Virus record (IMG/VR): IMGVR_UViG_3300020148_000032
DNA from: a virus
Lineage: Duplodnaviria; Caudoviricetes
DNA length: 64,000 nt
Reading direction: 5' to 3' (one strand)
In this document: piece by piece, positions 1 through 64,000 of the stretch
How positions within the stretch are numbered: the stretch's first letter is position 1
Layout: every line of letters starts with the position of its first letter
Notes under the pieces: model-generated
What the model saw: the letters and a program-made list of their open reading frames with translations, nothing else
Database searches by the model: none
What the model was told of the DNA's origin: nothing
Made by a program: the position numbers and the translations under genes

Positions 1-567
1 TTAGCAAGATGTTTGGACTGGAGCTCCACAGCTAGAACTTGAAGAAAAAGATGAACGCTTGCGTGCGGCAAGAGTTCTTTCATCCGCTTTAATAGCATCC
101 ACGATTCTTTTGTTTGATCGCTCAAGTGCGTTTATTTGATCAATTACTTCATTATACTTTTTTTGAAGATCAAACAAATGGTCACTCTTAATTTTGTTTT
201 CTTTCCCAAGTTCATTTTTAAGGGTATCTCTTAGATCCGAACTCTTTAAAAGTTGTTTAATTCTCAAAATATTTTCTTTAGTGTCTACAAGATCTCTCTC
301 TATTTTAAGTTTTTGATCATATAAATCTTTTGAGACTTTCTTGTATTCAGCCTTTTGCGATGCAGTGATTCGTTTATTTGCAACTTCAATTTTAGCGGGG
401 TTCTTTTTTAGTGGTTCTTGTTTATTTTCCTCAGAAAGTAATTTTTCTGCTGCACGGAGAGCTTCAGCCATATCATCAAAATGTTCACCACCTAGTCTGC
501 ATTGAATTTTTGCTTTACAAACTGCTGGTAGACCATTTCTTCCAATGTGATAGCGAATTTCAGCCAT
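1..567 (-). CDS. Hypothetical protein with N-terminal YHI/HCCH Zn-finger-like tag and coiled coil
   Basis: N-terminus RYHIGRNGLPAVCKAKIQCRLGGEHF, shared with other ORFs in the window; RBS AGGAG. Confidence 0.75.
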   Translation of the reverse strand: MAEIRYHIGRNGLPAVCKAKIQCRLGGEHFDDMAEALRAAEKLLSEENKQEPLKKNPAKIEVANKRITASQKAEYKKVSKDLYDQKLKIERDLVDTKENILRIKQLLKSSDLRDTLKNELGKENKIKSDHLFDLQKKYNEVIDQINALERSNKRIVDAIKADERTLAARKRSSFSSSSSCGAPVQTSC

Positions 568-672
568 GAGAACTCCTAAAATAAAGTATATGGACTTATC
601 TATAAAGAAAATATCAGATAACTCTTTATTATAAAAGATAGGAGTTAGACATATTTTATATTAAAGGAGATT

Positions 673-977
673 ATAACGAGGCGATTTCATATTAATAATG
701 ATGGTGATATAAAGAAATGCACTGAATTGAAAAGAAGTTGTCGTTATGGCGATAGCGATTCTCACTTTGCTTCTCAAGAAGAAAGCAACTTTTTAGGGCT
801 CCTCATCAAGTTGAAATGAAAAGAATTATGGATTTTGCTGATCAGAGACAATTTGGAACTTTTGCAAATTCTGAAGAGGCCGACAAGGCAAGAAAGTTAT
901 ATGAAACTTTAGAACCTCTTAACAGGGAAATTAGTGAACATCTTAATTCAATTTATTTGAAGAAGAACTATACATAA
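673..977 (+). pseudogene. Disrupted gene with the same HCCH N-terminal tag (non-ATG start, frameshifted)
   Basis: AAGGAGA followed by ATA ACG AGG CGA TTT CAT ATT = TRRFHINNDGDIKKCTELKRSCRYGDSDSHF; stop at 817-819; continues in another frame at 828-977. Confidence 0.6.
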
Positions 978-1022
978 AAAGTGGCGGTGAGGAACATTAT
1001 ATAAGCTCCTCGCCGCCACTTT
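978..1022. terminator. Intrinsic terminator between convergent genes
   Basis: Inverted repeat aaagtggcggtgagga / tcctcgccgccacttt. Confidence 0.75.
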
Positions 1023-1029
1023 CATTTTT

Positions 1030-3612
1030 TTAACCTAATGCTTTTATCATCATGTCTTTCATATCTTCAAACATTGGCATTCTAGGGTTAGCTGGAGCAC
1101 ATTGATCTCCATAAGAATTAACAGCAAGTTCGTCAAGTCGTGATAAGAATTCCTCTTTATTAACACCTAAGTCAACAAATGTTGATGGAATCCCCACTTT
1201 AGTTCTTAACTCTTCAATAGCTCTAGCATATGATTCAACAGCCTCTTCAGGAGTGGAATGAGGAAGGTCAAGAGCTTTAGCTATTTCTTGGAATCTCTCA
1301 TGAGCAATATAGCTTTCGTACTTTGGCCAAGCAGAAAGCTTTGTTGGGATACTTCCATTATACCGTATAGCGTGTGGGAGAAGTAATGCATTAGTTCTTC
1401 CATGAGGAAGATGGAATGCCGAACCTATAGTGTGAGCCATAGCATGTACTACTCCTAAGAATGCATTTCCGAATGCCATACCTGCAATAGTTCCTGCATT
1501 ATGCATCTTTTCCCTTGCTTTTACATCATTAGTTGTTACAGACTTTTCAAGGTTCTCGAAAATGAGTTTGATAGCGTGTAAAGCAAGTCCGTCAGTGAAG
1601 TCATTTGCATATACACTTACATAAGCTTCTGTAGCATGAGTAAGAGCATCAAACCCACTATCAGCAGCCAAGAAAGAAGGCATTTTAGACGTCAATTCTG
1701 GATCAATAATAGCAACTGTTGGGGTAAGAGCATAATCAGCAAGAGGATACTTTCGTCCATTTTCAGTATCAGTAATAACAGCGAATGGAGTCACTTCAGC
1801 GCCAGTTCCTGAAGTCGTAGGAATGCAGACCAGGTGGGCCTTCTTACCTAATGATGGGAACCGGAAAGCGCGCTTCCTTACATCAAAGAATTTCTCACGC
1901 ATGTCAGAGAATTCAACCTCTGGATGTTCGTAAAGCAACCACATCACTTTAGATGCGTCCATTGGAGATCCACCACCAAGGGCAATAATAGTATCAGGGT
2001 TGAACCCACGCATAATTTCAGTGTTCTTCATTACTGTTTTAATTGATGGTTCTGGTTCAGTATCATCAATGATTTGGATAGAAACATTATTTGCTCTCCT
2101 ACGTAGTACGTCAATAATACGATCAACAAAGCCTAATTTAGTCATTGTTGCATCTGTTACAATTGTTACTCTATTAATATTTTCCATGTCAGCAAGATAT
2201 TGAATGCTGTTTCTTTCAAAATATGTCTTTGAAGGGACCTTAAACCATTGCATGTTTGTATTACGGCGCCCAATTCTCTTAATATTAAGAAGATTTACTG
2301 CAGAAACATTATTTGATACAGAATTATGTCCGTAAGAACCGCAACCTAAAGTAAGTGATGGAATAAAAGCGTTATAAATGTCTCCAATTCCACCTAATGA
2401 TGATGGAGAATTTTCAATAACTCTTACAACTTTAACAACATCAGCATATTTCTTTACTAGATCCTTATTCTCTGAGTGAATAGAAGCAGAATGACCAAGA
2501 CCATCAAGTTCAACCATCTGACGAGCAAGATCAATCCCCTCTTCATCATCATTTGCTTTCAAAACTGCAAGAACAGGGCATAATTTCTCTTTAGTAAGCG
2601 GTTCATTATTTCCCACTTCTTTCACTTCTGCAAGAATTACAGAAGTGTCTTTAGGTACGGAGAATCCTGCTTGTTCAGCAATCCATACTGGGCTTTTACC
2701 TACGACTTGCGCGTTTAGTTTAGCTCCAGCGCAATTTTCAGAATGAGCACTTACTCCGAAAATATAATTTTCAAGCAATTCTTTCTCTTTCTTTGTTACT
2801 TTGTAGGCGTGGAGATTAGAGAATTCTTTCATTGCGTCATCATAAATGTCTTTATGGAGAATAACTGCTTGTTCTGATGCACAAACAACTCCATTATCGA
2901 AAGCTTTTGAAAGTACTAGATCGTTAATAGCTCTTTTAAGGTTAGCGTCAGAGGCAACATATGCAGGAACATTACCTGCTCCAACTCCAAGTGCTGGCTT
3001 GCCGCAAGAATAAGCAGCTTTCACCATAGCGTTACCACCTGTTGCTAGAATAAGAGCAACTCCATCATGATTCATGAGAAGGTTAGTGGCCTCGATAGAT
3101 GGTTCTTCAACCCATTGAATACAGTGTTCTGGTGCTCCTGCTTTCACAGCAGCTTCATAAACAATACGGGCGGCCATTACTGATGAACGTTGAGCGTTAG
3201 GATGGAATGCAAAAATAATAGGGTTTCTAGTTTTTAAAGAAATGAGGGACTTGAAAATTGCAGTTGATGTAGGATTAGTTACTGGAGTAATACCAGCAAT
3301 GACACCTACTGGTTCAGCAATCTCAATAATACCTTTAAGGTCATCTTCATTAATAATTCCGACAGTTTTTTGATAACGCATAGAATTAGTCACATGTTCA
3401 CAAGCAAAGATATTCTTTGTTGCTTTATCTTCAATAACTCCTCTTCCAGTTTCTAAAACAGCCTCTGTTGCTAGCTCAATATGTTGATTAAGAGCAGCGA
3501 CGGAGGCTTTTTTGACAATAAGATCAACTTGTTCTTGATCAAGCTTCATGAAATCGTTGAGAGCCTTTTGAGAGTTTTCAACGAGAATGTTAATTTTTTC
3601 TTGTGGGGACAT
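1030..3612 (-). CDS. adhE: Bifunctional acetaldehyde-CoA/alcohol dehydrogenase
   Basis: 860 aa; ALDH motifs (PVTNPTST, ILATGG, GVGAGNVP, CASEQ), linker TLGCGSYG, Fe-ADH motifs (GGGSPMD, TTSGTGAE, DALTHA, HAMAH). Confidence 0.97.
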   Translation of the reverse strand: MSPQEKINILVENSQKALNDFMKLDQEQVDLIVKKASVAALNQHIELATEAVLETGRGVIEDKATKNIFACEHVTNSMRYQKTVGIINEDDLKGIIEIAEPVGVIAGITPVTNPTSTAIFKSLISLKTRNPIIFAFHPNAQRSSVMAARIVYEAAVKAGAPEHCIQWVEEPSIEATNLLMNHDGVALILATGGNAMVKAAYSCGKPALGVGAGNVPAYVASDANLKRAINDLVLSKAFDNGVVCASEQAVILHKDIYDDAMKEFSNLHAYKVTKKEKELLENYIFGVSAHSENCAGAKLNAQVVGKSPVWIAEQAGFSVPKDTSVILAEVKEVGNNEPLTKEKLCPVLAVLKANDDEEGIDLARQMVELDGLGHSASIHSENKDLVKKYADVVKVVRVIENSPSSLGGIGDIYNAFIPSLTLGCGSYGHNSVSNNVSAVNLLNIKRIGRRNTNMQWFKVPSKTYFERNSIQYLADMENINRVTIVTDATMTKLGFVDRIIDVLRRRANNVSIQIIDDTEPEPSIKTVMKNTEIMRGFNPDTIIALGGGSPMDASKVMWLLYEHPEVEFSDMREKFFDVRKRAFRFPSLGKKAHLVCIPTTSGTGAEVTPFAVITDTENGRKYPLADYALTPTVAIIDPELTSKMPSFLAADSGFDALTHATEAYVSVYANDFTDGLALHAIKLIFENLEKSVTTNDVKAREKMHNAGTIAGMAFGNAFLGVVHAMAHTIGSAFHLPHGRTNALLLPHAIRYNGSIPTKLSAWPKYESYIAHERFQEIAKALDLPHSTPEEAVESYARAIEELRTKVGIPSTFVDLGVNKEEFLSRLDELAVNSYGDQCAPANPRMPMFEDMKDMMIKALG

Positions 3613-3668
3613 AGACCTTCTCCTTTGTTAAGTTATCTACAATATTATTATCACTATATTTTTACAGT

Positions 3669-3896
3669 TTGGGTATGACTTTTGTCATACTTTGTGAATT
3701 ATTTAGAAAAATTTTTATAGAAAACCGTTATCGCATTACTTATTATGGGAACAAATTTGGACAGGTTCAAAAAGCTGAGAAAGAAGTGCTCTTACCTAGA
3801 GGAATGTCTTTCAAAGTGACTGACTTTGGTAGATTTAATGTTAATTGTGATGGTTTTGATAGAAAACTTTTCCTTATTTTTCTTGAAGAAGAGTAA
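3669..3896 (+). pseudogene. C-terminal fragment of an ADP-ribosyltransferase (VIP2/Alt-like)
   Basis: AEKEVLLPRGMSFKV resembles the ExE catalytic loop of R-S-E ARTs; no upstream catalytic domain. Confidence 0.5.
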
Positions 3897-3903
3897 TGAG
3901 GAA

Positions 3904-4428
3904 TTATACTTCTGAAGTTTTTCGTAATGTTGGACGTTCTCCGCCTTCTTCTAAACGAGCGCCTTTAACAAAAGATGATCCAAGAATTCCAACATTATAT
4001 GTTCTACCTTTTTCGGCTCTTAAAGAATCCCTAAAAGGGCGCTCTTTAACAGTCCATGCACTTTGCCCTGATGCGTGACTCCATAATTCTGATTTTTCAA
4101 AAATCCAGCCAGTTTCAGTAACGAGTCTTGTTCCGTCAGATGCTTTTTCCAAATCATGATAAAATTTTTCTCGTAACTCGTAATTATTTCTACTATTTTC
4201 AGTGTCTGGTTTGAAAACACTTAATGTATATGATTTAGGACTTGGAGGATAAATAGATTCATTGTTCCACTTAGCAAAGCTTTCTTGTTTCTTTTCATAT
4301 GAAAGTCTTGCGTCTTCTTTACTTTCGTAATGTTCTGTAATTTCACCAAAAGGGCAATTTCCCGTTTTCGCGCGACAGACACTTGGATTACCAGTTTTTG
4401 GATTAACATGAAAAGTCATATAATTCAC
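3904..4428 (-). CDS. Hypothetical protein with N-terminal HCCH tag
   Basis: TFHVNPKTGNPSVCRAKTGNCPFGEITEHY. Confidence 0.75.
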   Translation of the reverse strand: MNYMTFHVNPKTGNPSVCRAKTGNCPFGEITEHYESKEDARLSYEKKQESFAKWNNESIYPPSPKSYTLSVFKPDTENSRNNYELREKFYHDLEKASDGTRLVTETGWIFEKSELWSHASGQSAWTVKERPFRDSLRAEKGRTYNVGILGSSFVKGARLEEGGERPTLRKTSEV

Positions 4429-4459
4429 CTCTTTAAAAAGTTTAATTATTTTCTAACTC

Positions 4460-4735
4460 TTAAAAATCTGAAACCATCACTCCATTGTTTTGGTATTTAT
4501 AACGATAAGTTTCTCGTGTTAATAATTCAGGATAATTATCCTCATGAAACTCTGGGTATGTATCTGGCTGATCTTCGTAATCTTTTAGAATAGAGCTGTG
4601 TGCCTTGAATTTTAAGTAATCTAGAACTCTATAAAAAGTAAGAGATATATCATTATAATTTTTATGATCATAATTAATAGTTAAAGAAATATTGCCAGAA
4701 AATGAGACTGATTCTATATGGACAGATGAGTACAT
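4460..4735 (-). CDS. Hypothetical protein (open frame extends upstream; possibly truncated)
   Basis: ORF track, on the same strand as its neighbours. Confidence 0.45.
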   Translation of the reverse strand: MYSSVHIESVSFSGNISLTINYDHKNYNDISLTFYRVLDYLKFKAHSSILKDYEDQPDTYPEFHEDNYPELLTRETYRYKYQNNGVMVSDF

Positions 4736-4844
4736 GTTAGAGTCAATTATTTCTTTATATGTCTCTAATAACTCTATTACAATATCCTGTATATAAAGTT
4801 TTGGTTCTTTTAAAATGAGCTTTATGTCAAATTGTGACTCCGCT

Positions 4845-5048
4845 TTAGCTCTTTACAGAAATAAGGTTCTTTACGGCGAGCGCGAAGCGTGAAGTGACTG
4901 CCTGAGCGGAAACAAGAGGTTGGGACTGGACTGTCCTCAGGAGAGAACCTAGTTCATTAATCTTTCCTCGATAATTGTTCTTATACCAGTTTTCCCAACT
5001 GTTATCAAAATCATCGTTAGCAACAAGTGTTTTCATAGGGTACCTCAC
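4845..5048 (-). CDS. Small hypothetical protein
   Basis: ORF track; purine-rich upstream sequence. Confidence 0.55.
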   Translation of the reverse strand: MRYPMKTLVANDDFDNSWENWYKNNYRGKINELGSLLRTVQSQPLVSAQAVTSRFALAVKNLISVKS

Positions 5049-5073
5049 TTTCTCATTAATATTATAACCTATT

Positions 5074-5116
5074 ATACTATAAAAGGCAACCTTTACTGGG
5101 TTGCCTTTTATAGTAT
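5074..5116. terminator. Intrinsic terminator
   Basis: 18-bp perfect inverted repeat atactataaaaggcaacc / ggttgccttttatagtat. Confidence 0.75.
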
Positions 5117-5129
5117 TTTAATGAAATAA

Positions 5130-5690
5130 TTAGCGCGGTATTATTTGATAGATTTCTTCAACGAAATGATCGTCAAGGTTCAAGAAATCTGATGCTTTAA
5201 AGTAGAAACTTTCATCATCTTGTTCTTGTATTGAAGAATATGTTTTCTGCAGTTCAAAAACAGATTCAAATTTGAAAGTTCTTTCGTAACCTAATTTGTC
5301 TACTTCGTTTTCATCATTCAAAAAGAAGACGGTGGGCTGTTCTTCTCGAAGAATGATAATAGTGTCCCCGCTGATGAGTTGATTATCAACAGCATTCACT
5401 ATTTCTCGTTTTACTTTTGAAAGATTAAGCCAGAAATCTAATCTTTGTTGAATCTCTTCAAGGTAGATCTCTTCCTTAGTGAGGAAGATAATGTTTCCTG
5501 AGCGCTCTTCAATGTCACGATAGACTTCTCGCAGTCTAGCAACAATTCTCATGACTTCAGGATTCTTCTTGTTAACTAATCCAGAATTATAGAAGGTAAC
5601 GAAGTCAACTGGAGAGCGGAACATTGTCTCACTTAATTCTTTAGTAAGACGAGCAGCCTCTGCATTGTCTCTTGGAAGGAAGTGTGCCAT
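5130..5690 (-). CDS. Hypothetical protein
   Basis: 186-aa ORF with GGAGA RBS. Confidence 0.8.
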   Translation of the reverse strand: MAHFLPRDNAEAARLTKELSETMFRSPVDFVTFYNSGLVNKKNPEVMRIVARLREVYRDIEERSGNIIFLTKEEIYLEEIQQRLDFWLNLSKVKREIVNAVDNQLISGDTIIILREEQPTVFFLNDENEVDKLGYERTFKFESVFELQKTYSSIQEQDDESFYFKASDFLNLDDHFVEEIYQIIPR

Positions 5691-5871
5691 GATTCTCCAT
5701 ATCTGTGGTAGTTGTGATGGTACATCAAAAATAATATCGCTTTAAAGAAAAATTCTTAATAAAAAGAGTAAAGAATCAAGCGTTGCTATGATCATCTATT
5801 AATACATAGTCTAACACGTTAGTCTGTAGTCTAACGGTATTTTTATCAATTTATGTAGAACCACAAATGCT

Positions 5872-5918
5872 AAGAATCGCCCTGACTAAGCTGCGGATAC
5901 TCAGTCAGGGCGATTCTT
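5872..5918. terminator. Intrinsic terminator / stable hairpin
   Basis: 16-bp inverted repeat aagaatcgccctgact / agtcagggcgattctt. Confidence 0.7.
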
Positions 5919-5949
5919 TCTTAAAGGTTAGATTTATTTTAACAAAAAA

Positions 5950-6723
5950 TTACTTGAAATCTCTCAAAGAATTCATATCGAACACTCTCGAATAAGAGTC
6001 AAATGGCTTTACCGCATTAACTGCAATCTGCGAAACAAGAGTAGTGTTGATTCTGTTCTTATCTCTGTCAGAAATCATTTTCCATTTCTCGTTGAGTAAT
6101 TCTTCAAAACGAGCAAGTTCTACAAGTCTGAAAGATTGAGTGTACCAGTTTCTGTTACGGAAAACTACAATATCCTCAGAATTAATACAAACAATTCCGG
6201 TAAGGCTAGCACTATCATGTAAGAAGTTCAACCAAAGATAGAGAGCGCTTTTCATATTAAGCTTTCCGCCGCCGAAAGTTTGATTAGTTCGTAAAGCTTC
6301 GCCATTCTCACTAACAGTGTAATTCTTTTTTGATTTCCATCTTTTCGTATCAATAAGGATAACTTCATTACCTATAACGATAACATGGTCGGTATCTCCA
6401 CCATCAATAAATCCCGTTTCCTCATCAATCTCTTCCTTACCCCAACCCCTAACATGAACAGAATCAATAAGGACAGCATTAGGCTTATCGGCGATCCATT
6501 TTTTCAAGAATCTAGTAGTATCTCTTTCTCCTTCCATACCCACTTTTGCAAGTTCTGGCTTAATCCCCGAATTAATAACTTCAGGATTAAAAACTTGATG
6601 AGTAAGCGAAGCAGCTGAAGATCCAAAATATCTTCTTCCTGATTCTAAAGCTTTCTGAACCATTTTAGCAGCTTCTTGAGTGACACCTTCAATATTCTTT
6701 ACTGGAGGTTCTACTGTTATCAT
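5950..6723 (-). CDS. NERD-domain (PD-(D/E)xK) nuclease-like protein
   Basis: G.EGE motif and GDTDHVIVIGNEVILIDTKRWK. Confidence 0.75.
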   Translation of the reverse strand: MITVEPPVKNIEGVTQEAAKMVQKALESGRRYFGSSAASLTHQVFNPEVINSGIKPELAKVGMEGERDTTRFLKKWIADKPNAVLIDSVHVRGWGKEEIDEETGFIDGGDTDHVIVIGNEVILIDTKRWKSKKNYTVSENGEALRTNQTFGGGKLNMKSALYLWLNFLHDSASLTGIVCINSEDIVVFRNRNWYTQSFRLVELARFEELLNEKWKMISDRDKNRINTTLVSQIAVNAVKPFDSYSRVFDMNSLRDFK

Positions 6724-8576
6724 TCTAATACACCTGCACTTCTTTTCCAGAAACCATCAGTGTTGTCTGAACACTGAATACTTATTTGCTGTTCAGTATC
6801 AATATCAATAGAAACAGTTTCCCCTACACAAGTTTGCGATTCTCTAGAAAGTATCCAAGTAAGAGGGCTTGTCAATTGAGGATTTAATGAATAAACCGTA
6901 ACAGTTGGCGTAACTTCTAGAATAACGTCTCCAGTGTTTACTATAGTCCCTTTTACAAGGTTTGTATTAGAGTCGTATGAAAGATTTTGTATAACTCCAG
7001 AACCATTATCTGGAAGTTCTATTGTAGATTTTTGTGGAACAATATAATAATTGATAGCAAAAAGAACTCCAACAGTGAACAATAGAGGGAAGAAGTTAGC
7101 AATTTTCTTTAAGATCTCAGTAGCAGACAATATTGGTTTAAAGATCATCCCTATAATAGGGATAGATGAAAGAATCTTTAGAATAAACATTAAAAGATTG
7201 AAGAAAATATTAACAAAGAACATATAAATATTAGTGATAAAAGCAAATGGGTTCTTTCTAGAGTTGGAATTATTTACTTTTGGCTTTGATCTAACGCTTT
7301 TCTTTGGCGCGCGACCTTTCGCATCAGGGTCTTCACCTTTTAATTCGGCTTTTATTTTATCCAAAAATGACATTTGAGAATTAACATCTGCAGGCTCTAA
7401 ATCTTTTTTGGTAAGAGATGGAAATTCTTGCATATCTTCAGGAATTTCTTCATCATCTTTTTGTCCAGAGAATAATTCTCTTTCAAGTTCATCTTCAAAG
7501 TCTTCATCATCTTCATCTAAGGCAGAATATTTTTCCTCTTGTAGTCTTGCAGAAGGAGTTTTGTTTTCTTCAGTTAATCCAGAAATGTATTTATCAAATT
7601 CATCATCTTCAAACTCTGTTGATATTGACATTTTTCTCGGCTCGCTAGAAGTTTCTTCATCGTCGGAGTCTTCTTCCTCATCAAAGTCCCAATTACTATC
7701 ATCTTCATCATTAGAATCTACATTTAATTGTGCGAGAATTTCAGCAAGCTCTTTATCTATTTCTTCTTCATCGGAATCATCTTCGTTATCCGAATCTTTA
7801 TCGTCAGATAAAGAGTTATCCTCGTCAGAGTCAAAAGAATCATTGTCAAGATTAAGTTTATCTAGAATTGCAGCTAAATCATCATCAGTAGATTCACCAT
7901 TTGAATCATCATCATTCGAAGAAACTTCTTCAACCTCAGGAATCATATTAATGTATTGTTCGATATCAAAATCATTATTTTCAGGTGAAGTTTCAATATT
8001 ATCATCAGGCAATTCTAGAGGTTCACCATTCATTGAATTTTCATCAATTTGAGGTAACGAATCTGTAGAGTAAGGATCGTCCTCACTTACTAGTACGAAT
8101 TCTTTATAATCGTCAGAGTCATTATATTCATCTGATGCATTAAATGTTACTGGTGTTGGAAGATCAAGTATTGGAGAATCCGGTAAAGAATGCTCTTGTA
8201 TTTTCTCTATTGCATTTTCCTGAATGTGTACTTCATCTTGAGATACCTTATTGAAAGGTATTGAATCATCATCATCATCAAAGAAAGAATTGCTAGATTG
8301 AGAGATAGACTTCTTGTAATTAAGCGGTTTTCCTAATGGTTTATTACCATTATTATTTCTAGACGAAGAATCTAATTGTTGATTCATTTGAACATCAGGA
8401 GATTTCGGTAAAGTATTTGTAAGAGGTTGCTCTTCAGGTAGACGAATAGGTCCGTTTTGAGAAATAGGAATATCTGGTAAAGATAGACCCTGATCAATAT
8501 CTGGAAGCTCGCTTTGGTCTCCTTTAGAATCTGATAAAGGATTTCTACCAGAGGATGGATTAATTGGAAGAGCCAA
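6720..8576 (-). CDS. Large acidic low-complexity membrane protein
   Basis: Asp/Glu-rich N-terminal 400 aa, hydrophobic helices near aa 445-515, C-terminal beta-rich domain. Confidence 0.8.
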   Translation of the reverse strand: MALPINPSSGRNPLSDSKGDQSELPDIDQGLSLPDIPISQNGPIRLPEEQPLTNTLPKSPDVQMNQQLDSSSRNNNGNKPLGKPLNYKKSISQSSNSFFDDDDDSIPFNKVSQDEVHIQENAIEKIQEHSLPDSPILDLPTPVTFNASDEYNDSDDYKEFVLVSEDDPYSTDSLPQIDENSMNGEPLELPDDNIETSPENNDFDIEQYINMIPEVEEVSSNDDDSNGESTDDDLAAILDKLNLDNDSFDSDEDNSLSDDKDSDNEDDSDEEEIDKELAEILAQLNVDSNDEDDSNWDFDEEEDSDDEETSSEPRKMSISTEFEDDEFDKYISGLTEENKTPSARLQEEKYSALDEDDEDFEDELERELFSGQKDDEEIPEDMQEFPSLTKKDLEPADVNSQMSFLDKIKAELKGEDPDAKGRAPKKSVRSKPKVNNSNSRKNPFAFITNIYMFFVNIFFNLLMFILKILSSIPIIGMIFKPILSATEILKKIANFFPLLFTVGVLFAINYYIVPQKSTIELPDNGSGVIQNLSYDSNTNLVKGTIVNTGDVILEVTPTVTVYSLNPQLTSPLTWILSRESQTCVGETVSIDIDTEQQISIQCSDNTDGFWKRSAGVLE

Positions 8577-8584
8577 TTTTACTC

Positions 8585-11233
8585 CTATTCTAGAATACTT
8601 GGATCAAATACTCCAAAGTCATAACTTTCAACACCTAAGAATTTTTCAATTGCTTGTTCAACTTTCCCGTTCTTGTCAGTTGTATAACCAGAATCAACAT
8701 AGTGTAACAGTTCAATTGCGTCAGCTTTTTCAAGAATACTTTCAGGCTCCGAATAAGAAACCTCAACCCCCTCAGGAGGCCAAACTTTCTTTTCCTCAGA
8801 TGAACCCTTCAAGCTTTTCATTTCTGAAATAGCATGAACATAATAAATATCGTCTTGAGAAAGAGAAAGACTATCATACTCAGCTGTAAAAATAGGGTAT
8901 TCTCCTGGTAATTTATTGTGGAGAGTACGAGGTAAAGCGCCTTTTACCCTATTAATATGATCTTCATTTCCAACAACCTTATGATAACGAATTCTTACTG
9001 GAAGCATTCCATTATCAGCAAGCACAAGAGGTCGTATACTATTCACTCTCGCCCCATAAGGGGTTTCACCAAATGAAGGCCTGAAAGTAAGATTAATAAT
9101 ATAAACAGAATTCTTTTCAAGAGTTTGTATAGGTTTGAACTCGCTAGTAGCGATCTCTTCTAATTCTTCAGGTACTCCATCAGCTCCAGAAATATACATG
9201 TTCTTGATCTTTTCCTGAGCGACAAATTTATCAATACCTTTAACGATATCGCGCGAAAGATTAGCTGATAAATATCCAGTTCCATCGTCAATAGTAATCA
9301 TCATACTCTTACCACCAGCGCGCCGAGTCTTTGAAATAATTTCTGTCACACTGCCAGCAATGTAAACATTAACAGTTTCTTTAGATTTGAGAAGGTTCTG
9401 AATAGTAATATTTCTCATTTTGCTAAGACCAGGGCCAGCCTTCGAAAGAGGATGATCAGTCAAATAAAGACCAATAACATTAGCCTCTTGCTTTAATTTT
9501 TCAACAAATGGGTACTCAGGAAGACCCTCAAGTTTAATAGAAGCTGATTCAGTGGTTTCACTCATTCCAAACATGTCAAAAAGGTCAGAACCCTTAGCTT
9601 CCTTCGATTTTGACTGGTTCATAATGACTGAAAGATTCTCAACGACCGCTTTTCGTGAAACTCCCATATTGTCAAACGCTCCAGCAAGAGCAAGGTTTTC
9701 ATAAATCTTTTTATTATTGATTCCTAGAGGAGTACAACGATTAATCAGATCTTGAACACTCTTATAATGTCCGTTTTTCTTTCTCTCTGTCACAATAATT
9801 TGAGCCATATCATTAGAAACAGCATTGATTCCACCAAGACCGTAAACGATATCAAAACCGCTGTTACCTGAATAGTCTGGAGAAACTTTTACTTCAGAAG
9901 TATTAATTTCAACGGAACCAACTTTAAGACCCATTCTTCGAGCTTCTTGAAGAAATGAGAGGATCTTATCCTTACTTCCAATATTTTGAGCAATAAGAGC
10001 GGCCATGAACTCTACAGGATAATTAGCTTTAAGATAGGCAGCTTGATAAGCGTTAATTCCATAAGCTACTGAGTGAGACTTATTAAAACCATACTTGGCG
10101 AATTCTGAGATTGTGTCCCAGAGAATATTCATTGCCTCTTCAGAATAACCATTCTTCTTTCCACCCTCGATAAACTTAGGCTTCATTTTCATCATTTTTT
10201 CAACGATTTTCTTACCCATAGCTTTTCGGAGGTCATCACCTTCTTGAAGGGTCATTCCAGCGATTTGGTTAGAAATTTGAAGAATTTGCTCCTGATAAAC
10301 AACCAAGTTCCATGTTTTTTCGAGAATTTTGTCAAGAGGGCTACCCACAAAATCTTTGTGAATAGGGGTTACTGGCTCTCTATTATTTTTACGGTCAGCA
10401 TACTTAATGTGTGATTGCATACCCATAGGCCCTGGGCGATAAAGAGCAGTTGTAGCAATAATGTCATCTACACTAGTTGGTTTAATTCTCTTTAACAAGT
10501 CTTGAACACCTGGGCTTGCAAGCTGGAACACACCGATAGTATCACCACGACCTACAAGATCAAGTGTCTTCTTATCTTTCATATCTCCGTGAATAATCTC
10601 AATCATGTTAGGAACTTTTTTACCTGACTTTTGAATATATTCAACAGTGTGTTGGATAAGGTCAACAGTATCAAGCCCTAAGAAGTCCATCTTAATGAGA
10701 CCAAGTGATTCACATTCCTCATACTTCCATTGAGTGATAACTCGATTATCAGACTCACGAACATGAAGAGGAATAACTGTATCGAGAGGTTTGCTACTAA
10801 TAACGATACCGCATGGATGAAGCCCAGTGGACTTGTTTCTACCTTCGATTTCTCGGGCACCTTCAATAATCTTTTGCCAGTATTCTTCAGCAGTAGCTGT
10901 CCTGAAGTCAGCACCTTCAGCGTAGCGGTCGCTTTTTGGATTGAAGATATCGTCAATCGTACATTCAACACCTTCGATAGGTGGCGGAATTAAAGCAGCA
11001 ATTTTGTTAGAAGCTGAGAATGGAATATTGTAAATAGTACACATTTCCTTGAATGCGCCCTTGGCTGCAAGAGTGTTAAATGTAACAATATTAGCAACGT
11101 TATCTTTACCATAAATCTCGGTAACATGCTCTAAGGTTCTATCTCTATATTCTGTATTAATGTCAGAGTCAACGTCAGGGTTAGACCCTGGTTTAATAAT
11201 GTCAATAGAAACAATTCTTTTTGTATTTGTCAT
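8585..11233 (-). CDS. dnaE: DNA polymerase III alpha, C-terminal part (catalytic palm, fingers, OB)
   Basis: PDVDSD, GLHPCGIVIS, GLIKMDFLGL, GVFQL, ALYRPGPM, VYQEQ, YGFNKSHSVAY, LKANYP; no PHP domain. Confidence 0.95.
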   Translation of the reverse strand: MTNTKRIVSIDIIKPGSNPDVDSDINTEYRDRTLEHVTEIYGKDNVANIVTFNTLAAKGAFKEMCTIYNIPFSASNKIAALIPPPIEGVECTIDDIFNPKSDRYAEGADFRTATAEEYWQKIIEGAREIEGRNKSTGLHPCGIVISSKPLDTVIPLHVRESDNRVITQWKYEECESLGLIKMDFLGLDTVDLIQHTVEYIQKSGKKVPNMIEIIHGDMKDKKTLDLVGRGDTIGVFQLASPGVQDLLKRIKPTSVDDIIATTALYRPGPMGMQSHIKYADRKNNREPVTPIHKDFVGSPLDKILEKTWNLVVYQEQILQISNQIAGMTLQEGDDLRKAMGKKIVEKMMKMKPKFIEGGKKNGYSEEAMNILWDTISEFAKYGFNKSHSVAYGINAYQAAYLKANYPVEFMAALIAQNIGSKDKILSFLQEARRMGLKVGSVEINTSEVKVSPDYSGNSGFDIVYGLGGINAVSNDMAQIIVTERKKNGHYKSVQDLINRCTPLGINNKKIYENLALAGAFDNMGVSRKAVVENLSVIMNQSKSKEAKGSDLFDMFGMSETTESASIKLEGLPEYPFVEKLKQEANVIGLYLTDHPLSKAGPGLSKMRNITIQNLLKSKETVNVYIAGSVTEIISKTRRAGGKSMMITIDDGTGYLSANLSRDIVKGIDKFVAQEKIKNMYISGADGVPEELEEIATSEFKPIQTLEKNSVYIINLTFRPSFGETPYGARVNSIRPLVLADNGMLPVRIRYHKVVGNEDHINRVKGALPRTLHNKLPGEYPIFTAEYDSLSLSQDDIYYVHAISEMKSLKGSSEEKKVWPPEGVEVSYSEPESILEKADAIELLHYVDSGYTTDKNGKVEQAIEKFLGVESYDFGVFDPSILE

Positions 11234-11247
11234 AGAAAAAGAACTCC

Positions 11248-12342
11248 TTATTTGTTAGATTGTGCAGCTAAAAGTTTTTGCAGTTTACTTAACTTAGTAA
11301 GAGATTCATTCATTGCAATCTCAAGATTGATTCGATAATCCATACCGTTACTCATCCTTGTGAGAGCAAGACCGAGTTCATTCATAAGAATATTCAAGCC
11401 TCTGTTTCCCAAGAGCTTCCGGGCAATCTCTTCTGGGTCATTAACTGGGAGTACTCCAATGAGGGAACTATCAACTTTAGCATTTGTGAGGACTAGGTTT
11501 CGTAAATCTTCATATAATTGTTCTGAAAGATCGCGCGCGCTGATTCCATCAGATGACGCTTCAGCAATAACAGTTAATACGTTAGTGAGACTTCTTGATG
11601 CAATGCTTTCAAGTAGTTTTCCACCGAATGTAGGAGAAAGATCTTCGTTCATTGAGACGATACCTTCTAGTGCAGATAAAGTATCTCGTACGGAGCCGCG
11701 GCCTAATCGAACTGCTTCCATGAGTTGTTCGTCAGTTGATTCGAGTGATTCCTTCTCGCGAATCACTTTGAGGAATTGAAGCATTTCCTCAGAACTGACA
11801 AGGTTGAATTTTCTTGATTGGATTCGAGACATAATTGTTGCGGGGATCTTTTCGATTTCTGTAGAACAGAGAATGAAAAGAGCAGGCATGTTCTTGTCTT
11901 CGATTGGGATGAGAAGTGAGTCAAAACCTGATTTGTGAATGTTGTGGATTTCGTCAAGAATCCAAATTTGACGTTTGACTGGTTGAGTAAGTCTTGCTTT
12001 TTGGACAATGTTTCTAATATCTTCAACACTACCGTTATTTGCCATTGAAATGTAGTTGACTCCAAGTTGGGTTCCATTATCTATAGCAATACATACTTCA
12101 CATTCGTTACATGGGCTTGAGTCTTTTGTTGGATTAAGACAGTTGATTGCTTTAGCGAGTAGTAATGCGCTGGAAGTTTTTCCACATCCGCGCGGACCAA
12201 AGAATCCATACGCGGTAGGGAGCTTATTTTGCGAAACAGCGGCTTTTAAAGAGCTGGCAATCTTTTGTTGACCGATTAATTCATTCCATGTTTTAGGTCT
12301 ATATTTCTTATAAAGTTCAACATGCCCCGCAGTTTCAGTCAT
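11248..12342 (-). CDS. dnaX: DNA polymerase III gamma/tau clamp-loader ATPase
   Basis: LYKKYRP, GQ, GPRGCGKTS, Zn module C..PC..C..C, ILDEIH, TIMSR, GSVRD. Confidence 0.93.
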   Translation of the reverse strand: MTETAGHVELYKKYRPKTWNELIGQQKIASSLKAAVSQNKLPTAYGFFGPRGCGKTSSALLLAKAINCLNPTKDSSPCNECEVCIAIDNGTQLGVNYISMANNGSVEDIRNIVQKARLTQPVKRQIWILDEIHNIHKSGFDSLLIPIEDKNMPALFILCSTEIEKIPATIMSRIQSRKFNLVSSEEMLQFLKVIREKESLESTDEQLMEAVRLGRGSVRDTLSALEGIVSMNEDLSPTFGGKLLESIASRSLTNVLTVIAEASSDGISARDLSEQLYEDLRNLVLTNAKVDSSLIGVLPVNDPEEIARKLLGNRGLNILMNELGLALTRMSNGMDYRINLEIAMNESLTKLSKLQKLLAAQSNK

Positions 12343-13297
12343 TATACTCCAACTTTCTTAGAATTTCATTGTCTTCTCTATGTAACAAAAAATCTGTTAT
12401 AGCTATTTTAACAAAATCTTTTCTAGAAACCCAATCGGACTCCCATATAAATATTAAATCTACACCATTGTTTTTACAAAGGTCAAATTTTAATGCGTGA
12501 TACTCAAGAGATGTTTTACCACAGCTTTTTAAAAGAAAATCATCGCTATGCCAATAATTCCCGTTATATTCTATCGCAATTTTTAAGTTGGAGAAATAGA
12601 AATCTACTTCATAAGGAGATATAACACTTCTGTTATATTGTGAGAACTCTAGCCCAAGATTATTAAAAAATGAAGATAACTCTTTCTCCCCAGCCGAACC
12701 CTTACATTTCGGACATGAATCGCCCCGATTAGTTCTCTTAGAGACAGTTGTTCTCCATATGAACGAACAGTCTGAGCATTTCCAACGAAAAGATTTGTTA
12801 CTTGACTTGTGAACTTCTAGAGGGTTAATATCTAATATTTCTTTTGCTAATCTAGAATCAAAGCTTTTCAAATCATTATAGCCTATAACGAGTCTTACTC
12901 CAGAACATACTGGGCAAGAATCTCCACGTTTTATTCTTTTCTGTAAATCAGAAGTCCATTGATATGTGCAACGAGAGCATACCCAATGTAAAATTTGTCT
13001 TTTAGAATAGACAATAAGACTTGGATTGTGAAAATTTTTATCTATTTCTTTTGACAATAAAGGGTATTGTGATTCTAGATCATTGAACCCTTTTAATATT
13101 TTTCGTCCAGAGCAATACGGACAAGGATTTTTAGAATTTATTCTACGCCTTACAGAAAGCAAATAAAATCCAAAGCATTTTTCACAAAACCATCTAGCTT
13201 TAAAATCACTCCCAAAAGTAAGAGTATTAATATTTCTTTCTTCTTCTATAAAGAATTTGGCAATGTGAGGATGTGTATTGAGAATACTTTCGTGCAC
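12335..13297 (-). CDS. Free-standing Zn-ribbon repeat / PD-(D/E)xK endonuclease (homing endonuclease-like)
   Basis: Repeated W.C..C...CP.C units; C-terminal EVDFYF..LKIAIEYNGNYWH; probable GTG start at 13297 (track gives 13369). Confidence 0.8.
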   Translation of the reverse strand: MHESILNTHPHIAKFFIEEERNINTLTFGSDFKARWFCEKCFGFYLLSVRRRINSKNPCPYCSGRKILKGFNDLESQYPLLSKEIDKNFHNPSLIVYSKRQILHWVCSRCTYQWTSDLQKRIKRGDSCPVCSGVRLVIGYNDLKSFDSRLAKEILDINPLEVHKSSNKSFRWKCSDCSFIWRTTVSKRTNRGDSCPKCKGSAGEKELSSFFNNLGLEFSQYNRSVISPYEVDFYFSNLKIAIEYNGNYWHSDDFLLKSCGKTSLEYHALKFDLCKNNGVDLIFIWESDWVSRKDFVKIAITDFLLHREDNEILRKLEYND

Positions 13298-13305
13298 TTT
13301 AATTA

Positions 13306-14316
13306 CTATGATCCCCAACATACAGAGAAAGTCTTTGGCGAGCCGTCTTTTATTCCAGAGGTGTTCCACCCTATTCCAGAAATGCGATAGTTATACCCAT
13401 TTAGTAAAGTCATACTATAGTCACCTGTTTGAATAATTGCGCGACCCCCTCCAGGTATGTAATTTGTCGCTAAATCTTGCAAACTTACATCAACATACCA
13501 ACCAACAAAGAATGAGGTGGCATTATGTGAAGTGACTGTTATGTCTTTACATACATAATAACTTGGTGTAGGTGTAGTACTTGTGTAAGTAAAAGTAATA
13601 TTAGACCCAGTTGGTGGTAGCGGTGGATTAGGGGTCCCGTAATGACAAAGAGTATATGTTCTTGATTGATTGATAGAAACTTTAGCGTTGTTTCCATTTC
13701 CAGTAATAGTATAAATATTATTGACTGGACCGCTTAAAGTATAACCGTGTGATAATTGATATCCAGATGTAGCTCCATTATATGGATAATCATTAAGGTT
13801 AAAAGTCACACTCCAGTCAATAGCACCATTATTTGTTGTGGAAATAGTAGTGTTAACACAGAACTGCTTAGGGACCGTTTGGCTCCATGCATAAGTGACA
13901 GTAAATGGTGGACCTGAAGGTGGAGTCCACGTATAGTCTATACCCCATCCATTAAGTGTAAGAAGTATTGAAGTAACTGTTGAACCGCTAGCGAAAGATG
14001 TTGGCGAAGTCCAAGTTGAACTTGTTCCAATTGTTCCGGTAAAAGTTGTAGTCGTTGATCCGTTAACGAAAACTAATTGCAAAGAATGATTATAGCAACT
14101 TGTTGGTATTCCAGTAATTGTAGGAAAATTACTTGCATTAAGACTTATCGAGAGAGTGTTTTCAGTGCATCTTTCGGAAGAGGTAGTTGTAATACTGTTG
14201 TTTTTAATTCCTATATTTGTTGCACTTGCTACTAAAATGACAAAAGATATAAGGGAAAGAAGAATAAACGTGATAATGATGAAAGACATTGATCTGTTTT
14301 TTAAAAAATTTTTCAT
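13306..14316 (-). CDS. Secreted Thr/Ser-rich protein with CBM2-like domains
   Basis: N-terminal hydrophobic anchor; two repeats with FC.N..I...DW.V.F and terminal F..C; Pro-rich linkers. Confidence 0.6.
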   Translation of the reverse strand: MKNFLKNRSMSFIIITFILLSLISFVILVASATNIGIKNNSITTTSSERCTENTLSISLNASNFPTITGIPTSCYNHSLQLVFVNGSTTTTFTGTIGTSSTWTSPTSFASGSTVTSILLTLNGWGIDYTWTPPSGPPFTVTYAWSQTVPKQFCVNTTISTTNNGAIDWSVTFNLNDYPYNGATSGYQLSHGYTLSGPVNNIYTITGNGNNAKVSINQSRTYTLCHYGTPNPPLPPTGSNITFTYTSTTPTPSYYVCKDITVTSHNATSFFVGWYVDVSLQDLATNYIPGGGRAIIQTGDYSMTLLNGYNYRISGIGWNTSGIKDGSPKTFSVCWGS

Positions 14317-14327
14317 TATCTACCTCC

Positions 14328-14834
14328 TTATTCTTCCTTTTTCTCCTCGAGTTGAGATACCCTATATTTGTACCAAGAGTACGAGAAATATAGACCGAAG
14401 AGAGCAAATATAAATGACCAAAAATATATACTTCTAATAAAAATCATCCAGTCTGGTACTGGAATGTGTAACACAATTTTACCATAGGCGTCTGATGGAT
14501 CGACAAACCATCCATCTTCAAAATCATTGTTATCCCCTTGGGTCTTAAAGTATCCTTCATCGTTGATTTCAATAATTCTGTGAACAACATTACAACGGGA
14601 ACAATCAATGCCAGGCGGTGAGTATACCACTATGTCGCCGATCTCATACGATTGTTCTTTTATAGAAACGATAATATCGCCATTTTCATAGGTAGGGAGC
14701 ATGGAGGTTCCACTAACGATAGTGATTTGGAAAAAACCACCCCATGCTGCAGGCCATAATAGAAAGACAATAAAGCCGAGAAGCGCCCAGCGTAAGGCTG
14801 AGCGCATCCCGGCGATAACTTTGTTTCTAGACAT
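14328..14834 (-). CDS. Signal peptidase I, SipW/ER-type
   Basis: SGTSMLPT, GDIVVY, VVHRI, TQGDNN (Ser-His type). Confidence 0.88.
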   Translation of the reverse strand: MSRNKVIAGMRSALRWALLGFIVFLLWPAAWGGFFQITIVSGTSMLPTYENGDIIVSIKEQSYEIGDIVVYSPPGIDCSRCNVVHRIIEINDEGYFKTQGDNNDFEDGWFVDPSDAYGKIVLHIPVPDWMIFIRSIYFWSFIFALFGLYFSYSWYKYRVSQLEEKKEE

Positions 14835-14857
14835 TAAAGCATAGACTTTTCTACTTT

Positions 14858-15289
14858 TTAGTTGTCATAGATTACTACTGAAACGGAAGCAACATCGTCA
14901 GTGTCAACAGCACCTGAAAGAGCAGCATTAACAGTTGCTCCACCAACAGTACCGTTTACAGTTCCGAGTGATGCACCAGCAGAATCAGCAACAACTACTT
15001 GGTATTCAAGTCCATTACAAGCAGGGAGAACGTTGCTTAATACAACTTCATTAACAGTGAAAGTTTGTGATGCTGCGACATAAGTTGGAGTTGAGAATCC
15101 AACAGCAATGTCATTACTCGCACCTGCAGGTTGACAGCTAGCAGTTACTGAAGTACCTGCAGCTAAATCGTGGTTAGCTTCAATTCCAAGGCTTACAGCA
15201 GAAGCAACAGCAGCACCAGTAAGAGCAATACCCATACCAATAGCAGCTACAAATATGCCCTTACGGGATTTCTTGTTTTCTTTTTCCAT
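14858..15289 (-). CDS. Small secreted pilin/TasA-like protein (putative SipW substrate)
   Basis: Signal peptide ending AVASA; Ala/Val/Gly-rich beta protein with two Cys; adjacent to the SipW-type gene. Confidence 0.55.
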   Translation of the reverse strand: MEKENKKSRKGIFVAAIGMGIALTGAAVASAVSLGIEANHDLAAGTSVTASCQPAGASNDIAVGFSTPTYVAASQTFTVNEVVLSNVLPACNGLEYQVVVADSAGASLGTVNGTVGGATVNAALSGAVDTDDVASVSVVIYDN

Positions 15290-15381
15290 TTTAAATTACT
15301 CCATTAATTAATGTTTATTTTTGCCATTGCCCGTATGGCGGCAAGTGTTAAAAATGTCACACTAATCAATATCGGGAAAAT

Positions 15382-16842
15382 TTAAGACTTTACAATATCT
15401 CCTACGTTTAGCTGATGAACATACTGAGTTGTTATAGAATCGTTATCCAAATTTATAACATCTTTTTGATCACTAACAATTAAATCCTCAAAAGTCCCAT
15501 CGTCATAATGAACACGCGCAGTAGCTCCACGACCAGCAGACAAGAATCTCTCAAAGATAAGATCGTGTTTAATAGGGTCAAGTTCAGAAATACCTAACTC
15601 GTAAGCATGAATAGAACCCCCAACACTACCTCGTCCTACACCAATAGGATAAGCAAGAGCCTTTCCATGTTCATCGAGAGTAGAGTAGTTCTCTTTAGTC
15701 CAGTTCAAGTATTCATAAACAACTAGCATATATCCAATAAAATCTGAAGAATAAATAACTTCGAATTCATGCTTGTTGCGCCTAATTGCTTCTTCCTGAA
15801 CCTCTTTGCTAGAGTTTCCATAGCGCTCTTTAAAACCCTTGTTAATAAGGTACTGATAATATTCCACTTCATCTTTAAACTGTGAGGGAATAATAGGTTT
15901 TGGCTTCAGATGAGCGTCAAAATCAAGCTTTACGTCTTGAGCCATTTCAGCAATTACAAGAGTGTTTTTCAAGGCTCCAGGAAAATCCTGCTCTGGGAAT
16001 AAAGCATTCATTTCCTCAGTGCTTTTAAGATAATACTCGTTCCCATTAAAGGCGAACCTTTTTCCACCCTGATCATAAGGTAGCTCTGACATTCGTGAAC
16101 CCGATTGACTACAAAGCATTTCTTCGTGATGAATAGCATCTTCTTTGTGAGCATAATGAGAGTCATTAGTGGCTAAAAGAGGAATCTCTAATTTCTTGGA
16201 GAGTTCAAGTTGCTTTGGGAGAAGCTTTCTTTCAAGATCAATGTTCATATTATGATCCATGATTTCAATAAAGAATCTGTCTCCAAACACTTCTTTAAGT
16301 CTGTTAGCGTGAGAATATGCTTTTTCGTCTTGCCCTAATAGAAAACGTGTATTGATTTCACTTGAAGGGCAGCCTCCCCCTACTATAAGTCCTTCTGAAT
16401 GCTCAGCAAGCATTTCAAAGTCCATACGAGGTTTTGAATAAACATGCTCTGGCTGATAAGAAAGAGTTGATAACTTGAAGAGGTTCTTCATTCCTTCTTG
16501 ATTGATTGCCCATAACGTTAAATGGGTAAATGCTCCATTACCAGAAACATCATTTTGAACTTTTTGTCCATTAGGGCCATAGAAAATAGGTCTTTTCACT
16601 TTAGCCCCTTCTGGGTTTTCAGGAGCAAAATACGCTTCAATTCCAGGAATAGGAATAATTCCAGCAGAATTCGCTTTTCGTACTAAATCATAAACTCCAA
16701 AAGTGTTCCCATGGTCAGTAATACCAAAGCCTTTTTGTCCAAGTTTTATCACTTCATCAATGTACTCTTGTGGCTTAGAGAAACCATCAAGGATACTATT
16801 GTGAGTGTGATTATGAAGGGGGACATATTCAGACATTGACAT
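15382..16842 (-). CDS. dnaE: DNA polymerase III alpha, N-terminal part (PHP domain and N-terminal palm)
   Basis: LHNHTHNSILDG, ITDHG, GIEAY, HLTLWA, ATNDSHY, GRGSVGGS, DLIFERFL, then a 47-aa non-DnaE tail. Confidence 0.95.
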   Translation of the reverse strand: MSMSEYVPLHNHTHNSILDGFSKPQEYIDEVIKLGQKGFGITDHGNTFGVYDLVRKANSAGIIPIPGIEAYFAPENPEGAKVKRPIFYGPNGQKVQNDVSGNGAFTHLTLWAINQEGMKNLFKLSTLSYQPEHVYSKPRMDFEMLAEHSEGLIVGGGCPSSEINTRFLLGQDEKAYSHANRLKEVFGDRFFIEIMDHNMNIDLERKLLPKQLELSKKLEIPLLATNDSHYAHKEDAIHHEEMLCSQSGSRMSELPYDQGGKRFAFNGNEYYLKSTEEMNALFPEQDFPGALKNTLVIAEMAQDVKLDFDAHLKPKPIIPSQFKDEVEYYQYLINKGFKERYGNSSKEVQEEAIRRNKHEFEVIYSSDFIGYMLVVYEYLNWTKENYSTLDEHGKALAYPIGVGRGSVGGSIHAYELGISELDPIKHDLIFERFLSAGRGATARVHYDDGTFEDLIVSDQKDVINLDNDSITTQYVHQLNVGDIVKS

Positions 16843-17908
16843 TATTTAATCCTCCGGTAAGTTTTTCAAGGTTTTTAACATGTTTAGGAGTAAGAGGAAT
16901 TAAAAACTGTTTGAAATCACGGACACTATCTATAATAATATTATTCTTTACAGACGCTTTGTTCTTCATTGGAATAACTCCAAAAAGTATTCTCTTCCTC
17001 GTGTCTGGTAAAGACACACCTATCATTTTACCAACTTGATCATTTACTCTCTTCGAATCTACGATGACTGGGATAATTGGAGCATTTTTTACTCTAAAAC
17101 TAGGTATTATTTTATTAGAAAGTCCAATCAACCACGGGTTAACATTTCTTCCCTGATGAGATAAATATACTTTCTTAATCCCGCTGGCCGCGAACTTTTG
17201 CTTAAATATAACTGGATAGAATGAGAAAGCGTAGGTTTCTCCATCAACGTCTCCCCAAGCTAATACATATTTTTCTTTAGCTTTTTCGTCTACAATGAAA
17301 GACCAACCACTTTTACGAACGTTTTCAATAATTAAATCAATCGATTTTGCATCATATTCTGGCATTTTCTTTTTCAAGAATGAGTCCTTAGGTCTCTTTG
17401 CGTAAAGCATAAAGAATACCCCTATAGATGAAAGGGTAGAAATAATGATAGCCCAACCATATGGGATTACCGTTACAAGAGTATAAGAAATAATGAAGAA
17501 GAACACTTCAGACAATATGAGCGATATCCATCTCGAAGATGATGTATTGAAAAAATAACTTATGCTTAATGAAACTGTATAAAAGAACAAGACAGAGAAT
17601 ACCCACACTGAACTAAGTTGTCCGGTAGAATCAATAACTGAACCCGTTTGGAAAAATAGTGAAATTATATACGAAAGGATAAAGAGTGAGAATAGAGCTT
17701 TAATAATAGCTCGAGCATTAAAAAACAAAAATATAGCAATAAATATTCCACTAAGAGAAACAATTGGAACCCACCAACGTGATGGATCATTAACAGCAGT
17801 AATTCCCGAGAGGAGAATAATAGTTACTATAAAACCTGTAAATAAATTTCCATTTCTTTCAGCTAGATCTTTCACATCACTTTTGAAAGTGTTCATAAAA
17901 TTTTTCAT
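16829..17908 (-). CDS. Multi-pass membrane protein
   Basis: About 6 hydrophobic segments in the first 170 aa. Confidence 0.8.
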   Translation of the reverse strand: MKNFMNTFKSDVKDLAERNGNLFTGFIVTIILLSGITAVNDPSRWWVPIVSLSGIFIAIFLFFNARAIIKALFSLFILSYIISLFFQTGSVIDSTGQLSSVWVFSVLFFYTVSLSISYFFNTSSSRWISLILSEVFFFIISYTLVTVIPYGWAIIISTLSSIGVFFMLYAKRPKDSFLKKKMPEYDAKSIDLIIENVRKSGWSFIVDEKAKEKYVLAWGDVDGETYAFSFYPVIFKQKFAASGIKKVYLSHQGRNVNPWLIGLSNKIIPSFRVKNAPIIPVIVDSKRVNDQVGKMIGVSLPDTRKRILFGVIPMKNKASVKNNIIIDSVRDFKQFLIPLTPKHVKNLEKLTGGLNNVNV

Positions 17909-17956
17909 TCATACTCCTATGTTTCTATTTTATTTTAACTTATTAAAGAGAAATAT

Positions 17957-17985
17957 TTGCACTTTCAAATTCTTTTTGATATAGT
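17957..17985 (+). promoter_or_regulatory. Sigma70-type promoter for the tRNA(CUA)-pth2 unit
   Basis: TTGCAC-N17-TATAGT with a TGn extension, ending 14 nt before the tRNA. Confidence 0.8.
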
Positions 17986-17999
17986 AAATAGCGTAACAT

Positions 18000-18071
18000 G
18001 CCTCTGGAGCTCGAAGGCAGAGCAAAGGATTCTAAACCCTTGGTGTGCGGGTTCGACTCCCGTCAGAGGCA
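18000..18071 (+). tRNA. Amber suppressor tRNA (anticodon CUA)
   Basis: Acceptor GCCTCTG/CAGAGGC+A, D stem GCTC/GAGC, anticodon arm AAGGA-TTCTAAA-CCCTT, T arm GCGGG-TTCGACT-CCCGT. Confidence 0.9.
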
Positions 18072-18106
18072 CGATGAAAATATCATCAAAACTAAGGAGA
18101 ATTATT

Positions 18107-28292: not shown

Positions 28293-28301
28293 GTTTTATA
28301 A

Positions 28302-28553
28302 TAGCAAATCTATAACCCCGGTTCTGTACATTCAACAAGGAATGCGGTTATCATTTGTCTAAGCCCTCTACCTGAACTTTAGAAGGGTAACTCCACCCGA
28401 GTTCTTCTTGAGGTTGCTACTCGCCTCCACCTTGCTTTTTAAGTTAGGTTTCGTGCTCCAATCGAATACATTTATGTACTCTCGCACTGGGCTAGGTTAT
28501 GTAGCCGGGAGTTTCCTCAGCAATTTTTATTGCCGCGATAACCCGATTAGCTA
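28302..28553 (-). ncRNA. rnpB: Compact RNase P RNA
   Basis: P1 TAGCTAATC/GATTTGCTA; CR-I GAGGAAACTCCCGGC; CR-IV AGACAAATGAT; CR-V ACAGAACCGGGGTTA, pairing with CR-I as P4. Confidence 0.82.
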
Positions 28554-28563
28554 TTAAGTTTGG

Positions 28564-28776
28564 TTACGCCTCCGTGACCTTCACGACCACAACATTGCCA
28601 CCCTGAAGGAGGAACGCGGGGCAGGTGTCACTCTGGACAACGCTCTCAAGAACACCAACGATCTCGTCAGGAACGGCATCCATGATGTTCCACTCGCCGA
28701 CGGGTAGCTTCCAGTCAGCAACGAAAGAATAGGAACGGTTAGGGGTGGTCATTTCAGTAAAAGTAACATTGAACAT
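28564..28776 (-). CDS. Small hypothetical protein
   Basis: ORF track; AAGGA RBS. Confidence 0.7.
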   Translation of the reverse strand: MFNVTFTEMTTPNRSYSFVADWKLPVGEWNIMDAVPDEIVGVLESVVQSDTCPAFLLQGGNVVVVKVTEA

Positions 28777-28779
28777 GTT

Positions 28780-29085
28780 TTATCCTTTTTCTAGGGCTTT
28801 CGCCATTTCCATTAACTTGTTTGCCTCCGCGCGAAGCTTTTCGGCCTCTTGCAGATTTTTATTTTGTTGTTCTTGATAATTATACACCTCATCAAGAGTT
28901 TTTGCAACATCTTCCCGAGTATTTCCACCACGAAGGAAAACGTCCGAATCTATTTCTTCTACTCCATAAATTGTAGAAATTTCTTCATCAATAAGATAGC
29001 TGTCACCTACAATGCGAAGATCACCATCGACATACAATGCCGACCACTCTTCAGCGTTATAACGAACTAGCTTCATTGTGAACAC
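28780..29085 (-). CDS. Hypothetical protein
   Basis: ORF track; TTGACA-N18-TATAAT promoter at 29121-29150. Confidence 0.75.
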   Translation of the reverse strand: MFTMKLVRYNAEEWSALYVDGDLRIVGDSYLIDEEISTIYGVEEIDSDVFLRGGNTREDVAKTLDEVYNYQEQQNKNLQEAEKLRAEANKLMEMAKALEKG

Positions 29086-29153
29086 TTCCTTTCATCAAGT
29101 GGTTTTTACGCCACTTTTCTATTATAACTCACGTCATGATTATTTGTCAAATA

Positions 29154-30119
29154 TCAGAGAATGACATATTCCACATTACGCAAGTCCATCAACTTGTCAC
29201 CGCCAGCATATGAAATAGAAGACTGAAGGTTTTCCTTAATAGTAGTAAGGGTATTCACAATAGAACCTTTATAAGGAAGGAATAGTTTTTTACCCTCGAC
29301 ATGCTTGTTCTCGCCCTTCTGGTGCTCACTAGCACTTCCGAAGAAGGCTTTCTTGAGAGTTCCATCAGGTTCATCAACAATGTCACCAGGGTTCTCGTCA
29401 TGTCCGGCTAGCATACCCCCTATCATGACCATATCTGCGCCAAACGCGACAGATTTAGCAATGTCACCATATTCACGAATTCCACCGTCAGCAATGATTG
29501 AAGCGGAAGCCCTTTCGGAAACTGCATCAATCATTGAGAGTTGGAAATCACGAGTACCAAATCCAGTGTTTGGAGACGTAAGGCACGCCATACCTGGACC
29601 AATACCGACCTTGATCGAGTGGGCTCCAGCATCTTCTAACGAAAGAGCACCTTCAACAGTACCAACATTACCTGCAATGACGAAAGATTCAGGTAGGTAT
29701 TGTCGAACTTGCTTGACAATGAATTCTACTCTTTCAGAATGACCGTGAGCAACATCAATAGTGATGTATTCAGGGTTCTTATTCATTTCTGCAAGTCTCT
29801 TAATGTTTTCTACATCAATGTCCTTGATTCCAAGAGAAATTGAGGAATAAAGGCTTTTAGAATGCATTGATTCAGTGAAAACTACTGGGTCAACATCAAA
29901 GCGATGCATGACATAGAAGTAATCATTCTCGGCAGACCAATTGGCAAGTTTCTGCCCGATGATTGTAGACATGTTAGCAGGTACAACTGGAAGGTTGAAC
30001 GTTTTCGGTCCAAACTTTACTTTAGTATCAACTTGTGAACGAGAGTCAACGATGCACTTCTTTGGCAGAAGTCTTACGTCATTGAAATCAAAAACTCTCA
30101 TAGGTGATAAATTAGGCAT
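29154..30119 (-). CDS. guaC: GMP reductase
   Basis: PVVPANM, YFYVMHRFD, YITIDVAHGHS, KVGIGPG.AC, IIADGGIR, FFGSASE.QKGE.K.VEGKK. Confidence 0.93.
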   Translation of the reverse strand: MPNLSPMRVFDFNDVRLLPKKCIVDSRSQVDTKVKFGPKTFNLPVVPANMSTIIGQKLANWSAENDYFYVMHRFDVDPVVFTESMHSKSLYSSISLGIKDIDVENIKRLAEMNKNPEYITIDVAHGHSERVEFIVKQVRQYLPESFVIAGNVGTVEGALSLEDAGAHSIKVGIGPGMACLTSPNTGFGTRDFQLSMIDAVSERASASIIADGGIREYGDIAKSVAFGADMVMIGGMLAGHDENPGDIVDEPDGTLKKAFFGSASEHQKGENKHVEGKKLFLPYKGSIVNTLTTIKENLQSSISYAGGDKLMDLRNVEYVIL

Positions 30120-30168
30120 TTAATTCTCCGTTTTTAAAGTGATCAAAACATATTTATTTTAACAAGTT

Positions 30169-30550
30169 TTAATCAGTATAGACCACGCGCTTTATGCCAG
30201 CCTCAAGGAGCGAATCCCAACAACGCCGGCACGGGCGCGACATTGCAGAATCAGTCGACTTACCCTTACGAGCAACATAAACAGTGGCGCCCTTAAGTAA
30301 CTCGGGCGAGACGCGAGTCATGGCATCAATCTCAGCGTGAATACCGATGTGCTCACGCGGGATGTAGTCTCCAACCTGGTTCTTATTCTTGTTAAAACCA
30401 GTACCAAGAACCTTACCGTTCTTGTAAACAATTGCTCCGTGATGATGATTCTTGCAAGTGCTATGCTCAGCAAGCTCTAGAGCAGCCTGTAGTAGTCGCT
30501 TATCGCGGTTCGACAGCCGCGAGTCAGATAGCGACAGCTCCTTTGATCAT
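30169..30550 (-). CDS. Zn-dependent cytidine/adenosine deaminase-fold protein, frameshifted near the start
   Basis: Frame 30537-30169 encodes HGAIVYKNGKVLGTGFN...IHAEIDA...SRPCRRC...AGIKRVVYT; RBS-ATG at 30550 is one base out of frame. Confidence 0.75.
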
Positions 30551-30605
30551 TTCAGTATCCTTTCGTTAACAACTAGAATTATCTTATATGTGTTTTAAAG
30601 TTTTG

Positions 30606-31244
30606 TCAAATCTTTTCAATTCGAAGATAAACAGGGAAATCACACTGTGTGCCACCAATGCTCGTTCCTACTTCTTTTGCGAGAGAAGCATCTTCAGGAA
30701 TAAGGATATCACCTGGAGAGTAATTCAGATTCACTGAAGTATTCCCAAGGCTTACATCGTTAACAATGCTCGCTCCTACTTCTTTTGCGAGAAAAGTATC
30801 TTCAAAAATAAAGATATCATCTGGAGAGTACTTCAGACTCACTGAAGTATTCCCAAGGCTTACATCGTTAACAATGCTCGCTCCTACTTCTTTTGCGAGA
30901 AAAGCATCTTCAGGAATAAGGATATCATCTGGAGAGCAATTCAGACTCACTGAAATATTCCCAAGGCTTACATCGTTAACAAAAATCTCTTCCGAAAGGG
31001 TGGTCTTCAAAAGTTGTGACTTATTCCAATATACTGCCCATGAGACGATTTCTCCAGAGTAAATGAAAAGCTTCACTCGGTCAGTAATCTTTAGACCAGC
31101 GTTACGCCGAAGCCTGTTGACAGAGTAACTAAGGTCAGCGATTATCCCTTCGTCTGCTAGTACTCCACCATACGAAAGATCATCATAGGTCTTAATCTTT
31201 TCGGCAGTATCAGTTAGATTCATTAGAGACCCTTTCATTGACAA
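30606..31244 (-). CDS. Protein resembling the C-terminal domain of type-2 IleRS, with three 36-aa repeats
   Basis: EGIIADLSYSVNRLRRNAGLKITDRVKL resembles EG.ARD..R.VQ..RK.AGL..SDRI.L. Confidence 0.6.
   Translation of the reverse strand: MSMKGSLMNLTDTAEKIKTYDDLSYGGVLADEGIIADLSYSVNRLRRNAGLKITDRVKLFIYSGEIVSWAVYWNKSQLLKTTLSEEIFVNDVSLGNISVSLNCSPDDILIPEDAFLAKEVGASIVNDVSLGNTSVSLKYSPDDIFIFEDTFLAKEVGASIVNDVSLGNTSVNLNYSPGDILIPEDASLAKEVGTSIGGTQCDFPVYLRIEKI
30657..30980. repeat. Tandem repeat, 3 x 108 bp (in frame)
   Basis: Units start at 30657, 30765 and 30873 (aatgctcg.tcctacttcttttgcgaga...). Confidence 0.95.
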
Positions 31245-31331
31245 TATAGATTCATCTTATATTAAGATAGCATGAAAGTCAAATGAGTGGATTATTTTAT
31301 ATTTATGCTAGACTATAAATATGATGAAAAA

Positions 31332-31406
31332 TGGAAGCGGCTACCGGGTTCGAACCGGTGTTGACGGTTTTGCAGACCGTTGCCTAAACCACTCGGCCAA
31401 GCCGCC
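31332..31406 (-). tRNA. tRNA-Cys(GCA)
   Basis: Cloverleaf; ACGGT-CTGCAAA-ACCGT; CCA encoded. Confidence 0.93.
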
Positions 31407-31411
31407 ACAAG

Positions 31412-31484
31412 AGCCTTCTATCGGAATCGAACCGATCACCTTCCCATTACGAGTGGGACGTTCTACCAGCTGAACTAAGAAGGC
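31412..31484 (-). tRNA. tRNA-Thr(CGT)
   Basis: TCCCA-CTCGTAA-TGGGA. Confidence 0.92.
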
Positions 31485-31545
31485 ACTATAATCTTTTTGA
31501 GGAACTATGTTCATATTTTTTAAAACCTCTTAAACTGAGGTTTAG

Positions 31546-31617
31546 AGCCCCTGACAGGATTCGAACCTGCGACCTGCGCTTTAGGAAAGCGTTGTTCTTC
31601 CGCTGAACTACAAGGGC
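31546..31617 (-). tRNA. tRNA-Arg(CCT)
   Basis: ACGCT-TTCCTAA-AGCGC. Confidence 0.9.
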
Positions 31618-31750
31618 ACAACATTGTTTTCTAAAAAATATTGGAGCTAGCGCCAATATTTCCAATTGGAGCTTACCCTGATCGTGGGCATATGTTCTTT
31701 TTTCATCTTTCATCATGATCAGTGATGAAAGTTATTACACCACACTAGCG

Positions 31751-31837
31751 CGGAGTTGGTGGGATTCGAACCCACGGTCCTTTTAAGGGGACACTCGTTT
31801 TCGAGACGAGCACCTTCAGCCTCTCAGTCACAACTCC
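31751..31837 (-). tRNA. tRNA-Ser(CGA)
   Basis: CTCGT-CTCGAAA-ACGAG; long variable arm. Confidence 0.92.
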
Positions 31838-31955
31838 ATCAAATAAATAACAGGTTAGCCGCACTAGGTTACCATTCATTACATTTTACCATGTACTTTC
31901 AGCCACGGACTCATTCCCAAGAGGTAATTCGACCTGTTATTTATTTTTAAATATT

Positions 31956-32021
31956 ATCCCTTGAGCCAATCGCTCACTCCCTTGTTAAAGGCAAGGTGTT
32001 CTTCATATTAAACTAAAGGGA
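31956..32021 (-). pseudogene. Degenerate tRNA-like element (TTT anticodon, non-canonical T loop)
   Basis: CCTTG-CCTTTAA-CAAGG arm; TGAGC-GATTG-GCTCA arm. Confidence 0.45.
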
Positions 32022-32179
32022 AAAAGAACTCGATATGCCCCCAATGATTATGCAAACCATTACACTTAAGACTGCTTAAACAATCTTCAGGAATCGAACC
32101 TGTCCTCATTGTCTAGAGACAAACCTCGTTCTTTAGATTACCGTATACCGAGTTTTAAGCCTTCGGCAACATTTATCCG

Positions 32180-32254
32180 TACCTGGGATGGGATTCGAAC
32201 CCACACTGTATAGGACCTAAACCTATTGCCTCCTGCCAATTGGGCTACCCAGGC
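32180..32254 (-). tRNA. tRNA-Leu(TAG), short variable loop
   Basis: ATAGG-TTTAGGT-CCTAT. Confidence 0.9.
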
Positions 32255-32419
32255 ATTTACTCTCGAAAGAGTAATAAGTTACTATCACGATAAACGCCAC
32301 GCTATATTCAACACGTAATAACCATCTCGTTCTTATGGAATTACAAATTTAATATAGTTCTCCGCATTCTCTATTACTAGCATAATGACTACTTTAAAAG
32401 TCATTATCGTGACAATAAG

Positions 32420-32492
32420 TGCCCTATCAGGGATTCGAACCCCGGCCTCGACCGTTAAGAGCGGCCTGCTCTAACCACTGAGCTAATAAGGC
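32420..32492 (-). tRNA. tRNA-Lys(CTT)
   Basis: GGCCG-CTCTTAA-CGGTC. Confidence 0.9.
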
Positions 32493-32575
32493 ATGATTAT
32501 CTTACATTGTTTCACTATTTAATTTGTCACAAGTATTACTTGTAACCCATAACAAATGACTTGTCAAATAAAACT

Positions 32576-32791
32576 TTAGTTTTCTTCAAGTTTTTCAAGA
32601 AACATATCAACAGAAACACTAGAATGCTCTGCAATTGCGTCCATCAATGCTTCAACTTGTTCAAGAGTCGCATCTGTTACAAGTAATTTCAAATTCCACG
32701 CAGCCATTTTGTTATCCTCACATTTCAAGATAGAATTTAAATCCAAGTCGGATATCAGCCTTATTCTTGTCAATAAAATAATTAATGACAT
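32576..32791 (-). CDS. Small hypothetical protein (likely start MAAWNL near 32707)
   Basis: GAGGA RBS before an internal ATG. Confidence 0.5.
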   Translation of the reverse strand: MSLIILLTRIRLISDLDLNSILKCEDNKMAAWNLKLLVTDATLEQVEALMDAIAEHSSVSVDMFLEKLEEN

Positions 32792-32826
32792 GATTAATAC
32801 TAAGTATGAGATTCCTCTCTATTATG

Positions 32827-32913
32827 CGGAAGTGACAGGATTTGAACCTGCGGTAGAGTTTCCCCTACACTCGCTTTCCAGGCGAGCACCTTAAGCCACT
32901 CAGTCACACTTCC
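32827..32913 (-). tRNA. tRNA-Ser(GGA)
   Basis: CTCGC-CTGGAAA-GCGAG; long variable arm. Confidence 0.92.
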
Positions 32914-32917
32914 ATAA

Positions 32918-33005
32918 TACCCGCAGAAGGATTCGACCTTCACTCATTCGCAATGATGAGCATCGCCGATTAAAGCAGGGTGTTTACCCATTCCACCATG
33001 CGGAT
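32918..33005 (-). pseudogene. Degenerate Leu-like tRNA (weak anticodon stem)
   Basis: Acceptor ATCCGCA/TGCGGGT, Leu-type D arm, long variable arm, T loop missing one base. Confidence 0.5.
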
Positions 33006-33038
33006 ACATATTTATACTACCATATCTCATCAGTATAG

Positions 33039-34448
33039 TCAATTAAGATATTTCTTTTTTTTTATGAAATTATCAAGAATTTCAAGGGCTTCTTTCTTAG
33101 TTTTAAAATTACCCCTATATTGCATTTCTCTAAATTGAGAAATAATTTCTCCAACCCAAGGCCCTGGTTTCTTTGAAGAACACTCAAGAATATCTTTACC
33201 CATTACAAAATCAGGTTCATATGAAGTATATATACCTTCAAGGGCAGCCTTTTGAGAAACTTCTATAATTTCTTTATCATCAATAACCTTACCGTAAGAA
33301 TACAAACGTTCGAAAGTGAACCCTCTTGAACGAAGTTCAAATGCTAATTTCTTACGAAGATAAGTAGTTGACGCATCAGAAGACTTGAACTTGGCAAGAT
33401 CTTCAGCAATATCTTGCTTATCTCTCCCGATAAGAGAGATTGAATAAAAATCTTTTCGATCCTTTTGATTCATATTTCTAGCAATAAGAGCAGAACCAAT
33501 AATATCCTTATCCTTTTTTAAATGAGTAATTTCATTAATTCTTTTTTGAACCATTTCTGAAGATAAAGATTCTTTAAGTCCAGGGCTGATATCATCCCAA
33601 CCTGATTCTTGAAGAGCAATAACTCCATTAAGAGGTTTAGTGCTCTTTGTGAAGAATTTTTCCCATTCGCCTTGGACCCTTTCAGTTGAAAGATGTTCAT
33701 ACTCTGAACGTATAGATTGAGCGAGCTCCCTTGTATCAGGAGCCCAACGAAGGTTAAAGCGTGCAGCAAATTGGAAGCCTCTAAGAACTCTTAAAGGATC
33801 TTCAGAAAATTTACCACTTACATGACGGAGGACACGTCTATTAAGGTCACTAAGACCTCTAGACGGATCTATAATCATGTGATTTACATGGTCATACATC
33901 ATTGCATTAAGAGTAAAGTCTCTTCTTTCAGCAGCTTCAAGAAGTGTCATTTCAGTATCCATTACTACTTCGAAAGATCTGTGCCCAGCACCAACACGGT
34001 TTTCTTTACGAGGTACACTTACGTCAAGGTCGGTAACCCCTCTTCCGGAGACTTTAAGTACTCCAAATTCTTTACCCACTTCGTCAACAATGTAACCTTT
34101 ATTTTTTAAAAATTGAGCAAGGGAATCAATAGTTGTTCCGTGGACTTCAATGTCAATGTCTTTATTTGAAGAACCTGTAATGGAATCACGAACAGCACCA
34201 CCGACAATAAGAGGGGTTCCCTCTTCTTGAATTTCAGTAATAATATTATCTATTGTTTCTGGAAGTTTCATGATAAACGGTCTAACATTTTCTTTCCCAT
34301 ATTCGTTCGCTCTTTCTTGATAAAGAGATGGGTTATTAATCATGTCTTTTTGTTCTGGAGTGAATTCAAAATCTTCAAAAGGGCATGCTCTCTTTCGTGC
34401 GTTACAAAGAGAAAATGAGCCTTTAGAGTTAAGGTGATATCGTGTCAT
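33039..34448 (-). CDS. cca: CCA-adding tRNA nucleotidyltransferase with N-terminal HCC tag
   Basis: VGGAVRD, KDIDIEV, RRDFTLNAM, F.EDPLRVLRGFQFAARF, ERV.GEW.K, PGPWVG. Confidence 0.92.
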   Translation of the reverse strand: MTRYHLNSKGSFSLCNARKRACPFEDFEFTPEQKDMINNPSLYQERANEYGKENVRPFIMKLPETIDNIITEIQEEGTPLIVGGAVRDSITGSSNKDIDIEVHGTTIDSLAQFLKNKGYIVDEVGKEFGVLKVSGRGVTDLDVSVPRKENRVGAGHRSFEVVMDTEMTLLEAAERRDFTLNAMMYDHVNHMIIDPSRGLSDLNRRVLRHVSGKFSEDPLRVLRGFQFAARFNLRWAPDTRELAQSIRSEYEHLSTERVQGEWEKFFTKSTKPLNGVIALQESGWDDISPGLKESLSSEMVQKRINEITHLKKDKDIIGSALIARNMNQKDRKDFYSISLIGRDKQDIAEDLAKFKSSDASTTYLRKKLAFELRSRGFTFERLYSYGKVIDDKEIIEVSQKAALEGIYTSYEPDFVMGKDILECSSKKPGPWVGEIISQFREMQYRGNFKTKKEALEILDNFIKKKKYLN

Positions 34449-34508
34449 AAGTAGTGCACTCCTTCAAAAGTTTTTCTAAAGAGAAAACGAGTACACTTTC
34501 TTCTTTAA

Positions 34509-34586
34509 TGGTAGCCCTGACTGGATTCGAACCAGTGATCTCTTCTTTATGAGGGAAGCGCTTTCGACCGACTAAGCTACAGGGCC
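34509..34586 (-). tRNA. tRNA-Met/Ile2(CAT)
   Basis: CTTCC-CTCATAA-AGAAG; CCA encoded. Confidence 0.88.
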
Positions 34587-34602
34587 ATTATTTTGTGATG
34601 TG

Positions 34603-34685
34603 TGCCTAAAGCGGGACTCGAACCCGCACGCCCTTTCGGGCACGGCGTTCTTAGCGCCGCACGTCTACCATTCCATCATTCAGGC
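34603..34685 (-). tRNA. tRNA-Leu(AAG)
   Basis: CGGCG-CTAAGAA-CGCCG; long variable arm. Confidence 0.92.
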
Positions 34686-34785
34686 ATTGAGGATAAGGTG
34701 AGTTTTAATTCATATTCTCCTCAAAATATGAAAACCACAATGTTAGTGGCTCTCGATGTTGACATTTTATTATCCAGAAATATTG

Positions 34786-34998
34786 TCAACATGTAAAAAT
34801 TATCGGCGGATATTTTCCACCAATGTGAACTTGATAAGCAGTTCTATACAAAGAATCATCCGAACCAGAAGAGTTCAAATAATCTTTCATTCTTTTCACT
34901 ATCTTTTTTAAATTAAAGTGAGACGGTTGTGAAGAACTACCCATATAACCCAATGCTACTATTTTAGCTTGAGAATTCATCATTTCATAAGCATTCAT
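34786..34998 (-). CDS. Small hypothetical protein
   Basis: AAGGAGA RBS. Confidence 0.6.
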   Translation of the reverse strand: MNAYEMMNSQAKIVALGYMGSSSQPSHFNLKKIVKRMKDYLNSSGSDDSLYRTAYQVHIGGKYPPIIFTC

Positions 34999-35021
34999 TA
35001 TAATTCTCCTTTTAATAAATG

Positions 35022-35092
35022 CTGCCCGACTAGGATTCGAACCTAGACCTGTTGAGTCAGAGTCAAATATGCTGCCATTACACTATCGGGCA
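35022..35092 (-). tRNA. tRNA-Gln(CTG)
   Basis: TTTGA-CTCTGAC-TCAAC. Confidence 0.9.
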
Positions 35093-35101
35093 ATAGTTGG
35101 T

Positions 35102-35359
35102 TTACTTCTGATGCAAACCAAGAACAGTGATATCTCCAGTGAGAGTATCAAGAGTACAATCAACCGCGATTTCACAAAAAGCAAAACGAGCGGTTTCGGA
35201 CTTGTTAAGAAGTTCCACAATCTCTTCCTCAGAAATTGGCGCTCCGCCTTCAGCTTGATTCATAGAATAATGAATCATTTCGGCGCGCTCCTTATTAGAT
35301 CCAGCGGAGCCGCTAAGATAATAAACAAATGGAAGCTTCATGGGAAACCCTTTCAACAA
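35102..35359 (-). CDS. Small hypothetical protein (paralog of 35380..35607)
   Basis: C-terminus DCTLDTLTGDITVLG resembles KCSIDLDTGDIDILG. Confidence 0.7.
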   Translation of the reverse strand: MLKGFPMKLPFVYYLSGSAGSNKERAEMIHYSMNQAEGGAPISEEEIVELLNKSETARFAFCEIAVDCTLDTLTGDITVLGLHQK

Positions 35360-35379
35360 GAATAATGAACTATTCTATT

Positions 35380-35607
35380 CTAATTGGAAAACCCTAAAAT
35401 GTCAATGTCTCCAGTATCAAGATCAATAGAGCATTTTAATTCAACTTCTTGAAAAGAGTAATAACTTGACTTTTGTCGAATAAGTTCATAAAGTTCATCC
35501 TCAGTAAGATGATAATTAGGGTCTTTCGCAAGTTGCTCGTGAAGAATTTCAGAAAGTTCCCTGTGCGTATAATCATCATGAATAGTATGAGTAAACTTTA
35601 TTTTCAT
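35380..35607 (-). CDS. Small hypothetical protein
   Basis: Paralogous to its neighbour. Confidence 0.7.
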   Translation of the reverse strand: MKIKFTHTIHDDYTHRELSEILHEQLAKDPNYHLTEDELYELIRQKSSYYSFQEVELKCSIDLDTGDIDILGFSN

Positions 35608-35635
35608 TGGGACCTTCTATTCTGTTAAAATATAG

Positions 35636-35709
35636 TGTGACTAGACGGACTTGAACCCTCAACCACTGGTACCACAAACCAGCGCTCTACCAATTGAGCT
35701 ATAGCCACC
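35636..35709 (-). tRNA. tRNA-His(GTG), A73
   Basis: CTGGT-TTGTGGT-ACCAG. Confidence 0.88.
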
Positions 35710-35807
35710 ATCGTTACTTATTTCTTGCAACAATCTCCACCGCAAGAACAAGTGCAATCTTCTTTATCTTTATACATATTTCACCACCTTCATATGAATA
35801 ATATGAG

Positions 35808-35880
35808 AGCGAGTGACCAGATTCGAACCGGCGTTAACAGTTTGGAAGACTGTAGTACTAGGCCTCTGTACGACACTCGC
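35808..35880 (-). tRNA. tRNA-Gly(TCC) copy 1
   Basis: ACAGT-CTTCCAA-ACTGT. Confidence 0.9.
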
Positions 35881-35919
35881 AATATGTCAATATTCTATCA
35901 AGAATATCAACAAGTTTTA

Positions 35920-36093
35920 TTAATCATCAATAACAACAGAAATCATCGCCTTAGCAGAAGGATTATCGGAATGCTTTTCGAGAACCTCGACCTTATGTTC
36001 GGTAGCCTCAGCAAAAGTATCGTCATAAGAATAGACGACCCAATAGTTTCCATCAAAGAAAAGAACCATAAACTTACCAAAATGATTAAACAT
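35920..36093 (-). CDS. Small hypothetical protein (57 aa)
   Basis: AAGGA RBS, MFNHFGKFMVLFFDGNYW...; below the ORF-track cutoff. Confidence 0.55.
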   Translation of the reverse strand: MFNHFGKFMVLFFDGNYWVVYSYDDTFAEATEHKVEVLEKHSDNPSAKAMISVVIDD

Positions 36094-36335
36094 GTGAATC
36101 CTTATTTTAATAGTAGTGATGAGTTATTTCATAATAACACTATATGATAAGAATGTCAATATACTCAAAGCGCGCAGGAAGTTGAACAATTAGCGCTTCA
36201 TGTTCAACCTTTCCCGCGCCTTTAAACGGAATTTTTGTTATTCTGTAGATTAATTCTAACTACAACCCACTTTATGATGAGGGCTCGCCGTGATATCCAT
36301 ACACGGTCTCGAAGGGATACATACATATCCCGAAG

Positions 36336-36406
36336 CTGGAGTACTAGGATTCGAACCTAGACTAACTGATCCAAAGTCAGGGGTGCTGCCATTACACTAT
36401 ACTCCA
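36336..36406 (-). tRNA. tRNA-Gln(TTG)
   Basis: CCTGA-CTTTGGA-TCAGT. Confidence 0.9.
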
Positions 36407-36445
36407 AAGTTTAATGCATAATTATTAATTATATCAAGAAAAAAG

Positions 36446-36520
36446 TCTAGATAGAAGGATTCGAACCTTCGACTCCTCGGATCCAAACCGAGTACCCTGG
36501 CCAAACTGAGCTATATCTAG
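36446..36520 (-). tRNA. tRNA-Pro(TGG)
   Basis: CTCGG-TTTGGAT-CCGAG. Confidence 0.88.
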
Positions 36521-36739
36521 ATAGCAATCACAAGGATTGCTTTTTTATTAAGAATGAGAAGCACGTCTAAAACGAACTTCATTCATAGTTTTGTACGTTT
36601 CAAAATCCTTAGTTTGTAACAAAGTCTCCGAAAGAATTTCATCAAAACTTCCCATCATTTCAAGTTCAACTTCAACTTTAGAATTTATATGATACATAAG
36701 GTTCTCCTTTTTAAAAAATTTTCTATATAAAGTTTATAG

Positions 36740-36812
36740 TGAATCTAGAGGGACTCGAACCCGCAACCTCTTCCGAGTCAAGGAAGCGCTCTACCAATTG
36801 AGCTATAGATTC
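36740..36812 (-). tRNA. tRNA-Val(GAC)
   Basis: CTTCC-TTGACTC-GGAAG. Confidence 0.88.
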
Positions 36813-37014
36813 ATAAGCTGCTGTCTAAAAAATTATAAGACTATAGCAGAAGAGATAACTAGGCAGGACATACCAGGCTGGGGGAGCAGATGTGAGAGTG
36901 ATAGCATCATGGTAGTGTCCTTTCTAAGTTGAGAAACTGCAGTATAGCAGTAGTTTATGATTGAAGTGTTTCAATATGCAGAAAAAGTTTTAATCTTTTT
37001 AAGCTGCAGTGTAG

Positions 37015-37098
37015 TGTCCAGGATGGGAGTCGAACCCACATGACCTTTCGGTCACAGCGACCTCAACGCTGCGCGTATACCAATTCCGCCACCTGGAC
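37015..37098 (-). tRNA. tRNA-Leu(GAG)
   Basis: CAGCG-TTGAGGT-CGCTG. Confidence 0.92.
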
Positions 37099-37120
37099 AT
37101 TGAAGTAAAAATACTTATCG

Positions 37121-37202
37121 CGGAGGGCACGGGATTCGAACCCGCGACCGTGTTACCGGCGACCGATTTCAAGTCGGTTTGCTAACCATTCGCCTACCCT
37201 CC
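37121..37202 (-). tRNA. tRNA-Ser(TGA)
   Basis: ACCGA-CTTGAAA-TCGGT. Confidence 0.9.
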
Positions 37203-37369
37203 AAGGGTTAAAGATTAAAGAAGTTTCCCGAGCTCTAGGTTCTCTTTAATCAATCACTTTTAAAATATAACCCAAACTTTACGACACTGCCGTAGAGGGG
37301 AATCGAACCCCTCATATTTTAACGCTTAACTCTGCGCATACACATTCACGTTATAGTGTAAGAAGTAAG

Positions 37370-37442
37370 CGCCCGTAGAGAGATTCGAACTCCCGACACC
37401 TTGGTCCGAAGCCAAGTGCTCTATCCACTGAGCTATACAGGC
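37370..37442 (-). tRNA. tRNA-Arg(TCG)
   Basis: CTTGG-CTTCGGA-CCAAG. Confidence 0.92.
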
Positions 37443-37644
37443 AAAAACGAGACTAGTTTAACCAGAACACACTCGCAATATCATAATCCCTGATTCCTTA
37501 AAAAAGAAACCCGAAACTTTTCACACCAGATATTTGGCGGCTTTATTTACTCCAAGTCGAGAGTCCCTATTTTATACTCAGGAAATAAGGATCCAAGGAC
37601 AATGGTTAGTTGTCATGCTCTATGGAAGCTACAATGAAAGAAAA

Positions 37645-38703
37645 TTAGAATTTCAAGGCAAGATTAGAGCAATTATTAGGAATAAACTCCTTTTTATCTT
37701 CTAAATCTTGAATAGAAACACCAACATGAGAAAAACGAACACTCTCACCAACAATAATAAAAAGATTCAAGTCAGAATTCTTATCAAAAGAATCCCTCAT
37801 TTTATGAAGCATATCATCTGTAACCCAACCTTTATATTCTATATAAAGATCATAATCTTCAATGTAAAAATCAGGATAAAATTTCCTATTCTTTCCTTCT
37901 AAAGTCACATAAGGGAAACCCTTAGAATTACGTGTCCAATTAATAGGTAAAGAATCAAGAAAATTAGCAACCCTAATTTCCTCACGATTTAAATACATTA
38001 TCTCACCACTTTTTACAGTGTGATGAAAGTTTTTACTGCGACCTCCGCCAGGACGTAGACCACCATTATTAGAAAGATCGCGTCCAGCAAAAGAACACTT
38101 ATTAGAGCAAAATTTTCGAGTAGTAGTATTAGCGAAAAATTCTTTCTTACACATTGAGCAGAATATATAACGGGGACCCACTTTTTGTCTTTTTATTTTA
38201 CTTAAAGATCTACTCTTTCTCTCAGAATTTTTGCATTCAAGATTACAATATTTTGACTTACTACTATTAGATTTAAAGTCTTTTTTGCAAACAAAACATG
38301 TATGTGAATAAACTCTTAAAGAAACTATTTTAGTGCTACATTCTATAGAGCAAAATTTTAATCCTTTTCTGTTACCAGAGCGGCCCGCATATTTTTCAAA
38401 AACTTTGTTACAAGATTGATTTTGACAAATAAGTATCTTCCAGCCTTTAGCTCTACGTTTAGCGCAAACTTCAGAAGATCCATGAGCAATTAAACTTTTA
38501 TTAGTTTTAAATTCTGTTTTACAAGAAGAACAGAAAGTAGAATTAGGGTCGATTTTACGAGTTTTATAAGAAATATTATGAACCATTTTAAGATGAGTTC
38601 TCATTCCCATAAAAGTGAGAAATTTTCTTTCACAAGTTTTAAAATCACAAGGAATAATAAGCTCAGAAGGATCGGCATCTGTGGATCTCTTTGTTTTAGT
38701 CAT
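37645..38703 (-). CDS. Multi-Zn-finger PD-(D/E)xK endonuclease (homing endonuclease-like)
   Basis: C2H2 and C..C..FCS..C repeats; FYPDFYI...LYIEYKGW. Confidence 0.8.
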   Translation of the reverse strand: MTKTKRSTDADPSELIIPCDFKTCERKFLTFMGMRTHLKMVHNISYKTRKIDPNSTFCSSCKTEFKTNKSLIAHGSSEVCAKRRAKGWKILICQNQSCNKVFEKYAGRSGNRKGLKFCSIECSTKIVSLRVYSHTCFVCKKDFKSNSSKSKYCNLECKNSERKSRSLSKIKRQKVGPRYIFCSMCKKEFFANTTTRKFCSNKCSFAGRDLSNNGGLRPGGGRSKNFHHTVKSGEIMYLNREEIRVANFLDSLPINWTRNSKGFPYVTLEGKNRKFYPDFYIEDYDLYIEYKGWVTDDMLHKMRDSFDKNSDLNLFIIVGESVRFSHVGVSIQDLEDKKEFIPNNCSNLALKF

Positions 38704-38729
38704 ATGATTATTTTATCAAAAATTAATCG

Positions 38730-38800
38730 CAGGAGTACTAGGAATCGAACCCAGATCATCGAGGTTGGAGCTCGAGATTTTACCATTAAACTACACTCCT
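38730..38800 (-). tRNA. tRNA-Trp(CCA)
   Basis: TCGAG-CTCCAAC-CTCGA. Confidence 0.92.
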
Positions 38801-38946
38801 ATAGTGTAAAAATGAAATAAAGAGAACTCTTCCAACATATTCCAAAATATTGCATCATTTTCCAGAATGATAAAGAGTGCAACCGAAAGGTTAAAGATAA
38901 GGATCACCCTTCGTAATCTAATTCGGACTGGAATCCGACCCTATCG

Positions 38947-39017
38947 AGCTAATGACGAGAATCGAACTCGCGTTATCTCGTTGGCAACGAGAAGTTTTAC
39001 CATTAAACTACATTAGC
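38947..39017 (-). tRNA. tRNA-Gly(GCC)
   Basis: TCTCG-TTGCCAA-CGAGA. Confidence 0.92.
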
Positions 39018-39292
39018 ATTTGGCCTTTTCTTCCGTGAGGGTAGTACCATACCCCTTCGCTTCATTCCTGTCGGCGGCCGTTTCCTTTATGCCTCTAGTG
39101 TTTAACGGGTTAATCATCGTGGTCTCCCAACGGACCTACCACAATATTTTATTATATCAGAAAATTTACGAACTTTCATATTTGGTATTCGTAATGAGAG
39201 CCGATAACTCCTCAACCTCATAAGGGTACATCAACCTGGGGCTCGAAGAAATCTTTTTCAATTTCGGCAGGCATCACTTGCATTCCTTATAG

Positions 39293-39378
39293 TAACGGAG
39301 GCGGGATTTGAACCACTTATATAATTGCGACCTCTAGGTTATGAGCCTAGCGAGCACTCCGAGCTGCTCCACTCCGTG
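39293..39378 (-). tRNA. Initiator-like tRNA-Met(CAT) with insertion in the T stem
   Basis: C1:U72 mismatch; CTAGG-CTCATAA-CCTAG; AATTATATAAGT inserted before GGTTCAAATCC. Confidence 0.75.
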
Positions 39379-39391
39379 TCGTTATCATTCG

Positions 39392-39467
39392 TAGCGGTGA
39401 CAGGATTCGCACCTGCGATCTCTAGGATATGAGCCTAGCGGGGACAACTGAACTCCCCTACACCGCG
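39392..39467 (-). tRNA. Initiator-like tRNA-Met(CAT)
   Basis: C1:U72 mismatch; CTAGG-CTCATAT-CCTAG; T loop TGCGAAT. Confidence 0.82.
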
Positions 39468-39519
39468 CTTAAGGGATGAAGTATTCTGCGTAATATTGTT
39501 ACGAGATTTTTCATCCTAG

Positions 39520-39592
39520 AGCCACCTATCGGGTTCGAACCGATGACCTTCTCATTACTAGTGAGATGCTCTACCAACTGAGCTAAGGGGGC
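39520..39592 (-). tRNA. tRNA-Thr(AGT)
   Basis: TCTCA-CTAGTAA-TGAGA. Confidence 0.9.
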
Positions 39593-39717
39593 AGTGAGGA
39601 ATGATGAATTCCTCTAAGTTAATACATAGTAAGACCACCTGACTTAATCATGTTATCATCATAATCAAGTACTGGAGAATCCTCGCGGAGTTTCCCTTCT
39701 TATTTTTGTTAACTTTG

Positions 39718-39791
39718 AGCCCCTTGTCAGGTTCGAACTGACGACCTTTCGCTTACAAGGCGAACGCTCTGACCAACTGAGCTAAGGGGGC
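39718..39791 (-). tRNA. tRNA-Thr(TGT)
   Basis: TTCGC-CTTGTAA-GCGAA. Confidence 0.92.
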
Positions 39792-39834
39792 ATGGTGATA
39801 GACTGAATTCAATATATTCATCTTCAATCTATCG

Positions 39835-39906
39835 TGGAGAATAGGGGACTCGAACCCCTAACCTTGACCTTGCAAAGGTCCTGCGCTACCATTGCGCCAA
39901 TTCCCC
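39835..39906 (-). tRNA. tRNA-Ala(TGC)
   Basis: G3:U70; GGACC-TTTGCAA-GGTCA. Confidence 0.92.
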
Positions 39907-39961
39907 ATCGTAACTTTTTGAAAGTTACGTTAGTAACACTATTTTAATATCAGTATTTGAT

Positions 39962-40036
39962 TGGTACCCCCGGGCAGAGTTGAACTGCCTTCATCATGTT
40001 ATAAGCATGAGGTCCTAACCCGTAGACGACAGGGGC
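39962..40036 (-). tRNA. tRNA-Ile(TAT)
   Basis: TCATG-CTTATAA-CATGA; CCA encoded. Confidence 0.88.
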
Positions 40037-40098
40037 ATAATTTTTTAATTATGGTATTACTATATCAATTTTTTTGAAAAAGTCAAATTGTTTAATAA

Positions 40099-40173
40099 TG
40101 GTAGGCCCCCTGGGATTCGAACCCAGAACCTGCGGATTAAAAGTCCGTAGCTCTGCCGTTGAGCTAGAGGCCC
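40099..40173 (-). tRNA. tRNA-Lys(TTT)
   Basis: ACGGA-CTTTTAA-TCCGC; CCA encoded. Confidence 0.92.
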
Positions 40174-40197
40174 ATCTTTATATCATTTTCTAACGCG

Positions 40198-40271
40198 TGG
40201 ACCCGAGGAGAATCGAACTCCTCGCACTAACCTTGCAAAGGTTGGTCGCCCCCCTTGGAACATGCGAGCCC
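40198..40271 (-). tRNA. tRNA-Ala(TGC), atypical D arm
   Basis: G3:U70; CAACC-TTTGCAA-GGTTA. Confidence 0.8.
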
Positions 40272-40275
40272 ATTT

Positions 40276-40393
40276 GAAAGTTTCATTTATAGGAATGATA
40301 CTTACAAACACCCAGGCTCCTCCACCTGGATTCGAACCAGGAACCTTAGAGTTAACAGCTCTCTGCTCTGCCGTTGAGCTATGGAGGAATAGG
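40276..40393. repeat. 118-bp direct repeat copy 1 (tRNA-Asn plus flank); copy 2 at 45851..45968
   Basis: gaaagtttcatttataggaatgatacttacaaacacc... identical apart from one mismatch. Confidence 0.92.
40317..40388 (-). tRNA. tRNA-Asn(GTT)
   Basis: GAGAG-CTGTTAA-CTCTA. Confidence 0.92.
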
Positions 40394-40640
40394 TTGTCAC
40401 TATATTTCCATTAAGGAATTATAGAAATATTTTCCACATAACCACATTTCAGTTTGATCATCATATATTTCTTCAGCGAACAGATCCACAATAAAGGAGA
40501 CATAGTCCCCTTTTATATTATATATGTAATCATATGAAGTGTATTGTGATGGGTTGTTAATTCACCATTCTTTATGTAATTTTTTCTTTTATTTTCATTA
40601 TATTCTCCTTTATATATTTTTATATGGAGATATTCATGAG

Positions 40641-40715
40641 TGCGCGTTGAGGGACTCGAACCCCCGACCGCCTCGGTGTAAACGAGGAACTCTAACCAAC
40701 TGAGTTTAAACGCGC
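40641..40715 (-). tRNA. tRNA-Val(TAC)
   Basis: CCTCG-TTTACAC-CGAGG. Confidence 0.92.
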
Positions 40716-40775
40716 ATGATGTTTTGTCGAGCAAGTACACTATACTATATCAGTATAGTGATTGTCAAATTGACG

Positions 40776-40848
40776 CTCCAGGTATAGGAATCGAACCTAT
40801 GCCGCCCTGATTCAAAGTCAGGGTTCCCATGCCAGCAGAGAACCTGGA
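40776..40848 (-). tRNA. tRNA-Gln(TTG), atypical D arm
   Basis: CCTGA-CTTTGAA-TCAGG. Confidence 0.8.
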
Positions 40849-41042
40849 AAACCGACTAGAAGGGACCAACCTTTTCACGGTTACTTATTTTCGTTTAAGT
40901 AGTACCTAACCATCTCTTGGTTAGTCTGTTTTTCGAACGGTGTAGTTTTAGTATACACGAGATACTGTCGTTTCTTCGGCGATCACGACAAGCGCCCCAC
41001 AAGCCCAGTGGGTGGGGAGACGAGCGGTTAATTCATCTCGTG

Positions 41043-41115
41043 CGCGCCCGGAGGGATTCGAACCCCCAACCTTCTGATCCGTAGTCAGATGCTCTATCCG
41101 TTGAGCCACGAGCGC
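41043..41115 (-). tRNA. tRNA-Arg(ACG)
   Basis: TCTGA-CTACGGA-TCAGA. Confidence 0.94.
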
Positions 41116-41517
41116 ATGGTCGCCTTTTAAGATCTTGTTCCCACATACTTGGAGCACCCCTTAAAAGACTTCATGATAAGTCACAAATATCACGCATTCG
41201 GTTAGTTTCCCTTATTCTGGTCAGGAATCTAACACCTTACCAGGGGCGTTCAATGGAGAGTTAATCTTCACTAAACGTTTTAATATGACGCGACTCATAT
41301 TAAGAATTAGGTGGCAATCGCGTTCACCAACTTAGAATCATTGCCTTTTGAATAGACACCCACCGTGGGCGCGAATGCGCTATATTTTAAAAAGATAATC
41401 CCTACATTGTACAGAGTAGGGTAAATAGTGAAGAGATGTTCGGGAGAATAGCCAATCGCCGTGCTTTCGAGAGCATTTTTCCTTCATTATTTAACTAGGG
41501 TATCACTATCTATAGAG

Positions 41518-41601
41518 TGGGCCCGGCCAGATTCGAACTGGCAACGTTTCTCCGTCACTGTTTTACAGACAGCTTGCTTCAGCCAATTTGCATACGGACC
41601 C
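41518..41601 (-). tRNA. tRNA-Tyr(GTA)
   Basis: GCTGT-CTGTAAA-ACAGT; long variable arm. Confidence 0.88.
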
Positions 41602-41888
41602 AAAGTGTGTTGATTTTTGAAAGATAGGTTCAACACACAAAACCTTCTCAAACATGAAAGTTTGAATTATCACTAGTTTAAAGACACTTTGGCTGGAACC
41701 TTTCACCCTTGTAAGAGTTTCCAGTAACTCATACCACTCCTTAGAGGTGGGAAGACGAAGTGTGCCTCTACTCCGAAAGATCATGATAACCCGACTCCTG
41801 TCGTTCTCTCATACAACCGTGTATTATGAGGAGTTGAACCTCAAGAGTTTACCTACACCTTTTGATAGGTGCGAGGTTACCATTAAAG

Positions 41889-41961
41889 AGCGAGTGACCG
41901 GATTCGAACCGGCGTTAACAGTTTGGAAGACTGTAGTACTAGGCCTCTGTACGACACTCGC
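41889..41961 (-). tRNA. tRNA-Gly(TCC) copy 2
   Basis: Differs from 35808..35880 by one base. Confidence 0.92.
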
Positions 41962-42057
41962 AAAGCGATATAGCGGTCTCACGCATTGACGCCAACATGT
42001 AGCGTCTCAACCCTTTGTACTGGGTATATCATCGCGGGCTTGGTTTTCACCTGAGCG

Positions 42058-42139
42058 CTCCCCCACCTGGACTCGAACCAGGAGGAATAAATTCACGGAT
42101 TAACAGTCCGTCCCGCTGCCAATTACGGTTTATGAGGGA
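42058..42139 (-). tRNA. tRNA-Asn(GTT) with extended variable region
   Basis: ACGGA-CTGTTAA-TCCGT; extra arm GAATTTATTC. Confidence 0.82.
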
Positions 42140-42254
42140 ATAGGAAAGAGATTTTTATGTCAGGCTCTCTTTCATTGTACCCTATCTGGGAACCCAGAGT
42201 ATTTGCATGTTGACATTAATGCAATATGTTCAACTTAACATCGAACATGCAAAG

Positions 42255-42328
42255 CGACCGCGACGGGGCTCGAACCCGCGACCTCTACCGTGACAGGGTA
42301 GCGCTCTGACCAACTGAGCTACGCGGCC
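42255..42328 (-). tRNA. tRNA-Asp(GTC)
   Basis: CTACC-CTGTCAC-GGTAG. Confidence 0.94.
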
Positions 42329-42363
42329 ATAATAGTTTAACGTCAGTTTCGGACGAAAATGAT

Positions 42364-42528
42364 TTAGGTATTAATAACTGCACGACGCTTCGGGAAGAGT
42401 CGAGACTTAATCTTGGTCATTTCACGCTTGGTAGCGCGATAATTACGCTCGTTTTCTCGAATGAAAGCAAGCTCCTCGACAATTCGCTTGCGACGATTCT
42501 CAGCCTTGACCTGTGCATTAGTAGCCAT
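42364..42528 (-). CDS. Small basic protein (54 aa)
   Basis: AAGGA RBS; MATNAQVKAENRRKRIVEELAFIRENERNYRATKREMTKIKSRLFPKRRAVINT. Confidence 0.7.
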   Translation of the reverse strand: MATNAQVKAENRRKRIVEELAFIRENERNYRATKREMTKIKSRLFPKRRAVINT

Positions 42529-42592
42529 TGTGTTATCCTTACTTCGTGCTTTTTTATTACTTACATAAGATCCACATTTTCATGCGGAACAG

Positions 42593-42666
42593 CGACCGCA
42601 ACGGGACTCGAACCCGCGACCTCCACCTTGACAGGGTGGCGCTCTAACCGACTGAGCTATGCAGCC
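42593..42666 (-). tRNA. tRNA-Asp(GTC)
   Basis: CCACC-CTGTCAA-GGTGG. Confidence 0.93.
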
Positions 42667-42874
42667 ATATATTTCGACCTACGGGTTCTTCCGTCAGTGG
42701 TATTATCATTCCGGATTTCAAATACCTAACCTCTAGTAAGTACGTAGATTCTATACACTTCCAATGTTATAAATTTTTGTGTTGGCTAACGAAAACCTAT
42801 GACATTGTTTGATAAAGCAGTTTGCCATGCCAAACTACATCGAAATAATGTTCTTTCATATTTTTATGAAATAG

Positions 42875-42946
42875 TAAGTATTATAGGATTCGAACCTATA
42901 TCTCTCAGCGGGTAAGCCGAGTGCTCTTCCATTAAGCTAAACACTC
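42875..42946 (-). tRNA. tRNA with 8-nt anticodon loop (identity uncertain)
   Basis: Acceptor GAGTGTT/AATACTT; CTCGG-CTTACCCG-CTGAG; canonical T arm. Confidence 0.65.
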
Positions 42947-43048
42947 CATCTAATCACGAGCAGATCACACTCTGCCAAACGCGGCAACGTTTGCCCAAGT
43001 GGTGCATCTCGAATTGATAACAAGAATTGCCGTCCTTGTTACTCCTTG

Positions 43049-43122
43049 TACCCCCTCAGGGATTCGAACCCTGGACCCACTGATTAAGAGTCAGTTGCTC
43101 TAACCTACTGAGCTAAGGAGGC
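43049..43122 (-). tRNA. tRNA-Lys(CTT)
   Basis: ACTGA-CTCTTAA-TCAGT. Confidence 0.93.
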
Positions 43123-43323
43123 ATAAATGTTTATGCTATTGTATCAGTTTTTACATAAACTTTATTCTTTCGAATGTCTGGGGTTATATTTTTATCTCTG
43201 ACCCAGTAAGGGGCGGTTACGTTACATTAGCGTTATCTCCAGATAATCATCGTTGAAGTTGCATCATTGACTTAAAGGAATTGAACCTTTACTAACCTTG
43301 TCACTGGACAAGGTAACCTACCG

Positions 43324-43396
43324 TGCCACCGGTCGGAATCGAACCGACGACCTTTCGTTCTTCAGACGAACGCTCTACCAATTGAGCTACAGTGGC
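43324..43396 (-). tRNA. tRNA-Phe(GAA)
   Basis: TTCGT-CTGAAGA-ACGAA. Confidence 0.93.
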
Positions 43397-43440
43397 ATTC
43401 ATATCACTTTTGATTTATCAAGTTTCATTCAATAAGTAAT

Positions 43441-43469
43441 ATTATACATGAAGTGATTCCTCATGTCAA
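43441..43469 (-). promoter_or_regulatory. Consensus sigma70 promoter inside the tRNA array
   Basis: TTGACA-N17-TATAAT on the minus strand. Confidence 0.85.
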
Positions 43470-43497
43470 ATCAAAACCGAATAAAGTTTTGAAAGAG

Positions 43498-43571
43498 TGC
43501 GGGTACCTGGACTTGAACCAGGGACCTTCGACTTATCAGGTCGATGCTCTAACCAACTGAGCTACACCCGC
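43498..43571 (-). tRNA. tRNA-Ile(GAT)
   Basis: TCGAC-CTGATAA-GTCGA. Confidence 0.93.
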
Positions 43572-43682
43572 ATAAAATGAAGAATACCTCTTAATAAGGA
43601 AGTTCCTGGCATCGGCGAGAAAATCTCATGGACGTGATAATCCATTATTCTTCATTTTTCTTACTGTATTAAACAGTAATCG

Positions 43683-43754
43683 TACCCCGACGGAGAATCG
43701 AACTCCGGCGACGAGGTCGAAAGTCTGGCGTACTAACCTCTATACTACAGGGGC
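43683..43754 (-). tRNA. tRNA-Glu(TTC), mismatched anticodon stem
   Basis: CCAGA-CTTTCGA-CCTCG; paralog of 44165..44236. Confidence 0.75.
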
Positions 43755-43755
43755 A

Positions 43756-43832
43756 TGGGGTGTCTGACGGGATTCGAACCCGCGGATGACCGAGTCACAG
43801 TCGGCTGCGTTAACCTTTTCGCCACAGACACC
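43756..43832 (-). tRNA. tRNA-His(GTG)
   Basis: G-1:C73; GCCGA-CTGTGAC-TCGGT; CCA encoded. Confidence 0.92.
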
Positions 43833-44164
43833 ATCGGGGTATAAAGTGGCCACAATATACCCCTATAACATAAAATAATATAATAATTAAAATAATATAA
43901 TAATAAATAAATAATATTGTAAAAATGCGAAGTTTTTGTTCACTTGAAATAAAGTCTTTATTATGATGCTTTATACCACGGGTGTTTATATCCCGGATTA
44001 CATATAAAGATCATTTTATACATTCCAAATTTAGAGAATGCATAAATCTTCACTTGCCGACTTTCACCGACAATTAAAATAATCAACTAAAGAATCGAAC
44101 TTTAGAACCCTATTTTTCAGTAAATGGGCTTCCTAATTTTGATTATCACCTGCTTAACGCATTG

Positions 44165-44236
44165 TACCCCGACGGAGAATCGAACTCCGGCTACCAGATT
44201 GAAAGTCTAGCGTACTAACCTCTATACTACCGGGGC
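44165..44236 (-). tRNA. tRNA-Glu(TTC)
   Basis: CTAGA-CTTTCAA-TCTGG. Confidence 0.88.
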
Positions 44237-44283
44237 AAGGTGTCTAGAATTATGGGGACCGCCCCGACTAGACTCAATGTATA

Positions 44284-44997
44284 TTACATTCCAATGAAAT
44301 CATTGGAAATTTTTATCCATTTCTTGGGTTCACGATAAAATTCTCTCCATAGTATTCTTAATACTACCCATCCTTCATCAGAGGCAAGGGAATCCTTTGT
44401 TTTATCAGAAATAATTTGACGTTGATAACGAATGTGTTGATCGCCATCGATTTCAATTACTTTCTTTTTGTGAAGCCAAGCAAAATCGAAAGAATACTTT
44501 TCAAAAGGGTATTCTCTCACAAAATTTTTATCATCAAACTCGTTTTCAATAACTTGAGTGAAGAATTTTTCAGGATAAGATTCATTGATGCTTGGATTTA
44601 ACCACCGCATGGCTTGATTCTTTTTATGTTTATCCTTCATTATTGAAGAAAGTTTCTCTTTCGTCTTTTTTGAATGTTTTCGTCCAAGATTTGGAGAATT
44701 AATTCTTTCAGGGTTTGAATAACAATAGTTTTTATGTAATCCAAACCCAGATTTGTTTGTATTAAAAATTTTCATGCACCATTCGCACGTAAATTTTCTA
44801 CGTTTAATTGAATTCTTTGAAATGAAATCACTTTTAGTGTGAGCCATTTCTTTGTTATGTTGTTGCATCTTTCTCCTTGTAGAGAAAGTTAAACAACATA
44901 ATGAGCAATTCCATTGTGGAGAACCGTTGCATTTTTTAATGTGTAGAGAAAGGGCATGTTTTGTGAAGTTTTTAACTTTACATTGTGAACATTCCAT
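44284..44997 (-). CDS. C2H2 Zn-finger / NUMOD3 / DUF559(Vsr)-like endonuclease
   Basis: Start MECSQC at 44997 (track start overlaps tRNA-Ser); GRKHSKKTKEKLS; YSFDFAW...VIEIDGDQH...DKTKD...GWVVLRI.W. Confidence 0.82.
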   Translation of the reverse strand: MECSQCKVKNFTKHALSLHIKKCNGSPQWNCSLCCLTFSTRRKMQQHNKEMAHTKSDFISKNSIKRRKFTCEWCMKIFNTNKSGFGLHKNYCYSNPERINSPNLGRKHSKKTKEKLSSIMKDKHKKNQAMRWLNPSINESYPEKFFTQVIENEFDDKNFVREYPFEKYSFDFAWLHKKKVIEIDGDQHIRYQRQIISDKTKDSLASDEGWVVLRILWREFYREPKKWIKISNDFIGM

Positions 44998-45015
44998 TTT
45001 TATCAACACCTTAAG

Positions 45016-45104
45016 CGGAAGTGACAGGATTCGAACCTGCGGGCGCCTTGTTAGACGCCACACGATTAGCAGTCGCGCGCCTTAATCCACTCAGCCACAC
45101 TTCC
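45016..45104 (-). tRNA. tRNA-Ser(GCT)
   Basis: CGCGA-CTGCTAA-TCGTG; long variable arm. Confidence 0.93.
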
Positions 45105-45129
45105 ATTGATTGTTTTTCTTACAATTCGT

Positions 45130-45208
45130 TGGAAATAGAGGACTCGAACCTCTTAAGCATGAAGCGACCCCTTTACAGGGGGTTTCCTTTTCCTATTGGA
45201 TAATTTCC
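45130..45208 (-). tRNA. tRNA-Tyr(GTA), atypical
   Basis: ACCCC-CTGTAAA-GGGGT. Confidence 0.72.
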
Positions 45209-45308
45209 TAAAAATACTTGATGAATCCCATGTGAGTGTCATTCACCGCCGGAGTCGAACCGGCGCATCACATTCAGTAGACTAATCTGAATGGTAGTAT
45301 TTCTATTG

Positions 45309-45381
45309 TACCCCGAACGGGATTCGAACCCGTGTTACCGGCGTGAGAGGCCAGCGTCCTAGGCCACTAAACGACCGGGGC
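45309..45381 (-). tRNA. tRNA-Glu(CTC)
   Basis: CTGGC-CTCTCAC-GCCGG. Confidence 0.93.
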
Positions 45382-45597
45382 ATTGATTTTAAATTTATTA
45401 AAAAGATCGATGTTTGGTAGGACTCGAACCTCCTGCATCCGCGCTCCTGAACGCGGCCGTCTACCTCATGGTTTATATTCCGTAAACTTTGCCTAACTTC
45501 ATGCGGCGGTCATTTCAGCCGGTCAAATATCCCGAAAGACATGAGAGGTTAGGTCTTCTGCGAGTGCTATAGCCTTGCGTATCGAATGCTCGCATTG

Positions 45598-45672
45598 TCG
45601 GGGTAACAGGATTCGAACCTGCGACTTCTCGCTCCCAAAGCGAGCGCTCTGACCAAACTGAGCTATACCCCG
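45598..45672 (-). tRNA. tRNA-Pro(TGG)
   Basis: CTCGC-TTTGGGA-GCGAG. Confidence 0.93.
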
Positions 45673-45686
45673 TTAATTATCGTGCG

Positions 45687-45759
45687 TGCCTTCGGTGAGA
45701 TTCGAACTCACACTGTATCGATTTTGAGTCGACTTCCTCTACCGTTGGGATACGAAGGC
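45687..45759 (-). tRNA. tRNA-Leu(CAA), short variable loop
   Basis: GTCGA-CTCAAAA-TCGAT. Confidence 0.9.
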
Positions 45760-45765
45760 AAAGGG

Positions 45766-45846
45766 TGGTAGATGAGGGATTCGAACCCCCGAAGCTTTCG
45801 CAACTGATTTACAGTCAGCTCCCTTTGGCCGCTCAGGAAATCTACC
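45766..45846 (-). tRNA. tRNA-Tyr(GTA)
   Basis: GCTGA-CTGTAAA-TCAGT. Confidence 0.93.
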
Positions 45847-45891
45847 ATTCGAAAGTTTCATTTATAGGAATGATACTTACAAACACCTAGG

Positions 45892-45963
45892 CTCCTCCAC
45901 CTGGATTCGAACCAGGAACCTTAGAGTTAACAGCTCTCTGCTCTGCCGTTGAGCTATGGAGGA
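45892..45963 (-). tRNA. tRNA-Asn(GTT), duplicate of 40317..40388
   Basis: Identical sequence. Confidence 0.92.
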
Positions 45964-46039
45964 ATAGGAGGCCACCGAGAAGGAGTTTTCTACTGGAAGG
46001 CTTCAGTTGCTCTGAAAACATATTTCAAAATAACGAGAG

Positions 46040-46112
46040 CACCCGTAGAGGGATTCGAACCCCCGACACGCAGATTAGAAGCCTGCTGCTCTATCCACTG
46101 AGCTATACGGGC
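46040..46112 (-). tRNA. tRNA-Arg(TCT)
   Basis: GCAGG-CTTCTAA-TCTGC. Confidence 0.93.
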
Positions 46113-46125
46113 AAGATGTGTTACG

Positions 46126-46200
46126 TCGGGGTAACAGGATTTGAACCTGTGACTCCTCGGTCCCAAACCGAGTGCTCTGGCCAAACTGAGCTACACCCCG
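46126..46200 (-). tRNA. tRNA-Pro(TGG)
   Basis: CTCGG-TTTGGGA-CCGAG. Confidence 0.93.
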
Positions 46201-46224
46201 TTAAGATGTTTATATTATTGGGAG

Positions 46225-46297
46225 TGCCTCCGGTGAGACTCGAACTCACACTGAATCGATTTTAAGTCGACTTCCTCTGCCATTGGGATACGAAGGC
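46225..46297 (-). tRNA. tRNA-Leu(TAA), short variable loop
   Basis: GTCGA-CTTAAAA-TCGAT. Confidence 0.9.
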
Positions 46298-46577
46298 AAG
46301 ATGGTGTCATATGTTTAGATCTTTAGGTTGTCACATATGACACATCAGAATTTGGCTTTTTCAATAACTCAACCTTGAAGATCGTTATTGAGCACAAGCT
46401 CTGACTAAAATCATATTTATAGTCCGCATAAGCGGCGCCCCCTAAGATTCTCATCCTCAAGATGAGCATTGCTCTTAACAGACACGGATTTTCCTATCGA
46501 CGGCACCCTCCGATTGGGGCAGGAACTGCTTCCCTGGCATGCCTAGCCAGACTTCTTTTATTTAATTTATATTTAAT

Positions 46578-46606
46578 ACTATATCATGTTTCAAAATGTT
46601 TTGCAA
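46578..46606 (-). promoter_or_regulatory. Sigma70-type promoter heading the tRNA array
   Basis: TTGCAA-N17-TATAGT with TGn extension; similar to the promoter of the tRNA(CUA) unit. Confidence 0.8.
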
Positions 46607-47127
46607 CCTTTAATTCATTTTATAGCATTTGTGTCCCCACCGAAGTGGTTCAACAGTTTCCAATTTTAACCAATTTTTTAGAGTTTGCCAACATTTTTTC
46701 ATTTTATTTTTCCTCGTCACCAACTCGGCGAGTCCTAAGAAAAAGATGAAATAATGCGACTAATCTTTATTGATTTATTAAGGTAAGTATTACGGTAACA
46801 CATTAATCACGCTCAGTCAAACTGTAGCGCGGGGATTTTCGGGTAGTGTTTGAACCCTAGTTTTTAGATTATCGACGATGCCCTAAAATCGATCCCTGGC
46901 AGATATCTCCTGTTGGATACATCCCATTCTCGAGTTTAGGCTGTCTAAAGGAGACGGCAGGCTTATTCAAGCCACTTTCAATGATGTGTTGCGATTGAAT
47001 CATCATTTCCAGTCTCCTTTCGTTTCTCAAATAATATCAGGAAAATATCCTGTATTAATATTTTAACAAACTTTCTAACGAATTATTCTTGATTGTTAAA
47101 AAACTTTAGTAATATCAGGAAAAGTTT

Positions 47128-48912
47128 CTAACTTAATCTATTAGGTGGAGTAGTACGAGCAGCGGCTTCTCTAAAGATGGCCTCTAATTCTGAAGCGTCT
47201 TTTATAGAGCTACCAAGCATTGACTTCATGTTAGCCGTCTTATTAGTATAACTGTCAACAATTCTTTCCTCAACAGTTCTCATAATGTATGGGAAGTAAG
47301 CAATAGAATTAGTACCATCACGGTGAGCTCGACCTAATGACTGTTCAGTGTCAAGATTATTTTGACGAATATCATGAATAATAGTAATCCTTGGAGTACT
47401 CGTTGCTTTAGTTCCATCAGGGAGAATTTCGTCTTGGTGAAGACTGATGGCAGCAACAACAGTACAAAGAACTACATCGTAACGTCCTTTTTGGAAATCA
47501 ATACGAATCTGATCTTTTTCTTTAGAAGTCCTACCAGAAATCTCAGCAACTTTAATTCCTGCTTTTTCAAGAACTTCTCTATATTTATCAACAGTCTCAA
47601 GGAACTCGCATGAAATATAAACTTGATTACCATTTTCTACAAATTCAATAACCTTGTCAGACATCGCTTCTACTTTTAATAGAGAGGACTTTTGGCGATA
47701 CCTAAGTGTTTCCACGAGGGCGCCCTTAGGGTCTGACTTAGCAGGAGTGAGACGCAACCACGCACGGAATCTTGACCATGCTTCCTCATAAATAGGGTAC
47801 TGTTTAGAAGTAAGTTCAATTGGGAACGGGATTGCTTGCTGCTCAGGCCAACCAGCAATATCTTTAGGACTTCTTGCAATAAAAGGAGCGCTAGGTGATA
47901 ACAATGCTTGGCCTATACGTCGAGCATCTTTCCTTTGTATCTCTTTATTTTTCTTAAGAGCTGCTTCATAACGAGCTTGCTTTACAGGGTCATCTGAATT
48001 CTTGTCATACCAAGGAAGAGTAGCCCAAGTGTAATTAGTTTTATTTTTCTTTACGGCAAACCCTTCAGATTCTAAGAAAGCTCCCCACATATCAGGGGTA
48101 ACCTTATCAGCGCCGGGCGCTCTAGAAAGTAGCCTTGCCATCATGTTACTCATGAGAGCAAAATTAAGTGGAGTCGCTCCTGGAGTCGCTGAAGAGTAAA
48201 TCACGAAAGGTGACTGTTCGATTTTGTAAGGTTTATTAAGTTTTGCTACAGATACTGCTGCAAGGCTTGCCCTTGACATTGGATAATTCTTTAAATATTG
48301 TGACTCGTCAAAAACAATGAAATCCCAATCAATAGTAGGTTTACCTGATTTAGCAACCTGTCGATTACGAGTCCTAGTCTTTTTAGCAACTCTAGCATTA
48401 GCGGGAGCAGCTAGTAATTTGTTTAACTGTTCATAATTCACAATCAAGGGTCTCGTTAAAGCTGTTGAAATAGGATAATTATGTATTGTTTGACGCCACT
48501 GTGGCATAGCGTTTTTTGGACAAACAATAAGAAGTTTAGCTTTATTTTGGGGTTCGAAACCTCTTTTTTTAGCAATTGCAGTAACTCCAGAAAGAGTGGA
48601 AAGGGTTTTACCTAAGCCAGTTTTGTCGGCCATTAAGAAAGACGGCCAACCTTCAAAATAGGCTTTATAAATCTTCTTTGCAGCATCTTTTTGATGATCT
48701 CTAGGAGTAAAAGTTACTGAACCTTTCTCTGGAGGTAACACTTGACCGTTAAGCTCATCTTCTCTCCAACGCGCATAAGAAAAATCTAGAGCTCTAAATC
48801 TTCTTAATTCTTTTGGAAGTATGGAGCCCTCAAAGACGTGAATTTTATCTTTACCCCAATATTTTACTTTAGGGTGTTTATAGCCCCAAGGTAGGTCAAG
48901 TGTGTATCTCAA
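47128..48912 (-). CDS. SF2 (SNF2-like) helicase
   Basis: DKTGLGKT, VFDESQ, SATP, ISLH, QSLGRAHRDG. Confidence 0.88.
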   Translation of the reverse strand: MRYTLDLPWGYKHPKVKYWGKDKIHVFEGSILPKELRRFRALDFSYARWREDELNGQVLPPEKGSVTFTPRDHQKDAAKKIYKAYFEGWPSFLMADKTGLGKTLSTLSGVTAIAKKRGFEPQNKAKLLIVCPKNAMPQWRQTIHNYPISTALTRPLIVNYEQLNKLLAAPANARVAKKTRTRNRQVAKSGKPTIDWDFIVFDESQYLKNYPMSRASLAAVSVAKLNKPYKIEQSPFVIYSSATPGATPLNFALMSNMMARLLSRAPGADKVTPDMWGAFLESEGFAVKKNKTNYTWATLPWYDKNSDDPVKQARYEAALKKNKEIQRKDARRIGQALLSPSAPFIARSPKDIAGWPEQQAIPFPIELTSKQYPIYEEAWSRFRAWLRLTPAKSDPKGALVETLRYRQKSSLLKVEAMSDKVIEFVENGNQVYISCEFLETVDKYREVLEKAGIKVAEISGRTSKEKDQIRIDFQKGRYDVVLCTVVAAISLHQDEILPDGTKATSTPRITIIHDIRQNNLDTEQSLGRAHRDGTNSIAYFPYIMRTVEERIVDSYTNKTANMKSMLGSSIKDASELEAIFREAAARTTPPNRLS

Positions 48913-49209
48913 TTCGCTGTCCTTTAAAGTCTAGTAGAACTCATAATGACTGATTGCATATCAGGCGTTATGAAGAAAGTAATAAATAATGGTATAGCAA
49001 TAATGGTCAATGAAGCTACAAGTATTATTTTGTGAATTTTACTCATTTTTATTCCTCCCAATCAAAAGTTCCGTAATTACCATTATGAATTTCAACTGCG
49101 GCCTGATCAGAGTTATGATAATACCCATTAGAATAATTCGTATAACCAGGAGGTTTTATCTCTGTAGGAGTAGGAGGTTGAGAAACTTCATTCATTCCAT
49201 TATTAAAAG

Positions 49210-49500
49210 TCATTCCTCTTCCTTTACTATTTTAAGAGAGTAATTCTCAAAATGCCATAATTTATTTAAAAGATACTCATCGTTTACTTTATACAAATAT
49301 GTATCAATAGAGTTAACACTAAGTTCTATTGCTTCGTGAATCCTCTCACCAACAGTGAAGTTATTCCTGACAACATGTGTTGACTTATTACTAATATCGG
49401 ACTTGAAGCGATCAAGTAAAGATTGTCTTACCTCACCCGAAGACAGTCCTGTTTCAACAGTTTCTTCAATTCCATCTTTAATTCTTATTACATTAAACAT
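49210..49500 (-). CDS. Hypothetical protein
   Basis: ORF coupled to the upstream stop. Confidence 0.7.
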   Translation of the reverse strand: MFNVIRIKDGIEETVETGLSSGEVRQSLLDRFKSDISNKSTHVVRNNFTVGERIHEAIELSVNSIDTYLYKVNDEYLLNKLWHFENYSLKIVKEEE

Positions 49501-50285
49501 TATGATACACCCAGAATATAATTAGTAAAAGCATTCGGATTATTAATATCGACCAATGAATCATCTACCATTACATCATCAACATAAATAAGTGGAAGAT
49601 GAACATTACCATTCAAACGTGGATCATTACCTACAGTAAGCAACCAATTAACGAAACTTCCAGAAGAAATAGAATCAGATGTGACTGTTGAAATCCCAAA
49701 ACTTTGAGCAGAATTCACTAATTGTTCTGAAATAACTCCCGAATCATCAGTCACCACAGTAGCACTAGTTTTTAATAATTGAATAAAATAATCCCAAGCC
49801 ATATTAGGTTGAGCCGAAGCACCCTCAGCAAAGGCCTCAGCAGCATAAATAGAAAGAGCTCCATTACTTGTTGTAATATAAACCTTCAAAGTAATAGTTC
49901 CCGATTCAACAAGAGCCTTAAGACTAATTTGATTTTGTAAAATAAAATCACGAGATTGTTGCTCAGCAAAGTCAACAAAAACTTCAACAGTCTTACCAGA
50001 TGAAGAACTTCCATTTGTAAAAATAAAAGAGGCAGGATATGTCACATCTGAACCTACCCCAAGAGCCTTATTATCGAAAGAAGCATTATCAACAGTTTGA
50101 GAATTAAGAACAAGAACATCACTGTTTTCAAGAGTAATATCTTTACTGAAATTAGTTAAAGAGTCTAAAAAGTCTTGTGCCTTACTCTCAGCCACAAGAG
50201 GACTCACTACAAAATGTACTAGAATAGCAAGAAGTATTGCTCCAATAGTCCCAAAAATTGCAAACAAACTCATTTTCTTATTCAT
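49500..50285 (-). CDS. Membrane-anchored DsbA/thioredoxin-like protein lacking CxxC
   Basis: N-terminal TM; TVEVFVDFAEQQSRDF sits where D..CP.C..F normally occurs. Confidence 0.55.
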   Translation of the reverse strand: MNKKMSLFAIFGTIGAILLAILVHFVVSPLVAESKAQDFLDSLTNFSKDITLENSDVLVLNSQTVDNASFDNKALGVGSDVTYPASFIFTNGSSSSGKTVEVFVDFAEQQSRDFILQNQISLKALVESGTITLKVYITTSNGALSIYAAEAFAEGASAQPNMAWDYFIQLLKTSATVVTDDSGVISEQLVNSAQSFGISTVTSDSISSGSFVNWLLTVGNDPRLNGNVHLPLIYVDDVMVDDSLVDINNPNAFTNYILGVS

Positions 50286-51535
50286 TAATTTACCTCATTA
50301 GTATCAAGCGTTGATTCTTGCCCAGAGCGAACAAAATCACGCGCGCGAACCTTAACTTTCTCTTGAATCTTTGAATCAATATCTTTATACACTTCAGATG
50401 ATTTCACCCAATTATCATAGAAAGTCACTACGTCTCCCATGTCGGTAAGTGTGGTAGATGCATTCTTAATTTCTTCAATTTCTTTCACATCATTAATGAC
50501 TTTGATAGACCAATTCATTGCATGTTGTGATTGAGTATTAATATTCTTCAAATCAAGTGAAGCGTACTTAGCAGGAGATAAGTTAATAATCCTCTGACGT
50601 AACATTGGAGCATCATCAAGAACAAAATTAACACCATCAGTCTGAGTATTCTTCAAATTAGAAATAACAAGATCAGTCACTTCTTGAGAATTAAGAGTTT
50701 TAGCATCAATAATTGGGAAATCTAATTGTGTGCGCTGAGGAAGAGCAACATGTTCTGGAGTAAACTTACCACTGGAATCAATATTCCAAAGAGTCCAACC
50801 GCGACCTAAAGGAACTTCCTTATCACTGAAACCTCTGCGGATAGTTGATCCGTTATAATAAATCTTCTTATTAAGGGTGTCCCTTTTACCGTCCTTAGAG
50901 CCAACCCAGCCACGTTCATGAATATGCCCGAGTAGCATATAATCCCACTCGAAATCATGCAAAAGGAAATCAGGAATAACAATTTCTCTAGGAGACTGGT
51001 CAGTATGGAGTTTCTCTTTTAACAATGGATCAATACAACTACCATGAGTGGAGAAAATATTAATATTTTCGTCTTTAGGGCGAACTTCTTTCATTGTTTC
51101 AGCTTGTTCTGAATACATATGATGAGAAATCATATGAAGAAGAATGCCGTCTCCAATTTCATGAACTACATAAGGTTCAACATGAGAGTAAATCTTTCTG
51201 AAAGGGTCATCAAGGATCTTACTTCCGGCAATGTCTGCACGAATATCGTTTGTGTCATGATTTCCTGCAAGTATATAGACTAGAATGTTCGCATCAGCAA
51301 GCCGCCTAAATTGTTCTTGAGCAAAAACGACAGCGCGCACCTCAGGAGAAGGCGAATGAAAAATGTCTCCAGCAACAACAACAGCATCAACTTCTCTCTC
51401 AATTACTTGATCAATAATTTGAGAAAAAATACGATACCCGTCAGCCTCCCTCACATTAATACCGTCTGGAGTTAGGCGACGAGTTGACTTATATCCTAAA
51501 TGAAGATCACTCAAATGTCCTAATTTGAAACCCAT
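50285..51535 (-). CDS. Mre11/SbcD-like metallophosphoesterase nuclease
   Basis: HLSDLHLG, AGDIFH, AGNHD, STHG, LGHIH, YNGS. Confidence 0.9.
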   Translation of the reverse strand: MGFKLGHLSDLHLGYKSTRRLTPDGINVREADGYRIFSQIIDQVIEREVDAVVVAGDIFHSPSPEVRAVVFAQEQFRRLADANILVYILAGNHDTNDIRADIAGSKILDDPFRKIYSHVEPYVVHEIGDGILLHMISHHMYSEQAETMKEVRPKDENINIFSTHGSCIDPLLKEKLHTDQSPREIVIPDFLLHDFEWDYMLLGHIHERGWVGSKDGKRDTLNKKIYYNGSTIRRGFSDKEVPLGRGWTLWNIDSSGKFTPEHVALPQRTQLDFPIIDAKTLNSQEVTDLVISNLKNTQTDGVNFVLDDAPMLRQRIINLSPAKYASLDLKNINTQSQHAMNWSIKVINDVKEIEEIKNASTTLTDMGDVVTFYDNWVKSSEVYKDIDSKIQEKVKVRARDFVRSGQESTLDTNEVN

Positions 51536-51572
51536 AAATTCTTACATCCTCTTCTAAAGAAATGTTCATAAT

Positions 51573-51968
51573 CTATTTTAACAAAATCGACTTTAGATAT
51601 TCAGTTTTTTCTTCTTCATTCAAAAGCCTCCACTCATCTTCCCAAATATGATAAAGTGTAATATTAAGACTTTTACAAAGGAGGGTTTTATATGCTTCTT
51701 TAGAGTCAAATGTATGAGATTTGAGATCATTTAACCAAAGAGTTTTATCATGCCAATGATTCCCATTGTACTCTATTGCTTTATTAAGTTGTGGAAGGTA
51801 AAAGTCTAACTCTTTACCAGAAAGTATTTTTCTATCAGAGCATATGTGATTGATTTTAAGCTCATGTAACAATGAAGAAATAACTTTTTCCTCCTTAGAA
51901 TGAGAAATAAACATATTAGGATAAGTCTTTCCATAAACTTCTTCGTTAGTTCTTCTAATCTTGCTCAT
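51573..51968 (-). CDS. PD-(D/E)xK endonuclease (open frame extends upstream to 52142)
   Basis: ELDFYLPQLNKAIEYNGNHWH...IWEDEW. Confidence 0.8.
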   Translation of the reverse strand: MSKIRRTNEEVYGKTYPNMFISHSKEEKVISSLLHELKINHICSDRKILSGKELDFYLPQLNKAIEYNGNHWHDKTLWLNDLKSHTFDSKEAYKTLLCKSLNITLYHIWEDEWRLLNEEEKTEYLKSILLK

Positions 51969-52142
51969 TTTGTCATTTTTTATTTTATGCGAATCTTTCG
52001 ATAACTGATATAAAGAAAGAGCTCTTCTAATAACTATATGACCAATACCATGAATTTTGTATAGATCTACGAAAGAGTTATCACTATTAATATAATTTTC
52101 AAGTAGCCACTCTCTATCAATAAGGGGTTTTTCATACCTTCC

Positions 52143-52757
52143 CTACACTTCACTTTTTATGGTGAATGGGTAGAAGACGAGCGATCTTAAATTTATGGTT
52201 TCTTGCATTGAATCACTGTTTGTTGAATCTTTTTCATAGTAGATTCTTAAACCTACGATGATTGAGGAATCTTTTCCTTTTAGTTCTACTGGCGTATATC
52301 CATTGTTTGTTATTTTCTTATCGTTTTGTGGAAGTGAATGATAAAAGAGTATTGGAATAGAGTCATTAATGTTGATCCATTCTGAGTCATTTATTTTATA
52401 GTCTAATTCGATCACTTCAGGTATTGAGTTTCTATCTGTCATCACTACTCCTACATCTGCTAAAGCGTATTTACCAACGAGCTCTGCATTGAGTGTAAAT
52501 TGACTTATGAGTGTGTCACCTGGAGATATTCTGAAATCATCTATGTCTGTCAGCGGAATATATAACTGATAATCGTTTTGGTTTTTGAGTCCATTGTTTA
52601 AAGATGCATCAAACCATTTTTGTTCTTTGAGTGTAAAGTCTAATCGCCCAGCTTTAGTGCCATTTTGTGGCCCTGAGAGGATTAATTGTGTTGGAATTAA
52701 GAGAGATAGGAAAAGAAAAAGAGCCATTATAAAGTATATATGATAGCTCTTTTTCAT
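52143..52757 (-). CDS. Secreted TasA/alternate-signal-peptide-like protein
   Basis: N-terminal hydrophobic segment; AGRLDFTL and ISPGDTL motifs. Confidence 0.5.
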   Translation of the reverse strand: MKKSYHIYFIMALFLFLSLLIPTQLILSGPQNGTKAGRLDFTLKEQKWFDASLNNGLKNQNDYQLYIPLTDIDDFRISPGDTLISQFTLNAELVGKYALADVGVVMTDRNSIPEVIELDYKINDSEWININDSIPILFYHSLPQNDKKITNNGYTPVELKGKDSSIIVGLRIYYEKDSTNSDSMQETINLRSLVFYPFTIKSEV

Positions 52758-52858
52758 GTTTCGCTTCCTTATAAAATAATGTGATGAAATATCAGATTAT
52801 TGAGTAAGTATACTGAGAGTAGAATCAATGGGCATAGTTTTATTATCAGCTCTTGCTC

Positions 52859-52897
52859 TTTACTCGAGTCTCATCGCTTACATGAGACTCGAGTAAA
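52859..52897. terminator. Intrinsic terminator
   Basis: tttactcgagtctcat / atgagactcgagtaaa. Confidence 0.8.
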
Positions 52898-52903
52898 TGA
52901 GGG

Positions 52904-53476
52904 TTAAGAAAGATCGAATCGGTGCTGGCGAGTGTACTCGCTCATGATAACAGCCGCCGCCTGAGCGATGTTAATTGATCGTACCGCACCACGCTGGGGA
53001 ATATAGACCATTCCATCACAAAGATCAATAGCCTCCTTTGAAAGACCTGCCTGCTCCTCACCATAAAGGAAGGCCGACTTCTCGGGGAACTCAACATCAT
53101 AGAGAACCTTGGGGTCATACTCAAGAATATTGTCAACTGCATAAACCGTGTATCCCTCGGAATGAAGGGACTCGATCACCGGCTCGAGAGTCTCCGAATG
53201 CTGAATCCACTCGTAGTGATGCATTCCAACAGTTCCACGACGATCATAACGCCTACCGCCGACAAGGATCACGCGCTCTCCAAGGAATGCGTTATTAGCG
53301 CGAATAACTGAGGACTTGTTGAAGTCTGAAGAGAGGTTCATACAGATGTTCACGAGAGGCATTCGGCCAGAGTCGAGCGCCTCGCGAATTTGGTCTGTTT
53401 CCATGTTCATGAACTGGCTCATTACATTCTTGGTGTTGCTTCCAGAATCATCGTAAGTGATGGTATCGAGAGTCAT
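52904..53476 (-). CDS. TrmH/SpoU-family RNA 2'-O-methyltransferase
   Basis: N.SSVIRANNAF, LYGEEQAGLS, IPQRGAVRSINIAQAAAVIMSE. Confidence 0.9.
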   Translation of the reverse strand: MTLDTITYDDSGSNTKNVMSQFMNMETDQIREALDSGRMPLVNICMNLSSDFNKSSVIRANNAFLGERVILVGGRRYDRRGTVGMHHYEWIQHSETLEPVIESLHSEGYTVYAVDNILEYDPKVLYDVEFPEKSAFLYGEEQAGLSKEAIDLCDGMVYIPQRGAVRSINIAQAAAVIMSEYTRQHRFDLS

Positions 53477-53550
53477 GAGGTGGAACCTTTCATTGAAGAA
53501 GTATTGAATAGGTTTACTATAATATAAATCTCATGAAAAGTCAAAAGTTT

Positions 53551-54552
53551 TTAGTATCTACTAACGCTATATCCTTTTTGATACCAAGAAACTGGATCGA
53601 CAACAACGCCTCGAGCTGGATTAGCAGCATGAACCACTAGTCCGTCACCTATATAAATAGCAATGTGACCATAATTCCATACTAGGTCACCAGGTTGAAT
53701 ATTATCCCAAGATACTGGAGTTCCATTTTTACCTTGTGTTGTGGCGGTACGAGAAACGCTTACTCCCGTTTGTGCGAATGCCCATTGAACAAGCCCAGAG
53801 CAATCAAAACTGTTAGGCCCAGCGCCTCCACTTACGTAAGAACTCCCTACCTTTGATAGGGCAACATTAGCAAAAGAGCTTGAACTTGAGTAATTATAAC
53901 CTGTAGCTGTAGCTGGAATGTTTTTAGGAGCTGAAGAAACGGCAGGTAAATCTTTAGTACCAACATTAATCACTGTTACAGTTGGTTGGGTCATAATAAT
54001 GAGGTTCTCAGTAATATTTTCTTCAAGTTCAGAATTAGTCGAATTTTTAGTGTAAAGTGTTGTTTTAATAGCGACTCCATCTACACCTTGAGTGACAATT
54101 TTTTCTTCACCTTTAAAAAGTGTAGAATCATCATGCTTTTCTATTGGTGAAGGAATAATAATTTGTTCTGAGGTTCCCTTCACTTCTTGTTTAAAAAGAG
54201 CAATAAATTGTCCACTTTCAAGAATTAATGATTCTTCTAAAGTGAGATTATTAGAAGTTCTATAAAGATCTGGATTAAGATCGTAGCTCTTGAGGAAAGA
54301 ATAAACGTTTACTTCTTCATTAGTGGTAAGTAAACGAGTTCCTTCGGAATCAGTAATCGAAATGGTAGCGTCTTTGAGGGTGGTGGTTGCTTCTATATCT
54401 GACAATTTTTCGCCGATTCCTAAGAATGGATCAGAATTATTCTGATTCGTTGGAGTGTCTGAATACCCAGCTCCTTGAGCTGAAGCGGTTGGGAAATAGA
54501 GCGGGCTTGAAATAATCAAAATAGCCAACGCTGTTAATAATACTTTTTTCAT
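53551..54552 (-). CDS. Secreted G5 + NlpC/P60 peptidoglycan hydrolase
   Basis: Signal peptide; L.KGEEKIV.QGVDG...VGTK; GPNSFDCSGLVQWAF, GHIAIYIG, HAAN. Confidence 0.9.
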   Translation of the reverse strand: MKKVLLTALAILIISSPLYFPTASAQGAGYSDTPTNQNNSDPFLGIGEKLSDIEATTTLKDATISITDSEGTRLLTTNEEVNVYSFLKSYDLNPDLYRTSNNLTLEESLILESGQFIALFKQEVKGTSEQIIIPSPIEKHDDSTLFKGEEKIVTQGVDGVAIKTTLYTKNSTNSELEENITENLIIMTQPTVTVINVGTKDLPAVSSAPKNIPATATGYNYSSSSSFANVALSKVGSSYVSGGAGPNSFDCSGLVQWAFAQTGVSVSRTATTQGKNGTPVSWDNIQPGDLVWNYGHIAIYIGDGLVVHAANPARGVVVDPVSWYQKGYSVSRY

Positions 54553-54686
54553 AGTCTCACTAGAAATACTTTACTACTCTCATAGTAAAGTATTATTCCT
54601 CTCGGTTCGGAGTTACCCTTAGCATTAAGTAACTAGTTTAGTTTACGTGTTTACAAATAAAACTTACTTTTCCAATATCGGTATTT

Positions 54687-55658
54687 TTAACCTTCAGGTA
54701 TTGAAACAATAATGACTATATTGGAATCACTGTTTGTTAACGCTCCAACTGCAGGAACAATTTGTGTTACTTGTTCAGAATCAACAGAACTAGTATTTAC
54801 TTTTACAGTCGTAATATTCTTAAATCCTAATAAGGCTAGAGTTGTTTGAGCGTCAGTAGAGTTTTTACCAATAACGTCTGGAATTTCTATAGCAACAGAA
54901 TCAACATATTTAGATACTGTTACGATAATCTCATTTGTATCGTGCTCTCCATCAGTTGGAGTTTGTCTTAGGACAACACCTGATGGAATATCACTTTCCT
55001 CCTCGATGAAAGTGACTGAAAGGTTTAGTTCTTGAGCTTCAGCTTCAACAAATTCTTGAGATTTCCCTACCCAATCAGGAATGTTAATCACACCGTTGCT
55101 GAGATAAAGAGTTACATCATCACCACTCGAGATTTTCTCCCCAACTTCGACGGAAGCTTTGACTACTCTATCTTTTGAAAGTCCTCCCTCGGAAATATAT
55201 TCAATATGTGAAATACCAACTCCAAGGTCATACAACTTCTTTTTTGCATCATCTGAACTTAACCCAGTAAGATCAGGCATTCGTGATTCTTCAGGACCTG
55301 AGCTATAAGTTAAAGTAATAGTCGTTCCTTTTGTTGTGTATTCGCCTACTTCGACGGACTGATTAATAAGTGATCCATTATAAAGGTTATCACTACTTAC
55401 TTTTTGAATTTCACATTTTAAACCGATTTCAGTAAAATTAGCGCACGGATCCTTTGTTTCGGAATATGAAATATAAGACATTGCGGATGGAACTTTTACA
55501 TAGAGTTGTGCAATTGTAAAGAAGGTAGCAATGAGTACAAGAAGCCCAATGATAATAAACTTATAACGAAGAGCTATTCTGAGAAACTTATTCTTTTCTT
55601 TTAGCTGAGGTATCTCACCAGAAAATGGGTTAGAAAGATTATCTTTTGCATGAGACAT
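54687..55658 (-). CDS. Membrane-anchored tandem PASTA-domain protein without a kinase domain
   Basis: TM followed by 4 repeats starting VP/MPDLTG/IPDWVG/IPDVIG. Confidence 0.85.
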   Translation of the reverse strand: MSHAKDNLSNPFSGEIPQLKEKNKFLRIALRYKFIIIGLLVLIATFFTIAQLYVKVPSAMSYISYSETKDPCANFTEIGLKCEIQKVSSDNLYNGSLINQSVEVGEYTTKGTTITLTYSSGPEESRMPDLTGLSSDDAKKKLYDLGVGISHIEYISEGGLSKDRVVKASVEVGEKISSGDDVTLYLSNGVINIPDWVGKSQEFVEAEAQELNLSVTFIEEESDIPSGVVLRQTPTDGEHDTNEIIVTVSKYVDSVAIEIPDVIGKNSTDAQTTLALLGFKNITTVKVNTSSVDSEQVTQIVPAVGALTNSDSNIVIIVSIPEG

Positions 55659-55716
55659 ATGTTAAGTATCCTTTTGTTGTTTTGATGAACATTAAGTTTA
55701 TTTTACCAAAAAGACA

Positions 55717-64000: not shown

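Follow-up and report, generated by a model that had tools for sequence, protein, structure and literature searches.

Naturally split inteins have been described from phage-like ‘fractured genes’, among them gp41-1, NrdJ-1 and IMPDH-1, in which a free-standing Vsr-like or GIY-YIG homing endonuclease lies between the gene halves (Dassa et al. 2009, PMC2677866). For the cyanobacterial split DnaE, that paper describes an active intein, distant loci, a ligated product and an integration point far from the catalytic aspartates, and it cites Aeh1 nrdA and the split gp43 polymerase of T4-related phages as genes split by homing endonucleases without inteins, with no intein-derived docking domain reported at the breaks (PMC2677866). 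The yeast HO endonuclease is a degenerate intein (bioRxiv 10.1101/2020.01.20.913210). Like bacterial BIL domains and hedgehog, it retains a Hint-derived domain for a host function after standard splicing was lost; in these proteins the Hint fold is complete, and part of the cleavage chemistry usually survives.

The locus described here belongs to a giant phage-like element and lies in a 64,000-nt stretch of virus DNA (hereafter, the window; Duplodnaviria; Caudoviricetes; IMG/VR record IMGVR_UViG_3300020148_000032). As in cyanobacteria, a replicative C-family polymerase is encoded by two genes with intein-type ends, but the cyanobacterial enzyme differs in its integration point, active intein and ligated product. 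As in Aeh1 nrdA and split gp43, a phage replication enzyme would be assembled non-covalently from two chains, but the break falls inside a conserved Hint-like module. The window resembles HO, BIL and hedgehog in the apparent retention of a Hint-derived domain after the loss of splicing, but it has half of the fold, with a putative role as a clasp in the palm. In the reading that we consider probable, this is a two-chain DnaE that is broken inside a half-Hint insertion domain without splicing chemistry, with its halves held together non-covalently. In a full-text search of the literature, incomplete in coverage, neither this half-Hint module nor a phage DnaE that is split here was described.

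Layout of the split dnaE locus

Both DnaE halves and the five ORFs between them are encoded on the minus strand. The N half (486 aa, 15382-16842) contains the PHP domain (Pfam PHP, E 5e-38) and the beginning of the palm (Pfam PF07733, profile positions 4-99), to which the GRGS motif and the FERFL arginine belong, and its AlphaFold model has a mean pLDDT of 90.4. The C half (882 aa, 8585-11233) contains the remaining palm (PF07733 positions 100-260, E 2.5e-39), the fingers (E 2.7e-48), HhH (HHH_6, E 3e-19) and a C-terminal OB-like region, with the motifs PDVDSD and KMDFLGL. With PHP, a palm bearing PDxDxD and KxD, fingers and HhH, the protein has the content of a C-family DNA polymerase of the DnaE type (Pol III alpha).

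DnaE is broken between PF07733 positions 99 and 100, directly upstream of the PDxDxD aspartates, where the first-pass annotation had placed the break. In unsplit DnaEs the sequence here is FERFLNPERxSxPDxDxD, its spacing fixed at 12 residues. In the window, FERFLSAGRG at the end of the N half is followed by a 47-aa tail, and SAGRG (15526-15540) stands in place of NPERx directly before the tail; G437, R438 and G439 are invariant in N halves, and every divergent group likewise has the G and R without exception. The C half begins with a 16-aa leader, MTNTKRIVSIDIIKPG (11186-11233), and its body starts with SNPDVDSD (11162-11185), the catalytic aspartate motif of the palm, which fits the S.PDxDxD of unsplit DnaEs. 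ORF and Pfam evidence agree with the earlier description of the split, the tail, the leader and the five genes (4.1 kb) between the halves.

The gap measures 4148 bp. The same arrangement was found, 100% identical, on contigs independently assembled from two sequencing runs, so the split is not an assembly artefact, a concern raised in the first-pass annotation. Overall, the prospect that the split is artefactual, or is undone in RNA or translation by an intron, frameshifting or stop-codon readthrough, is extremely remote. The element carries a tRNA with anticodon CUA, and the halves of one relative (L052) overlap in different frames, but here the N half terminates with a TAA stop rather than TAG, the C half has its own ATG preceded by an AAGGAG ribosome-binding site, five ORFs intervene, and no Rfam family matched the interval (8000-17500, E up to 1). 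A promoter and terminator scan gave counts equal to the shuffled expectation.

Next to the N half lies a 143-aa ORF (14858-15289) with a hydrophobic N-terminal stretch and no Pfam or PHROG match, followed by a 168-aa S26/S24 signal-peptidase-like ORF (14328-14834; Pfam S24, E 1.7e-5; S26, E 2.1e-5), a 336-aa ORF without Pfam or PHROG match (13306-14316), a free-standing homing-endonuclease-like gene (344 aa, 12335-13369) and a DnaX-like AAA+ clamp loader (364 aa, 11248-12342; Pfam DNA_pol3_delta2, E 2.7e-25; PHROG clamp loader, E 9e-53). The homing-endonuclease-like gene encodes three DUF4379 zinc-finger stretches (Pfam, E 7e-30) and a Vsr-like nuclease (Pfam, E 0.005), matches PHROG HNH or homing endonuclease families (E 3e-36 and 1e-30), and overlaps the dnaX-like start by 8 nt at its 3' end. 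Compared with the related elements L003-L020, the 143-, 168- and 336-aa ORFs and the endonuclease lie between the halves only in this element; homologues of the endonuclease gene occur at other locations in L007 and L008, and a similar-looking block in L050 gave no tblastn match to the 143/168/336-aa block at 1e-4. These four genes appear to be later insertions, and the DnaX-like gene probably serves the co-expression of replisome parts. Because the endonuclease and its three neighbours were seen between the halves only in this element, the proposed analogy with fractured genes is only partial. The halves share a strand and an endonuclease lies between them, here with DUF4379 and Vsr-like parts, but the catalytic parts of a split intein are absent, and in the examined giant relatives the DnaX-like clamp loader, not an endonuclease, recurs between the halves.

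Tail, leader and the predicted half-Hint fold

The tail (A440-S486, 15385-15525) would be the N-side piece of the half-Hint module. AlphaFold predicts five short beta strands in it (441-445, 451-455, 459-464, 469-474 and 483-485; pLDDT 83-89), and D448, G449, E452, S457, H476 and G481 are invariant across 34 N halves. The leader, with the consensus M..KKIxSIxVIKPG in 29 C halves, is predicted to be a basic beta strand that completes the module, and it aligns to a 12-residue strand (74-85) that comes right after the tail's final strand in the model of an unsplit relative. The two pieces have opposite charges: of 92 sequences, 97% carry a net negative charge at the tail end, and the charge is net positive in 29/29 leaders.

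Splicing is not expected, because the module lacks Cys1/block A, the block B His, block F and the terminal HN. The first-pass annotation had noted that Cys/Ser1, TxxH and the terminal HN were missing, and this was confirmed in the tails and in 29 leaders. The tail may begin with A, S, N, D, P or H. Around the position of block B it reads VSDQK, with SxxK instead of TxxH, the Ser being invariant and the His replaced by Lys or Arg. The penultimate His and terminal Asn of blocks F and G were found in 0/29 leaders, which end in KPG (or AG, SG) immediately before S.PD. A Ser (SNPD) does occupy the +1 position after the leader, where Cys, Ser or Thr is typical, but it is not diagnostic, since DnaEs that have no insertion conserve it too. 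This Ser and the intein-like fold are what could be cited for a post-translational covalent joining of the halves, via trans-splicing with unusual chemistry; with the block A, F and G regions and the block B His missing, a variable first residue, leaders ending in KPG rather than HN, and a module of just 63 aa that stays within unsplit proteins, such joining is very improbable. Most likely, the halves clip together without covalent joining.

At the sequence level, tails and contiguous insertions matched no Hint family in Pfam at E up to 10, with weak hits to DrmE_C, Tudor and E1-E2 ATPase, and phmmer and profile hmmsearch against the PDB returned no inteins. Profile comparison with the family's own inteins (hhalign) was not significant for the tail (P 0.018, with just 8 columns aligned, around the GD motif) or for the whole module (P 0.034, in a different register). 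The Hint assignment comes from an AlphaFold model of an unsplit homologue and not of the two chains encoded here; in this model the contiguous tail and leader insertion forms one domain (pLDDT 85-90). Across the 130 residues modelled, identity to the window is 49% for the N half and 40% for the C half. In a VIA-align comparison with 48,161 chains, 26/27 top matches were inteins, hedgehog or BIL domains, including 5bkh (Z 8.7, rmsd 1.8 Å over 56 residues) and gp41-1 (6riz; Z 8.5, 24% identity, chain positions 43-103 of 127, spanning the junction). Foldseek, which the first-pass annotation had proposed as a check, returned nearly all top matches in the Hint superfamily (inteins) in independent runs against the PDB and BFVD. 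The best Z of 8.7 barely exceeds the usual best background score for small domains, and the case for the fold therefore rests on the family-wide enrichment of matches.

The intein matches (Z 8.7-4) cover the central half of the Hint fold only, starting at about intein residue 43 and comprising the second half of the N-intein and the first C-intein strand, the parts to which tail and leader had initially been likened; the DnaE break therefore lies at the canonical split-intein loop. Residues 50-98 of the Npu DnaE N-fragment (4lx3_A) match positions 25-73 of the model, with the same end point as the window's tail. The canonical loop is also the site of endonuclease insertion. The module thus resembles the gp41-1, NrdJ-1 and IMPDH-1 and the Npu/Ssp DnaE split inteins in its Hint-type predicted fold, the broken loop, its location at the ends of gene halves on one strand, and the acidic N piece and basic C piece. 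In contrast to natural split inteins, it keeps just the middle ~60 residues, without the catalytic motifs, and is also found unbroken inside unsplit polymerases.

Alternatively, the clasp could be a beta insertion domain that is particular to this lineage and not intein-derived, its Hint-like shape reflecting convergence or a predictor bias to known folds. In favour are the absence of significant intein similarity in the Pfam, PDB and profile-profile tests, the repeated weak matches of tails to the unrelated family DrmE_C, and the ease with which small beta domains reach Z 7-8 by chance. We consider this alternative unlikely given the predominance of the Hint superfamily among the top matches of VIA-align and of Foldseek in two libraries, and the coincidence of the break with the natural split-intein site. 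The module also ends directly before the conserved Ser, a typical +1 residue, and true inteins are present at other sites within the same genes. At the identical site, L057 has a larger intein-like form, in which the tail has 80 aa and begins with Cys and the leader has 32 aa; the best match of this form in Pfam is to Intein_splicing (positions 53-95, E 0.061), on residues that align to the window's tail.

Split and unsplit relatives

The search for the same break in relatives, as initially suggested, recovered the tail in >100 N halves at 55-68% identity, and cultured Cellulophaga phages have the same split. Related giant elements with 42-67% identity (L003-L010 and L014-L020) preserve the order N half, DnaX-like gene, C half; L011-L013 have the N half and the DnaX-like gene, with no C half within 10 kb, and other relatives have TnpB-like genes, or nothing, between the halves. 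It is very unlikely that the halves never reassemble, as a decaying pseudogene or as separately acting proteins. Nothing beyond the split itself favours this, and it is at odds with the intact, strongly conserved ORFs of both halves in hundreds of lineages, the division of the palm domain itself between them, and the viability of the Cellulophaga phages.

In about 10 unsplit DnaEs (P0163, P0165, P0167, P0178, P0196, P0207, P0210, P0212, P0214 and P0288), tail and leader are joined in a single uninterrupted insertion of 55-62 aa at this site, and the window's tail aligns to residues 1-45 of it. These forms were detected by an exhaustive profile search; an earlier word-index search gave none, a blank that reflects its sensitivity limit, since the profile search later detected them. 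Streptomyces phage Nanodon, a candidate tail carrier, was rejected because the tblastn alignment was over-extended and its DnaE is without the insertion. On the tree, DnaE has switched between the split and the unsplit state several times. As the module is unbroken in unsplit DnaEs and the two states interchange, it is best described as an insertion domain that characterises this DnaE subfamily; it need not be the relic of an already split intein. The earlier proposal of a half-Hint remnant is supported by structure, as modelled.

Because unsplit polymerases retain the module where no clasp is needed, it may have another primary role. Its main job might be the docking of the DnaX-like clamp loader, the clamp or DNA, with the split tolerated by the loop; the invariant His and the GD motif, which have no assigned intein role, and the constant adjacency of the DnaX-like gene in the giant-element clade would fit. 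We think this quite doubtful, as nothing links the module to any partner and no DnaX-like gene adjoins dnaE in L050 (unsplit) or L052 (split into adjacent genes), and such a job would be compatible with a clasp role.

On the history of the clasp we are evenly divided as to whether an intein landed before the DnaE catalytic aspartates, lost its ends and chemistry, and is now a permanent half-Hint domain of the palm that was repeatedly cut and possibly rejoined. Under such decay, repeated independent cuts would be explained by a half fold that two chains can reconstitute at the former split-intein loop, and the outcome would be replicases of two subunits that a dead intein keeps together.

Proposed assembly and significance

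By textbook DnaE structure, the GRGS motif and the FERFL arginine would bind the nucleotide and the PDxDxD aspartates would bind metal. The former are on the N half and the latter on the C half, and the active site would therefore exist only after docking. We propose that the break lies in an insertion domain of ~60 residues that separates the FERFL helix of the palm from its PDxDxD strand. To this domain the acidic tail would give five short strands and the basic leader one long strand. The domain would be rebuilt through strand complementation, like the association of natural split inteins, and would hold the halves together non-covalently. Strong conservation, opposite charges and the single domain in unsplit relatives argue for such a clasp, and we infer physical docking of the halves, no splicing, and descent from a decayed intein.

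To our knowledge, few relics of inteins have been reported to persist, the usual view being that an intein either splices or is precisely lost. In this case, an intein relic appears fixed within the active-site region of an essential replicase, and the module seems to be the docking unit of a two-subunit polymerase in many phage lineages, cultured ones included. If true, protein splicing would here have decayed in nature to plain non-covalent assembly, and half of the Hint fold would be able to stand as a stable unit by itself. Protein engineering could use such a module as a heterodimerisation tag that is compact, charge-steered and free of splicing. The locus offers a testable natural model for whether half a Hint domain can fold alone, a question relevant to the proposal that the Hint fold arose by duplication, for the decay of split inteins into protein-protein clasps, and for the fission of essential genes without a lethal intermediate.

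Layout of the split dnaE locus

The DnaE polymerase of the window is encoded by two genes, both on the minus strand. The N half (15382-16842, 486 aa) includes the PHP domain and positions 4-99 of Pfam DNA_pol3_alpha, and the C half (8585-11233, 882 aa) includes positions 100-260 followed by the finger and HhH domains, thus the break is exact in terms of the profile. In unsplit DnaEs the sequence at this point is FERFLNPERxS.PDxDxD, and its spacing is constant. Here, the N half reaches FERFLSAGRG and then continues for 47 residues (440-486; hereafter, the tail) to a TAA stop, and the C half has 16 residues (the leader) ahead of SNPDVDSD. An AAGGAG site precedes the C half and overlaps the stop of the gene upstream. 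Inspection of ORFs, profiles and termini showed that the coordinates and motifs of the first-pass annotation were correct.

The 4148 bp between the halves contain five ORFs, encoding a 143-aa protein, an S26/S24-like peptidase, a 336-aa protein, a DUF4379 and Vsr-like homing endonuclease, and a DnaX-like clamp loader; the end of the endonuclease ORF and the start of the DnaX-like gene overlap by 8 nt (12335-12342). The window is part of a ~437-kb contig, here called a giant phage-like element, and encodes 54 tRNAs and one tmRNA (55 ARAGORN calls in total), with an array of >50 tRNA genes at 31332-46297 and the tmRNA at 20615-20959.

We weighed whether the split is an assembly artefact or is repaired at the RNA level. 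The identical arrangement was found on two independently assembled contigs, which argues against an artefact. A tRNA with anticodon CUA, which reads TAG, is encoded at 18000-18072, but the N half ends in TAA and not in the suppressible TAG, and no Rfam family matched the interval between the halves.

Conservation and interconversion of split and unsplit forms

The relatives are encoded on contigs of 174-727 kb, several of them in IMG/VR, and the closest DnaEs of cultured phages have <40% identity. The same break, which the first-pass annotation proposed to look for in related phages, is kept in >100 N halves (55-68% identity) that share both length and tail. Residues D448, G449, E452, S457, H476 and G481 of the tail are invariant in a 34-sequence alignment, and the leader pattern M..KKIxSIxVIKPG before S.PDxDSD is common to 29 C halves. 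In one sub-lineage of N halves (P0042, P0049 and P0078), the tail is longer by 60-100 acidic, Pro-rich residues ending LSELxxIPF, which could be a sliding-clamp-binding motif. Two distant DnaE N fragments, P0256 and P0269, break off within the catalytic motif, directly behind ...SMPD, and have an unrelated ~45-aa tail (..NNSGHN..GYTTDxG..WL.G.RD) in common; they may represent another kind of break at nearly the same place.

The gene order N half, DnaX-like gene, C half is found in related giant elements with identities as low as 42%. Loci L011-L013 depart from it, with the N half and DnaX-like gene and no C half within 10 kb, which in L011 and L013 indicates that the halves can be far apart. 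In both of these loci, an anaerobic ribonucleotide reductase gene (NrdD) is found downstream of the DnaX-like gene instead of the C half. A homing endonuclease between the halves had been noted as a feature of the locus; this stands for the window but not for the relatives examined, where the DnaX-like gene recurs instead and none of the other four intervening genes lies between the halves. In L007 and L008, homologues of the endonuclease-like ORF are located ~2 kb upstream of the N half. TnpB/Cas12f1-like genes (PF07282, E ~1e-13) were detected between the N half and the DnaX-like gene (L012:11590-13131, minus strand) and between the DnaX-like gene and the C half (L018:13038-14396, plus strand). 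Mobile genes appear to accumulate in the gaps of the split locus.

Genuine inteins (Cys1 ... HN/S) are present in many relatives at another site, GRG/S, 35 residues upstream of the break. The carriers of this GVGRG/SVGGS-site intein (CF...VHN/S) include P0019, P0050, P0054, P0061, P0085 and P0122-P0124, and some of these inteins contain a TnsA-like endonuclease domain (PF08722). C halves of relatives have inteins too, further downstream.

An exhaustive profile search revealed unsplit DnaEs of 1248-1788 aa (P0163, P0165, P0167, P0178, P0196, P0207, P0210, P0212, P0214 and P0288) in which FERF[LI]S.GRG is followed by a contiguous insertion of 55-62 aa ending in G just before S.PDxDxD. The tails of the split proteins align with the first ~45 residues of the insertion and the leaders with its last strand, so both are pieces of one insertion domain, which is cut in the turn that joins its last two strands.

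A tree built by a quick method from 60 rows over the N-terminal 420 columns, with SH-aLRT as its sole support measure, united in a single clade (98% support) every split form, every unsplit form that has the insertion and six unsplit ones that lack it. On well-supported branches, at least 4-5 changes are needed between the split and unsplit-with-insertion states. In L052, which is syntenic with the unsplit L050, the two half ORFs lie side by side in different frames, with a 14-nt overlap (L052:9382-9395; GAT GAA GAA AAT TAA versus ATG AAG AAA ATT), thus a single one-base indel in the A-rich linker could be enough to switch between the two states; a ribosomal frameshift might also fuse these halves. 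Among cultured phages, Cellulophaga phages phiST and phi19:2 show this split too, with the two genes next to each other as gp044 and gp045 of KC821621, and Bacteroides phage DAC22 has an unsplit gene, DAC22_252, whose contiguous insertion has diverged.

Hint likeness of the module and a longer form

In the AlphaFold model of the window N half, the tail forms five short strands (pLDDT 83-89). The insertion was also modeled within a 130-residue fragment of the unsplit P0178 (pLDDT 85-90), where the leader equivalent is a 12-residue strand directly after the last tail strand. A Foldseek-independent search of 48,161 PDB representatives with this insertion model returned inteins, hedgehog or BIL domains as 26 of the 27 top matches, including the P. 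horikoshii PolII mini-intein (Z 8.7, 1.8 A over 56 residues, chain 73-138 of 170), gp41-1 (Z 8.5, 24% identity, chain 43-103 of 127) and the Npu DnaE N-fragment (chain 50-98 versus model 25-73). The Foldseek comparison with Hint domains that had been recommended, run with the same query against PDB and viral models, gave the same families. Based on these predicted structures, tail and leader together (the module) would thus correspond to the latter half of an N-intein together with the first C-intein strand, and the DnaE break falls, in the models, at most a few residues from the loop of natural splitting and endonuclease insertion. The local gp41-1 motifs YKITLEDG and KKILKIE also look similar to YxDDG and KKIxSI of the module.

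A non-intein origin of the module was weighed against these matches. Searches of Pfam and PDB sequences detected no intein, and hhalign comparisons with inteins of the same DnaE family gave P of 0.018-0.034, below significance. Four of eight tails (sources including window 15385-15540, minus strand, L003, L009 and L015) had weak matches to the first 50 positions of DrmE_C, a DISARM protein (PF24957; best tail E 4e-4, below the family cut-off).

A viral contig of 79.8 kb, L057, came out of a search for the pattern FERFLxPER then Cys. Its N half has an 80-aa tail with Cys first, and its C half begins 8 nt after the N half with a 32-aa leader ahead of SLPDIDID. For tail residues 26-66, the top Pfam match was Intein_splicing (PF14890, positions 53-95; E 0.061), and these residues also matched the tail profile of the window family in the same register (P 0.065). 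Although each of these links is weak, they fit the register of the structure matches and suggest that one site holds a series of sizes.

Proposed reassembly and relation to known systems

By textbook DnaE structure, the residues assigned to nucleotide-triphosphate binding, GRGS and the arginine of FERFL, would be in the N half, and the C half holds the PDxDxD and KxD carboxylates. On this reading activity needs reassembly; another alternative we weighed is that the halves do not assemble. The charges of the two pieces are opposite, acidic in the tails, where 97% of 92 sequences carry a net negative charge in the segment after GD, and basic in the leaders (29/29). A matching charge pattern has been described for natural split inteins (PMC2677866). 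We infer that the leader strand would dock onto the tail sheet, steered by charge, and that docking would rebuild the half-Hint domain and the palm. Cryptic splicing of the halves is very unlikely: the module lacks blocks A, F and G and also the block B His, which the first reading of the termini had already noted as missing, its first residue varies, and G is the last residue of the leader. The module is retained in unsplit enzymes also, and we weighed whether it has another primary role.

We propose that the locus is like a split intein for association only; it is like fractured genes in layout, and by their defining tests it is neither an intein nor a fractured gene. Literature searches returned no published description of this split DnaE and putative half-Hint module. 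New here are the presence of the insertion as one contiguous piece in unsplit relatives, the repeated switching between split and unsplit states, the conserved order of N half, DnaX-like gene and C half, the longer Cys-initiated form at the same site, and cultured phages (phiST, phi19:2 and DAC22) in which the module can be tested.

Follow-up and report, generated by a model that had tools for sequence, protein, structure and literature searches.

A small RNase P RNA homolog on a large plasmid- or phage-like element belongs to a family with a complete catalytic half and a reduced specificity domain

The minus strand of the window (the whole 64,000-nucleotide stretch analysed here, from IMG/VR record IMGVR_UViG_3300020148_000032) carries at positions 28299-28556 a homolog of RNase P RNA, 258 nt long from P1 to P1. 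It retains the whole catalytic half (P1-P6, P15-P17, the bulged U, A248 and the GGU of L15), and P12, P13, P14, P18 and the CR-II/CR-III double T-loop, which is the reader of the tRNA elbow, have been lost. RNase P RNA, which trims new tRNAs, is regarded as a housekeeping ribozyme of cells, with the double T-loop as its near-universal means of measuring tRNA. A family of plasmid and phage RNAs that keeps the catalytic half and drops the elbow reader tests the minimum size of a working RNase P, and also whether mobile elements supply their own tRNA maturation. Judged from sequence, the chances are about even that these RNAs (208-275 nt), present on giant actinobacterial plasmids and phages, are RNase P ribozymes of a separate structural type, which are active with no protein beyond host RnpA and recognize their substrate through a single conserved hairpin loop in place of the double T-loop.

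The full Rfam covariance model RF00010 matches positions 28297-28554 with 80.4 bits (E 7.3e-25), and the family covariance model (R1) scores the window RNA at 183 bits. The Infernal comparison with the Rfam RNase P models, which the initial annotation had proposed as a check, returned a significant match, though one below the curated cut-off. Since the gathering score of RF00010 is 100 bits, a default Rfam scan is silent on the window RNA, and other family members (51-84 bits) likewise fall under this cut-off; default Rfam thresholds hide these RNA genes in finished genomes. The window contains the CR-I and CR-V motif pair a single time, against none in 200 shuffles, and no ORF of at least 60 aa overlaps the RNA, in agreement with the earlier description of an ORF-free minus-strand region. 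The same RNA, of identical length and with the same 80.4 bits, is present in an independent Logan assembly (L283). Minimum free energy folding of the window RNA is by itself weakly unusual (z -2.07), so the case for its structure rests on covariation.

The RNA is closed by a genuine P1 (5' strand 28544-28556, pairing with 28299-28312), which is slightly longer than first claimed and co-varies at 7 of 8 pairs. P2 (5' strand 28537-28543, partner 28346-28352) has 7 bp as in bacteria, all seven of them co-varying, and leads to a P3 hairpin (28519-28534, placed by alignment) of variable length in the family. P4 is formed by CR-I (28505-28518, from the RF00010 match and covariation), with the bulged U at 28510, and by CR-V (28313-28327, RF00010 match). 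Together with CR-IV (J15/2, 28352-28364, RF00010 match), these regions lie on the minus strand in the order and places originally assigned to them. The P4 5' strand has C at the equivalents of positions 68 (28511) and 72 (28507), with compensating G at 28316 and 28319 in the 3' strand; the pairs 28511/28316 and 28507/28319, which correspond to 68-358 and 72-355 of the E. coli RNA, have both changed from G-C to C-G, bearing out the proposal that the P4 changes are compensatory. Position 68 binds metal via its phosphate (PMC9433436), and because the contact is made in this way, a base swap there is tolerable. The swap to C at position 68 also leaves the P4 5' strand (28508-28513) complementary over 6 nt to the P17 loop (28386-28391), as is likewise seen in the family member L158, which is a possible competing fold.

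The segment 28493-28504 holds the 5' strands of P5 and of the P6 pseudoknot, which pairs with the P17 loop and co-varies at 4 of 4 pairs. The P5 3' strand and J5/15 follow at 28414-28420, with the A248 equivalent at 28415. The P15-L15-P16-P17 arm (28365-28413, identified by the RF00010 match and covariation) contains the L15 GGU motif at 28370-28372 and is not followed by P18. A short P19 hairpin (28328-28345, by alignment) is missing from most family members.

By comparison with RF00010, 39 nt replace 110 model positions of the specificity domain, and P18 is replaced by 0 nt. Only two helices stand between the P7 strands. Helix A (28453-28487, from alignment and folding) occupies the P8/P9 position, may correspond to either P8 or P9, and consists of a 4-bp core, a 2x7 internal loop and a variable extension. 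A 3-nt linker separates it from helix B (28429-28449), which is placed at the P10/P11 position by its loop motif, covariation and comparison with the RF00010 consensus, in which linker and helix align to the P10/P11 bulge and to P11. Helix B is capped by a 13-nt loop (28433-28445; 13-14 nt and conserved in the family), which stands in for CR-II, P12, CR-III, P13 and P14. As this loop keeps the CR-II flanks and helix B sits at the P11 position, it is probably a fused remnant of CR-II and CR-III, with room for one U-turn or T-loop and not for two. The view that this is an RNase P RNA homolog with an intact catalytic core and a strongly reduced specificity domain is thus upheld by the RF00010 match and by covariation.

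Pattern scans of IMG/VR and metagenomes, plus blastn of phage records, yielded 20 relatives, which share 52-68% identity with the window RNA. The 21-member alignment has 92.1% of its cells paired, against 32-44% in slid controls, and two-sided changes at 38 of 51 pairs, a number reached in none of 500 shuffles. Related sequences contribute to these covariation counts, and the alignment was also the source of the structure, which makes the counts support and not a probability. P4 of the window RNA comprises 8 Watson-Crick pairs around the bulged U, and the helix is 100% paired in the 21 members; four of its pairs co-vary, with four pair types at 68-358 (G-C, C-G, A-U and U-G) and three at 72-355. 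Covariation is also present in P2, P6, P15, P16, P17 and helix B. The bulged U and J5/15 with the A248 equivalent are conserved in 21/21 members, the L15 GGU in 20/21 and the 13-nt loop motif in 19/21. No member has the canonical CR-II motif (0/21), or CR-II and CR-III together (0/21). The family covariance model gives its own members 165-212 bits, which follows by construction as it was built from them; no other RNase P RNA tested scored above 88 bits.

The double P4 swap of the window RNA recurs in L158, on a 727.6-kb contig, which is probably circular because it was assembled twice with different start points. A blastn comparison of the window RNA with phages and plasmids gave nothing real, the looser viral patterns gave chance matches for the most part, and the exact variant CR-I motif had 59 viral matches, which are attributed to chance because none has CR-V. 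The family pattern had 0 matches in 185,579 GTDB genomes, a lower bound given the exact matching. The linkage to tRNA genes is established, with a tRNA within 1.8 kb at 15 of 17 family loci and within 6 nt at seven of them. One tRNA array with a family member also contains a manA RNA-like match (L154 920-1105; 49.4 bits, under the cut-off).

In four cultured Microbacterium phages (A3Wally, Big4, Zooman and a fourth), tRNA-Arg(CCG) and tRNA-Arg(CCU) directly flank a family RNA of about 213 nt, and no feature is annotated in that slot. The finished genomes of these phages bear on whether the window RNA is a decaying fragment of a captured rnpB or an assembly artefact, which its score under the Rfam cut-off would allow. 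The presence of the family in these phages, the recovery of the same RNA in an independent assembly, and the coherence of the family with its dense compensatory changes largely refute that idea and leave it barely conceivable. In the Big4 and Zooman RNAs (L141 603-823 and L142 601-821) P4 is shifted to G-C at 67-359 and U-G at 68-358. The tRNA labels of the A3Wally GenBank record (L139 / L282, MZ150783.1) read the anticodon as a codon, so that CCG, an Arg anticodon, appears for instance as tRNA-Pro.

The family RNA had no match in phages Cece, Pumpernickel, Talia1610 and Atuin or in four Arthrobacter-group megaplasmids, so the RNA gene is accessory and dispensable among relatives. In the related phage Cece, an unannotated short tRNA-like stretch (L281 14973-15054) fills the RNA slot. 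With four cultured phages that have the RNA and grow on a routine laboratory host, and a related cultured phage that does not have it, expression, activity and effects on fitness are measurable.

The window RNA starts 7 nt past the stop codon of the second of two small ORFs (28780-29085 and 28564-28776), which lie between it and a perfect (12/12) sigma-70-type promoter match on the minus strand (29121-29150). Because the promoter precedes both ORFs and the RNA begins so close to the second stop, the RNA is probably co-transcribed with them from the predicted promoter at 29150 and then trimmed. Directly downstream of the RNA is a GC-rich 15-bp hairpin (28261-28293), which had been described as a strong terminator. 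The hairpin is real, but its U-tract is on the plus strand only, and a standard terminator on the RNA's own strand was rejected for want of a minus-strand U-tract. By the usual rule this hairpin would terminate the convergent plus-strand gene 27603-28079, and it is possibly a bidirectional terminator.

The window belongs to a 436,884-bp contig, has a GC content of 37%, and encodes 54 tRNA genes, a tmRNA (20613-20959, minus strand), which is a usual RNase P substrate and has a tag peptide that we take to look actinobacterial, and a CCA-adding-family enzyme. The label "phage-encoded" holds for the family, given the cultured Microbacterium phages, but is not borne out for the window, where no clear virion gene (capsid, terminase, portal or tail) was found among the approximately 70 proteins scanned in 64 of 437 kb; an NlpC/P60 domain in the window is of a kind also found in tail proteins. 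Pilus or conjugation genes and the replication genes of a megaplasmid were likewise not found in the 64-kb window. The window does have cell-surface genes, and its proteins include two signal peptidases I and PASTA, G5-NlpC/P60, AdhE and adhesin-like proteins, along with DnaX, HolA and a DnaE in two pieces, for which the best matches are in actinobacterial phages and plasmids.

Among other carriers, the family member on the 885-kb contig L153 adjoins type IV pilin genes, and L096 (IMG/VR record, G001) encodes pilus ATPases and no terminase. The best plasmid matches of the nucleotidyltransferase of the window are to actinobacterial plasmids of 375-816 kb (29-42% identity), one of which, the 816-kb plasmid of Miltoncostaea oceani, carries a separate RNase P RNA variant of 260 nt next to gltX. 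The carrier is probably an actinobacterial mobile element; it is likely to be megaplasmid-like, and a phage or phage-plasmid is the less probable assignment. The Miltoncostaea variant (L208 1501-1760; NZ_CP064357.1 377614-377873) shares the internal loop of helix A and is missing the 13-nt loop. DnaE appears to be divided between two minus-strand genes about 4 kb apart (15382-16842 and 8585-11233), which may reflect a split intein or a two-chain polymerase, and the first ends in a C-terminal extension. A His-Cys-Cys-His mini-domain begins the proteins of 27603-28079 (plus strand) and 33039-34448 (minus strand), and is also present on L158 proteins.

On the same strand as the RNA lies an array of 53 tRNA genes (31332-46297), which are its likely substrates, and within this array is a poly(A) polymerase/CCA-adding-family nucleotidyltransferase (PF01743; 33039-34448, minus strand). 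An encoded CCA is missing in 49 of the 54 window tRNA genes. The elbows of these tRNAs are canonical, with T-loop UUCRA in 53/54 and D-loop GG in 53/54, and U is at position -1 in 48/54. Odd elbows that might have co-evolved with the RNA were thereby rejected, as was a U-1/C74 bias as a marker of carriers, since the bias is also present in phage Cece, which is without the RNA (U-1 in 28/39 and C74 in 39/39). As the elbows are canonical and the bias is shared with Cece, the tRNAs of the element give no reason for the missing elbow reader; nothing about their elbows forces a special enzyme, and they should be readable by host RNase P as well. A tRNA with a CUA anticodon, resembling an amber suppressor, is found alone and away from the array at 18000-18072 (plus strand); the window ORFs read normally in code 11. 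The tRNA at 42874-42946 (minus strand) has an 8-nt anticodon loop, called as a four-base anticodon, and G at -1.

Probably the RNA is catalytically active and relies on host RnpA in maturing the tRNAs and tmRNA of the element, and processing of the element's own tRNAs is plausible on the sequence evidence. RnpA (PF00825) was not found in seven carrier records (A3Wally, Big4, Zooman, the Miltoncostaea plasmid and three large IMG/VR records) and one fragment, in a search with positive controls, and had no match among 39 small ORFs of the window; for the element of the window, the search for a protein partner covered 64 of 437 kb. The RNA, derived from type A, would be transcribed, probably from the promoter at 29150, fold into a standard catalytic domain and borrow host RnpA as its protein subunit. 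Pre-tRNA would be held by its 5' leader, through A248, CR-IV and RnpA, and by the pairing of L15 to its 3' end, and metal ions at P4 would take part in cutting the leader. The double T-loop would give way to a single short hairpin, whose conserved 13-nt loop resembles a U-turn and would either make a simpler elbow contact or dock inside the RNA. The CCA-adding enzyme of the element would work alongside the RNA, and the giant actinobacterial element would gain capacity for tRNA and tmRNA maturation, either additional to that of the host or independent of it. Because the substrates offer no reason for losing the elbow reader, the benefit is more likely to be such capacity, or independence from host rnpB levels, than the handling of special substrates.

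The loss of the elbow reader alongside canonical tRNAs, with L15 retained, could also point to an active ribozyme of changed or relaxed specificity, which would cut hairpin-plus-RCC substrates generally and not mainly pre-tRNA, including the joints of polycistronic tRNAs, tmRNA, mRNA leaders and host RNAs. Constructs consisting of the catalytic domain only do cut model hairpins (PMC5839562), but the consistent linkage of the RNA to tRNA genes, often directly between two of them, argues for pre-tRNA, and this alternative is considered unlikely. The strong conservation of the 13-nt loop across otherwise divergent RNAs may be read differently again, as the candidate binding site of a protein, encoded by the element, that takes over from the missing specificity domain, on the model of the archaeal type T enzymes, which rely on several proteins and whose RNAs show the same kind of loss (PMC3579882). 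This is quite unlikely, as no shared neighbouring protein was noticed in a non-systematic reading of the loci and the bacterial features of the catalytic half, the 7-bp P2 and the L15 GGU, have been kept.

Model enzymes become less active once the specificity domain is gone (PMC5839562), which, together with the patchy distribution of the family, is consistent with a decoy that would bind host RnpA or pre-tRNAs while cutting little or nothing, and in this way dampen or divert host RNase P. The conservation of the metal-binding bulged U, the P4 register, A248 and L15, and the need of the element's own tRNAs for 5' processing, speak against a decoy and make it improbable. Probable activity with host RnpA on the element's tRNAs and tmRNA remains the preferred reading. 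If it is correct, few natural RNase P RNAs would be as small, and within the literature found this would be the first one shown to function on a virus or plasmid, with a possible takeover or bypass of host tRNA maturation. No published description of a phage- or plasmid-encoded RNase P RNA, minimal or full-size, was found in the literature searched, which had little coverage of subscription journals. An RNase P-like sequence was reportedly described in orthopoxviruses in about 2004-2005 and found inactive.

The family shares its location on mobile elements, usually among tRNA genes, with full-size RNase P RNAs that have a near-complete specificity domain and occur both in large viral contigs, within their tRNA arrays, and in Microcystis phage MaAM05. 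The MaAM05 record (L143 1461-1862, MW495066.1) lists no feature over its full-size RNA. Other reduced RNase P RNAs are present in viral tRNA arrays (L103 40-311, L122 1745-2054 and L166 677-887), and their differing remnants suggest independent reductions. The theta ribozymes of gut phages are likewise phage-encoded and tied to tRNA processing, but are small HDV-like ribozymes that self-cleave in cis beside a tRNA, with a fold unrelated to RNase P RNA (PMC10879173).

The initial annotation set the length of about 250 nt against the 350-400 nt typical of bacterial rnpB RNAs. Size alone was rejected as the novelty, as a GTDB scan returned 69 comparably short RNase P RNAs of cellular origin, mainly from CPR and Elusimicrobia, in line with the reduced RNAs of CPR/Patescibacteria (PMC8172020). 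The RNAs of CPR/Patescibacteria, Elusimicrobia and Mycoplasma fermentans resemble the window RNA in their length of about 250 nt, in often missing P13, P14 and P18, and in their low RF00010 scores. These short cellular RNAs are chromosomal and differ from it in keeping both CR-II and CR-III around a short P12 (66/69), in G-C at 68-358 (69/69), in having no 13-nt loop (0/69) and in scoring at most 88 bits with the family model.

The archaeal type T RNAs are also similarly small, have lost most of the specificity domain and have a small loop ending the P10 position, but their P2 has 3 bp, P15 is shortened, J5/15 has 2 nt and the proteins are archaeal (PMC3579882), whereas the window RNA has a 7-bp P2, a 3-nt J5/15 and the L15 GGU; the resemblance is convergent. 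The closest known class is type A (rnpB or M1 RNA, RF00010), which is the best Rfam match and has in common with the window RNA P1-P5, the 7-bp P2, the P4 bulged U, the P6 pseudoknot, P15-P16-P17, the L15 GGU, A248 and CR-I/IV/V. In the E. coli enzyme the parts that have been kept are those binding metal, the leader and the 3' RCC of tRNA, which pairs with L15 (PMC9433436). Isolated catalytic domains from E. coli and Pyrococcus cleave in trans and require P6 but can dispense with P18 (PMC5839562), and the window RNA, with P6 kept and P18 lost, matches these needs. It departs from type A in its length (258 nt against a 367-position model), in being without P12, P13, P14, P18 and canonical CR-II/CR-III, in C-G at 68-358, and in its location on a mobile element for which no rnpA was found. 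By its sequence features, the window RNA has a type A-like catalytic domain, is placed outside type A by its specificity domain, and falls outside both type T and the CPR-type RNAs.
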